NCBI GenBank assembly: GCA_030390025.1
Contig: CM059432.1
Location: 42,906,001-42,970,000 of the forward strand
DNA: 64,000 nucleotides
Origin: Squalus acanthias
Lineage: Eukaryota
Reading direction: 5' to 3'
The notes under the pieces: model-generated
What the model was told of the DNA's origin: nothing
What the model saw: the letters and a program-made list of their open reading frames with translations, nothing else
The model's database searches: none
Made by a program: the position numbers and the translations under genes
Part shown: positions 1-64,000 of the stretch, piece after piece
Numbering within the stretch: the first letter of the stretch is position 1
Layout of the letters: the number at the start of each line of letters is the position of its first letter

Positions 1-1289
1 GATTGCCGAATCCTGCTTTCCTTCTGCGTGACTTTGATGTTCCACAGAAAAGGGTGCAGCATGTTCTGTTACAATGGCCAGATTCATTTTGTGCATCATT
101 TCTTATGTGATAGGAAGATGGCATTTTGATTCTAATGCTAGTGAAGTGAACTTAATTACCCAGATGAAAATTCCCAAGCGTGATGATACTGCCTAGTTCT
201 TTTGCTTGTATGAGCGCATATGTTAGTAAAATAAATGACTTTCTGTTAAACCAAATAAATTAGAGAAAATTGTTGGTTCATCGCAATGTTTGATCCTACT
301 GCAGGGACAATAGAAATCAATTTAGAACAAATTCAGTATCTAGCAGGTTAAAGGAGCAAGATAACTTTATATCAGGTTGTTACTGAAAAATTGTTACTAG
401 TATAATTCTACTACTAACAATCTGATATAAAAAATGATTTTCTAAACAACTGTGCTCTGTGAAGTCCTTCAGGACTCCTCTTTTCCAAATATGGATGGGC
501 TGAGGACATAGCCTCTATGTATTCATAGAATAGTATTCCTGCCCACCTTCACATTCAACCTAGGCAGCACAAGGTACATGGACTGACGAGCTGTTATACA
601 CACCACTTTACCTAACCATGACACTATGCAGGATAAACTGGGTTCATATCATGCTGGTATAATTATTCATAAATATACTGAATGCAAAAAAAACTTTCTG
701 ATGTTATGAAGACAAGTGAACCTTCAAAAGATTGCTGAAAACCCTGGAGTATCAGCATAAATGCTTGTTTACTCTGCACGATTGGGAGAGCCCCTGTGGA
801 AATTAATGGCATCTGTATCACCCCAGGTTAACCATTTGAGCTGGTGAATGCAAGTGATAGGGTTCATGATGGAGTGGGCCAATTTCTGCTGGCAGTGCCA
901 GATGTTGAAGGTTCTGACATTAGTTCCTTCTCTATCTGCAGCATCTTTCTAGCTTTTTGCTTCTGTGGAGATAAGAAGAATGACATTCCTGATGTCTACT
1001 TTTTCTTTCCTGTCAGGCTCATGCAAGGATATCTGTGATGTATGAGCCTCAAAAAAAAGAAACCTATTTCTGATCATTGGAACTTATTAAGCACAAACCA
1101 TCTGTGAGTGCAGGTTCTCCCACATCTCCATCCCCTACAGTATTGGCTGACTGAGTTCCCAGCATTTGCACTGCCTTCTCCTCCCACTGTCCCTCATCAT
1201 AGACTATTTAATCTGACAACTGTGTGAGAATTCCCATCACTCTTATGGAATTCTCACAGAAATGGTGTGGCTTCAAAGGGCATGCATGC

Positions 1290-1745
1290 TGCAGAACACA
1301 ACAACACTCAAGAAGCTCAATGCTATCAAGGACAAACAGTTTTCTTGATTGGCACTTCACTCACTAGCCTAAACATCCACCTCCTTCACCACCGGCATAC
1401 TGGAGCTGCAATGTGAACATTCTACAGGATGCAACTTGTCAAGGCTTCTTTGGCTGCACCTCCCAATCCTGCAACCTCCCCCACCACCCTGGAGGACAAG
1501 GACAACACATGCATGAGAACACCGTCACCTCCAAGTTCCCCTCCATGTCACACACCATCCTGACTTGGACATATATCGCCATTCCTTCATTATCGCTGGG
1601 TCAAAATCCTGGAACTCTCTACCTAATAGCATTGTGGGAGCATCTTTACCACACAGACTGCAGTGGTTCAACAAGAAGGCCCACCACCGGCTTCTCAAGG
1701 GTAACTAGGGATGGGTGTTAAATACCGACCTTGCAAGCTAAGTAT
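1290..1745 (+). mobile_element. Old 3' fragment of the tRNA-headed CR1-clade LINE family
   Basis: Colinear with 32930-33390 (caacactcaagaagctc...ggtcaaaatcctggaactc...ttctcaagggtaactagggatggg); more diverged. Confidence 0.8.
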
Positions 1746-2615
1746 GAAAAGAAAATTGCCTCGGGGTCCTATCTGAGCCATGGGACCCGATTAGCATATT
1801 TTAATGAGCTGTCCACCTGAGTCAGGCAGTCGCTTCAACCGTTAAATCACCGTGGGGCGGTATTGGAGCGGGAGAAAGAGTCGCTCAGTTTCCACCAGGC
1901 TGAGGGTATTCAAATCTCTCCTGAGGTGCCGGAGATGTTCAATTTCTTAGTACTTGCATGTTTTACCTTAATGAGCACAAAATTCATCACAAAGCAAATT
2001 AAAGTGAAACTGATAAATAACCACAGCAAGAGTACAGCAAAGATGTGTTGTTTTAATAATATTTATTATTCATACAGAATCAGTTCCATACATGCCACTG
2101 TGTGGGCAGCAGAAGGATGCAGAGTAAGCTTTGTCCTGCCTCTTTAATTGTCTTTCCCTTCATTACTGTGTTAAAATAAAATTTGTTTTTTTTGTAGTAA
2201 TTTAAGTAGTTGCAGTAGATTCTCAGCATAGTGTATCACCACGATTTATTGCGTGATACAGAATGGTTATAATTGTTTACTTATACACAAACAATGTAAT
2301 ATTCTATCTCTATACAATTACTATAAGGCTCCCAAAGACACAATTACAGAAAGTCTGGTCTACTGTACTCTGTGTGATTGCTGAACTTGGAAATGTTCCC
2401 AATGTTCTGCACATGAGGAAAATTATAAATTATTTTGTAGACCATTTATTATACTGGTAATAGAAATTTTCTGCAGTCAAGTAGAATAATTATTAGTAAG
2501 AAATGGCGATGGAATGTGTTAATTGGATGTGCATTTACAGATTGAGTTGTTGATAACTATGAGTAAAACTGATTGAATAATCAGAGGATGCATTAACTAT
2601 TCAGTAAGAAATGAA

Positions 2616-3049
2616 GGGAGAGATTTTCAACTGCCACCTGCCCATTTCTTGCCTGCAAAAAGGGCAACTGACAGTGGAATATCGGAGGGCGGGAGACGGA
2701 TCACCTCAGCTGCCCCTTGGATGCAATTTTCTGGCAAATCTATAAATGGGCGCACAGCATGCAAGCTGCTTACATACGCAAATTGGGATCCTACACAAGT
2801 TGTGGGATCCCAATATTCAGGTACAAATAGGTGGAGCCACGCTGCCTACGCACCAGGTGGAGAATGGGTTACCAATGGATACTCCGGAAGTAGCCTAGAT
2901 CTATTTTTGAGAGGGTGAGCTGCCCTCTAGTACTCATCAAGCGTTGGCTAGCTCACCAAATTGCATTGATGAGACAGTGGCTTTGGGCAGGCGACGTGGC
3001 CTCTCTGCCGTCTTCACACCTGTTTTGGGTGGGTGTTAAAAATCGCCCC
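2616..3049. mobile_element. Putative Harbinger-type MITE
   Basis: Imperfect termini gggagagattttcaac ... gttaaaaatcgcccc, resembling other GG..AATTTT-ended elements here; GC-richer than flanks. Confidence 0.45.
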
Positions 3050-3486
3050 ATTTATTTTATACACTTCTTGTATATTTACATCGAAATATTAAGAGTCCAA
3101 ATTAGCCAAGTTTTGACTTGAGGAATACAGAAATGTTCCTGCACATTAAGTGACTTTTAGTTTTATGGATAATGCATACACTGGTTCTAATGAATGCTGT
3201 GGTGTGTTTTACGGTCTGAATGCTTATTGAAGTGTGAAGTGCAAGCAAGTGGTTTAGTCTGGTTAATGACATTTATTCTAAAACCATTGAAATATTCATT
3301 CTCACCATTAGTAGATAGATCAAATGCAGCGATTCTTAAAGCACATACTTAAAATTTGGGTGGCATACTTCCTTTAAGAACTCATACCTTTGGTTAATGA
3401 ACCTCCTCATTGATTATACAGTTTACTATGCATTAATGCCGACTCTTACTACCAATAAGATTGGCAAAAATCAATAACATATCTAG

Positions 3487-3607
3487 GGGGTGGAATTGGT
3501 CTTTGGTGGTAGCGTAAAACAGACACTGGCGAATCAGCAGCCTGTTTTACACCCCGCCCGATTTTCGTTTCACTTTGTGCTACCACTGAAGGTCAATTTC
3601 ACTGCCC
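3487..3607. mobile_element. Short Harbinger-type MITE
   Basis: TIR-like ggggtggaattggtc / ggtcaatttcactgccc flanked by TAG on both sides (3484-3486, 3608-3610); internal gtaaaacag/ctgttttac inverted repeat. Confidence 0.55.
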
Positions 3608-3814
3608 TAGTACTTATGATCATCGTTTGGCCTGTATCAATTACCAACCCCAGGGATTAGTACCAGATATGTGTACATGAAACCTTTCTTATAAATATGA
3701 CTGATCCGCCTTAGGACCACAACAGTCCTGACCAAGTGCTTCTATTTTCCAGGCTTTTCCACTTTTTCCAAGAAGAATATTTGGGACCTATAATTATTTT
3801 CTGATTTGCAGTAA

Positions 3815-4492
3815 CAGATCTGCTCCCTAAAGACGCTCTGCGGATATGGCCTCCTGCTGAGAGTCCTTCTCCCCCTCCTCCTCCTCACTCTTCTAGTAGC
3901 TTGTCCCACTCTGCGTGGCCTCTGCTCATTCTCCCAGTCATGCTCAATGCCAAGAGCAAGCTGTACTAGGCCACCCATGTCTGAAAGCAATAGCTTTGTG
4001 AACAAGCCTTTAAGTCACCAAAAAAGTACTTCAGTACTAGCCAACCACACCATGTAGACTATTGGAACTTTTAATAAGTATGGAAAAGCACCCAAAACAT
4101 GTAGAATTGCAGCAATAGCCAGAAGAAATAATCCAGCAACTAACCTGTAAGTAGTTGATGATCCCTTTAACTAGCGCCAGTGGGGGGTCTTTCATGCCAT
4201 TTAACATCGTGTTCAGCTGTGGGGGGTTAAGAGAGGAAGTAGGCTGGAGCATGGAGCTCAAAAATGGCAGCGCTAGCATCAAATCAACATTGCACGCTGA
4301 TTGATGTCATGATCTGCCTGCTCTGCATGCTGCCGGCGGAGGTTAGATGCGTGTGCGCTAACCCCTTTACCAATATGGCATCCAGTGCACTTTGCATCAG
4401 AAGTATACATGCGCACCGTGGACGCCATTTTGGAACCTTAAGGGATCTTGTAGGGCCCCAAAAAGGGCGCTACCAATCCCAATTTCAACCCC
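3815..4492 (-). mobile_element. 5' end of a Harbinger transposon with transposase N-terminus
   Basis: Terminus ggggttgaaattg at 4492; minus-strand MGGLVQLALG...RRRRGRRTLSRRPYPQSVFREQ (ATG 3978) resembles the Arg-rich ..YP.RV(F/Y)R N-terminus of HARBI-type transposases (compare RRHYPHERI at ~8590). Confidence 0.6.
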
Positions 4493-6934
4493 GATGCTTG
4501 TTGTCTGGGTGGGACAGTGATTTAACACAATGTCCTTTCACTTCTGGGATCTTGGTTTGAAAGCAGCCCATATGAATGAGGTGAAAGTCTGCACCTTCTG
4601 CCCCGCAAGGGCTCTGTGTGAAATGGGTTTGCTCAGTCTCAACCCATTTCCTACGAAGTGTGAGCGAAAGCTGAAAATTTCTCACAATTTGGCAATTTCA
4701 GTTGGAGAGACCGTAAGGATGGCTGTTGTGCTCCATCCATTGGTGCTATGTCTGACCTGGAAGTACTTGATGGTTGGCACTGGGTAACAAAAGTGAAAAA
4801 TGTTCCAAAAGTCACCTTGAAGATCACATAATTGACTGAAAATAATATGAATTTTGAAAGATTTTTAAAAATGCATTTGCTGAAAGGGATATGAAAAAGA
4901 GAAATCAATAAGCCTACAAAACAAAAAAAAATCAAACAAGCAACAGTTTAATCAGTGGAGCAACTTGCCTTACTGCCTGAATGGAAAATGTGGTCTCAAG
5001 GAACACTTCAATTTCTTGAAAAAAATACGTTCCTGCATTTCATCAAAATGTGTGAAACAAAACCCAGAGACTGTCTGGAGACAAATTAGGACCTGCCAAT
5101 AACTACCTCATACAGAGCACAAATGTTCTCAGCATTTGCCAACAATATCCTGTTGATAAAATGCAGTTCCAGCCCTATCTTCCACTCTCAGATTTTGATA
5201 AGGAGGCTCGGTTCCCATGTCCCTGTAATCTGAGTGATTAGTATCAAACTTGAATCACAAACAGCATATAACCAGCAATGAAAGAAAGGGAGACTGACTG
5301 ATAGTGACACAAGACAAAGACTCAACCACAAGTAAACTATCAAAATGTTCCTGTTAAGTCTATGCATTTCAGAAGAAGCAAAATAGATCAACATGATACT
5401 TTTAGTCACGACTATCTGGTATTCTTCCCAAATGCATACATATTAGTTCGGTAATTTGTGCTGCGGCATTGTGTAAAATTAAAGCAAGAACAGTTTTCAC
5501 AGTACATTTCAGGTTCTGTGAATTTAATGGATAAATGAAAGGGCTGGTGTTCCAAATTATATTAGTTTAATAAAAGAATTAAAATACTGGCATTTCACTT
5601 CATTGTCCTATAAAATGTACCCTTAATAATGCTACTGTAATTTTACAGTTCTGCACTACTTTGGTACTTTCTACCAGCTGGTGGTCTAATGAGGAGGGGG
5701 AGAGGATGGAAGTGTCCAATCCTTGACAGTGTAGTGGAGGAATACATATGCGATTTCCTGGAGATGCTGGCAAGCTGAGTGGAAAATAAATTCTGCATGT
5801 GATATTTGGAACTGTAAAGAGAAGCATGAATCACTTTTTTTTTAAGCTATAGTGGAAGGTGCATCTGTGTTCCCAGCAGTTTGGGAACTTGTATGCCAGT
5901 ATATAAGAAAAGCATAATTTACTAGATTAAAATTGACTAGAATAGTAAAATAATAATAGTACACGTTCTGTAAATTCAATTAGATGGTGGAATTTTCACT
6001 TTTCAGTGAACAAAATGTTTATGGTGTAACTTCAGGAACAGTCTCATTTTTTTGTACATCCTCTTTTGCTAAATTTTTGCCCTCCCCCATAACGCCCTCG
6101 AAGGGGCCGACTCCTACTGGCCTGTGGGTTCACAAGTGCCAGTTAATCTCTGATACCTCACCTATTCTTCATGTGTGAGCCTAGATAGTGACTGTTGGGT
6201 GGGTACTTGAATATTTCACTGGATAGCAATCAGGAACAGGAATTGTTGCTGATTGTCTCCTCTGTAGCACATTTAGTATTAAACAATACATTAATGCACA
6301 AACTATTCAGAGTGCAGTCTTGTGTTCAATGCTCAAATGATGGTGTACACTGGTGAAGTAATTAAATACACGCCATTCATTCCTTATTTGGTAAATGTAG
6401 TTACTTCGTTTTGTTGTTAACCGTTTATTTGATATTTTACATGCTTACAACTTTACAACTGATCTGCGACATCATGAAAGATTCAACAGCTTATGCTGGG
6501 CTCATAAATCACAAACCTTATTTAATACTATATACATAGTAATAAAATAATATACCTTCAGAGAAATTTAAAATTGGAGGACCCCCACATTTAGCTTTTT
6601 GTTAAAATCTCTATTAACAACTGAAAAAAATTAACATAAATATTATGGAATAAAATTAGTGAAATCATTTTAAATGTTGTTTAGATTAGACTTTGGTTGT
6701 GCAATACTTTATGTCAGCATAAATGATTATTTAGTTTAAAAAGAATGCACTCAATGGATGTTGGTTCAGACCACCAAATACAATAATAAAAGATAGCAGA
6801 GTAAATTAAAAGTGATTGCTTTAAGACTTTCCTACACAAAGTTTCTATTATTTTCAAATAGAATTCATACATGTTTGTGTTATTTTAAGTAGAAAATGTT
6901 CAAGTTCAAATCGGAAAACTTTACAAATTAATAT

Positions 6935-7372
6935 TTTTTTTAAATTTGTTTTTATGGGATCTGGGCGTCGCTGGCAAGGCCAGCATTTATTGCCCATCCC
7001 TAATTGCCCTTGAAAAGGTGGCGGTGAACCGCCTTCTTGAACCGCTGCAGTCTGTGTGGTGAAGGTACTCCCACAGTGCTGTTAGGGAGGGAGTTCCAGG
7101 ATTTTGACCCAGTGACGATGAAGGATCGGCGATATACTTCTAAGTCAGGATGATGTGTGACTTGGAGGGGAACTTGGAGGTGGTGGTGTTCCCATGCATC
7201 TGCTGCCCTTGTCCTTCTAGGTGGAAGAGGTCGCGGGTTTGGGAGGTGCTGCCGAAGAAGCCTTGGCAAGTTGCTGCAGTGCATCTTGTAGATGGTACAT
7301 ACTGCAGCCACGGTACGCCGGTGGTGGAGGGAGTGGATGTTTAACGTGGTAGAGGGGGTGCCAATCAAGCAG
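6935..7372 (-). mobile_element. 3' fragment of the tRNA-headed CR1-clade LINE family
   Basis: ORF 7000..7398 ends ...RRSFIVTGSKSWNSLPNS...FKKAVHRHLFKGN, matching the C-terminus of 32699..33346; same 3' UTR. Confidence 0.9.
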
Positions 7373-8445
7373 CGTTCAAACAGACACCAATATCTCAAAA
7401 CTAAATGGATTTAAGTCTTTTGTTAAATACTATTGATTTCAACAATAAGTGATTATGAGGTCCTGAAACTTTAAAGACAATTTCAAATCAGCAAAAAGAA
7501 GTAATGAACATAATGACATCATCACAAAACTAACAATATGAATGTGCAGCCCATAATTTACAAACGTGGCAGGTACTTGTTTATTTTTTTAAAGACTTGA
7601 TATTGATTTCAAAGCATTAAAACAATTTTTATATTTTGCAGAAAAAGTCACAAGTGTAATATCTACAAATCTGGATCTTATTTAAAACTCAAAACATTAA
7701 TCAAACTATGGCACTCATCCAGCGTCTGCTGCTCAATACTTCAGGAATCTTCTGCTGCTCCTGTTTTCACACATTTACACTTAGTCTAACACAAATCTTT
7801 TGTTAACTTCTGTAGCAAACTGGATATCAACATACCAACAATTCGAGACAACAATTGAAGTCATGATTACCATAGATTACTTGTCTTTGAAAAGATTATC
7901 CCTAGATTCTCAATCTGAACATGAAACAATGCAGGGAATTTTAACACCCAACAACGGGTGGGTTGGGGTCGAGTGGGAAGTAAAAATAGGAGAAAAATAG
8001 GTCGTGGGAAGCACGACCGCAACTCGGCTCCAACGCGCCCACTTCCGGTTTAACTGAGGCGTGATTGGCTGTGTGCGAGTAACCTGCTCGCTAGAGTCGG
8101 CGCGATTGTTAGCACAGGTGGGTCAGCAATGAACGCAGCATTGAACATCATAATTAAATGAAAATATGGGGATTTTCAATTGATTTAAACATTCCTTTGA
8201 ATTTAACGCCTCCAGCGCGGGTTTCCCGGGGCTCGGGAAACTCGCCAGTGAAAAGGAGGCGTGTTTCAGATGCACTTCATGGGGGTCTTTAAACTTCAGA
8301 TTGCCTGATCTCGATAAAGGCTCAGTGCTAACAGCTGCTTTGTCAGTTCCCTCTGGAAAACGTTTAGCAGAGAGCTCTTGTCAGCATAGAGCTTTGTGAG
8401 AAGTTTGGAGCCTCTCAAACAGACACCAGTAGGACGAGAGGTGCC

Positions 8446-9504
8446 ATGGATGTTTTTGACACTACATCGGACGAGTCTCACAATCACCATCCACGGCAGC
8501 GATGACGTGCTGTGGCTGGATCAACAGGTGCACAGGAGAGAGGTGCAGAACAGCAGCGAGGAGACCAAAAGAGGGTCTGAGGTCACAGGAGGCACTACCC
8601 CCATGAAAGGATCGAATGACAGAAGCTCAACTTCCTGAACCTGTCTGAAGAGCAGCGCTTCCGCAGGCTTAGACTGTCATGGCAGGTAGTCGTTGACATC
8701 AGCAGCCTCCTTCGAGAAGAGCTGTTCCCTGCTGGACCTGGTGGTTACGCATGCCCGTTGCTGTCAAAGTCACCACCGCCCTCAATTTCTTTGCCTCTGG
8801 CACCTTCCGGTGCACCACCAGAGACATCTCGAGGGTCTCTCAGTTGGCTGCCCATAAGTGCATACAGCAGGTCACGGATGGGTTGTTTGCCAGGGCGTCG
8901 ACTTATGTCAACTTTCCCTGTGACGACAATTGCCAGAATTAACGTGTACTCGCATTCGCCTCTCTGGGTGGCTTCCCACAGGTACAGGGTGCCATCGATT
9001 GCACACACGTAGTAACCTGAGGACCACCACAGCACCCAGGAGTTTTTATCAGTCGCAAGGGATATTATTCCATCAATGTACAGCTGGTGTGCAGCCACAA
9101 GAAGAGGTTCATGCAGGTGTGCGGCAGATTCCCTGGGAGCTGTCATGATGCTTTCATACTGTGGCGGTCCAACATTCTAGACCTTTACGTTCCAGGAACC
9201 AGACTTAAGCGCTGGCTCATAGGAGACAAGGGATACCTCTTTCAAAGTTGGCTCATGACACCTGTGAGGATCCCTACTAATAAGGAGCAGGAGTGCTACA
9301 ACCGAGAGCCACATGACCACCAGGTGTGTCATAGAGAAAGCCATCGGCATGTTGAATATGGGCTTCAGATGCCTAGATAGGTCTGGAGACGCCCTTCAGT
9401 ACTCGCCAGCAAGGGTGTCCAGAATCATAGTGGTCTGCTGCATCCTGCACAACATTGCGCAGCAGAGAGTAATGCAAGTGGAGGAGGACAAAGGCGCTCA
9501 TTAG
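8446..9504 (+). pseudogene. Harbinger (HARBI1-like) DDE transposase pseudogene
   Basis: AVKVTTALNFFASG, FPQVQGAIDCTHV, SINVQLVC, FPGSCHDAFIL, WLIGDKGY, WLMTP, IEKAIGML..FRCLD, CCILHN; several stops and a frameshift near 9300. Confidence 0.92.
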
Positions 9505-9589
9505 GCATCTTCGGATGAGGAGAATATTTTCCTTCACTCTCCTCCTCCATAACTTCAGGGACAGGCTGGGCTGATGAAGGCACAAGGGT

Positions 9590-10374
9590 CAGGTTGTGGT
9601 GAGGGGAGGCGGGGAACACAAGATATGCATGCTTACACCATCAGCAGCTTGTAAGTGAGAACAGATTGTGGGATGAGGGGGAAATGGAATGTGAGAAGGA
9701 GGATTAGGTATGAGCCTACCGTCATCATCAGTAATGCTTTCAACTTCGCCACTTGCCACGGACTCAGACTCTGTCCTCCAGCTCCATGAGGTTCTGCAGT
9801 CGGCCTTCCCCATCTCCCGTTTATTGCTGCTCCTGGCGGTTATGAGCCACCTTGTCCTGCAATAGAAAGGGAAGTGTGTCAGTGAGTGTGGTGCAATGTG
9901 TTTGGGTGATGTGCCTGCCATGGTTGAATAGCTGACAGTGTGTGCAAGGTGTGAGATGTGGGTGTGAGGCTTGCAGCGGTGTGTAAGGGTAAGGTGAAGC
10001 TATGATTCTGAGGTATGAGTATGATTGCTAGAGATTGTTGGTAGGTGAGTGATGGGGGTGTGGTGCATTGAGCAGTGTGTGAGGCTGGTGGTGCAGATGG
10101 TGGGATATGGCATTTGAAGATGCATTCACTCACCTTGATCACTCGTGTGAGGTCATTAAACTTTTTGCGGCACTGGATCCAGGTCCTGGCGACAACACTG
10201 GTGGCACTGACAGCTTGAGCTAATTCCTCCCACAGCCTTCTGGTGTGCTGCCTGGAAGGCCTCCTGCCCCCGCTGTGGGTAGAGGACCTCACGTCATCTG
10301 TGAACCTTCAGGACCAAGGCCTCCGGTTCCACATCAGAAAACCTCCTCGCTCTCTCTCTTTCCTGTTGGGCCAT
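9590..10374 (-). pseudogene. Harbinger Myb/SANT-like DNA-binding protein pseudogene (spliced)
   Basis: MAQQERERARRFSD...LWEELAQAVSATSVVARTWIQCRKKFNDL; donor AAG|GTGAGT at 10134/10133; acceptor ttctattgcag|GACAAG at 9857/9856 continuing DKVAHNRQEQQ*TGDG. Confidence 0.85.
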
Positions 10375-11408
10375 GACTTCATCCAGACTGACAATGAGGC
10401 GCTTCTGCAACAACGCACCTCCCCTTTCAGTAGTGCAGAGAGCCGAGGACAAATTTTATTGGCCAGTAGACTGCACCCGATATTGGCCCCCCTGTTCAGC
10501 GCTAAGCCAACCAGCAGCGTGTTTAACACTGAGATCAGCGCTCCAATCATAATAATGAGCAGGCAGCATGAATTTTGCATGCTGCCTGCACCACTTTGAA
10601 CAGGTGCGGGCACATCGCGCTTTGCGCTCCCTGCGCCCGTTTTTAGGCTTTATCCAATTTCACCCCCAAAGGAAGAAGCATGGAATTGTTATTTGAAACA
10701 AGTAACAAAGGTAAAGATAATTCAGTAAGCATATATTGAGTACATGCCAGGTCTAATCCTAACAAGAGAAGGCAGGCCCAAAATTCCACGGGGCGAGTTG
10801 ACCTGATGTTGTGTTGCTGAACCGGGACTTCGCTCCAACCGATCCACACTAGCGCTGATCCCATCGTAAATGAGGGGTCAGCTCATTTAAATATTCCTTG
10901 GCGTTGGCTGAGCACAATTCCCATGTAACGTGCGAATACTGAGCTGGGGGCGTTGGAAATTGACAATTGCAGTCTTTAGAAAGCTTAGCATGGCAGCAGC
11001 AAGTTTGTGGAGCAGCAGGTAAGCATTTCATGGTTAGAAAGACTGGATACACTGTAGCGTAACTATAATAGAAGGCTCATGTGAGATTTTTTGGTACATT
11101 AAAAGTATGTCTTGGTGGAGGAACAGCCAGAGGCTCCCATACAAAGGAGCAAGATCTCAATACAAGAAGAAGAAAAACAACAACTTGCATTTATATAGAG
11201 CCTTTAATGTAAGAAAACATTCCAAGGCGCATCACAGGAGCCTAATCAGGCAAACATTGCCACCAAGTGAAAGAAGGAGATATTAAGACAGGTGACTAAA
11301 GACAAAACTAACTTTTGGTTAAAGAGGTAAGATTTAAGGAGAATGTTCGAGGAGGAGAGATAGAAAGGTTTAGGGAGGGAATTCCAAAGCTTAAGGCCCA
11401 GACACCTG

Positions 11409-14400
11409 GGCCGCGATTTTGCCTACTGAGGCGGGCCCGGGACGGCTGGGGTCGGTAGTGTGGTCCCAGCCCACTGCCTGCTCCATCCCTCTCTGTTGAA
11501 ATGATTATACGATGATGGGGCTTGTTAAGCCCGCCCAGCGAGGTTCCTGGCCAATTAAATGGAAGCGGGTCGTATGACGTCATTTCATGATGCGTCATCA
11601 GCCGGTTTCCTTAAAGGGGCCATGTCCAAATTTACTTTGACAGTTTTGCTGTCAGTGTTCTACAGCATTGAGATGCTGCAAACACTGACAATCACTGCAC
11701 AAAGGTGCATGGCTGCACCCAGGCTCTCCCATCACTCCCTCCATATGCTTATGGAGGGAGTCACTGCACGCAGGGAGGTCCTCTTCCCTTCCTATGGGCG
11801 GAAGAGATCTCACCATGAGTTAACACAGCCTGGTTGCACATTGCACAGGAGGGCACAAGCAGCGATGTCGTCAGGAGGACCAGGTTGCAGTGGCGCAAAC
11901 CTTTCAATGATCTCAGTAGATCTCGAAACTTTACTGCAAAGCCTCCGTCAACCTCATCCTGCTGTGCCTCTCATCTCATCCCCATCACTCTGCCTTCCCT
12001 ACCCTACTCCTGCACATGCTTACTCACACCAACTTACCTTGCACCTCCACCCATCCCTTTCTATCTACATTATCACTTCCCCATCTTACTAGTCACCCCT
12101 CACACTCACCCTTATCCTAGTCCAATCATACCAACTAAAAACACACAAGGGTAGGCACTTGGGTGTTTTAGCCAATGTTCATGTGAATTTTCTGTTAATG
12201 TGCTGTCAAATATTGAAATCTTTATTTTGAACACTTTGCCAGATTTGTGTGCACCTTTGGAAGTGGCTCAGTGAGTTGCAGTGAATGGTGAGACATAATG
12301 GTACCCCCCGCAATGGTGATGAGTGTGAAAGGAATGGCTTGGGCATTGTAGGGATGCTTTATGGTGTTGGTGTGGTGTGGTGCCAACCTGGCGCATCATG
12401 TGGCAGCCAGGGTGTACAGCGTCAAGTGAAGTAAATCTGGCCATGGTGAGGCTGTAAAGTTTCGCAATTATCGCGATTCAAAATAACAAATGAGAAGCAG
12501 ATTCGTTTGATCAGTTTTATTAAACGAAATGCTGTCATGATATAAAGGACACAGAAGCCTGTAAAATGGCCGTCGCGCATCGTGGCAGAAGCTTCCAGAA
12601 TTACAGTGGGCAGACAAGATGGCGTTCGAATAAACATTTCAATATAAGACGGGATCATACTCAATAAACACTGATAAAGACAGGATGCAACCTGTTTGCA
12701 TTCGAAACAATAGCAAAAGATATAAGTGCTGGAATCGTTTTCCATGCACAAGTAAGGACCATTGTACTGGGCAATCGAAGGCCCATCCAGACACATCAAT
12801 ACACAAATACCCCTACGGCTCTACAATGAGAGAGACATCGACGGGTGATTAAGCAAGCATTCGGGGGCCCCCAAAACCAGTCAGGGAGACAATTCATACA
12901 ATCCTGGCTGGGTCAACAATGGGGAAAACATTAACGGGTAGTTGGCCAGTTTCAGGTGCTACCGAAACCCGTTAAAGACAAGAATCGCCCCATGCTGGGA
13001 GTTTTGAGCGCCAATATTTCACAAAGGACAAACATTAAGATTTGAGCGGGAGATAAGGGAACACAGCACTATAACTATAGTGAACAAATGTCCATCGGTC
13101 TCTTAGCTTGCTGCTGACTGCCGAAGCTCTTCCTTAGGGCTGGACATTGTTGACTCTTGTCTTTTAGCCGTACTGGTCGGTTATTCGAATGTTGGGTGGA
13201 GCTCAAACGGAACGAGCCGCCTCGACAAGGGCAAGTGACCGGGTGCACCATCCCGAGAGTCGGTAAACGGTGTCTGGACCCGAAGGCCCAACAAGACAAG
13301 ACGAAATGACAAGAAAAGAAGAATCCATGTGCCGCCGCGGTCAGTAAACCCCGACCGCGCCCGAAAATATAGAACTCACTTCTTGAATTCTACGGGTTAT
13401 TGCACGAACCGGTTTAGGTCCATCGACTCCATTACCATAGGAAGACTCTTCATTGAATTCTACCGACAACTGGTGTCAGTACAGGAAGACTTTTCTTTGA
13501 GTTCTACAACCGGGCCCGAGTTCTGTCGAGTTCTTCATGACAACGGGGAGCCCGGCCTGCTTGCCGCAGCAGCGAAGATAAACAAGTGGGGTACAGAGAC
13601 CCCTCCAAACACGTGACAGTCAGGCGCTGCAGCGAACGAGCCGAGTGCCTCACTTTAAAATTCTCCAAAGTATCACGAGTGGTGAGCATGTTTCACGATC
13701 ATACAAATCTAGACGTAGTGTAGGTATTGATAAGGGAGGGTGGTTTTATTAAGGATAAAGTATAATGTGTTCCCCTTTTTACGATGTGCCGTGCGTTCTT
13801 CATTACCATAGACCAAGCTTTATGAATGTATGTATACTTGTACTCTCGTTAATTTGCGCCTATGACATGTACTTCATGATTTTGGACGCTATGCAATAAA
13901 GATTTCCATTTCGTACTATTCAACCGGGTCTATTTGAGTTTTTCTCTGCATTACTGCTCTCGCACCTAAGTCCAGTGTTAGAACCGTAAGGGCGAGTGGG
14001 TCGAACCACTCACAGGTGCTTATTGCAACAAGGCTGGCCAGAGACCAGAGCAAGCAATAGTATTAGGCAATGAAGGCCTAACCTCGCACCAGCACCGTCT
14101 GTGATACAAGCACGACAAAACCCCTTACAAGGCCATCCCTGGTGTCCCGGGCAGCAATGTGGTCGAGTGCTGATGCCCTGTGTCCTGTGCAGCACCAGCT
14201 GATTGTTGAGAAGGTTGGTGTTGATGTTAGTGCTGCTGGTGTGCCTGGTGCTGCTTTTGTTGGGGCTGATCGTGGTGGGATTCTGAGGACCAAGGTGAGA
14301 TGTTTTCAAGGGCAACGATGCTGATGGAATAGATGGCAGGTGAGGTTGAGATGGCAGAAGCAATCTGTCAATGGTGAGAGAGGTTGTTCTAATGAGGTGG

Positions 14401-14857
14401 CACCGGATAGAGAGTTGGCTCCAAACACTTGCAAGCTGCAGAAAGCTCAATCTGTCTTCCAAATGCAGTGAGCAACAGCATCTAACCTTGCAAAGTGAAG
14501 ACCTATGAAATGGGAGTTTTTATAGACCATTTGCTGCTGTCAAGTTAGTAAATCATCCCATGCTGACACAACACCCGATCTCCTTCCCTGACGTGATCTC
14601 CGAGCAGTGGGGAAGCTGTTGGCGAACTCTAAAAATCTAAAGGTAAGCTTAAAATAATACTTAATTGCCTCTTAACAATCTAGCTAATGATCTAAATTGC
14701 CTCCCCCGCCGCTTGTTGTCGAGTCTATTCAGTGCTGACAGACCCAACATCTGGGAGACTAGCGTGGAGGCGGGTCCCGACCCGCTGTCAATCATTTCAA
14801 ATTTCACAGCTGACCCACCTCCGATCCTGTCCTCTCAGTGCCGGTAAAATTCCGGCC
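11409..14857 (+). mobile_element. Non-autonomous Harbinger family A, copy 1 (contains solo LTR)
   Basis: TIRs ggccgcgatttt / aaaattccggcc; TSD CTG/CTA; carries decayed Myb/SANT exon (APRLS..LMEGVTARREVLFP...QWRKPFNDL); colinear with 17873-19595 and 39105-40858. Confidence 0.9.
12453..14129 (+). mobile_element. Putative solo LTR (1677 bp)
   Basis: Begins TGTAA, ends TTACA; perfect 4-bp TSD AGGC (12449-12452, 14130-14133); the sister copy at ~40130 shows the empty site; AATAAA at 13895; no coding homology seen. Confidence 0.85.
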
Positions 14858-15053
14858 CTAAAGACACGGCCGCCAATAGTGGGGCAAAGGGAATGGGAGA
14901 TGCACAAGATTCTAGATTTGAAGGAACACAGAGTTCTTGGAGGATTGTAGGGCTGGAAGAAATTACAGAGATAAGGAGGGGTGAGGCTATGGAGGGGTTT
15001 GAACACTAGGATGAGAATTTTGGAATTTAGGCATTGGTGCACTGGGAGCCAGT

Positions 15054-15176
15054 CAACGTTCGCGGCTGTGCAGCTGTTTGCCGGTCCCGTGCAGCCTGGG
15101 ACTGGCTTTTCAATGCTAAGTCATGCGTGAAACTGTGAATGGGCCGTGCACCTTAAAAAAAGATAGGGAATCATTG
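15054..15176. mobile_element. hAT-type MITE inside L2
   Basis: Ends caacgttc / gaatcattg with 8-bp TSD gagccagt (15046-15053) / gagccaat (15177-15184); interrupts L2 sequence. Confidence 0.7.
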
Positions 15177-17872
15177 GAGCCAATGTTGGTCAGCGAGCAC
15201 AAGGGTGAAGGGTGAACGGGACTTGGTGCGAGTTAGGATATGGGCAGCAGAGCTTTTGATGAGCTCAAGTTTATGAAGGGTGGAAGATGGGAGGCAAGCT
15301 AGGAGAGGATCGGATTAGTCGAATCTGGAGATAATAAACGAATGGATCAAGGTTTCAGCAGCAGATAAGCCAAGGCAAGGGCAGATGCAGGCGATGCTTG
15401 GAGGTGGAAGTGGGCAGTCTTTTTGATAGAGGGGATATGGGGTCGGAAGCTCAGCTCAGGGTCAGATAGGACGGCAAGGTTGCGAACAGTCCGGTTCAGC
15501 CTAAGACAGTGGCCAGGGAGGGGGATAGAATTGGTGGCAAGGAAATAGAGTTTGTGATGGTGGCTGAAGGCAATGGCTTCAGTCTTCCCAATGTTTAATT
15601 GGAAGAAATTGCAGCTCATCCAGGACTGGATATCAGACAAGCAGTCGGACAATACAGAGGCAGTGGAGAGCTCGATAGAGGTGGTGGTGAGGTAGAGCTG
15701 GGTGTCGTCAGCATACATGTGGAACCTGACGTCATGTATTCGAATGATGTCACCAAAGGGAGAATGATTGGAGGAGGATGGTTCAGGGAATTGATTCCAA
15801 GGCTGCAGAGAGATTGAGAAGGATGAGGAGGAATAGTTCACCAGAGTCACAATCACAGAGGATGTTGTATGTGACATTGATTAGGACCATTTCAGTGCTG
15901 TGGTGGGGTGGTAACCTGATTTGAGAGGTTCAAATGGAGTTACAGGAAAGATGAGCATGTATTTGAGAGGCAAGAACACATTCAAGGACTTTGGGAGGAA
16001 AGAGAGGTTGGAAATAGGGCAGTAGGTTACAAGGACAAAGGGATCAAGGATGGGCTTTTTGAGGAGAAGGATGATGATGGCAGATTCAAAAGAGAAGGGG
16101 ACTGTACCTGAGGAGAGGGAACCATTTACAATATCAGCTAGCATGGGGGCTAGGAAAGAAATTGGATGGTCAGCAGTTTAGTGGGAATAGGGTTAAGAAA
16201 TCAGGAGGTGGGTCTCATGAACTAGATGAGCTCAGAGAGGCCATGAGAGGTGATAGGAGAGAAACCAGAGAAAGATGCAAGTTCAGGGCAACTGAGAACT
16301 TCATGAGCTCTAGATGGCCTGTAAATTCTTTGGGGGGATAATATTTTATAGGGTACATCCTCCTCATTCGCTTTCTCATTCTCCTATATTATAATCTTGT
16401 AACTTCTTCTCCATTAACATTACAAACAAGGCATCAGGCTGCGACAGAAGCTACTGTGCTGCCATTTGAGGTGGAAACCTGGTGGAAATGGGTCTCGGCC
16501 CAGAATCCACCTCCAAAAATGCTGTTATGCTCATTTTAAGCTCTAAACTCATCAGAAACCATGGGAAGATTTATGCCTTATGTTCTTAATTTCATTAGCA
16601 TTATTTAGCAAATGGCAACATATGTAAGAGGCTTAGTTTAATCTGGGTTACTTACAGTTGTGTGTTATGTCTGTTTTTTGAACTTTTTATAGAGTGCAAT
16701 TTAAGTGTTAAAAACGTATATAATTAAATGTTTTAAGTCTAATGCATATCTGTAGGGTGACATGAATGTAGGCTGTTGCAAAGTCTGATGTGCTTTTAGG
16801 GCACAAAGTATACTGATTGGCTCAAATTTCACGTTGAAAAACGCATAATCACATTCAAACAGACCCTAGTGTTTTCTCTTAAAGCATTTCCATTCACAAA
16901 AAAAATATATTTTTTTTTTCCAAAGTCCTTTCAGTGGCCTTACTATTCCTTACCCAGCTCATCAATGACATTTATAACATAATAAGTACATAAAATATTC
17001 AACATTTCTGAAAAAAAAATCACAAAACTTACCAATCCCATCTTTGAATATCTTCATATGCATTCCACCGCATGGACCTTTCCTCTTTCAGATGGTTTGG
17101 AAATGTCTTCTTTTCCATTCCTAGAGCTTAGATGATTGAGCCTGGACTTAGATCGATCTGTGTTCCCGCTTTGGCCTTCAGCATGCACATATGTGATTGC
17201 GGTCTTTTCCCAATCTCTGCACTAGTATAGTGGCACTCGCAAAGGCTGACTTCTCCCAGCAGCACAACCCTCCCTTCAAGACAAACACAACAAATCAAAG
17301 CATAAAATGATATAAAATAACAGGCAAGAAAAAAGGGAGAAGAAAATTTTAAATCTAAAATAACTCAAAATCGGACAAATAAATGAAGGGCATGTATGAG
17401 AAGCATAAACAGACGTGTGTAAGAAGCATATACAGAAAGAAACAACATACTCAGAAACAGATACAGACAGGTAAGTGGCATGGAAGATATAGGCAGAGAG
17501 TGGGACACATACAAAAGAGATAAGAGACAGATAGAAGGTCTACAGAAAGAGGCAGGTGAAAAGAGAAAAGTTTGGAGACAGATACAGAGATAAATATGTC
17601 TCAGAACAAACAGAGACAAAGAATTGAAGACAAACAAACAGAGTGAAGAAAAAGACAAATTTTATATTTATTCATTTCTCCTATTTCTCATCTACATGCT
17701 GCCCTCGGCGACATCATCCAAAAACACAGCATCAGTTTCCACACAGCTTTACCTCACCACCACTTCTCTCGACCCCTCCACTGTCTCTAAACTGTCAGGC
17801 TGCTTGTCTGACATCCAGTGCTGGATGAGCAGAAATTTTCTCCAATTAAATATTGGGAAGACCAAAGCCATT

Positions 17873-19595
17873 GGGGGAAATTTTTCGGAGGGTCAGCAGA
17901 CGCAATCGGTGGTGGGTCGGGTGGGAAAATGTTTTTTTTTTGACAACGGTTTGGGACCCCGCTGTCAACCCGCCGCCACGCACCTTTCCCAAATGTCAGG
18001 TCTGTCAGCGCTGAGCGGACCCGATACGCAGTGGTGCGGCAGACAATTCAGGTCATTATGACCTTGTTAACAGACCATTAAGAACTATTTTGAGCTCACC
18101 TTCAGAGTGTACCAAGTCGCCCACGGGGTCTACACTGCTCGGAGATCACATCAGGTAAGCAGGTCGGGAGTTGAATGACCATGGAATCATCTCATTACTT
18201 GACAGCTGAAAATGTGCTATAAAAGCTCCCATCTCACAGCTGTTCACTTTCTAAGCTCAGAAGATGTTGCTTATTACATTTGAGCTTGAACTTTATGCAG
18301 ATTTCAAGTGTTTGGAGTAAACTCTCTATCCAGTGTCACTTCATTGGAACAACCTTTCTCACCATTGACAGAATGCTGCTGTCATCTCAAGTTCACCTGC
18401 CATCTATTACATCAGCATCAGTGCCCTTGAAACTATCTCACCTTGGTCCTCAGATTCCCACCACGATCAACCCCAACACCAGCAGCACCAACAACAACAC
18501 CAGCCTTCTTCGCAATCAACTGATGCTGCACAGGACAGAGGGCATCAGCACCCAAGCACCTTGCTGCCCGGGATGCCAGGATGGCCTCACCATATCAGAT
18601 TTACTTCACTTGATGCTGTACACCCTGGCTGCCACATGATGCGCCAGGTTGGCACCACCCCACACCAACACCATAAAGCATCCCTACAATGCCCAAGCCA
18701 TTCCTTTCACACACATCAGCATTGCGGGGGTGTACTGTTATGTCTCACCATTCACTGCAACTCACTAAGCCACTTCCAAACATGCACACAGATCTGTCCA
18801 AGAACGTAAAGTGTTCAAAATAAAGGTTTCAATGTTTGACAGCACATTAACAGAAACTTCACATGAACATAGGCTAAAACACCCAAGTGCCTACCCTTGT
18901 GTGTTGTTAGTTGGTATGATTGGACTAGGATGAGGGTGAGTGTGAGGGGTGGCTGGAGAGATGGGGAAGTGCTAATGTAGATAGAGAGGGATGGGTGGAG
19001 GTGCAAGGTAAGTTGGTGTGAGTAAGGATCTGTTGGAGTAGGGTAGGGAAGGCAGAGGGATGTGATGAGTGGCACAGCAGGATGAGGTTGAGTGTGGCTT
19101 TGCAGTAACATTTTGTGATCTACTGAGATCATTGAAAGATTTGCGGCACTGCAGCCTGGTCCTCCTGACAACATCCCTGCTTGTGCCCGCCTGTGCAATG
19201 TGCAACCAGGCTGCGTTAGTCTCCTGGGGAGGTCTCTTCTGCCCATTGGAAGGGAAGAGAACCTCCCTGCATGCTGGGAGAGCCTGGGTACAGCCGTGCA
19301 CCTCTGTGCAGTGCTTGTCAGTGTTTGCAGCACCTCAATGCTGTAGAACACTGACAGCACAAATGTCAAACTAAATTTGGGCATGGTCCCTTTAAGGAAA
19401 CCGGCCGATGGCGCATCATCAAATGACATCATCGCACCCGCTTCCTGCAATTGGCCGGCAAAAGCGCTGGGTGGACTTAACAAGCCCAATCAGGGGAAAA
19501 TCATTTTGGACAGCCGGCTGGAGCCAGCAGCGAGGCTGGGACCCACCACCAACGTCGCCCGCCATGGACCCACTGAGGTTGGTAAAATCCAAACC
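17873..19595 (-). mobile_element. Non-autonomous Harbinger family A, copy 2
   Basis: Reverse complement of copies 1 and 3; perfect TSD ATT (17870-17872, 19596-19598) inside L2. Confidence 0.9.
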
Positions 19596-20055
19596 ATTGT
19601 CTTCCGTCCCTGCCACAAACTCCATTCCCTAGCTACCAATTCCATCCCTCTCCCTAGTATCTGTCTGAGGCTGAACCAGACTCTTCACAACGTTGGTGTC
19701 ATATTTGACCCTGAAATGAGCTTCCAACCACATATCCGCGCCTTAACAACGACCGCCTATTTCCACCTCCGTAACATCGCCTGTCTTCGCACCTGCCTCA
19801 GCCCATCTGTTGCTGAAACCTTTATCCATGCCTTTGTTACCTCTAGACTTGACTATTCCAATGCACTCCTGGCCGGCCTCCCACGTTCTACTCTGCGTAA
19901 ACTTGAGGTCATCCAAATTCTGCTGCCCGTGTCCTAACTCACACCCAGTCCCGTTCACTCATCACCCCTGTGCTCGCTGACCTACATTGGCTCCTAGTTA
20001 AGCAACGCCTCGATTTTAAAATTCTCATCCTTGCTTTCTAATCCCTCCGTGGCCT

Positions 20056-20431
20056 CCTCGCCCCTCCCTATCTCTGTAACCTCCACCAGCCCCACAACCC
20101 CGCCTCGCCCCTCCCTATCTCTGTAACCTCCACCAGCCCCACAACCTCGCCTCGCCCCTCCCTATCTCTGTAACCTCCACCAGCCCCACAACCCCGCCTC
20201 GCCCCTCCCTATCTCTGTAACCTCCACCAGCCCCACAACCCCGCCTTGCCCCTCCCTATCTCTGTAACCTCCACCAGCCCCACAACCCCGCCTCGCCCCT
20301 CCCTATCTCTGTAACCTCCACCAGCCCCACAACCCCGCCTCGCCCCTCCCTATCTCTGTAACCTCCACCAGCCCCACAACCCCGCCTCGCCCCTCCCTAT
20401 CTCTGTAACCTCCACCAGCCCCACAACCTCG
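20056..20431 (+). repeat. 47-bp minisatellite, 8 copies, derived from L2 sequence
   Basis: Unit cctcgcccctccctatctctgtaacctccaccagccccacaaccccg starts at 20056, 20103, 20150, 20197, 20244, 20291, 20338, 20385. Confidence 0.97.
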
Positions 20432-20739
20432 AGATATCTGTGTTCCTCTAATTCTGCCCTCTTGCGCATCCCTGATTTTAATCGCTGAATCATTGGTGGC
20501 CGTGCCTTCAGCTGCCTAGGCCCTAAGCTCTGGAATTCCCTTCCTAAACCTCTCTTTCCTCCTTTAAGATGCTCCTTAAAACCTACCTCTTTGACCAAGC
20601 TTTTTGTCATCTGCCCTAATTTTTCCTTATGTGGCTCGATGTCAAATTTTGTTTTATAACACTCCTGTGAAGCGCCTTGGGATATTTTACTACATTAAAG
20701 GCGCTATATAAATACAATTTGTTGTTGTTATTAATGAGA

Positions 20740-21396
20740 AATGCCATGGGACAGCAATTTGAATGCCTGCACTTTATGCTCTTGCAGTTTGCTATTCAGT
20801 TGGGGAATATTATGCTTCTGTTTGGGCTTGCTCACCATACACTAAGCTATTGGATACTCAACTCCATGCTACTATGCATCTTGTGTCAGCCACACTGTGT
20901 CCTACTCCTCTTCTATGGTTACCAATCCTTTGCAATATAGCTCCTCCATATCTCCATCGTTTAGATAAAGTAGCAAAATTGGTGACTAGACTTTGTGACA
21001 AAGTCAAGTTGCCAATTCACTTTGATTTGTTCTATCCACTATCAACATGGCTCTCTTCGAGACACCCAATATGGTCAACCTTTCTTGAGTCCTTTGACTT
21101 TTCCTTGCCAACTTGCTGACACGGACAGCAGATGATCCTCTAAATCACCATATATCTCCGACCCTACAGATCAACTGCTTTCGAACTGGACAGGGAGAGT
21201 GCACCTCAAATGTTCACCTATGGGGCCTTTGTGATGATGACAAATGTCTTTACGGACAAATACAAACCATGTCCCACATCATTAAATTATGCCCACCAAC
21301 TAAACTATCTGATGGCCTACATGCTTTGCATGCTAGTGATGACAATGCTGTAAAATGGCTTGAATTACATGCCAAGTTTTCATATGCTAAATAAAT
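20740..21396 (+). mobile_element. Vingi/Ingi-like (I-group) non-LTR retrotransposon 3' remnant
   Basis: ALAVCYSVGEYYASVW...LDTQL...PTPLLWLPILCNIAPP...SRHPIW and INCFRTGQG.C...WG....C..GQ.QTMSHII..CP (CCHC-like), followed by a short gctaaataaa tail. Confidence 0.75.
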
Positions 21397-22869
21397 TACA
21401 TGACTTGAACTTCTGTAATTACTTCATCTGAATCCTATTTTCAAATTAGTTCAAATTTTCCTTTTGGATTTGCTAAAGACACCATTGCTCAATCAGCTAC
21501 CTAAATAAACAGTGATCGGTGGGTCAATGATTTTTATATATATGTAATTACACAGTAATTTAAAAGAAGATTACTGCAAAGCAATCTTTGCCCTAAAAAA
21601 AACTGCCATTTGAATTATTATTTTCTTCTGGTAACCACAGAACTCAGATTTCTGGAGCATCACAGGAAAGTTATAAACAGGAAATAGTATTTATATTGAT
21701 GCTGTGATAAAGGATTGCCATGAAAACCAATGTTTGAGGAAATTGAAGTAACACTACAACAAGAGATTTTGACCCTGAAAATGTGTGAAGCTGCTGACAC
21801 ACTACTGGAGTAACCCTGGCGGGATTGCAGTGAAAGGCCCAGGATGTAGACCAGAATCCGGATAGGATTTTGTTGGTAGTTTCCAGGGAGCCATGTCTGG
21901 GGCAGAACCTCTGTCCACTCCAAACATGGTCTCTATGCTACGAGTTCCCACTTCCCTGGCCTTAGTGGGACCCAGCATAAGTATGGAGCCCAATATGCCC
22001 AGTGAGATGAGGCCTCCTGAAATTGGGATCCACTAGGGTTTCAGGCCAGGAAAGCAGCCTAGACCCTTGAAGGAAAGGTATTTTTTTTCAAGTTTTCTTC
22101 TTCTTCTTCTCCCCTTGTAAAAGGCTTGTAGGTATCAGGAAACAGATTCCCTGGAGTGGACTGGGACTCCCCTCCCAGGATGGCAGCAGACTCCAGAGTA
22201 TCTGATGTGTATGGCTGGTGGGCATCCATGATGTTCCAGTAGTGATGCAGGCACCCACCTGGCCTATGCTAATTAGATGCCATCTCCTGACCCCGCGTAT
22301 TCTGGCAGGGTCAGTGCTAGAGGGAAGGCGTGACAGCGTAATTGCTACAATCAGGTCCCTGAGCAATTTTGAGGACTCTATGTTTCCTTAATAACTGGAT
22401 GTTAAATCAAGTTAACTTGAAATTATCTTGGTGGACATAACCCAAAATCCTGATGCATTCCACCTTCTGCTGCCTTCTGCTCACTCACTCTCATACTATC
22501 ACACCCTCTCCATATGAACAGCTGATATTAAAAATATCTCCACATGTACGCACACACTTCTTACTCATAATACCATGCACAGATAAAGAAAAAAAGTGTT
22601 ACGGTCATTATAAAGTGCTTGGAATATAGCCATGGGTCTTTTTAATAAATGAGATATTAATATAATTACATTAAAACTTTAGCATAGAAAAAGGAGTCAA
22701 CATTGTTCTTTTGAAAAAAAATGAATCAAAATGTTTTATGAAATGGTAACTAAATGCTAACAAAATCATAGGAGTGCACACATTTTGAAGCAGGTAATTT
22801 TGAGAAAGTAATGAGCTGAAGAACATTTGTCTCATCCAAGACATAATTATAAATACATTCAAAAGAAGG

Positions 22870-23560
22870 TAGTGGTGCCCAATTCTGGGCAATCAGGTCC
22901 TGATACAATTCCCTGCCAACACTGACTAGTCTGCTGCTGGTGGCTTGCTGTACACTATCATCCTCTTGGTCTTCCATGGTCTGCAACTCTTTATTCAAAC
23001 ACATTGTGACCACTTTTCCCATGTACTGTACAGCATACAGCAAAATTATTATTCTCAGTGGGAGTTCGGGAGTTGTGGGGAGATGCCATTACCATAGTTG
23101 AACCACATAACCCATATCTTCAATGAATCAGGAGTCCATTGAGTTACGGCATAGTTGATTGCCTTAGAACGAAAGCATTGTGCATATCCCTTGGAAATTG
23201 TGCATCAGCATGCATTATTTTCTTAGTCACACCGTGATGAAGTAATAGGCTGCCATAGGGTTGCTGCTAGGCTCACAAATTGTTACATGAATACAGTCAA
23301 TAATGCCGTCTCCTTAAGTAGGAAAAACTGTTGCTGCCCGTTCAGCTGCTGCTTCTGAAGTGTATGCAACAAGGGTGTGTGTGGCAATATAAGGCTTGAA
23401 TGATCTCATTAATAGAATGGTACACTCCAAGCCTAGGTAGCTATGTCCTGTTAGCTGACTCTGTTGCAAGAGACCCGCTATCTAGGGCAGTGCCTGCTGG
23501 ATGTTATGTGCCTTCTATATCCACGGTACTATTGGACTATTATCATTAGTCCTCCATTGC
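22870..23560 (-). pseudogene. Very old Harbinger transposase remnant
   Basis: Minus strand encodes GIIDCIHV (~23300, compare GAIDCTHV) and an acidic C-terminus ending GRELYQDLI. Confidence 0.55.
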
Positions 23561-24734
23561 AATACACTTGCCAGAGGCTTTGGGCAAAAAAATGTATTTT
23601 TCACTTTTGTCAGTGGTAATACTTACAACTTTTCCCTTAATTAAGCTCACTAATGTCAGATCTATTCTGGAGTAAACTATTTCTTTTTCAATGATCCTCC
23701 ACAGCTGTATAATTCTGCATGAGTTATTTTATGGTTGGCCCGTAACAAGTTAAAGTGACCTTTTTAATAAACTTTTAATTTGTGTTCGTTAATTCATTTT
23801 TGAAAGATAGCAATACTCAAAGCAGCATTAGATGGGAAAGCTTCTTCCACTCTGCTTTTTCCCAACATTATACCACTATTCACTCATGTCCAGATTTTTA
23901 AATTAAATTTATTGACCAGAGAAATGTTCATCCCAAGGTGTCAGTTCCACACATATATTAAACTGCATGTATAATTTTTCTTCCAATAATTAATGTGAAG
24001 AGACAGATAGGTCCACTGGCTACCTGCATCATTTTATATATTATGCCCAATAGTGGTAGTTTTTTTTTTCATTTGGTAGTTACAGAACTGTTTGCAGAAT
24101 GAATGCTGGAGTAATATGTAAACTGTTGGTACTCAAATGGATAACATTTAGTTTGGCAGCTGGTAAAGAAAGCAAGGCTGCAGGCTACAGATGTTTCATA
24201 TCACTTTGGCTCTCTGCTGCCAGATATTTTAAGTACTTTTCCTTCATTAGCCTACTTGGACTGAAACAAAAATCAAATTTATTAAAAAATCAGGCAGTTT
24301 GAACTTGTTGATGTTTTACATAATTTTCTGAGCAAGTTTCTAAAGGTGCCGACTAATCTCTTCAGCATCAATCTGGCAGTCTATGAAATATCTTCATAAT
24401 TACATTTTTATAACATATCAAAATAATAACTGTTGTGCAGGTTTTGTTTACAACAGCTCTTAAAGGAAACATTGATGGTTATGAGTTCTGTTACAACCCA
24501 AAAATGAACACTGTCTGACAACATGGATCCCAATCTGCTTGAGAGTCATTTGTCCAAGAAAAATTCTGATTATAAACCAAGTTAAGTCTCAAATTAAGTC
24601 TCTCATCAAGTGGTCCCTTTTTCTCTCAAGCAGCACCCCAGCCAGTCTCCTACTACCATTGCCCTCCTCCACCTAGCTAAACTTGTTCAGCCCTCAACAG
24701 CTTCTTTTTTATCACCACCTACTTTTTCCACATA

Positions 24735-24853
24735 AAAAAAAGAAAGACTTGCATTTATATAGTGCTTTTCATGACCACCGGACTTCCCAAAGCGCAATAC
24801 AGACAATGAAGTACTTTTTTTGAAGTGTAGTCACTGTTGTAATGTAGGAAAAC
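24735..24853 (-). mobile_element. DeuSINE (SacSINE1-like) 3' tail inserted in Penelope RT
   Basis: Minus strand cctacattacaacagtgactacacttcaaa...gcgctttggga...actatataaatgcaagtctttcttt; family name assigned from recalled consensus. Confidence 0.65.
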
Positions 24854-25497
24854 ATCAAGAATGTTACTATGGGAAACCACATGAGTCCCAGTTATGCTTA
24901 TTTTTTCACAAGATTTATGGAACACCCCTGGTTGGGTGAAAAATCACATTTTCTGCTGTCCTCTCTGCTTTGTGAGTGACCATTACTTTGGTTATCGCAC
25001 AATCCATAAGGTTACAGGAAATTGAGAGCCCACCACAGTTATGTTCAGTCAGTAATTTGGAGGCATGTCTGAGTACATTCCTGGCCTATCCTAGGATTTT
25101 TGCCACATGCACCTCTAATTAGCCCAGCAAGACCTATGTCCACTGAGAGCAGACTAGGCACTTTACAGCCTTCTGGACTCAACATAGAGTTCAACAATTT
25201 CAGACCATAACCTCTGCCCCATCCTTTTTTTCCCATTTTTTTTTCTCTCTCCCACATGGCAGCTGTCTTTTATTCTGCCAGTGCCATTTACATTTCATCT
25301 AGAGCCATATTTTGTTTCTTAACTTGTCCCATTACCATCTCCTTTTGCCTTGCACCATCTCTTAATCTCTCTTAATGTCTCTTAATCTCTCCTGCCTTCC
25401 ATCCTATCACAGACCTTCCCTTTTGTTCTTTCCTCCCCTCCCCCCTTTCCCTGCCCCTGCACTTGCTTAAAAACCTGTTCCATCTCCAGCTTTTTCC

Positions 25498-25534
25498 AGT
25501 TCTGACGAAGGGTCATCGACCTGAAACATTAACT
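25498..25534 (+). ncRNA. Minimal hammerhead ribozyme motif of Penelope pLTR (mutated)
   Basis: AGTT-CTGACGA-A-GGGTC atc GACCT-GAAA-C-A-TT-AACT; stem III palindrome ACGT changed to ACAT. Confidence 0.6.
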
Positions 25535-26909
25535 CTGTTTCTCCACAGATGCTGCCTGACCTGCTGAGTATTTCCAGCATTTTCTGTTTTTATTTGAGAG
25601 CAGACACAGGTTGTGTTCTGGGTCTAAAGTAGGCACAAAAGTTAAAAGGTAAACAGCAATCAAGTGGAGAAGGAGTGATGCTGTTGGGACAGTGAATTCC
25701 CCAGCTTCACAACTCTCAGTGTAAAGAAATTGTTCTTGCTCACTGTTCTGAATCTCTTATAATTAATCTTGTATCTATGGCCATTGTGCTAGACTGCTCA
25801 ATTGATGAAACAGTCTATGTCTATCCACTCTGCCTGCTGTTATTTTTTTACCAATATGTATCAACTCACACTTACTGACATTAAATTCCATCTGACACTT
25901 TTTAGCCCATTCCCCCATTTTATCAATAATCTTTGCAGCTTCCTTTGATCTTCTAAAGAATTAACTATACCTCCTATATTGGTACCATCTACAAATTTCG
26001 ATACCACTCCCTCTATGGCTATATCCAAATCAGTAATACATACAGAAGTGCCCCAGAGCTGAAACTTATGGGATCCTACCAGCCACTGCCAATCGCTCTG
26101 AAAAAAAATCCCTCAACACTTTACTCCCTTGTAACCAAATTTTAATCCAGTTTGATCCCCTTAATTCCATTCTCCTTAATCTTTTTTAGTAATCTCCCAT
26201 GTCATACATTGCCAAAGGCTCTCCTAAAGTCAATGTACACTACATCCATTGCATTTCCCCCATTTATTGTGTCTGTTACTTCCTCAGTGATTCTGTGAAG
26301 TTTTTCAAGCACGATTCTCCCTTTTGAAATCTGTGCTGGTTGCATTTAACTATTTACTCTTTATCTATATACATGGTAATCTCATCCTTAAAGACTCTAA
26401 AATTTATGCTACCACAGATATTAAGCTAACTGGCCTGTAATTACCCACATTTAAAATTACTCTTTTAAAAATGGGTACTACATTTGCCACTCTCCAGTCC
26501 TCTGGCACTCAATAAAGCCATAAAATATAAATTCTAGGGCCTCGGAAATTTCCTCCCTCAGCATCCTAGGATGCATCCCATCAGGTCCTGGTGCTTTATC
26601 TTCATTTAACCTAACTAAAGTTTGCCTTTCATCCATCATAATATTGCTCATCTCACTCTCAACCACTTCAGGATCCACGTCCTCTCTGATATCATTCTCT
26701 TTAGTAAAGACTGATGCACAGTACTCATTAAATACTTCTTGCATTTTTTGATCATCATTTACAAATTGACAACCCTCTCCTCTTAGGAGGCCCCATTTCA
26801 CTTTCAATAATTCTATTTTTATTGATATACTTGGAAAATACTTTACTGTTCCATTTGAGGTTGTTTGAAAAAAATTTCTTCATACTTCCTCTTAGCTTTT
26901 CTTATCATT

Positions 26910-27464
26910 GGCCTAGACATTTATTGGTACTGTGCCCATTTTACAGGCATAAAACAGGTGCCTAAGCATCCAATATGGCAGGCAGCATGCGCGCTTACGT
27001 TCTGCACCTAAGTGCACCGCCTGCCATATTGGTAAAGGCTCCTGCATAGGCTTCCAGGGCTCATGCCTGAAACAGTCATTAGGCCCTTTGCATATGCAAA
27101 TAACCAGCCTAATTTCTGTTTTATTAAATTCGTTAGCAACTGACTGTAGCATGCGCTGTGCATGCTGCTGTCAGTATTCTCAGGTGCTTGGCAGCCAAAA
27201 GGGACAGCTGGAGACGGCTACTGGTAGGTAAGTTTTAATTTTTCTACTTGCACTACTGTGGAGCTGGGAGGAGCTCACCACTGCTCACCCCCTCCCCATT
27301 GTTCCCCCCACCCCTTGCCGGAATCTGCTTACTACCTCGACATCTGACCATAAAGCTGCCTCTAGGGTCGTGACTGGAAACATTGGTAATAAACAAATGA
27401 GGCTGGTGGACCAATGTTGCAATTTTGCTGCACCAGGATTCGGGCCCAATCCAATTTCTAGACC
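26910..27464. mobile_element. Putative Harbinger-type MITE within old CR1
   Basis: GC-richer block with ends ggcctagacatt / aatttctagacc interrupting CR1 colinearity. Confidence 0.5.
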
Positions 27465-28629
27465 TTAATCTCTTTTCTTATTTTCTCGTATTTTAGTTTA
27501 GTTTTTTAACTATTATTATTTTTATAGACTTTGAGACCACCTTCTTCAATTTTAATTGGTTTCTACCTAATAGAATATACTTATTCTGTCCTTTTGAAAT
27601 CTCTTTTTTAAAAACATCTCATTGTTGCTGTGCAGTACTGAGTGCCAGTTTCTCCTTCCACTTCACCTCTGCTTGCATGCTTCTCATCTTTTTAAAATCT
27701 GCTCTAATCCAATCTGGTGTTCTTGTTTTAATGCTGATGTTTTTCCTTTCTTAAACCTTATCATATTGTGGTCACTACGCCTAAAATAATGACCAACATT
27801 TAACTTAACTACCTGATCTATTTCATTACTCATAATTTCGGTCCTGGTAGGCCTATTAACATAATGCTTGAGGGAGGAGTCATGTACACATTTTAAGAAT
27901 TCCATTCCCTTTCCTCCATCCCAATGAGTAGGTAGATAATTAAAATCTTGCAGAACAATAATTTTGTCATTCCTAATCTCTCTAATTTGACTGCAGATTT
28001 CCTCTTCCATTTCCTCCTCACAATTTGGAGTTCTGTAATACATCCCAAACAATATAAGAAGCCCTTTTTATCTTTAAGCTCCAACCATATTGACTCTGTG
28101 CCCCTTTCTTGGCTACATCAACCCTCTCTACAGCACGTATTCCCTCTTTTACCAATATTGCTTCCTTTCTTATCTTTTCTATCTCTCCTAAATATATCAT
28201 GATATGTTTATTTTCCATTCTCGTCCAGTTTGCCGCCAGGTTTCTGCTAATGCTATTAAATCTAAATATTCCTGTAATATAATTGCTTTCAGTTCCCCAG
28301 TTTATTTTCCACACTCTGCACGTTGCAATACTTTAAATTGTTTTTTTTGCTTTTTTAGAAAAATCTACTCCTTTTCCCATGGTTTTTTGTTTATCTGCCT
28401 CCTACCTTTATAACAGTTTCTTCCCCATTCATAACTATTCCATTTGATTTTATTCTTCTACTCTATATCTCTCTTCATAAATTGTTTTCTGCATGATTGT
28501 TATCCTCATGTATTTCTCCTTTCACTATTAGCTGATCCTGGTTGGTTTTAATTTCCCAGTTCACCCCCTTTCCTAGTTTAAATACCTCATCGCTTCTCTA
28601 TTTAACTGTTTTGCTAGTACATTAGCTAG

Positions 28630-29168
28630 CACTCTTATCTCAAGAAGGATATACTTGCCTTGGAGGCAGTGCAACGAAGGTTCACTAGATTGATTCTTGG
28701 GATGACAGGATTGTCCTATGATGAGAGATTGTGTAGAATGGGCCTATACTCTCTGGAGTTTAGAAGAATGAGAGGTGATCTCATTGAAACATACAAGATT
28801 CTGATAGGGATTGACAGGGTAGATGCTGAGAGGTTGTTTCCCCTGCCTGGAGTGTCTAGAACTAGGGGGCACAGTCTCAGGATAAGGGGTAGGCCATTTA
28901 AGACTGAGATGAGGAGGAATTTCTTCACTCAGATGGTTGTGAATCTTTGGAATTCTCTGCCGCAGAGGGCTGTGAATGCTGAGTCTTTGAGTATATTCAA
29001 GGCTGAGATAGATAGATTTTTGGACTCTTGGGGAATCAAGGGATATGGAGATCGGGCGGGAAAGTGGAGTTGAGTTCGATGATCAGCCATTATCTTATTG
29101 AATGGCGGAGCAAGCGCGAGGGGCCGTATGGCCTACTCCTGCTCTTATTTCTTATGTTCTTATGTTCT
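28630..29168 (+). mobile_element. CR1 LINE 3' fragment
   Basis: LEAVQRRFTRLI...LYSLEFRRMRGDLIETYKI...FFTQMVVNLWNSLP; ttcttatg tail repeats. Confidence 0.92.
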
Positions 29169-29648
29169 TCTTGATCTGATGTAGGCCATCCATGCAGTAT
29201 AGCTCCCATCTATCCTAGAACTGATGCCAATGCCCAACAAAGTGGAATCCCTCTTCCTAATACCACACCTTTTGCCATGTGTTGATTCTCTAACCTTCCT
29301 GTCCTTCCCTACTCTAGCGCATGTTTGCAGACGTAATCCTAAAAAGTAATCCTGCTTGTAAGCTTGTAATAAAAATACATTTCATTAAAGCAGTCATGTA
29401 CTTATTTACCTTCCAGAGAGCCAGAGATACAGAATGTGGAATCTGTGGCCCTGAATTTCCTTGGAGACTGGGGCAGACTTGTAGCAGGTGAGGAAAAATG
29501 GGGTAGGACCAATTAACACTGGGGGGGCGAAATTCAGTTACACCCCATTTGGGGGCAGTAACCGAATTAGCACCGGCTACGGACACGGCAATGGCACACC
29601 CAGCCCAGTCAACCCTGAAAAGTCCTCCTCAACATTGACTCTGGGAAC

Positions 29649-29740
29649 GGTAGCATAGTGGTAATGATACTGGGCTAGTAATCTGGAGGCCTGGACTAAT
29701 GATCCAGATCCAGAAGACGTGAGTTCAAATCCCACTGGGG
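29649..29740 (+). promoter_or_regulatory. tRNA-derived Pol III internal promoter (A and B boxes), LINE copy 1
   Basis: A box TAGCATAGTGG (29651-29661); B box GAGTTCAAATCC (29721-29732). Confidence 0.75.
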
Positions 29741-30009
29741 AATTTAATATCAGTTAATTAAATAAATCTGGAATGAAAAGCTAGTATTAGTAATAGTAAC
29801 CAGGAAACTATCGGATTGTTGTAAAAACCCATCTGGTTCACTAATGTCCTTTAGAGAAGGAAATCTGCTGTCCTTACCTGGTCTGGCCTGTAATGTGACT
29901 CCAGACCCACAGCAATGTGGTTGACTCTTAACTGCCCTCTGAAATGGCCTAGCAAGCCATTGTTACATTTGTTACACTCAGTTGTAACAAACCGCTACGA
30001 AACACATTA

Positions 30010-30488
30010 CAGGAAACTCTTTCGTATCTGGCACCGACGGGACCGGGATGGTGCCGGTTGATTAAAAATTCCGGATAACGGAGAGGTATATCTACCGAGG
30101 CTACTTTTAACAAACAAAAATTAAAAAATCAAGAAATGTGCAGTATAATTGGGTACTCACCTACAGAATGTTGTGTTAAGAGACTACCGGCAGCGCGGGA
30201 GAATCAGACTCCTGTTATTGAGGTGTTCGGATCGGAAGAGACTACCGGCAGCGCGGGAGAGTCAGACTCCTGTTATTGAGATGTTCGGATCGGAAGAGAC
30301 TACCGGCAGCGCCAAAAAGCTGAGTAGTGGCAGTTTGGAGAACTACCCCCACTGACTAACTCGGCCACCGCGGGAGACTCGGACTCGGCAACATTTCCGG
30401 TTATTGAGGTGTTGTATTTGGAGTATGAATTTTGCCGGTTATTAAAGAATTCTGGATATTTAGGTGCCGTTTAAACGAGAGTTTCCTG
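30010..30488. mobile_element. Tc1/mariner (pogo/Tigger-like) MITE
   Basis: TIR caggaaactct / agagtttcctg, TA TSD (30008-30009, 30489-30490); absent from LINE copy 2. Confidence 0.88.
30178..30312 (+). repeat. 58-bp tandem repeat (~2.3 copies) inside the MITE
   Basis: aagagactaccggcagcgc... starts at 30178, 30236, 30294. Confidence 0.92.
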
Positions 30489-33400
30489 TAATAAGAATAA
30501 AACTGGACCGACCACCCGGCATTGACCTTGGCACCAGCCAAGCCCAGCCCAGTCGGCCCTGCAAAGTCCTCCTCACAAACATCTGGGGGCTTGTGCCAAA
30601 ATTGGGAGAGCTGTCCCACAGACTAGTCAAGCAATAGCCTGACATAGTCATACTCACAGAATCATAACTTTCATCGCCATTACCATCCCTGGGTATGTCC
30701 TGTCCCACCGGCAGGACAGACCCACCAGGGGTGGCGGCACAGCGGTATACAGTCGGGAAGGAGTGGCCGTGGGAGTCCTCAACATTGACTCCGGACCCCA
30801 TAAAGTCTCATGGCTTCAGGTCAAGCAGGGGCAAGGAAACCTCCTGCTGATTACCACCTACTGCCATCACTCAGCTGATGAATCAGTACTCCTCCATGTT
30901 GAACACCACTTGGAAGAAGCACTGACGATAGCAAGGGCACAGAATGTACTGTCTGGGTGGGGGACTTCAATGTCCATCACCAAGAGTGGCTCAGTAGTAC
31001 GACTACTGACTGAGCTGGCTGAGTCCTGAAGAACATAGCTGCCAGTCTGGGCCTGCGACAGGTGGTGAGAGAACCAACACGAGGGAAAAACCTACTTGAC
31101 CTCGTCCTCACCAATCTACCTGTCGCAGATGCATCTGTCCAGTATTGGTAGCAGTGAGCACCGCACAGTCCTTGTGGAGACGAAGTCCTGTCTTTACACT
31201 GAGGACACCCTCCATCGTGTTGTGTGGCACTACCACCGTGCTAAATGGGAAAGATTCAGAACAGATCTAGCAGCTCAAAACTGGGCATCCATGAGGCGCT
31301 GTGGAACATCAGCAGCAACAGAATTGTATTCCACCACAATCTGCAGCCTCATGGCCCGGCATATCCCTCACTCTACCATTACCATCAAGCCAGGGGACCA
31401 ACCCTGCTTCAATGAGGAGTGTAGAAGAGCATGCCAGGAGCAGCACCAGGCGTACCTAAAAATGAAGTGCCAACCTGGGGAAGCTGCAACACAGGACTAC
31501 ATGCATGCTAAAAAGCGGAAGCAGCATGCTATAGACAGGGCTAAGCGATTCCACAATCAACGGATCAGATCAAAGCTCTGCAGTCCTGCCACATCCAGTT
31601 GTGAATGGTGGTCGACCATTAAACAACTAACGGGAGGAGGAGGCTCCATGAATATCTCCATCCTCAATGATGGTGGAGCCCAGCACATGAGTGCAAAAGA
31701 CAAGGCTGAAGCGTTTGCAACCATATTCAGCCAGAAGTGCCGAGTGGATGATCCATATTGGCTTACTCCTGAGGTTCTCACCATCACAGAAGCCAGTCTT
31801 CAGCTAATTCGATTCACTCCACGTGATATCAAGAAATGGTTGAGCACACTGGATACAGCAAAGGCTATGGGCCCTGACAACATTCCGCCTGTCGTGTTGA
31901 AGACTTGTGCTCCAGAACTAGCCACGCCTCTAGCCAAGCTGTTCCAGTACAGCTACAACACTGGCATCTATCCGACAATGTGGAAAACTGCCCAGGTATG
32001 TCCTGTCCACAAAATGCAGGACAAATCCAAACTGGCCAATTACCGCCCCATCAGTCTACTCTCAATCATCAGCAAAGTGATGGAAGGTGTCGTCGACAGT
32101 GCTATCAAGCGCCACTTACTCACCAATAACCTGCTCACTGATGCCCAGTAGGGTTTCGCCAGGAACGCTCGGCTCCCAACCTCATTACAGCCTTTGTCCA
32201 AACATGGACAAAGGAGCTGAATTCCAGAGGTGAGGTGAAAGTGACTGCCCTTGACATCAAGGCAGCATTTGACTGAGTGTGTCATCAAGGACCCCTAGTA
32301 AAACTGAAGTCAATCCGAATCGGGGAGGGAAACTCTCCACTGGCTGGAGTCATACCTAGCACAAAGGAAGATGGTTGTGGTCGTAGAAGGTCAATTATCA
32401 CAGCCCCAGGACATCGCTGCAGTAGTTCCTCAGGGCAGTGTCCTAGGCCCAACCATCTTCAACTGCTTCATCAGTGACCTTCCCTCCAACATAAGGTCAG
32501 AAATAGGGATGTTCGCTGATGACTGCACAGTGTTCAGTGCCATTCACAACACCTCAGATAATGAAGCAGTCCATGCCCCGCATGCAACAAGACCTGGACG
32601 ACGTTCAGGTTTGGGCTGATAAGTGGCAGGTAACATTCGCGCCATACAAATGCCAGGCAATGACTATCTCCAACAAGTGAGAGTCTAACCACCGCCCCTT
32701 GACATTCAAATGTATTACCATTGCCGAATCCCCCACCATCAACATCCTGGGGGTAACCATTGACCAGAAATTTAACTGGACCAGCCACATAAATACTGTG
32801 GCAACAAGAGCAGGTCAGACGTTAGCTATTCTGCGGCGAGTGTTTCACTTCCTGACTCCCCAAAGCCTTTCCACTGTCCACAAGGCACAAGTGATGGAAT
32901 ATTCTCCACTTGCCTGGATGAGTGCAGCTCCAACAACACTCAAGATGCTCGACACCATCCACAACAAAGCAGCCCGCTTAATTGATGCCCCATCCACCAC
33001 CTTATACATTCACTCCCTCCACCACCGGCGTACCGTGGCTGCAGTATGTACCATCTACAAGATGCACTGCAGCAACTCGCCAAGGCTTCTTTGGCAGCAC
33101 CTCCCAAACCCACAACCTCTTCCACCTAGAAGGACAAGGGCAGCAGACGCATGGGAACACCACCACCTCCAAATTCCCCTCCAAGTCACACACCATCCTG
33201 ACTTAGAAGTATATCGCCGATCCTTCATCGTCGCTGGGTCAAAATCCTGGAACTCCCTCCCTAACAGCACTGTGGGAGTACCTTCACCACACGAGCTGCA
33301 GCGGTTCAAGAAGGCGGCTCACCACCACCTTCTCAAGGGCAACTAGAGATGGGCAATAAATGCTGGCCTTGCCAGCGACGCACACATCCCATAAAATAAT

Positions 33401-36400
33401 TCAAAACAATTTACCACCCGGGGCGGGAGTACCGCTAAATTGAGCTTACCGCCCTGGCGAGGAAGTGGAGCACTATCTCCGGCGCTCCACTTCCTCTTGG
33501 GGTGCTGCGTTGGGCGCAAAGCACAGTAGCGCCCGAGCACTTCGCAGCCGCTCCACGTAGCATTGTCACGTTTCAGCGCCCCTCCCCTTCTCGGATTCTT
33601 GCAGGCGCTATTAGCGCCCCTGCCCGGGTGATAATCCCTTTGCACCCCCCGGAGGCTCTAACGGCGGGCGTAAAGGAGGCGAATTTCGCCCCCTGGGTGT
33701 CTATAATTCAGCTATGGACATTTCTGCTGTGGCCCTCCCATTCCCTGTCCTGCTGTCACCAGGTGCTTACCTCCAATGTGTTACACCTTGCTGTTTTTCC
33801 TCTGTTTAAAAAATGATAAGGGATGAAAATTAAATAGATAGGTAAAGAGATATCTATATATTATATCAAAAATCTTACTTAGGCCTACACTTGTTTACAA
33901 ACTTGGGGTCAATTTTCACTTCTATTGCCTGACAGGATAGCAGCTTGGGGGGAAATAATGGTGGAGGAAATAAACTAGAGCGGAGGCAAAATATGATGTT
34001 GTGAGAATAGAAATGTGATGGGAAACATACATGGTGGGTAGAGGAGGATGCACATGATGGGAAGCATAGGGAAGGGCATGCAGGCTGGGGTTAGAGGAAC
34101 AGAAGAGGGGTTGGTGGGTCTAATTATTGGATGGAGGGTTAAGTCAGGGAATTGGAGCAGGAACAGAGGGCAAGGGAAGCCACAGCCAATGGTTGGTGAG
34201 AGGAGAGGATGGCCGGTAAGGTGCAAAGCAATGGAAGGATTCATTGCATAAGACGGTACAGGAGAGCGCTGGGTTATGGAGGATACTATGCATCAAAACA
34301 TAATGCAAAGCAAAAAGGGTGAAGAATGCAATAGATGAAGTGGCAAGGGGACAGGAAGCAGTCTGTTACCTGTCACAACAAAGGGGTGGGCTAAAGCAAC
34401 AGGGATAGAGTGAAACAGTAGGGCATATGAAAACAGCCGCCAATGCCTATAAGCAACTGTTTCTCCAACCGTGCCTATAATTTGTTCAATATCATTTTTG
34501 CTAAAGCTATCATTTTTTTCCTATTTATATGTCAAGTAACTAACATTTTATATTCAATGCACAATACAGTACTTAAGCATTGGCATATGGATAAGACAGT
34601 GAAGAAGCCAATGGCTTCTATTGCACAAACCAGTGTGAGAAACAGTGCTCTTACCTTCCCACAAAATATTGGTATTTGGTACATAAACAAATTGTAAATC
34701 ATATATATCTTGCATGCAGTGCTTTGATTCATGTTCTTGTCATTGTGATACCAGGAATGTGTGAGGGGAGCATTTATTTGTTTCATTGTTTAATGTGTTA
34801 GTTTAGTTTGATGCAGTATAAGAGGTCACCTGGCATTGACAGTGCTGCATTTTGATTGGTCAGCCAATGGCATGATTTATAATGCATCCTTAACACTCAA
34901 CCTATGGAGCAAAATCAGTTGTAAATCTTGTTTTAGTTTTAAAGGGTTAAAACCTTGTCTGATTAACAGTGCCTGGCCCCATTGCTGGTTTACATTTACT
35001 AAATTGCTCTGGAGAGTGTGATGTGTTCTTTTTTTGACATTCCAATAGAGAGACTGCTTGTATGTTATGACCTGGTTTGATTTACTGTTAGAAATGAAAA
35101 GTGCTATAATTTGTGTAAGACATTTGTTGTGAATGCCAAAAAATGTTTTGTGGCTTCATTGGTATCCATCTGGTTTTATTTTTATTGTGTTTGAGTCACA
35201 TGAAATGTTGCTTAGCTGTCTTCATTTTTATTAGTCAGTATTGATTTATGGCTTTCAAAGTAAAAATAATTGGTCTGCATATGACTTACTTTACAGCTCT
35301 TGTCCAAGAGGAATGTGAGTGGCTGGAAAAGGAGTCTAAACAGCAGGAATGTCTTACAGTACACACTTTGTGAAAAAAAGCAGTCCTCCATTTCTGCTTC
35401 ATTGTGTATTTGTTTAACAGGCGCCTCCTTGACCGTTTGTGATGCTGCAGATCTCTGCTGCCGAGCACTTGTGTATACCATGCTAGAATGGTCATGTAAC
35501 ATCTAAAGCGAGTGCACTCTAAAAAATGGATAAGCATTCTTACCTGCGCTGTTCTACATGTTCTTTTTACTTTACCAATGGAAAATTCAAGGACATTTTA
35601 ATTATACATTTTATTTATGACTGCTAACAAGAGAAGAAAGTTGATTTTTTTCCATGCTGTATTTGATGAATTCCCAGCCTAAGTGAGTTCTTCCAGCCTT
35701 AACTTTAAAGACATCTTGTATTGCATGACAGTTCATAACATAAATCTATCTACATCTAACTTAGGAGTTGTACTGTGCTGAATCTTTATGTTCAAAGAAG
35801 TAGCTATAGCATGGTTGACTTCCTAGCTATGGTCTGGATTCAAACTCTCATCTCCGAGGGAAATAGGTGATGAGAGAACTTAGCACTCTGTCTGACTGGG
35901 TGTAATATCCTGCGTATTTTCCAAATGCTGTTTCTGTATTTAAAGTGCTTGAAGTAATACAGACTCTGAAAAAATTTGGTCATGATTTGCACACCTAGTG
36001 GGAACTTTCTCATGGGATCTGATTCAAAGAATGAGTTGCTGTCTTTGTTTTGGTGATAAAACTGAAGAGCACTAATAATGGCAAGTTGCAGTGTTTATCC
36101 CCGTTTACACTAGTTGGCAGGACCCTTACTGGTTGCTTAACTGTAGGTATTGTTGCCCTGTGATCAGAACTGTTCTAGTTCAAATTACAATCACAGTGGG
36201 GGCAGCTTAGCTGTTTGATAATGGTGCATGCATGTGCAGCACAGCCCAGCTATCAGGTAGTGGGTCATTTTTGTATTTATATGCTGGGAATGCTGTGCAC
36301 ACTACTAATATTGGCAGGATTCCAGTACTATTTTTATGCCATCTCACTGTTGATACTCAAAAGGTATTGGCTTGACTAGTTTAATGCCCGCAGTACAGGT

Positions 36401-36579
36401 TGTGAGTGTTAATGCTACTTTCACTTGGAGGGTTTGTTGCCAACGTTGTATACCCCTCACCACTTTCATACCTTTATACAGTAGATTGTATAAAAAGAAT
36501 TGTACAGTATCTTTCCTGGATATTATCAATAGTAGTTTTGGCACTACTGGAACTCAAAATATTTGTGGCTCAGAATTGT

Positions 36580-37010
36580 TTTAGCAGTATGACCATTCCT
36601 GACATGTCACCCATTGCCATGCCTCTCGCTATATGTTCCCTTGAATTCCCACCCCACCCAACTCTTGGTCACTCAACTACCTTTTCTGACCTCTATGCTT
36701 TGCAACATTGTAAATGGCTCCCTTGTCTCAGGCAATTTCTCCCTCCCTTTCACAATTGCCATCATCATCTCTTTCTTCTAAAAACTCACCCTTCCAACTA
36801 CTGCTCCATCTCTAACCTCCCATTCCTCTTTAAAGTCCTTGAATGGGTTGGACCTCCCAGCTCCAAACCCACAACTTACCAGTTTGAATTTCTGCATCCC
36901 TCCTTAAAGCATCAAGAACTTCCAAATCAAAGTCACCAACAACACCCTCTATGACTGCGACCAGGGCATATTGTTCTTCCTTGACCTCCTCAACCTTTCA
37001 CATTATTCTT
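36580..37010 (+). mobile_element. Old L2 RT fragment
   Basis: PSNYCSISNLPFLFKVLE in ORF 36406..36954; aaagtcaccaac...ctatgactgcgacc. Confidence 0.65.
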
Positions 37011-37959
37011 GTTCCACAATTCCTTATTATTTTTATGATAACGGGTGAAATTTTGAGAATCTTGTCAGAGCTGATTAGTGGAATTTAATGCTCTTCATGA
37101 AGTGACTTTAGCTCAGACAAACACAAGTAAAATGGTATGCTGCCACTGAATTGGATTTTTTTCCGCCAATTCAATGTAGCAGGCGATAAAATGATACCAT
37201 CTGCAGAAAGCCCTAGAAAAATACAGTCATAAATAGAATAAAGAATTGTTATTGAAAATTGATGCTGGAGAAAGATTTTGTTTATCATGTGGAAGGGAAC
37301 AGTAACAAACTAGGATATGTAATGAGGCTTCAATAACTACTGGAACACCATTTTTAATAATCATGATTTTAAAATTATTTGTCTCAGGTTGCGTTTGCAG
37401 CTAACAACCAAATTTTGGCTCACCAGGACTTGTACACCACTGAGAATGATTTTGGATAGGATTACAAGTAGAGCAGTTTTTGCTAGCCGTACTTTACACT
37501 CCTATAAGATGTACTACTGCAAAAGAAAAATGTGCACAGATTGTGCAGATTCCATGTTTCTAATGAAATTTTGGTCACAGCACAAAATGTAGCTGGAGTG
37601 GAGCCTAAATTCCCCCATCACAGATGTTCAAACAGAAGGTTTCTCATGCCATTCCATAATACAACGCCATACGGGACTCAGTGTGACCACCACAATAACC
37701 AATAACTAAATACAAGCAGTTTGAGGATCACTGCACAAAATCTTTCTTCGACTGTGCTTGTGAGATTTGAATGCTGTGGATTGAGACGCACCTCTCAAGT
37801 GTAATTGACAGATGACATTTGAGATTCTTGGAGCAAATGAGAAAATTCTAGACAACCGGTGAGGTGTGGTAAATAAAACACATTTACTTGAGGGTGTAAA
37901 TATGATAGCTATTGAAAAATCTAAAAAGTATGTTATCCAGAAATCTCAGAATCTTGGGT

Positions 37960-38360
37960 ATCTATTAATCTCAGTTTTAAATTTTTCAATTGACCTAGCC
38001 TCGACAACTTTCTGGGGCAAAGAGTTCCAGATTTCCACTGCCCTTTGTGTGAAGAAGTGCTTCCTGACATCACCCCTGAATAGCCTAGCTCTAATTTTAA
38101 GGTTATGCCCCTTGTTCTGGACTCCAGTGCCAGAGGAAATAGTTTCTATCTGGAAAATTCTTTAATCATCTTAAACAACTCAATTAGATCACCCCTTAAT
38201 CTTCTATACTCAAAGAAATACAAGCCTAGTCTATGTAACCTGTCCTCATAATTTAAACCTTTTAGCTTAGTATCATTCTGGTGAGTCTGCACTGCACCCC
38301 TTCCAAGGCCAATACATCCTTCCTGAGGTGTGGTGCCCAGAATTGAATGCAATACTCCAG
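37960..38360 (-). mobile_element. CR1 3' fragment
   Basis: KGLNYEDRLHRLGLYFFEYRRLRGDLIELFK. Confidence 0.85.
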
Positions 38361-38450
38361 CATTAAATCAGAACTACATCCCTATCTTGGCAACTAAATC
38401 TGGCAGTCCCAAACATGAATTGGCTTGCAATCAGTATTCTTCTAAATGTT

Positions 38451-38705
38451 AAAGCAAAATTCTGCGAATGCTGGAAACTTGAAATAAAAAGAGAAAATGC
38501 TGGAAATACTCAGCAGGTCAGACAGAATCTGTAGCAAGAAACAGAGTTACCGTTTCAGGTCGATGACCTTTAGTCAGGTATTTGTACATCTCTAACCTTT
38601 TCCAGTTCTGACGAAAGGTCATCGATCTGAAACGTTAACTCTGTTTCTCTCTCCACAGATGCTGCCTGACCTGCTGAGTATTTCCAGCAATTTCTCTTTT
38701 TATTT
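38451..38705. mobile_element. Penelope pLTR ends in inverted arrangement
   Basis: ~38483-38578 is the reverse complement of ~38608-38705; both match 25500-25595. Confidence 0.8.
38604..38640 (+). ncRNA. Minimal type I hammerhead ribozyme motif
   Basis: Stem I AGTT/AACT; core CTGACGA; stem II AGGTC-atc-GATCT; GAAA; palindromic ACGT stem III; GTT cleavage triplet. Confidence 0.7.
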
Positions 38706-39104
38706 AAATCTTGTAGAGTCCTATTGTCTAATTGCCTGAACTACAGCAATTGCATTACAAAAGAGAAAACATCAGCTAGGACCATATGAATGTATTTTTA
38801 AAACTAACACCCTACTCTGCAGCTTTTAAAAAAAAATGAGATATTAAAGTGATAGAGGAGCTTAATGTGGGCATCTGATTTTTAGAGGTTGATTTTGGGT
38901 CAGGACCCATTTACACCACATTTTTGTCCTGTTCTGTATCCATTGAAGTTTCTGGAATGAATGGGGAACGAGCCGTTTACTCTTCTCATCCCTTCAACAG
39001 CATGTGCTTGCATAGGAGATCAAAATAACTGGATGCCGTAGGATGTTGAGATCCCCTTCATTTCCACCCCCATTGCACTCAACATAACTCACAGCCAAGT
39101 CAAT

Positions 39105-40858
39105 GGCCGCGATTTCGCCGACCGAGGCAGGTCCGGGGCGGCCGGGGTCGGTGTCGCGGTCCCAGCCCGCTGCCTACTGCAGCCCACACTCTCCAAGTGA
39201 TTTTATGTTAAGCCTGCCCTGCAAGATTCCCGGCCAATTAAAAGGAAGCATCATTTGATGATCCGTCATCAGCCAGTTTCCTTAAGGGGGCCATGTCCAA
39301 ATTGATTTTGACAGTTGTGCTGTCAGTGTTCTACAGCATTGAGGTGCTGCAAACACTGATAATCACTGCACAAAGGTGAACGGCTGCACCCAGGCTCTCC
39401 GATGACTCCCTCCATACACTTATGGAGGGAATCACAGCATGCAGGGAGGTTCTCTTCCCTTCCGATGGGCAGAAGAGACTTCCCCAGGAGATCAAAGCAG
39501 CCTGGTTGCACATTGCACAGGAGGACACAAGCAGGGATGTCATCAGGAGGACCAGGCTGCAGTGGCGCAAACCTTTCAATGATCTCAGTAGATCACGAAA
39601 CGTTACTGCAAAGCCACACTCAACCTCATCCTGCTGTGCCACTCATCACATCCCCATCACTCTGCCTTCCCTACCTTACTCCTGCACATCTTTACTCACA
39701 CCAACTTACCTTGCACCTCCACCCATCCCTCTCTATCTACATTATCACTTCCCCATTTCACTAACCACCCCTCACACTCACCCTCATCCTAGTCCAATCA
39801 TACCAACTAACAACACACAAGGGTAGGCACTTGGGTGGTTTAGCCAATGTTCATGTGAAGTTTCTGGTAATGTGCTGTCAAACATTGAAACCTTTATTTT
39901 CGGCACTTTGCATTCTTGGACAGATTTGTGTGAACCTTTGGAAGTGGCTTACTGAGTTGTAGTGAATGGTGAGACATAAGGGTACCCCACTCCTACAATG
40001 GTGATGAGTGTGAAAGGAATGGTTTGGGCATTGTAGGGATGCTTTATGGTGCTGGTGTGGGGTGGTGCCAACCTGGCGCACCATGTGGCAGCCAAGGTGT
40101 ACAGCGTCAAGTGAAGTAAATCTCCCATGGTGAGGCCATCCCTGGCATCCCGGGCAGCAATGTGGTCAGGTACTGATGCCCTGTGTCCTGTGCAGCATCA
40201 GTTGATTGCGAGAAGGCTGGTGTTGTTGTTGGTGCTGCTGGTGTGCCTGGTGATGCTGGTGTTGGGGCTGATCTTGGTGAGATTTTGAGGACCAAGGCGA
40301 AATATTGTCAAGGGCAACGATGCTAATGGAATAGATGGCAGGTGAGGTTGAGATGACAGAAACGATCTGTCAATGGTGATAGAGGTTGTTCCAATGAGGT
40401 GGCACTGGATAGAGAGTTGGCTCCAAACACTTGCAAGCTGCAGAAAGCTCAATATTTCTTCCAAAGGCAGTAACCAACAGTTTCTGAGCTTTGGAAGTGA
40501 ACAGCTGTAACATGGGATCTTTTATACAACTTTGGCAACTGTCAGGTCATGAGATAATTCAATGCTGAGTCCACTCACGACATGCTGAGTTGACGTGTTC
40601 CCCGAGCAGCGGGTAACCCGTGGGGGAGCAGGTAATATTGAAATGAAGGCATAAAATAACATTTAATTGGATGTTAACAATCCATTTAATGATGTCAATT
40701 GCCTCCCCCGCCGCTTGGTGTCAGGTCTGCTCAGCGCTGACAGACCCGATACCTGGGAGACTCGTGTGGAGGCAGGTTTTTCTATTTTTCTATCTTTTCT
40801 ATTTTGACAGCGGACCCACCTCCGAACCTGCCCTCTCAGCGCTGGCAAAATTCAGCCC
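39105..40858 (+). mobile_element. Non-autonomous Harbinger family A, copy 3 (uninterrupted)
   Basis: TIRs ggccgcgatttc / aaaattcagccc; perfect TSD AAT (39102-39104, 40859-40861); MEGITACREVLFP..AAWLHIAQE..QWRKPFNDL. Confidence 0.92.
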
Positions 40859-42039
40859 AATATGTCGGATCCTGGAAAAAGTGTTTCATATAAAGCTGCC
40901 TACATCCTGACAGCTTTTGACCATATGTCAGGTTTCCCTGCATATTTCATGGTTTTTTTGCTTCGGGGAGTTAGTGGGATGGACTTCAACCTGACAGAGT
41001 GACAAACTCTCTGCTTACTGGCACATTTTTGACCTTCAACCAAGTAAAGGATAGCACTAGAACAGCATAGGTTTCCCTATGGAGATTACTCTGTAAGCAA
41101 TCTTGATGGAGAAAGAAGAGGAGACCAGAAGGGAACAAAGGAGAGTGTGGCAGCATCAATGAAGAATGAGGCCAATCTACTATTACCCTTGCAATAAGTC
41201 TAAAGGCCCGAGAGGCATTATGATGGAAGGAGTGAAGACCTGTGGCTTTGCAGATTTTGATTCATAAAAGAAGCCCTGGATGATCTGTGCCAGCTTTTCC
41301 ACACTGATTTGCAGCCCAGATCAAGTGCCCAAACAGTTCTGCTAATGGCTGTCAAAGTCAGTCCAACTCTCAACTTTCATGCCACTGGCTCCTCCAATGG
41401 AAGTCTTCTGCAAAATCATCCAAAGTACCATCTGTGCCTCCATTCACCAGGTCACCAAAACCGTCTTTAGGAGAGCTGAGGAATTTATCCATTTTGTATA
41501 ATTCCTAGGTAGCTGTGTCACTGGGTCATTCACTTCTATCATGTAGCTGGTTTTCACAAAATTTAGGAGGCAATAGATTGCACTGTGGGCCCCTACTATG
41601 AGTCAGTTGAATTTCCTGAATATAAAGTGATTCTGTTCCCTTAATATTCAGGACCAGTAGCATCGAATTCTCCTTGCCGATGCCAAACGTACAAGAATTT
41701 TTCACAACATTTTAATCATAACACAGTCCAGTCTGCCAGATCTATTCAGGGAAGACAATCAAATATTGAGATGGATTGTGGATGACCCAGCCTTGCTTCC
41801 ATGGCCCATGGACCCACTTCAAGTTCCAACCACCTGGCTGAACAATGGTACAATGAGGCACATTCATTAGCTGCAGTAGTCATTCAGAGGACTATTGGGA
41901 TTCTGAAGGGAAGGTTTTACGGCCTTGATACATCTTGTGGGTCACGGCAGTATGCTATCGAGCAGGTCTCTCACATCATGGTTGCTTGCTGTGTCCTTCA
42001 CAACTATTCAGAAAAAACTCGAAATGGAATCACAGTAGC

Positions 42040-43530
42040 ATAAGAATATGAGTAGGCCATTCAGCCCCTGGAGCCTGTACCGCCATTCAATTAGATCATG
42101 GCTAATCTCTATCTCAACTTCATTTACCCGCGTGAGTTCCATATCCCTTAATACTCTTACCTAACAAAAAGCTATCAATCTCAGTTTTGAAATTTTCTGT
42201 TGACATTTTGAGGCAAAGTGTTCCAGATTTCCACTATCCTTTGTGTGAAGAAATGCTTCCTGACATCACCCCTGAATGGCCTAGCTCTAATTTTAAGGTT
42301 ATGCAGAGAAACTCCAGTATGATTTGGACAGGTTGAGTGATTGGGCAGATGCATGGCAGATGCAGTATAATGTGGATAAATGCGAGGTTATCCACTTTGG
42401 TGGCAAAAACAGGAAGACAGATTATTATCTGAACGGCAATAGATTGGGAAAAGGGGAAGTGCAACGAGACCTGGGTGTCCTTGTGCACCAGTCGCTGAAG
42501 GTAAGTATGCAGGTGCAGCAGGTGGTTAAGAAGGCTTCATAGCGAGAGGATTTGAGTACAGGAGCAAGGATGTCTTGCTGCAGTTGTACAGGGCCTTGGT
42601 GAGACCACACCTTGAGTATTGTGTGCAGTTTTGGTCGCCTTATCTGAGAAAGGATGTTCTTGCCATGGAGGGAGTGCAGCGATGATTCACCAGACTGATA
42701 CCTGGGATGGCAGGAATGACGTATGAAGAGAGATTGGGTCGATTAGGCTTATATTCGCTAGAGTTTAGAAGAATGAGAGGGGATCTCATTGAAACATATA
42801 AAATTCTAACAGGACTAGACAGACTAGATGCAGGAAGGATGTTCCCAATGGTGGGGGTGTCCGGAACCAGGGGTCACAGTCTAAGGATAAGGGGTAAGCC
42901 ATTTAGGACTGAGATGAGGAGGAATTTCTTCACCCAGAGAGTGGTGAACCTGTGGAATTCTCTACCACAGAAGGCAGTTGAGGCCAATTCATTAAATATA
43001 TTCAAGAAGGAGTTAGATATATTTCTTAAGGCTAAAGGGACCAAGGGATATGGGGAGAAAGCAGGGACATGGTACTGAATTTGGATGATCAGCCATGATC
43101 GCATTGAATGGCGGAGCAGGCTCGAGGGGCCGAATGGCCTACTCCTGCTCCTATCTTCTATGTTTCTATGCCCCCTTGTTCTGGACTCCAGCACCAGAGG
43201 AAATAGTTTCTATCTACCCAAGCAAATCCTTTATTCATCTTAAACACATCAAAGAGATCACCCCTTAACCTTCTATACTCAAGAAAATACAAGCCTAGTC
43301 TATGCAACCTGTCCTCATAATTTAAACCTTTTAGCCCCAGTAATCTTCTGGTGACTCTGCACTGCACCCCTTCCAAGGTGTGGTGCCCAGAATTGAATGC
43401 AGTATTCCAGACACAGTCTAACTAGACCTTTATACAACTGTAGCATAACTTCCACTACTTTGCACTCCAGACCCCTTGAGATAAAGGCTAATATTCCATT
43501 TGCCTTTTTAATTATTTTTTGTACCTGAAG
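42040..43530 (-). mobile_element. CR1 3' fragment (host of a second CR1)
   Basis: KKANGILAFISRG...LEYCIQFWAP and EDRLHRLGL..RRLRGDL; 3' UTR at 42040-42300. Confidence 0.85.
42306..43169 (+). mobile_element. CR1 3' fragment nested in CR1
   Basis: WADAWQMQYNVDKCEVIHFG ... LWNSLPQ; tatgc duplicated at both junctions. Confidence 0.9.
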
Positions 43531-46500
43531 CACTGATGCTTTCTGTGAGGAAGAGGGTATCCCAGGAAGAAGGGGACTTGGGTGCTGTGGAGGCTGAGGA
43601 ACATCGATCTTAGCCTCGTGAAAATAATGACTCATAGGATCCTACTGCCAGAGACATTCATAGGGAGATTATTAGTGATACATTATTCTCAGATTAAAGC
43701 TCTCCTCTTTAAAAACTTCCACCACAACATCTCCCCAGCATTCTTGCCAACTACAATGCTTCTATGCGGAAACATTTGTCTTTGTGCCTCACAAAAGAAG
43801 CATGCCCCTTAAATCCAACCAGCTCTCCAACCAGGGGCCTGAGTACAATTTAGCTTATAATGTGGTGACATGTAGTAACCTAAACAATTTTTATTCAGTT
43901 AATGGACACATTCAATTACGTGACTGAATTGTCATGATTAACTATGTTATCCACAAAGTCCGATGCCTGCCCCAGAACCTGTGTTAGTATTATCATCTAT
44001 CTCCTGTGTAAATTTGGTTTTAAGTATCCATTTCACATTTTAAAGCATGCAACAGAAATCCATTGTTGCACTGATATCCCTTTCCAATTTATTGTAACTG
44101 TGTATTCCTATAAATAAGTTTATTCCAATCAAAAACCATATCAGTGCTTGATGCTTAATTTATGACAATTCATATAAAAATTATCATTACCTATTTCAAT
44201 CCAAAACATGGGCATAGTAGTGGTTAGTTCTTTTATTCATTTATTACACGCTACCCAAGTTTATTGTCCAATGCTAGCTACCTTTTTTTGTACTGGTGGT
44301 CCTAAAGGGTGCCCAGACATTTGTTGCTGGTCTTCATCAGTGTTAATGGTGTACTGACATTGAGAAGAAACAGGGAGAGCAATGGAGACTTCAGGATTCA
44401 TTATGTTTACATTTTGTAGTCTCCCTGACTGACTCGGAACCCAGTATTTTCAGTACTATGTACTGTTAAAATGTGATCTTTGCATTTTAATGCTCTGGGA
44501 AGGATGCCAAAAATCATCTACTGATGAATACAATAGCCCCTCTAACCTTAATTGTTTATTGCTGATTTTTTTTTAAAAACGTGTGCAAATTGACAATGTA
44601 CAGTCAATGTGTCCATTGTGTTGAATATCTAAAAATGTGAAAGGCTAATAGTCTTGAAAACTGTTACACACATAATGAATAATTGTTCTGCAGATGAGCA
44701 AATTTAAAAATATGTTTTCACTTTTTAAATAATCCTTGATCTACAGCAGTGCAGGAATACCACCTCTGAAAATCTAATGTTAATATATATATATTTTTAA
44801 ATGATTTCTATTTGGTATGTAGTATATAGAAATTACAAAATAGTGTGAATTTTATGGGAACGCATTGTGCAATTGATAAGCGCATGCACTATGGTCTTAA
44901 GTTATATATAATCAGCAAAAAATATTTTTTAGTGTTTTTTTGGTCAAGGTAATTTTAATAAATTCCTATTCACTGCTATTGTGATGTCACTGCAGTTTAA
45001 ATCCTCTCGACACAGCAGTAATAATTATGCCATCTGGTGTCTTCCCAGGACCTGGAATGACAGCTGAAACAATGCCAAATAGCAGTGTTAGCAGTCAGTG
45101 AGTTTAGAAATAAAGTGGTTTACCTTTGTTAAGCTTCTTGGGTTCAAAGCTTTATAAATGCGCAATTAAACAAGTGATGTGGCAGTTGCTTAGCTCACAC
45201 AAATGTCACAGATTAGAATCCTTGGTTCATACCTAATACTTTAACCTGTCTCTTATGTACTGCGCTTATATAGTGAGTGAGTTTCATCGAGTATTTGCTG
45301 AACCCCTGCTGGAACACACCTGCACTGGGAATAATTAATGCCAGTTTTGGCTCCTTTATGGCTGACTGTGTGAATGTACTGCTTCTCGTCATTTTACCTG
45401 GGAGCACAGTTTTAACCTGAGAAAGAGTTAACAACTCAAATTCCTTTCTTCTGTATTAGGCTTATTGTAATAGAGATAAGCTCAGAAAGATCAATAAAGG
45501 GAAAAAAATACAATTTTAATAAAGAATGCTATGGTCACACAATAAACTATGGTTAAATCCCAGATCTGACTCACCTATATACATAGGCGAGGTGCTAATA
45601 GATCATAGAATGTTACAGCACAGAAACAGACTATTCAACCCATCAAGTCTGCGCCACTAATTTCCCCACATGACCCACATATTTTAACCTCAGTCTTGCC
45701 CCCCTTCCCCATGTCCCTTATTCATTTTTTCAAGCAACTATCTAATTCCCTTTTAGAAGTACTTATCAACTCTGCTTCAACAATAGTTTGAGGCAGAGAA
45801 TTCCACATTCTAACCACTCTTCTTTTGTAACTTCCCCTTTAATTCTTTTTGTGATCATCTTAAATTTGAGCCTTTCGTTACCATCTTTCTGACCAATGGA
45901 AACAATCTGCACTACATCCCCTCAACCTTCTCAGTTCCAATAAAACAAGCCCTAACTTCTCAATTTTTTTTCATAACTGTAGCTCCTCATCCTTGGTAAC
46001 ATCCTAGTGAAACTATGCGGCACCCTTTCCATTGCCTTTATATCTTTCCTATAATGGGATGCCCGATGGGCTAACTAACATCTTGTGCAAGTTCAATATT
46101 ACCTCCTTACTTTTATATTCTGTGCCTCCATTTACAAAACCAAGGATTCAGTCTGGCTTTTTTATGGTTTTTTCTATTGCCCTTTCACCATTGAATGACC
46201 TGTGTATTTGTACACCCACATCCCTGGACTGGTCAGGTGGGCAGAAAAGTGGCAAATGGAATTCAAACTGGAGAAATGTGAGGTAATGCATTTGGGGAGG
46301 GCTAATTAGGCAAGGGAATACACAGTAAATGGTAGGACACTGAGAAGTGTAGAGGAATAGAGGGACTTTGGAATGCATTCCCACAGATCCCTGAAGGTAG
46401 CAGGACAGGTAGATAAGGTGGTTAAGAAGGCATATGGGATACTTTCCTTTATTAGTCGAGGCATAGAATATAAGAACAGGGAGGTTATGCTTGAACTGTA

Positions 46501-46611
46501 TAAAACACTAGTTAGGCCACAGCTAGAGTACTGCGTACAGTTCTGGTTACCACATTACAGGAAAGATGCGATTGCACTAGAGAGGGTACAGAGGGGATTT
46601 ATGTGGATGTT

Positions 46612-48667
46612 TTTAAAAATTCGTTACTGGGTCTGGGCATCGCTGGCAAGGCCGGAATTTATTGCCCATCCCTAATTGCCCTTGAGAAGGTGGTGGTGAG
46701 CCGCCTTCTTGAACCGCTGCAGTCCTTGTGGTGAAGGTACTCCCACAGTGCTGTTAGGGAGGGAGTTCCAGGATTTTGACCCAGTAACGATGAAGGAATG
46801 ACGACATATTTCCAAGTCAGGATGGTGTGAGATTTGGAGGGGATCTTGGAGGTGATGGTGTTCCCTTGCACCTGCTGTCCTTGTCCTTCTAGGTGGTGGA
46901 GGTCACGGGTTTGGGAGGTGCTGTCGAAGAAGCCTTGGCGAGTTGCTGCAGTCCAACAACTGCAACTATCTTTCTTTGTGGTAGGTATGACTCCAACCAG
47001 TGGAGAGTTTTGCCCCCTGATTCCCATTTATTTCAATTTTACTAGGGCTCTCTGATATCAAGAGCAGTCACTCTCATCTCACCTCTAAAATTCAGCTCTT
47101 TTGTCCATGTTTGGACCAAGGCTGTAATGAGGACTGGAGCCGAGTGGTCCTGACGGAACCCAAACTGAGCATCAGTGAGCAGGTTATTGGTGATTAAGTG
47201 CCATTTAATAGCACTGTCGACGACACCTTCCGTCACTTTGTTGATGGGGCAGTAATTGGCTGAATTGGATTTGTCCTGCTTTTTGTGGACAGGACATACC
47301 TGGGCAGTTTTCCACATTGTCGGGTGTTGTAGCTGTACTGGAACAGCTTGGCTAGAGGCGTGGCTAGTTCTGGAGCACAAGTCTTCAACACGATAGCCGG
47401 GATAGTGTCGGGGCCCATAGCCTTTGCTGTATCCAGTGCGCTCAGCCATTTCTTGATATCACGTGGAGTGAATTGAATTGGCTGAAGACTGGCTTCTGTG
47501 ATGGTGGGGACCTCAGGAGGAGGCCGATATGGATCATCCACTCTGCACTTCTGGCTGAAGATGGTTGCAAACGCTTCAGCCTTGTCTTTTGCACTCGCGT
47601 GCTGGGCTCTGCCATCATTGAGGATGGGGATATTCATGGAGCTTCCTCCTCCCGTTAGTTGTTTAATTCTCCGCCCACATTCACGACTGGATGTGGCAGG
47701 ACTGCAGAACTTTGATCTGATCCGTTTATTGTGGAATCGCTTAACTCTGTCTATAGCATGCTGCTTCTGCTGTTTAGCATGCATGTAATCCTGTGTTGCA
47801 GCTTCCCCAGGTTGGCATCTCATTTTTAGGTATGCCTGGTGCTGCTCCTGGCATGCTCTTCTGTACTCCGCATTGAACCAGGGTTGGTCCCCTGGCTTGA
47901 TGGTAATGGTAGAGTGAGGGATGTGCCGGGCCATGAGTTTACAGGTTGTGATGGAATACAATTCTGCTGCTGCTGATGGCCCACAGCGTCTCATGGATGC
48001 CCAGTTTTGAGCTGCTAGATCTGTTCTGAATCTATCCCATTTAGCACGGTGGTAGTGCCACACAACATGATGGAGGGTGTCCTCAGTGTGAAGACTGGAC
48101 TTCGTCTCCACAAGGACTGTGCAGTGGTCACTGCTACCAATGCTGTCATGGACAGATGTGTCTGCGACAGGTAGATTGGTGAGGACGAGGTCAAGTAGGT
48201 TTTTCCCTCATGTTGGCTCTCTTACCATCGGCCGCAGGCCCAGTCTGGCAGCTATGTCATAGAAACATAGAAACATAGAAACATAGAAACTAGGAGCAGG
48301 AGTAGGCCATTCGGCCCGTCGAGCCTGCTCCACCATTCAATACGATCATGGCTGATCATCCAAATCCAGTACCCTGTCCCTGCTTTCTCACACAGAATCC
48401 CCATCGAGCCTGCACCGACACATATCCCACCCTATCCCCGTAACCCCACATATTTAATTCCCCCTAACATATCCCATCCTATCCCTGTAACCCCAAGTCT
48501 ACACACCCGTATCTAAGGAGGTCCTTCAGGACTTGGCCAGCTCAATCAGTAATGGTGCTACCGAGCCACTGTTGGTGATGGACATTGAAGTACCCCACCC
48601 AGAGTGCATTCTGTGCTCTTGCTACCCTCGGTGCTTCTTCCAAGTGATGTTCAACATGAAGGAATAC
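46612..48667 (-). mobile_element. tRNA-headed LINE family, 5'-truncated and internally deleted copy
   Basis: ORF 47233..48111 near-identical to 31096..32151; 12-bp TSD TA(T/C)GTGGATGTT (46600-46611, 48668-48679); deletion near 46950. Confidence 0.9.
48259..48519 (-). mobile_element. Short CR1 3' tail with scrambled 5' junction
   Basis: atagaaac repeats plus CR1 3' UTR, followed by duplicated fragments; host reads through gctatgtc|cttcagg. Confidence 0.75.
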
Positions 48668-49589
48668 TACGTGGATGTTGCCAGGACTGGAGAATTTTGG
48701 CTATGAAGAAAGATTGGATAGGCTGGGGTCATTTTCTTTGGAACAGGGAAAAGTTCAGAGTGGAAGTGAAAAAGAAGATAAGAGGGGCAAAGAGAGGGTA
48801 TGAGAATAGATTGGCAGCTAACATAAAAGGGAATTCAAAAGCCATCTATAGGCATATAAATAATAAACAGGTAGTAAGAGGCGGGGTGGGGCCGATTAGG
48901 GAGCAAAAAGGAGACCTACGCATGGAGGCAGAGGGCATGGCTGAGGTACTAAATGAGTACTTTGCATCTGTCTTCACCAAGGAAGAACATGCTGCCAAAG
49001 TTATCGTGAAAGAAGAGATACTGGATGTGATAAAATTTGATACAGAGGAGGTACTAAAAAGGCTGGCTGTACTTAAAGTTAATAAGTCACCAGGACCGAA
49101 TGGGATGCATCCTAGGATACTGAGGGAAGTTAAGGAGGAAATCGCAGAGGTACTGGCCATAATCTTCCAATCCTCCTTAGATACGGGTGTGTTGCCAGAG
49201 GACTGGAGAATTGCAAATGTTACACCCTTATTCAAAAACGTGTGTAAGGATAAACCCAGCAACTACATGCCAGTCAGTTTAACCTTGGTAGTGGGGCAGC
49301 TTGTAGAAACGATAATCAGGAACAGAGAGACCTGGGGGTATATGTACACAAATCATTGAAGACGGCAGGGCAGGTTGAGAAAGCGGTTAAAAAAGCATAC
49401 GGGATCCTGGGCTTCATGAATAGAGCTATAGAGTACAAATGCAAGGAAGTTATGATGAACCTTTATAAAACACTGGTTCGGCCTCAATTGGAGGATTGTA
49501 TCCAATTCTGGGCACTGCACTTTAGGGAGGATGTGAAGGCCTTATAGAGGGTGCAGAAAAGATTTACGAGAATGATTCCAGGGATGAGG

Positions 49590-52500
49590 TAGCATAGTGG
49601 TATTGTCACTGGACTAGTAATCCAAAAGCCTAGATTAATGATCCAGAGAATGTGAGTTCAAATCCCACCATGACAGCTGGGGAATTTAAATTCAGTTAAT
49701 TAAATAAATCTGGAACAAAAAGCTAGTATTAGTACCCATCTGGTTCACTAATGTCCTTTAGGAAATCTGCCTTCCTTACCTGGCTCTGTCCTATATGTGA
49801 CTCCAGACCCACAGTACTGTGGTTGACTCTTAACTGCTCTCTGAAATGGCCTAGCAAGCGAGTCATAGATTTATCCAGCACAGAAAGAGGCCCTTTGGCC
49901 CATCGTGTCCACGCCGGCCATCAAGCCCTGTCTACTCTAATCCCATTTTGCAGCACTTGGTCCGTAGCCTTGTATGCTATGGCGTTTCAAGTGCTCATCT
50001 AAATACTTCTTGAATGTTGTGAGGGTTCCTGCCTCTACCACACTTTCAGGCAGTGAGTTCCAGATTCCAACCACCCTCTGGGTGAAAAAGTTTTTCCTCA
50101 AATCCCCTCTAAACCTCCTGCCCCTTACCTTGAAACTATGCCCCCTGGTTATTGATCCCTCTACTAAGGGGAAAAGTTCCTTTCTATCTACCCTATCTAT
50201 GCCCCTCATAATTTTGTACACCTCAATCAGGTCCCCCCTCAGCCTTCTCTACTCTAAGGAAAACAACCCCAGCCTGTCCAGTCTCTCTTCATAGCTGAAG
50301 CGCTCCAGCCCAGGTAACATCCTGGTGAATCTCCTCTGCACCCTCTCCAATGCAATCACATCCTTCCTATAGTGTGGCGACCAGAACTGCACACAGTATT
50401 CCAGCTGTGGCCTTACTAGCGTTTTGTACAGCTCCATCATAACCTCCCTGCTCTTATATTCTATGCCTCGGCTAATGAAGGCAAGTATCCCATATGCCTT
50501 TTTAACCAGCTTATCTACCTGTTCTGCTGCCTTCAGGGATCTATGTACATGCACACCAAGGTCCCTCTGATCCTCTGTCCTTCCTAGGATCCTACCATTC
50601 ATTGTGTATTCCCTTGCCTTGTTAGTCCTCCCAAAATGCATCACCTCACACTTTTCAGGGTTAAATTCCATTTGCCACTGTTCTGCCCATCTGACCAACC
50701 CGTCTATATCGTCCTGTAGCCTGAGGCTTCCCTCCTCGCTATTTACCACTTCACCAATTTTCGTGTCATCTGCGAACTTACTGTTCATACCTCCTACATT
50801 CATATCTAAATCATTAATGTACACTACAAACAGCAAAGGACCCAGCACCGATCCCTGCAGTACACCACTGGACATAGGCTTCCAGTCACAAAAACAACCT
50901 TCGACCATCACCTTTTGCCTCCTGCCACTAAGTCAATTTTGGATCCAATGTGCCAAATTGCCCTGGATCCCATGGGCTCTTACCTTCTTGACCAGTCTCC
51001 CATGCGGGACTTTGTCAAAAGCCTTACTGAAGTCCATGTAGACTACATCAACTGCATTACCCTCATCCTCACACCGAGTCACCACCTCAAAAAATTCAAT
51101 CAAATTGGTTAGACATGATCTCCCCCTGACAAAGCCATGCTAACTATCCTTGATTAATCCTTGCCTCTCCAAGTGGAGACTAATTCTGTCCCTCAGAATT
51201 TTTTCCAATAATTTCCCTACCACTGATGTTAGGCTCACTGGCCTGTAATTCCCTGGTTTATCCCTACTACCCTTCTTGAATAATGGTACTACGTTAGCTG
51301 TCCTCCAGTCCTCTGGCACCTCCCCTGTGGCCAGAGAGGTTCTGAAAATTTGTGTCAGAGCCCCTGCAATCTCTTCCCTTGCCTCACACAACAGCCTGGG
51401 ATACATCTCATCTGGGCCTGGGGATTTATCCACTTTTAAGTCCGCTAAAACCGCTAGTACCTCCTCCCTCTCAATACTAATTTGTTCAAGTATATCACAA
51501 TCCCCCTGCCTGATTTCTATGCCTACATCGTCCTTCTCCATAGTGAACACAAATGCAAAATATTCATTTAAAACCTCACCCACATCTTCGGCTCTACACA
51601 CAGATTGCCACTTTGGTCCCTAATGGGCCCTACTCTTTCCCTGGTTATCCTCTTGCCCTTAATATACTTATAAAACACCTTGGGATTTTCCTTTATTTTG
51701 CCCACCAGTGTTTTTTCATGCCCCCTCTTCGCTCTCCTAATTTCTTTTTTAATACCCCCCCTGCACTTTCGATACTCCTCTCGGGCTTCCACTGTTTTTA
51801 GTCCTTTGTATCTGCCAAAAGCCTCCCTTTTTTTCCTAATCCATTCTTGTATATCCCTTGACATCCAGGGTTCCCTGGGCTTGTTGGTCCCACCCTTGAC
51901 CTTTACGGGAACATGTTGGCATTGTACTCTCTCTATTTCCTTTCTGAAAGACTCCCACTGCTCTGATGTGGATTTTCCTACAAGTAGCTTATCCCAATCC
52001 ACTTTGGCCAGATCCTGCCTTATTATATTAAAATCGGCCTTCCCCCAATTTAGAACCTTTATTTCCGATCCATCTTTGTCCTTTTCCATGACTACCTTAA
52101 ATCTCACCAAATTATGGTCACTGTCACCAAAATGCTCTCCTACTGACACTTCTACCACTTGCCCGGCTACATTCCCTAGAAATAGGTCCAGTATCGCCCC
52201 CTCTCTTGTAGGACTTTCTTCATGCTGGCTCAAAAAGCTCTTCTGGATGCACTTTAAGAATTCCGCACCCTCTAAGCCTTTCACACTCTGACTATCCCAG
52301 TTAATATTGGGGAAGTTGAAATCCCCTACTATTATTACCCTATTATTTCGACATTTCTCTGAGATTTGCCTGCATATCTGTTCCTCTATCTCCCCCTGAC
52401 TGTTTGGGGGCCTATAGTACACTCCCAGCAAAGTGCTTGCCCCCTTTTTGTTTTTAAGTTCTACCCATATGGCCTCATTAATGGAACCTGCTAAGATATC

Positions 52501-55500
52501 ATCCCTCCTTACAGCAGTAATTGACTCCTTGCTTAATATTGCGACACCCCTCCTCTTTTACACCCCCCTCTGTCTCGCCTGAAGATTCTATACCCCGGAA
52601 TATTGAGCTGACAGTCCTGCCCCTCCCTCAACCATGTCTCTGTGATAGCAACAATATCATACTCCCATGTGTTCATCAACACCTTCAATTCATCTGCCTT
52701 ACTCGCAAGACTCCTTGCATTAAAATAAATGCCATCCAGCCTTGCCATACTCCCTTGTGCATACATATTTGCTCTGCCTTCCAGGCTGACTTGTTTTTTC
52801 CTCTATATTTGGCTGTGCATCACCCCCTACTATAGCTCCACTCCGTATCCCATCCCCCTGCCAAGTTAGTTTAAACCCCCCCCCAACAGTACTAGCAAAC
52901 CTCCCCGCAAGGATGTTGGTCCCGTTCCGGTTCAGGTGCAACCCGTCCGACTTGTACAGGTCCCACCTTCCCAAGAAGCAGACCCAGTGATCCAGGAAAC
53001 TAAAGCCCTCCCTGCTGCACAAACTCTTTAGCCACGCATTCATCTGCTCTATCCTCCTATTTCTATACTCACGAGCACATGGCACCGGGAGTAATTCAGA
53101 GATTACCACCTTTGAGGTCCTGCTTTTTAATATGCTACCTTGCTCCCTAAATTCTTGTTGCAGGACCTCATCCCTCTTTCTACCTATGTCGTTGGTACCA
53201 ATGTGAACCACGACCTCTGACTGTTCGCCCTCCCCTTCAGAATGCCCTGCAGCCGTTCAGTGACATCCTTGACCTTGGCACCAGGGAGACAACATACCAT
53301 CCTGGAGTCACGTCTGCGGCCACAGAAACGTCTATCTGTTCCCTTTACGATAGAATCCCCTATCACTATTGCTCTCCCACTCTTTTTCCTCCCCTCCTGT
53401 GCAGCTGAGCCACTCGTAGTGCCACGGACTTGGCTCTTGCTGCATTCCCCTGAGAAACCATCTCCCCCAGCAGTATCCAAAAAGCAGTTGTAACAAACCG
53501 CTACGAAACACAATAATAATAATGAAACCGGACGGATCACCCGGTATCAAACTCGACACCGGCTACAGACACGGCAACGGCACACCCAGCCCAGTCAACC
53601 CTGCAACGTCCTCCTCACCAGCATCTGGGGACTTGTGCCAAAATTGGGAGAGCTGTCATACTCACAGAATGCCCCAATGTCCCAAACTCCTCCATCACCA
53701 TCCCTGGAAGAACAGACCCACCAGAGGTGGCAGCACAGTGGTATACAGTCGGGAAGGAGAGGCCATGGGAGTCCTCAACATTGATTTCGGTCAAGCATGG
53801 GCAAAGAAACCTCCTGCTTATTACCACCTACCACCCTCCCTCAGCTGATGAATCAGTACTCCTCCATGTTGAACACCACTTGGAAGAAGCGCTGAGAGTA
53901 GCAAGGACACAGAATATATTCTGGGTGGGGGACTTCAATGTCCATCACCAAGAGTGGCTCGGTAGCACCACTACTGACTGAGCTGGCCGAGTCCTGAAGG
54001 ACATAACAGCCAGTCTGGGCCTGCGACAGGTGGTGAGAGAACCAAAACGAGGGAAAAACCTACTTGACCTTGTCCTCACCAATCTATCTGCATCTGTCCA
54101 TGACAGTATTGGTAGCAGTAGATTCAGAATAGATCTAGCAGCTCAAAACTGGGCATCCATGAGGCGCTGTGGGCCATCAGCAGCAGCAAAATTGTATTCC
54201 ACCACAATCTGTAACCTCATGGCCCGGCATATTCCTCACTCTACCATTACCATCAAGCCAGGAGACCAACCCTGGTTCAATAAGGAGTGCAGAAGAGCAT
54301 GCCAGGAACAGCATCAGGCATACCTAAAAATGAGGTGCCAACCTGGGGAAGCTGCAACACAGGACTACATGCATGCTAAAAAGCAGAAGCAGCATGCTAT
54401 AGACAGGGCTAGGCGATCCCACAATCAACGGATCAGATCAAAGCTCTGTTGTCCTGCTACATCCAGTCTTGAATGGTGGTGGACCATTAAACAACTAATG
54501 GGAGGAGGTGAAGGCTCCATGAATATCCCCATCCTCAATGATAGTGGAGCCCAGCACGTGAGTGCAAAAGACAAGGCTGAAGTGTTTGCAACCATCTTCA
54601 GCCAGAAGTGCCAAGTGGATGATCCATATCGGCCTCCTCCTGAGGTCCCCACCATCACAGAAGCCAGTCTTCAGCCAATTCGATTCACTCCATGTGATAT
54701 CAAGAAACGGCTGAGCGCACTGGATACAGCAAAGGCTATGGGCCCCAACAACATCCCGGCTATCGTGCTGAAGGCTTGTGCTCCAGAACTAGCCACGCCT
54801 CTAGCCAAGCTGTTCCAGTACAGCTACAACACTGGCATCTATCCGACAATGTGGAAAACTGCCCAGGTATGTCCTGTCCACAAAAAGCAGGACAAATCCA
54901 ATCCAGCCAATTACTGCCCCATCAGTCTACTCTCAATCATCAGCAAAGTGATGGAAGGTGTCGTCGACAGTGCTATCAAGCGGCACTTACTCACCAATAA
55001 CCTGCTCACTGATGCCCAGTTTGGGTTCCGCCAAGACCACTCGGCTCCCGACCTCATTACAGCCTTGGTCCAAACATGGACAAGGGAGCTGAATTCCAGA
55101 GGTGAGGTCAGAGTGACTGCACTAGAAATCAAGGCAGCATTTGACCGAATGTGGCATCAAGGAGCCCTAATAAAACTGAAGTCAATGGGAATCGGGGGGA
55201 AAACTCTCCACTGGCTGGAGTCATACCTAGCACAAAGGAAGATGGTTGTGGTGGTTGAAGGTCAATCATCACAGCCCCAGGACATCAGGGCAGGAGTTCC
55301 TCAGGGCAGTGCCCTGGGCCCAACCATCTTCAGCTGCTTCATAAGCGACCTTCCCTCCAACATAAGGTCAGAAATGGGGATGTTCGCTGATGACTGAACA
55401 GTGTTCAGTGCCATTCACAACTCCTCAGATAATGAAGCAGTCCATGCCCGCATGCAGCAAGATGTGGACGACGTTCAGGCTTGGGCTGATAAGTGGCAGG

Positions 55501-56293
55501 TAACATTCGCGCCACAGAAGTCTCAGGCAATGACTATCTCCAACAAGCGAGAGTATAACCACTGCCCCTTGACATTCAACGGCATTACCATCACCAAATC
55601 CACCACCATCAACATCCTGGGGTCACCATTGACCAGAAACTTAACTGGACTAGCCACATAAATACTGTGGTAACAAGAGCAGGTCAGAGGCCAGGTATTC
55701 TGTGGTGAGTGTCTCACTTCCTGACTCCCCAAAGCCTTTCCATCATCTACAAGGCACAAGTAAGGAGTGTGATGGAATATTCTCCACTTGCCTGGATGAG
55801 TGCAGCTCCAACAACACTCAAGAAGCTCGACACCATCCAGGACAAAGCAGCCCACTTGATTAGCACCCCATCCACCACCTTAAACATTCACTCCCTCCAC
55901 CACTGACGTAATGTGGCTGCAGTGTACACCATCTACAAGATGCACTGCAGCAATTCGCCAAGGCTTCTTCAGCAGCACCTCCCAAACCCACGACCTCTTC
56001 CACCTAGAAGGACAAGGGCAGCAGGCACATGGGAACACCACCACCTCCAAGTTTCCCTCCAAGTCACACACCATCCTGACTTAGAAGTATATCGCTGATC
56101 TTTCATCGTTGCTGGGTCAAAATCCTGGAACTCCCTGCCTAACAGCACTGTGGGAGGACCTTCACCACACGGACTGCAGCGGTTCAAGAAGGCAGCCTAC
56201 CATCACCTTCTCAAGGGTAATTAGGGATGGGCAATAAATGCTGGCTTTGCCAGCGACGCCCTCATCCCATAAACAAATTTAAAAAATTTTTAA
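49590..56293 (+). mobile_element. tRNA-headed, ORF1-less CR1-clade LINE, copy 2 (head 49590-49860, body 53485-56293)
   Basis: A box TAGCATAGTGG, B box GAGTTCAAATCC (49654-49665); 455-aa RT ORF 54030..55397 ending MFADD; TSD atgagg/atgcgg (49584-49589, 56294-56299). Confidence 0.9.
49862..53482 (-). mobile_element. CR1 LINE, 5'-truncated (ORF1 esterase plus ORF2 EN-RT)
   Basis: VIGDSIVKG..HIGTND..DGLHLN; YFNARSL..ITETW; YRPP..GDFN..SDH; KFADDTK; few stops or frameshifts. Confidence 0.95.
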
Positions 56294-58915
56294 ATGCGGG
56301 TCTTCAGTTACGTGGATAGTCTAGAGAAGCTGGGGTTGTTCTCCGTAGGGCAGAGAAGGTTGAGAGGAGATTTGATAGAGGTATTCAAAATCATGAGGGG
56401 TCCAGACAGAATAGATAGAGAGAAACTGTTCCCATTGGCGGAAAGGTCGAGAACCAGAGGACACAGATTGAAGGTGATCGGCAAAAGAAACAAAGGCGAC
56501 ATGAAGAAAAACTTTTTTACGCAGCGAATGGTTAGGATCTGGAATGCACTGCCTGAGAGGGTGGTGGAGGCAGATTCAATCATGGCTTTCAAAAGTAAAT
56601 TGGTTAAGTACCTGAAGGAAAAAAAATTGCAGGGCTACGGGGAAAGGGCGGGGGAGTGGGACTAGCTGAAGTGCTCCATTAGAGAGCCAGCACGGGCTCA
56701 ATGGGCCGAATGGCCTCCTTCTGTGCTGTAACCATTCTATGATTCTATGATTCTAACAGAGGAGGCTGAGGGGAGACTTAATTGAGGTGTATAAGATTAT
56801 GAGGGGCCTAGATAGAGTGGACAGGAAGGACCTACTTCCCTTAGCAGCGGTCAATAACCAGGGGGCGGTGATTGAAAGTAATTGGTCGAAGGATTAGAGG
56901 GGAGTTGAGGAGAACTTTTTTTCACCCAGAGGATGGTGGGGGTCTGGGACTTACTGCCTGAAAGGGTAGTAGAGGCAGAAACCCTCATTGCATTTACAAA
57001 ATACTTGGATATGCACTTGAAGTGCCGTAACTTACAGGGCTACAGACCAAGAGCTGGAAAGTGGGATTAGGCTGGATAGCTCTTCTTTGGCCGGCACAGA
57101 CACGATCGGCTGAATGGCCTCCATCTGTGCTGTAAATTTCTATGATTCTATGATTTTATCCCCCTGTTCCCCATCTCCATTCAAAATTTACCATTTCAGG
57201 TGTACTTCGTTTTCATGACATCAGTCTACAAAGGACTGTGTCTGTTACTTATTTGCTTATCCTTTAGCCTTTTTATGTACTCTTGCATTCTTTCACAATT
57301 CTTGTTGCAATTTGCCATACCCTCCAAATTGATGTCTTCAGCAAATTTTGATATTGCTCTCTCAATTCCTAAATCCATATTATTTATATGCATAATAAAT
57401 AACAGCGACACCAATACAGACCCCAATAGAACATCACTCACTACATCTTACTCGTCGAAGAAGCAGCCCTTTAATGCTGCCCTTTGCTTTCCGACCTCCA
57501 CTCACCTCTCTATCATGTGGCCACATTCTCCTCAATTTCATGCGTCATCATCTCTTATCAGGTAACTTATCAAATATTATAAACCACATCCATTATCTGT
57601 ATACACTGCTAATTCTATAAGGTTGCTGAAGCATAATCTGCCTTTTAGAAATCCATGTTGAGTGGCCCTGATTAATTCAAGCTTTTTAATTTCATCCATA
57701 TTATAAGCTCTAGAGTGTAAAGCTTTCCGCCTTCCCCACATCGATTTTTTGGGGGGCAAATCTGAGGTGGACAAATCTGGCAAATCTGTCTGCTCAGTGA
57801 AAGCTGTGCCCATTGTACACCACATGCTAATGACATGGCCTCTCTGGCATTTCCTGCCATTTGCACTCTTTGAATGCTGGACGCACGGACCATCGGTTAG
57901 GCCTTGGCATCCAGCATTCAGTGATTGGCAGAAGATATAGATAAAGAGATGTTTCTCAGACTGAAAGAAAGTCTCACCCTATAAAGGCATGACTCCCTGT
58001 GAGTTAGTTATTGCAGGCCAGAAGCATAGCCAAGGTCAGTGGGGCATCTCAGGAATGAATGGCAAATCCACGCTGCCAGAGGTGTGGCCTATTTAAAGTG
58101 GGTGGGCAGAGGACAGAAAGGCTAGGCTTAGTTCTTTAACAACTAAAATAAGACTAATTGGCCTATGATTTCTTGCCTTATGCCAGTATCCTTTTCTTCC
58201 AGGCAGGTTAGCTTAAAATTATTCCAATTGCATCTGCTAATTCTGCTAACCTGTCTACATCCTTCTGACGTGTTCAGCAGTCATCCTTGCTGTTTGCCAA
58301 ATCCCTCACTTTTGTGACGTCAGAAAATTTCAGTATTGTGCTCCAGATCCATAGTTTTCAGACTGTCAACCAACTTTCTATTCATGCTATTACATTTCCT
58401 GTTATATCAAATGCCTACATTTTTGTAACCAGCTTCCTGAGACACCTTATTGAATCTCCCTATTTACCCACAGAACTCTATTCTTTTATGGACTCGCTTT
58501 TTAACCTTACAGGAATATATAAAAGTTGTATTCTGTACATCTCATATTTGAAGATTCTTCACTACTAATTTGTTGTTTGCTAACATTTTTGGCCAATTAA
58601 ATTGGACCATATCCCTTCTTATCTCACTGAAGTCTGTGTTCTTACAGTCCAGCACCCTTATTTTTGATAGCTCATTGACCTTTGACAGCAGCAGCAGCAG
58701 CGGCGGCAGTGCGGACCTGGGAGGAGCGGCGAGGCGGCGACGGTACCAACTCAGAACCGGCAGAATTTTCAACAAGTGACGTCCGAAGTCAAAAGTGATG
58801 TCGGCACAAGGGGAGGGAGCTGATTGGTGAGTATCTGGTAAGTGTTTATACTTGGCTTTCTTAGAGTTTTAAGTTTATTCCAGCTAGATTAGTAAATAGT
58901 CTGTTAATTAGAGGT

Positions 58916-59868
58916 ATGGCAGGGCAGCTCACACCCGTGGAATGCACATCCTGTGCCATGTGGGAAGTCCTGGACACCTCCCGTGGTCTGGGTGACCACA
59001 TGTGCGGGAAGTGTCGCCAGCTACAGCAGCTCGAGCACCGGGTTACGGAGCTTGAGCGGCGGCTGCAGTCACTGCTGTGCATCCGCGAGGCTGAGAGCTA
59101 CGTGGACAGCACGTTTCGGGAGGTGGTCACCCCACAGCTGAAGAGTGTGCAGGCAGAGAGGGAATGGGTGACCGCCAGACAGAAGAGGAGGACCAAGCAG
59201 GTAGTGCAGGAGTCCCCTGAGCCCATCTTGCTCACCAACCAGTATTTGGTGCTGAGTACTGGTGAGGGAGATGGTTCCTCTGGGGACTGCAGCCAGAGCC
59301 AAGTCCACAGCACCATGGAAGGCTCAGCTGCACAGGGGGTGGGGGGAAGAGGAGAGGGAGAGCAATAGTGAGAGGGGATTCAATAGTTAGGGGAGCAGAC
59401 AGGCATTTCTGCGGCTGCAGATGTGACTCCAGGATGGTATGTTGCCTCCCTGGTTCCAGGGTCAAGGATGTCACTGAACGGCTGCAGGGCATTCTGAAGG
59501 GGGAGGGTGAACAGCCAGAGGTCGTGGTCCATATCGGTACCAACGACATAGGTAGAAAGAGGGATGAGGTCCTGCAGGCAGAGTTTAGGGAGCTAGGAAA
59601 GAGGTTAAAAAGCAGGACCTCAAAGGTAGTAATCTCCAGATTACTACCAGTGCCACGTGCTAGTAAGTACAGAAATAGGAAGATAGAGCAGATGAATGCG
59701 TGGCTGGAGAGATGGTGTAGGAGGGAGGGCTTTAGATTCCTGAGGAATTGGAACCGTTTCTGGGGGAGGTGGGACCTCTGCAAGCCAGACGGGTTGCACC
59801 TCAACGGGAACGGGACCAATATCCTTGCGGGAGGGTTTGTTAGTGCTGTTGGGGAGGGTGTAAACTAG
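58916..59868 (+). pseudogene. CR1 ORF1 (zinc finger, coiled coil, SGNH esterase), frameshifted
   Basis: CTSCAMW..CGKC, LEHRVTELERRL, GDSIVRG, HIGTND, DGLHLN. Confidence 0.9.
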
Positions 59869-59999
59869 CTTGGCAGGAGGATGGGAACCTAAGAATAGAG
59901 TCAATAGGGAGGGAAGAAAAACTGGAATTGGAAAACAAAAACGTAGAAAGTAAATTGGAAGGACAGCGGAATCAAGGGCTAGATAGTAGTCAACAAGGA

Positions 60000-62010
60000 G
60001 GTTTGCCTGTACTAAATGGTATATACTTCAATGCAAGGAGTGTAGTGAACAAAGCAGATGAGCTGAGGGTACAGGTAGATACTTGGGACTATGATATTAT
60101 AGCTATTACAGAGATAAAAGGGAGGGTTATGACAGATACCGAGGGCTAAATACTGCAGAATCTTTAGAGGAGTACAGAAAGTGCGGGGGTGCAATTAAAA
60201 AGGATATTAGGAAAGCAAAGAGAGAGCATGAAAAATTCTTGGCACGTAAAATCAAGGAAAACCCAAAGATGTTTTATAAATATATTAAGAGTAAGAGGAT
60301 AACTAAAGAAAGGGTAGGGCCTATTAGAGATCATGAGGGTAATCTGTGTGTGGAGGCAGGAGACGTCGGTAGGGTTCTTAATGAATACTTTGCGTCTGTT
60401 TTCACAAAGGAGAGGGGCGAAGCAGACATTGCTATCAGGGAGGAGGAGTGTGAAATATTAGATGAAATAAACATAGTGAGAGAGGAAGTATTAAGGGGTT
60501 TAGCAGCTTTAAAAGTGGATAAATCCTCAGGCCCGGATGAAATGTATCCGAGGCTGCTAAGCAAAGCAAAAGAGGAAATAGGAGAGGCCCTGACCATCAT
60601 TTTCCAATCTTCTCTGGTTTCAGGTGTGGTGCCGGAGGACTGGAGGACTGCTAATATGGTACCCTTGTTTAAAAAGGGAGAAAAGGATAGACCGAGTAAT
60701 TACAGGCCAGTCAGCCTAACCTCGGTGGTGGGAAAATTATTGGAAAGAATTCTGAAGAACAGGATAAATCTTCATTTGGAAAGACACGGATTAATCAAGG
60801 ATAGTCAGCACGGATTTGTTAAGGGAAGGTCGTGTCTGACAAACTTGATTGAATTTTTTGAGGAGGTAACAAGGAGGGTAGATGAGGGTAGTGCATTTGG
60901 CGTAGTGTATATGGACTTTAGCAAGGCTTTTGATAAGGTTCCACATGGCAGACTGATCACGAAGTTAAAAGCCCATGGGATCCAGGACAAAGTGTCAAGT
61001 TGGATTCAAAACTGGCTCGGAGGCAGGAAGCAGAGGGTAATGGTTGATGGGTGTTTTTGTGACTGGAAGGCTGTTTCCAGTTGGGTTCCGCAGAGCTCAG
61101 TACTAGGTCCCTTGCTTTTTGTGGTATATATCAATGATCTAGACTTGAATATAGGGGGTATGATTAAGAAGTTTGCAGATGATACTAAAATTGGCTGTGT
61201 GGTTGATACTGAAGAAGGAAACTGTAGACTGCAGGAAGATATCAATAAATTGGTCAGGTGGGCAGAACAGTGGCAAATGGAATTCAATCCGGAGAAGTGT
61301 GAGGTAACGCATTTGGGGAGGGCTAACAAGGAAAGGGAATACACATTAAATGGTAGGACACTGAGTAGTGTAGAGGAACAAAGGGACCTTGGAGTGCATG
61401 TCCACAGATTCCTGAAGGTAGCAGGCCAGGTAGATAAGGTGGTTAAGAAGGCATACGGAATGCTTGCCTTTATTAGCCGTGGCATAGAATACAAGAGCAG
61501 GGGGGTTATGCTTCAACTGTATAAAACACTATTTAGGCCTCAGCTAGAGTACTGCGTGCAGTTCTGGTCACCACATTACAGGAAAGGTGTGATTGCACTA
61601 GAGAGGGTACAGAGGAGATTTACAAGGATGTTGCTGCAGTAGAGAATCTTAGCTATGAGGAAAGACTGGATATGCTGGGTCTGTTTTCCTTGGAACAGAG
61701 GAGGCTGAGGGGAGACCTTATTGAGGTGTATAAAATTATGAGGGGCCTAGATAAAGTGGATAGAAAGGACCTATTTCCCTTAGCAGAGTGGTCAAAAACC
61801 AGGGGGCACAGATTTAAAGTAATTGGTGGAAGGTTTAGAGGGGATTTGAGGGGAAATTTCTTCACCCAGAGGGTTGTGCGGGTCTGGAACTCACTGCCTG
61901 AAAGGGTGGTAGAGGCAGAAACCCTAACCACATTTAAAAAGTACTTGGATGTGCACTTGGGATGCTGTAACCTGCAGGGCTACGGACCAAGAGCTGGGAA
62001 GTGGGATTAG
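60000..62010 (+). pseudogene. CR1 ORF2 (endonuclease mostly deleted; RT intact over 467 aa)
   Basis: YFNARSV..IAITE then deletion near 60115; ORF 60239..61642 with YMDFSKAFDKV and KFADDTK; frameshift ~61640. Confidence 0.92.
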
Positions 62011-62232
62011 GCTGGATAGCTCTTTGTTGGCCGGCGTGGACACAATGGGCCAAAATGGCCTCCTTCCATGCTGTAACTTTCTATGATTCTATGACTCGAC
62101 TTTCATATAGAAACTATGTTGTGTTTGCTATTTTCCAATTCTTCATCTACTCTCACATAAGATTTTGTTCCAATTCATTTCCTGGAACTAAATCAAGCAG
62201 TGCTTCTTTCCCTGCTGGATTATAAAGATATT

Positions 62233-62998
62233 GGCTCAGAATTTGCAGTTATAATGACAGTGAAACTGTCAGCGCTCGCCGTCATTACTGTGTAAAACTG
62301 ACAGCAACTTCTGGCATCTGCACATGCGCAGTAAAACACGGAAATTGGAAGTTGCTGTCAGTGATACCCTGCTCCTCCACAGGGTGTGCTGTTGCAGTCT
62401 TTGCAGATGCAATCAACACAGAGTCAGTGATTTGACGTGAACTTCAACTTTTTACGTACTATTTTCACTGTAAAAACCATTGAAAATGTCAAGCCTTGTT
62501 GAATGAGGTGTAACTGAGCTTTTAACGGCATACTAAGTCATAATTACTGCTGACCAACCTCTCTGGCCCTGAAAAACTAATTTTATTAGTGTGGAGTATC
62601 AATAACTTCCAATAATATTTAAAAATTGGATGATTTTTAAAATAAAACATAATTTTCATTTTAAAAAAAAGTTTGTTTGCTACTTCATCTTCTACCTTAA
62701 TCCCTTGAGTTTGTCCCAGTCTTTATTTCGCTTTCTGATCAATGATTAAAAAGTTAATTATAATCCGTGCTTTTTAGTTCCTGGTTTGCTGTCTCTGAGA
62801 ATTCTTCAATCTGATTGGCTGATCAGCCTGCTTGGTAACGTCACTGTTGCTGAATGTCACAGACTCCCTATAGATAGTGCCAGATTGAACGTCACGTTGG
62901 AATAAGGGAAATCGACGCTCTAGAGCCCGCCAAATCTTTGTAGGCAGCTTTTTTCGAGCGGGTGTCATCCCTTTGCCGCTGACCGTAAAATCCGAGCC
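62233..62998. mobile_element. Harbinger-type MITE
   Basis: TIR ggctcagaattt / aaaatccgagcc, TSD ATT/ACT, interrupting old CR1. Confidence 0.7.
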
Positions 62999-63234
62999 AC
63001 TGATCTAGGAAGCAGTGTTGAATGCTTTCTAAAAAGCATTCCCTGCTTTGACTGCATGTATTACCTTTATATTGAGATAGTTAAAATCACCCAATGTTTT
63101 TGTATATTGCTGAATTATCTACAAATCTCCCTTTCTATCTCATCTGCCTGTTTGGTGGCCTGTAATGCACACTGAGAATTTCACTATTCCATTTCTATTA
63201 TATCTCTAACTCTATCCATATGCAATCCCCTAGA

Positions 63235-63912
63235 ATAGGGGTAGCCCAGATAATAAAAGATGGGATAAAGACAGTAGAGAAAAAGGATCTTAGCTCCAAA
63301 AATCATGAAGTAGAATCAGTTCGGGTGGAGCTAAGAAACAGCAAGGGGCAGAAAACATTGGTGGGAGTTGTTTATAGGCCCACAAACAGTAGTTATAATG
63401 TAGGGCAGAGTATTAATCAGGAAATTAGAGGTACATGTAGCAAGGGTAATACAGTAATTATGGGGGACCTTAATCTTCATATAGACTGGTCAACCCAAAT
63501 TTGCAGTAATAGTGTGGAGGACGAATTCATGGAATGAATACAAGATAGTTTTCTAGATCAGTATGTTGAGGAACCAACTAGGGAACAGGCTATTTTAGAT
63601 CTAGTATTGTGCAATGAGAAAGGGTTAATTAATAAGGGGCCTTTAGGGAAGAGTGACCATAATATGATAGAATTTTATACTGAGTTTGAAAGTGATTTAG
63701 TTAAATCCGAAACTAGGGTCTTAAATCTAAACAAAGCAAACTACGTAGGTATGAGGGGCGAGTTGGCTAAGGTAGATTGGGAAACTACATTAAAAGGTAT
63801 GATGGTAGACAAGCAATAGCTAGCATTTAAAGAATTAATACATAATTTACAACAAATATACATTCCTTTAAGGCACAAAAACCCCACAGGAAAAGTGGTC
63901 CAACCATGGCTA
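63235..63912 (+). mobile_element. CR1 ORF2 endonuclease fragment
   Basis: GVVYRPTNS..MGDLN..DW; LGKSDHNMIEF. Confidence 0.9.
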
Positions 63913-64000
63913 ACAACAACAACAACAACTTGTGTATATATATAGTGCCTTTAACGTAGTAAAACATCCCAAGGCGCTGCACAGGAGTATTTAAGACAAA
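63913..64000 (-). mobile_element. L2 3' tail (runs off window)
   Basis: (aac)n-ttg..tatatagtgcctttaacgtagtaaaacatcccaaggcgc, matching the L2 tails at 11170 and 20700. Confidence 0.85.

Follow-up and report, generated by a model that had tools for sequence, protein, structure and literature searches.

A tRNA-derived head and sense-strand terminator loss suggest Pol III transcription of an elasmobranch Zenon LINE

LINE transcription is usually credited to Pol II (or to read-through from Pol I), and a Pol III head is taken to mark a non-coding SINE. The window studied here, a 64,000-nt stretch of Squalus acanthias contig CM059432.1 (assembly GCA_030390025.1, positions 42,906,001 to 42,970,000), contains two copies of a LINE that open with a tRNA-derived head, and raises the question of whether an autonomous, coding element can be served by a promoter of this kind. 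In the host genome, the element is an abundant 3.3-kb unit made of an A/B-box head, a leader of ~240 nt, one APE-RT frame and an AATAAA/A-rich tail. We propose that this Zenon-clade shark LINE is probably autonomous and transcribed by Pol III. The family itself is already catalogued; what is new here is the loss of Pol III terminators from its sense strand.

Headed copies in the window and their insertion unit

Copy 1 lies on the forward strand. Its head (29642..29737) starts with GGGAACGG and carries an A-box (29650-29660), an anticodon-like arm with a tandem second arm, and a B-box (29721-29732). The non-coding leader and the opening codons of the ORF frame (29738..30009) are followed by a later insertion of 479 bp (30010..30488, no strand assigned), which is TA-flanked, has terminal inverted repeats and 58-nt tandem repeats, and which we take to be a Tc1/mariner-like MITE. 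The single APE-RT ORF (30489..33349) is broken by stops and frameshifts, and a 3' tail with AATAAA and an A-rich end completes the copy (33350..33409). No TSD could be identified for copy 1; its head is abutted by a same-family patchwork of ~75 nt on the same strand (29569..29641), in which element positions 392-456 are joined to 670-688, likely by a template jump at insertion.

Copy 2, also on the forward strand, sits within a host CR1. Its head and leader (49588..49859; A-box 49590-49600) have lost the initial ~6 nt and part of the second arm, and are separated from a broken APE-RT body with its 3' tail (53485..56293) by a nested antisense CR1 of 3.6 kb (49860..53484, reverse strand) that matches the esterase-ORF1 CR1 at 58865-62090. 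Both copies are thus decayed, and each is interrupted between leader and ORF. A third family copy (46608..48668, reverse strand) is 5'-truncated, internally deleted and interrupted, and its head is absent.

The first-pass annotation had described the A-box, the CTGGA-CTAGTAA-TCCA arm, the B-box and the leader as common to copies 1 and 2, and they are. It had also set the start at the A-box and the leader length at ~350 nt; the real 5' end is ~8 nt upstream of the A-box, at GGGAACGG, and the frame begins close to nt 330. That the leader runs straight into the APE-RT frame holds at other loci but not in the window, where the two insertions split the copies. The near-perfect 6-bp TSD noted for copy 2 is confirmed as a 5/6 match (49584..49589 on the left, 56294..56299 on the right), and the host CR1 rejoins across copy 2 with a 6-bp overlap. 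The assignment as a Zenon-type element without ORF1 was borne out: the body is a single ORF of APE and RT, the tail is an A tail and the element matches a catalogued Zenon consensus.

The proposal that the head travels with the LINE was examined in 60 unselected, position-ordered genomic copies anchored at the endonuclease start. Thirty-six of them extend to element position 13 or less, 26 of these to position 1. Flanks are distinct among the 31 two-ended copies, bar one duplicated pair, and host repeats rejoin across head, body and tail in 7 of 31 long copies tested; among 8 short copies, 2-3 gave an informative empty site. TSDs are not visible as direct repeats in most copies. The leader-ORF junction is identical at dozens of loci and across five species, and head variants follow ORF variants, subfamily by subfamily. 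The head is part of the autonomous element.

Comparison with four tRNA isotypes of this genome relates the older head to tRNA-Gln (z 8.7, 51/75) and the younger head to tRNA-Ser (z 7.7), both ahead of Lys and Cys; tRNA-Ser had led as best parent until tRNA-Gln entered the comparison. The annotation of the head as tRNA-like stands for the two boxes and the arm, but the head itself is no longer a tRNA: ARAGORN reports none, the Rfam tRNA model scores 17.9 bits, below its cut-off of 29, and neither a cloverleaf fold nor an acceptor stem was found in it. The 5' end of the element is sharp and falls at tRNA position -1/+1, approximately the mature tRNA 5' end. The A-box begins at +9, a shorter distance from the start than is usual in SINEs, which counts against Pol III use.

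The family is represented among published elasmobranch Zenon consensuses (PMC13343379), which share the 3.3-kb length, the A tail and the lack of ORF1. By eye, the opening 400 nt of SquAca_Zenon-1, the part compared, agree almost letter for letter with the window element. Seven consensuses from five sharks and rays begin with the head (SquAca_Zenon-1/2/3 and CarCar, HypSab, RhiTyp and ScyCan_Zenon-1), and all seven keep A-box and B-box, the stingray B-box being one base short (by eye). Hagfish and coelacanth Zenons are without the head and have T4+ runs within their first 400 nt, again by eye. The main text of PMC13343379 does not mention tRNA, promoter, polymerase, head or start codon, and neither terminator loss, the missing AUG nor SINE derivatives were found in it. 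In the open-access papers searched, neither this head nor any Pol III-transcribed autonomous LINE is described. A quick RT tree (22 rows, none of them a named Zenon) groups the element with database relatives (SH-aLRT 99), apart from the window CR1 (32% identity). Among 80 metagenome relatives, many of whose contigs may not reach the 5' end, one upstream A/B-like match was seen (L218); its T-runs are normal and it is apparently a chance match.

Depletion of Pol III terminators

The shortest Pol III terminators, as given in PMC8466645, are TTTT and TVTTT. On the sense strand of a majority sequence of 11 copies, both are at zero. Windows with four T in five positions occur once, against 20.9 expected by base shuffle (0/1000) and 10.0 by dinucleotide shuffle (P=0.001); in the ORF alone, one is found against 9.5 under synonymous-codon shuffling (P=0.0035). 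Under the same tests, A and C windows occur in normal numbers, and G windows are somewhat low too under the dinucleotide null (P=0.03). The antisense strand has no comparable loss (73 against 78). Plain T4 counts, taken alone, are weak (P=0.016 by base, 0.20 by dinucleotide and 0.12 by codon shuffle), and identical neighbours at four-fold sites are avoided for A as well as for T.

The observed/expected ratio of these T windows is 0.05 in the element, with a median of 0.18 and a maximum of 0.54 in 70 aged copies; in 45 relatives the minimum is 0.59 and the median 1.17. L193, with 17 T4 runs, is the single member of the nearest-relative clade (45-50% RT identity) among these controls. Within this genome, T4 runs number 0.25 per kb in family copies, 4.96 in CR1 pieces and 2.31 in L2 pieces. 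The Phe content of the element, 1.8%, is below that of every one of 94 full-length relatives.

In 10 of 86 copies, the T3 of the leader has grown to T4-T6. The five of these copies placed on a tree are scattered, so no T4 lineage has spread. Single-base changes that would create T4 occur at a rate of 1.2% in copies, roughly equal to the background of 1.5%, as expected from decay after insertion. AATAAA is retained in 99 of 102 tails. T4+ is concentrated at the extreme 3' end, where 21 of 111 tails have it; for the adjoining 22 nt the figure is 6 of 111, and T1 is the commonest T-run in tails (49). T-ladders ahead of A tails can also form after insertion, as described for old B2 copies in PMC8466645.

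A tRNA-derived, promoter-like head combined with the lack of T-run stops over 3.3 kb makes Pol III transcription likely. We suggest that terminator avoidance, as read from these sequence statistics, supports Pol III use of the element.

Translation start and short derivatives

The frame has 973 codons with no start AUG, the first Met lying near residue 285. None of the 60 copies has an intact ORF (the longest has 581 codons), and shared changes in the ORF have a synonymous excess (52 synonymous, 36 non-synonymous outside CpG). Upstream ORFs were rejected as a route of translation: an out-of-frame ATG at element position 358 reads ATA in 26 of 52 copies, which form a lineage with an open majority ORF, and an earlier leader ATG shifts frame between species (by eye). 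Conservation of the frame over five species starts at a GCT codon (by eye).

Right before the frame is a hairpin whose 7-nt loop resembles an Ala anticodon loop and could pair with this first conserved GCT codon. Type 6 IRESs (dicistrovirus IGR) start at a non-AUG codon, often GCU, using an anticodon-codon pseudoknot (PKI). Three plus three older copies hinted at double covariation of loop and GCT codon; among the first 100 of 158 matches, the matching downstream C was present in 0 of 15 copies with a G in the loop (by eye), and the candidate was rejected as an IGR-IRES-type pseudoknot and reduced to a 3-bp match. Folding energy of the leader is ordinary (z about -0.4), RNAalifold gave no structure for it and the element has no Rfam IRES match. 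As a lead, a viral-type IRES pseudoknot in the leader would be highly doubtful.

Sixteen of 30 unselected leader matches are short forms of head plus tail. These are short and non-coding, as SINEs are, and the long form with its 973-codon ORF is not. They retain varying pieces of the ORF ends, and exact junction matches number 422, with three recurrent junctions accounting for 44, 25 and 15 among the first 100. Deletions of at least 200 nt were found in 19 of 59 long copies, mostly with overlaps of 1-10 nt. The short forms of this genome seem to have arisen from the LINE through internal deletions and are SINEs in this sense; what the first-pass annotation took for a captured SINE head may originally have been acquired from either a tRNA or a SINE.

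Transcription of the element and related systems

We argue that the head would, on strong indirect evidence, drive Pol III transcription from end to end over 3.3 kb. With moderate confidence, the RNA would be uncapped, with translation beginning at a non-AUG codon close to an Ala-Thr-Lys motif, and template jumping during copying may be the source of the deletions that lead to short head-plus-tail SINEs. More tentatively, transcription might end at the T-run of the tail, with polyadenylation to follow. It is also rather likely, though less so than Pol III transcription itself, that since the common ancestor of sharks and rays the element has been autonomous and fully transcribed by Pol III, with terminators purged through codon and amino-acid choice, cap- and AUG-free translation, and repeated SINE birth by internal deletion.

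Normal translation needs a cap and Pol III RNAs have none, which counts for a rival in which the long RNA comes from Pol II, by way of the leader or by read-through, with Pol III making only the short derivatives and U-runs being avoided on other grounds (A-tail pairing, slippage of the RT, RNA decay or splicing signals). Pol II processing would fit the AATAAA and the A tail, the RT of this family is apparently jump-prone, and Pol II is the rule for LINEs, as for L1 (bioRxiv 2025.02.02.635956). We nevertheless consider this unlikely: it leaves unexplained a strand-specific loss that includes weak terminators of the TVTTT type, runs across the ORF and is absent in 45 relatives and in CR1 and L2 of the same genome. 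Cap-dependent scanning would have no AUG available, and read-through transcripts would not be expected to begin as sharply as the element does, at tRNA position -1/+1.

This 5' end, close to that of a mature tRNA, would suit a head that acts in RNA processing, where a tRNA-like fold would be cut in the manner of RNase P and so fix the 5' ends of read-through RNA, a role played by self-cleaving ribozymes in R2 and RTE elements; 5' self-processing is known from other LINE clades (PMC5786205). We regard such a role as very improbable, as the head has no cloverleaf or acceptor stem and a processing signal gives no reason for T-runs to be selected against in the body. Scarcely credible, and largely refuted, is that each long copy arose once as a chimera of a head-less LINE with an independent SINE that lies beside it or was template-switched onto it. 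Primates do have one-off tRNA/L1 chimeras, short forms that carry this head match the long ones in number, and TSDs are short or missing in most copies. Against these stand the one leader-ORF junction across species, the co-variation of head and ORF by subfamily, the host repeats that rejoin across the whole unit, and the varying ORF-end pieces in the short forms, as deletions would leave.

Pol III transcription of an autonomous LINE would have partial parallels. RTE-1_DAn and relatives (Repbase; PMC5786205) are also LINEs with tRNA-like sequence that matches SINE2 heads; they belong to the RTE clade, the similarity is regarded as noise there, and its position and function are not given. T+ SINEs (B2, Dip, Ves) likewise combine an A/B-box head with AATAAA, a variable T-run and an A tail, but they are short, non-coding and reported from mammals only (PMC8466645), whereas the shark long form codes for APE-RT. 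Persaeus (PMC6740152) is likewise a short internal-deletion derivative, made of the 5' and 3' ends of a lepidopteran Zenon, without tRNA homology or Pol III promoter; the shark derivatives inherit a promoter and have many breakpoints. Cassandra, Helenus and Ajax TRIMs (PMC10886601) are non-SINE retrotransposons with a Pol III promoter derived from a small RNA; unlike the shark LINE, they are of LTR type and non-autonomous. HE1 (partner HER1; PMC3747384) and SacSINE1 (PMC5499810) are tRNA-headed shark SINEs with LINE-derived tails. HE1 belongs to the V-SINEs, whereas SacSINE1 is a Deu-SINE that ends in an L2 tail; judged by its Zenon tail, the short form appears to be neither.

If this reading is true, a natural 3.3-kb Pol III RNA yielding an enzyme of ~960 residues would be a rare Pol III messenger, and deletion from a head-bearing LINE, at many independent breakpoints, would be a second route of SINE birth. 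The 240-nt leader would offer a defined test bed for LINE translation that needs neither cap nor AUG, a problem that PMC3894237 leaves open, and repeat libraries can be screened cheaply for similar LINEs with the strand-specific terminator statistic.

Head and body as one mobile unit

The LINE copies at about 29642-33409 (+, copy 1) and 49588-56293 (+, copy 2) have the same head and leader at their 5' ends, so the common start proposed by the first-pass annotation was borne out by sequence comparison in the window. Its statement that the leader runs directly into the APE-RT frame held in part: the APE-RT body is shared, at ~91% identity, but both copies are decayed and each is also broken up just past the leader: a TA-flanked 479-bp element whose ends are inverted (30010-30488) splits copy 1, and an antisense 3.6-kb CR1 (49860-53484, -) splits copy 2. 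Copy 2 is lodged in a host CR1 with a TSD matching at 5 of 6 positions, and uninterrupted host copies confirmed the 6-bp overlap, in line with the near-perfect duplication first described. For copy 1, a clear TSD was not found in the flanks, and the 75 nt before its head are a patchwork of its own family. The window also contains a third copy without a head and two 3' fragments of the family.

An exact 33-mer from the endonuclease start matched the 3.7-Gb genome 4,250 times. Among the first 60 matches in position order, 36 copies reach element position 13 or less (one duplicate pair and one doubtful placing included) and 26 reach position 1; of the others, two start at 41-44, 18 end or are interrupted in the leader, and four do so in the ORF start. 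The upstream flanks of the 31 two-ended copies, to which this comparison was confined, are all distinct except for the duplicate pair. In an empty-site test on 31 long copies (two removed beforehand, the two window copies added), the host repeat rejoins over head, body and tail in seven, where the junctions show overlaps no longer than 6 bp, small deletions or a few added bases at the 5' end; the remaining copies had no usable empty-site relative. These results uphold the earlier proposal that the head moves with the LINE. A head-plus-leader search, biased toward long forms, gave 28 long and two short forms among its best 30 matches.

Several features of the surroundings were also observed. 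The 30010-30488 element has 30-nt terminal inverted repeats enclosing 58-nt tandem repeats, and related pieces occur in loci L051, L133 and L142. A further element, whose short inverted termini are GGGGCGAAATTC ... GAATTTCGCCCC (29525-29570 and 33405-33692), apparently encloses copy 1; no empty-site relative of it was present among the loci compared. CR1 copies at 58865-62090 (+) and 49860-53484 (-) have a GDSL-esterase ORF1, which is ordinary for vertebrate CR1.

Anatomy, ancestry and translation start

Built from 11 two-ended copies, the majority sequence measures 3.3 kb and has a single 973-codon frame from nt 330; it contains no ORF1, as had been noted. Copies diverge from their subgroup majority by 2.5-8%, and the frame is broken in all 60 that were examined. 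Since shared ORF changes outside CpG comprise 52 synonymous and 36 non-synonymous ones, the protein was under selection in the source elements.

The family itself is already known: PMC13343379, as far as covered, presents elasmobranch Zenons that lack ORF1 and end in A tails. In the first 400 letters of each consensus in its table, all seven from five sharks and rays start with the head, and the hagfish and coelacanth Zenons start without it. The terms tRNA, promoter, polymerase, head and start codon gave no match in its main text. The head keeps its boxes and has lost the cloverleaf; of four isotypes tried in this genome, tRNA-Gln is the best match for the older form, which lacks the duplication, and tRNA-Ser for the younger one.

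The first in-frame Met lies near residue 285 of the ORF. In 26 of 52 copies, ATA stands in place of a nearby out-of-frame ATG; the majority ORF of these 26 is open, with 22 synonymous and 16 non-synonymous differences from that of the second group. Across five species, frame conservation judged by eye starts at an Ala-Thr/Lys-Lys motif and not upstream. Because of the late Met, the lost ATG and the conservation from the Ala motif, translation likely starts in a non-AUG, cap-independent manner, which would fit an uncapped RNA. In the sections consulted, PMC12221177 describes GCU starts as common in type 6 viral IRESs, beside an anticodon-mimic pseudoknot, and PMC3894237 raises this type of start as a possibility for LINEs. 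A type 6-like pseudoknot in the leader failed a covariation test.

Locus L038 (about 870-1290) has a long tandem array from the head's 21-nt duplicated arm. Gene models named from sevengill shark (database proteins P0001 and P0026) include pieces 81-86% identical to the element ORF, one within an aldo-keto reductase model, possibly by mis-annotation or exonisation. Long tandem arrays of tRNA-Gln-pattern matches (spacing about 0.6 kb) and tRNA-Lys(TTT) genes (about 1.8 kb) were seen on genome contigs (G000:C21, about 3.34-3.41 Mb; G000:C29, C2208).

Lack of Pol III terminators on the sense strand

If Pol III reads 3.3 kb, the sense strand must be free of its terminators, the shortest of which are TTTT and TVTTT according to the part of PMC8466645 covered. 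Both are absent from the sense strand of the majority sequence. The significance of plain TTTT counts is weak. Windows with four T in five bases occur once, against 20.9 expected by base shuffle (0/1000) and 10.0 by dinucleotide shuffle (P=0.001); for the ORF alone, a synonymous-codon shuffle gave 9.5 expected against one (P=0.0035). Among the corresponding windows for the other bases, A and C show normal numbers, with G slightly low under one null; T windows are at a normal level on the antisense strand and enriched in the window's two CR1 copies. The observed/expected ratio is 0.05 for the element and 0.18 in median (maximum 0.54) for 70 aged copies, against a minimum of 0.59 and a median of 1.17 for 45 metagenome relatives (>1.5 kb, N-containing ones dropped), among which the closest relatives are represented by a single DNA sequence. 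TTTT occurs 0.25 times per kb in element copies, 4.96 in genome CR1 pieces and 2.31 in L2 pieces, and Phe content is lower than in each of 94 full-length relatives.

Against a Pol III reading stand neighbour avoidance at four-fold sites, which applies to A as well, and the single sequence available for the closest relatives. T-runs of 1 to 8 are concentrated right before the A tail, 3' of a conserved AATAAA, like those of mammalian T+ SINEs; however, such runs may also lengthen after insertion. Taken as a whole, the sequence of this tRNA-headed Zenon LINE bears a strong signature of transcription by Pol III, and such transcription is reasonably probable.

A TTT in the leader (element 210-212, window about 29850) has become T4-T6 in 10 of 86 copies, against 1/346 at the other six TTT sites and <0.5% for other three-base runs, and the five expanded copies placed on the tree are mutually unrelated; slippage at this site could be by polymerase or RT. 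An A/B-box-like match 5' of a distant metagenome LINE (L218, 370-430), whose T-runs are normal, is probably due to chance.

Short forms and precedents

Searches of the openly readable literature, Repbase and Dfam excluded, turned up no published account of the head, the loss of terminators, the missing AUG or the SINE offspring. The closest precedent, in the part of PMC5786205 covered, is a single sentence on RTE-1_DAn; further comparison literature, likewise covered in part, comprises PMC4824008, PMC6740152, PMC10886601, PMC5499810, PMC1513397, bioRxiv 2025.02.02.635956 and PMC3747384.

An exact leader 29-mer has 5,282 genome matches, and among the first 30, 14 continue into the ORF and 16 jump, at varied points, to the 3' tail. 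A junction pattern matched exactly 422 times; since three junction types dominate (84 of the first 100 matches, counted by eye), several short forms have multiplied in their own right. Deletions of at least 200 nt, most of them showing short overlaps, are present in 19 of 59 long copies, and an older subfamily has mainly short and some long members. Contigs of four other organisms carry the head, leader and endonuclease start, and in two of them loose ends lead from leader into tail.

Follow-up and report, generated by a model that had tools for sequence, protein, structure and literature searches.

Vertebrate RNA polymerase III (Pol III) terminates at runs of four or more T (T4+). A 64,000-nt stretch of the Squalus acanthias genome (GCA_030390025.1, CM059432.1:42,906,001-42,970,000, forward strand; hereafter the window, in whose own positions all features are given) carries copies of a LINE that opens with a tRNA-like head and has a sense strand poor in such runs, and the initial annotation had proposed that selection for Pol III read-through keeps it so. 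The locus thus raises the question of whether the scarcity of T-runs is real and, if so, whether Pol III accounts for it. We find that T-run avoidance is real, family-wide and lineage-specific, in a tRNA-headed protein-coding LINE of a catalogued family. That the whole 3.3-kb RNA is made by Pol III would be the likeliest single explanation of the sequence pattern, at roughly even odds (about 0.5).

Copies of the element in the window

Copy 2, on the plus strand, is split in two. Its head (49589-49859), a tRNA-like promoter region (Rfam tRNA, E=0.88) aligning to positions 7-316 of the family majority described below, contains an A box (49590-49600) and a B box (49654-49664), and includes a body that we take to be Deu-like, ending in a hairpin with a CTAGCAA loop. 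The head is separated from the body of the LINE by an insertion of about 3.6 kb, an ordinary, 5'-truncated CR1 on the minus strand (49860-53484), recognized by its ORFs and by self-BLAST to the CR1 at 59257-62089; it has 18 T4+ runs on its own sense strand, and 4 nt of the element are missing at the break. The body (53485-56224; 95.4% to the majority) is a decayed single endonuclease-reverse transcriptase ORF with Pfam domains Exo_endo_phos_2 and RVT_1, whose landmarks are an in-frame TAA (53491-53493), a GCT (53500-53502) and the final TAG (56222-56224); stop codons interrupt it, two deletions of about 60 and 96 nt shorten it, and the copy is dead. The 3' tail (56233-56291) comprises AATAAA (56233-56238), TTT (56278-56280), A6 (56281-56286) and T5 (56287-56291).

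The initial annotation had described head and body, both within 53485-56293, as free of TTTT up to the tail. The sole T4+ run of that interval is indeed the T5 at 56287-56291, after A6, and the head is likewise T4-free, but it lies upstream of the CR1 and not within the interval. AAAA is frequent on the same strand, as had been noted, with 14 A4+ runs in 53485-56293. Two weak-terminator-like words occur in copy 2 (TGTTT at 54583 and TCTTT at 56099), neither of them in the majority.

Copy 1 (29643-33410, plus strand; 95% to the majority) is full length, including the head. A MITE with terminal inverted repeats (30010-30488, strand unassigned) sits in a duplicated TA just past the ORF start and contains every T4 run of the copy (30105-30108 and 30430-30433), in agreement with the initial reading; the three weak-terminator-like words outside the MITE (31191, 32841 and 33088) are all missing from the majority. 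Inside this TA-flanked MITE are tandem duplications (30180-30320), and upstream a 64-nt piece of the same family (29571-29634, majority 392-456) abuts the head of copy 1, as if the copy had landed in or beside an older one.

Three further pieces of the family carry the isolated T4 sites that had been reported, and all three sites were confirmed: a truncated, interrupted copy on the minus strand (46608-48668), with a private T4 at 47087-47090 and a T5 in its tail (46615-46619); a minus-strand 3' fragment (6935-7370), with a private T4 at 7013-7016; and an old 3' fragment on the plus strand (1299-1745; 18.5% substitutions from the majority), with a T4 at 1340-1343. The ordinary two-ORF CR1 that served as control (58687-62093, plus strand, with an esterase ORF1) is rich in T4+, with 10 runs. 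In the explanation that we favour, the window copies are dead and would be accumulating T-runs through neutral decay. The window also holds a second multi-copy repeat family (11409-12452, 14130-14852, 17967-19553 and 39105-40853; 81-87% identity between copies, several mid-sized ORFs) and a tandem array with a period of about 47 or 94 nt and 98% identity (20053-20431).

Family identity, architecture and an ORF without an AUG start

On sequence likeness the family is the elasmobranch Zenon, already catalogued from sharks and rays in passages of Stuart et al. 2026 (PMC13343379), its nearest entry being SquAca_Zenon-1, whose first 400 letters (the length compared, by eye) are nearly identical to the family majority. 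When the head-ORF junction was searched against the 3.7-Gb S. acanthias genome, 40 places scored and 39 of them were fetched; head sequence lies upstream of the junction in 37 of these. A second search, with the head as query, found 29 other loci: 24 continue into the ORF, three are head-to-tail and SINE-like, and two are interrupted by other insertions. The family majority was built from 26 copies, namely 24 of the 39 loci (picked for a tail within the stretch) and both window copies. It is 3305 nt long: the leader, of 329 nt, contains the A and B boxes, a single frame of 973 codons (stop to stop) encodes APE and RT domains (Pfam), and AATAAA with an A-rich tail closes the element; ORF1 is absent, the leader holding only a 99-codon stop-to-stop frame that overlaps the ORF start. 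Many copies (L092-L120, L031-L069) carry several internal deletions of 10-100 nt at differing places, more than their 4-8% substitution suggests. Scanning metagenomes for the family gave one weak locus, and scanning viruses none.

The single APE-RT ORF, the lack of ORF1, the A-tail and the length of about 3.3 kb are those of elasmobranch Zenon as published in the passages cited (PMC13343379). The head, the T-run avoidance and the missing AUG are undescribed in the main text of that paper, where tRNA, promoter and polymerase III occur zero times (tRNA also zero times in the supplement); the structure is otherwise the same. In a quick RT tree of 64 rows, built without a labelled Zenon reference, the element falls in a clade of 37 rows (support 99), apart from CR1 and L2 of its own genome.

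The A and B boxes are conserved among copies and retained across five elasmobranch species, whose published Zenon consensuses, about 16% apart, open with the same type of head and have no TTTT in the 400 letters visible (by eye). In the Zenon rows of hagfish (two) and coelacanth (one), the first 400 letters lack a head of this type and contain several T4+ (by eye), with the reservation that the rows may be cut short at this end or begin in flanking sequence. Against Rfam RF00005 the head scored 31.2 bits (gathering threshold 29) in one of six copies scanned (L106) and 22-23 bits in three more. ARAGORN returned zero tRNAs on the window, and a loosened score on relatives gave noise that was disregarded. 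At majority positions 30-70 the anticodon arm is duplicated, two Rfam alignments using either copy, and this segment differs in the rows of other species.

The leader is presumably SacSINE1, a Deu-SINE. By description this name is compatible with passages of PMC5499810. SacSINE1 and other Deu-SINEs share with the element a tRNA-like head, a body and a tail, and head joined directly to tail occurs here as well (3 of 29 head hits), but those SINEs are short and non-coding, whereas here a 973-codon ORF stands between body and tail (passages of PMC5499810 and PMC4824008). Two sets of contigs from sequencing run X9 (17 and 13) fuse the end of the leader straight to the last ~75 nt of the element, and the ORF stop codon sits within that SINE-shared tail; the element therefore reads as SINE head, Zenon ORF and SINE tail. 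Assembled contigs from four sequencing runs cover it along its whole length, which indicates presence and not transcription.

An A-rich tail is found in the great majority of 53 ends surveyed. Its form is AAT(1-6)A(5-9), with at least four T in 12 of the 53, ~45 nt past AATAAA, fewer than four in the other 41, and one in the majority; the longer T-runs may equally be post-insertion mutations. B2, Dip and Ves, which are T+ SINEs, are similar in having a tRNA head, AATAAA near the 3' end and a variable T-run before a short A-tail, but they are mammalian, non-coding and L1-dependent, and most tails of the present element fall short of four T (passages of PMC8466645).

The first in-frame AUG of the ORF comes only at codon 287, and none precedes the endonuclease; nine further AUGs stand upstream or in another frame, and an in-frame stop lies 40 codons upstream of the endonuclease motif. 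A hairpin whose 7-nt loop reads CNAGCAA closes the leader and is present in all four of the folds that include it. The AGC of the loop is the complement of a GCT that lies in frame 12 nt beyond the stem, just upstream of the coding region. The second loop position (309) varies by lineage (T45/C12/G8/A1), as does one stem position, while AGC and GCT do not vary beyond decay. By eye, the GCT is present in the published Zenon-1 rows of all five species, and is in frame in four. We regard the hairpin and GCU as a candidate cap-independent start. Only three or four pairs are possible, no covariation or compensatory change was seen among the copies, and the leader region folds no better than its shuffles (z=-0.31). 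The PKI domain of the dicistrovirus IGR IRES is comparable in that a hairpin loop is complementary to an in-frame codon before an AUG-less ORF; that IRES is further defined by ribosome-binding pseudoknots (PKII/PKIII) and factor-free activity, and the likeness here is one of sequence (passages of PMC3517527). The idea of anticodon-codon mimicry has been raised for non-LTR elements in passages of PMC3894237.

T-run avoidance on the sense strand

Minimal Pol III terminators are TTTT and the TVTTT words TCTTT, TATTT and TGTTT, according to passages of PMC8466645. The initial annotation had turned on whether TTTT is missing from a consensus as well as from single copies: the majority of 26 copies contains none, and zero each of TCTTT, TATTT and TGTTT in its 3305 nt. 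The absence of T4 by itself is nevertheless a weak signal, barely or modestly beyond chance, as base shuffling predicts 3.9 runs (P=0.014), permutation of synonymous codons 1.85 (P=0.11) and a first-order Markov (dinucleotide) model 1.5 (P=0.23). The two caveats attached to the original observation thus stand, as the T fraction of 0.20 in copy 2 leads one to expect just 3.6 runs by composition, and all copies descend from one lineage.

Shorter tracts give the clearer result, and against codon-shuffled controls it is the depletion of TT and TTT, and not the T4 absence alone, that is significant. The majority has seven TTT for 20 expected (P<0.001), and its ORF five for 11.3 by codon permutation (P=0.005); a single window of five letters holds four T, against 7.65 by the same permutation (P=0.0065). 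At codon junctions, 8 of the 127 codons that precede a T-starting codon have T in third position, compared with 179 of 845 otherwise (Fisher P=2e-5), and 0 of the 27 that precede a TTN codon; TC, CT and CC show no depletion there. The observed-to-expected ratio (O/E) of TT, 0.70, is the lowest of 81 ORFs (mean of the others 1.03, minimum 0.80). The opposite strand is unconstrained (AA 251 for 256 expected).

Other elements keep their T-runs, as the annotation had noted for the ordinary CR1. Majorities made by the same procedure from the same genome have 15 T4 runs in 4.2 kb for CR1 (21 copies; TT O/E 1.18) and 7 in 1.94 kb for L2 (20 copies; 0.88). The relatives are 80 loci (L133-L212) from host DNA in symbiont assemblies, 79 with a frame of at least 400 codons; T4 is present in all 79 of these invertebrate relatives, at about the shuffled expectation, and four loci within the 37-row RT clade have 28, 14, 5 and 1. 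Rfam found zero tRNA heads in 14 relative loci, although contigs may miss 5' ends, so that their head-less status is provisional. Many intact LINE ORFs of animals turn up in the symbiont and environmental assemblies of the prokaryote collection, where host DNA has been binned with bacteria. One clade of invertebrate relatives (P0010, P0011, P0019 and P0021) has 1.6-1.8% phenylalanine, as low as the element, against about 3% in others.

Among individual copies, 175 young segments (228 kb) contain 25 T4 at 19 positions, or 0.11 per kb, five of them at one TTT site, a scatter expected of decay after insertion. Twelve old segments (12-25% substitutions) contain 11 T4 runs in 7.6 kb and are uninformative because they have decayed, and searches for distant subfamilies with three divergent fragments mostly returned the main family.

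Possible transcription by Pol III and its rivals

The proposal of selection for Pol III read-through of a coding RNA survives in part, and none of the outcomes that the annotation had named as refuting it arose. In its favour are the T4-free majority, the T4 runs kept by other LINEs and relatives, the stable head and the conserved boxes; against it stand the codon-permutation result for T4 and a depletion too broad to single out Pol III. Permutations barred from T4 and TVTTT still leave 88-90 TT where 74 are observed, and about 22 TT at junctions where 8 are observed, and TA is also low (91 for 112 expected). TT depletion is thus larger than terminator avoidance yields and does not point to Pol III specifically; the excess would be consistent with Pol III if the enzyme is slowed by short U-tracts, but also with some other cause of UU/UA avoidance. 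T stretches in gene bodies modulate Pol III kinetics, according to passages of a preprint (bioRxiv 10.1101/2025.10.17.683076), while Pol III processivity is held to restrict SINEs to 100-700 bp in passages of PMC10886601, which counts against a 3.3-kb transcript.

The strongest rival is that the element is a Pol II transcript like other LINEs, that the tRNA head was captured and is now a relic, or has another role, and that UU and UA are scarce for escape from, for example, RNase L or a U-rich RNA sensor, with the loss of T4 a by-product. RNase L prefers UU and UA. This reading, unlikely on balance though a real contender, draws on the joint depletion of TT and TA beyond what terminator avoidance needs, on TTT and T4 counts no lower than the dinucleotide model predicts, and on an AATAAA and A-tail that suit Pol II; the OAS-RNase L system is older than jawed vertebrates (passages of PMC10400998). 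Yet the CR1 and L2 of the same host keep their T-runs, and the TA depletion is unexceptional (L2 has 0.69), TT being the outlier. Retention of the A and B boxes across five species also weighs against it, and a capped RNA with so many misplaced AUGs and no in-frame one would be poorly translated by scanning.

We consider it improbable that composition was simply inherited, a T-poor, C-rich Zenon ancestor having recombined with an abundant SINE, so that chance and not selection removed T-runs. Only 2-4 T4 runs are expected, and the relative closest in composition, L140, is similarly T-poor, with one T4 in its ORF for 3.9 expected and a junction TT O/E of 0.53; it is partly TT-poor despite a T5 and a T6 in its 3' UTR, and some of the bias may therefore be ancestral. 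Elasmobranch Zenon moreover clusters with crustacean elements (passages of PMC13343379). A comparison of shared with private substitutions was not significant, and without power (TTT created in 0 of 25 against 139 of 1313, P=0.10; TT created at the same rate). Against inheritance, the junction TT O/E of the element is 0.33, below all 79 relatives, of which L140 is the minimum, and this persists after control for codon usage; the depletion of TT extends, too, through both head and ORF.

An artefact of consensus building, or chance insertion of a SINE upstream of LINEs, is very improbable: majority rules can shorten homopolymers and SINEs are abundant, but the procedure preserved 13-14 A4+ runs here as well as the T4 runs of CR1 and L2, the head-ORF junction is identical at dozens of loci, and the T4 counts in single copies refute it.

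Were Pol III the polymerase, TFIIIC would act on the A and B boxes, and Pol III would initiate at the first G, read through 3.3 kb and terminate at a T-run in or beyond the tail; terminators in the tail would resemble those of T+ SINEs, which regrow beside short A-tails. Pol III RNA is uncapped. Such an RNA would have to be translated without a cap, and a candidate means is pairing of the in-frame GCU with the AGC loop that closes the leader; by target-primed reverse transcription, the resulting protein would then make copies of the RNA that encodes it. In the literature searched (Repbase and Dfam notes and subscription journals lying outside its scope) we found no Pol III-transcribed or tRNA-headed autonomous LINE. 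The nearest cases are RTE-1_DAn, a LINE with tRNA-like sequence but of the RTE clade (passages of PMC5786205), and Cassandra, Helenus and Ajax, non-SINE retrotransposons with a promoter derived from a small RNA, which are short, non-coding TRIMs (passages of PMC10886601).

The accepted view in passages of PMC10886601 is that Pol II transcribes LINEs, whereas what Pol III makes is short and codes for no protein. If transcription by Pol III is true, a naturally occurring protein-coding RNA of 3.3 kb from this polymerase would overturn the division and blur the boundary between SINEs and LINEs; it would also show how an uncapped nuclear transcript gets translated, and would open the so far unexplained conservation of the Deu domain to testing. 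More speculatively, and in our estimate rather doubtful as a whole, the element may be an autonomous SINE. Under this reading a Deu-SINE would have gained an endonuclease-RT gene from Zenon, placed between its body and its tail; Pol III would transcribe the element whole, translation would need neither cap nor AUG because a fold closing the Deu domain mimics a tRNA, and the lineage would have gone on to populate sharks and rays. In that case the Deu domain would gain a role in translation.
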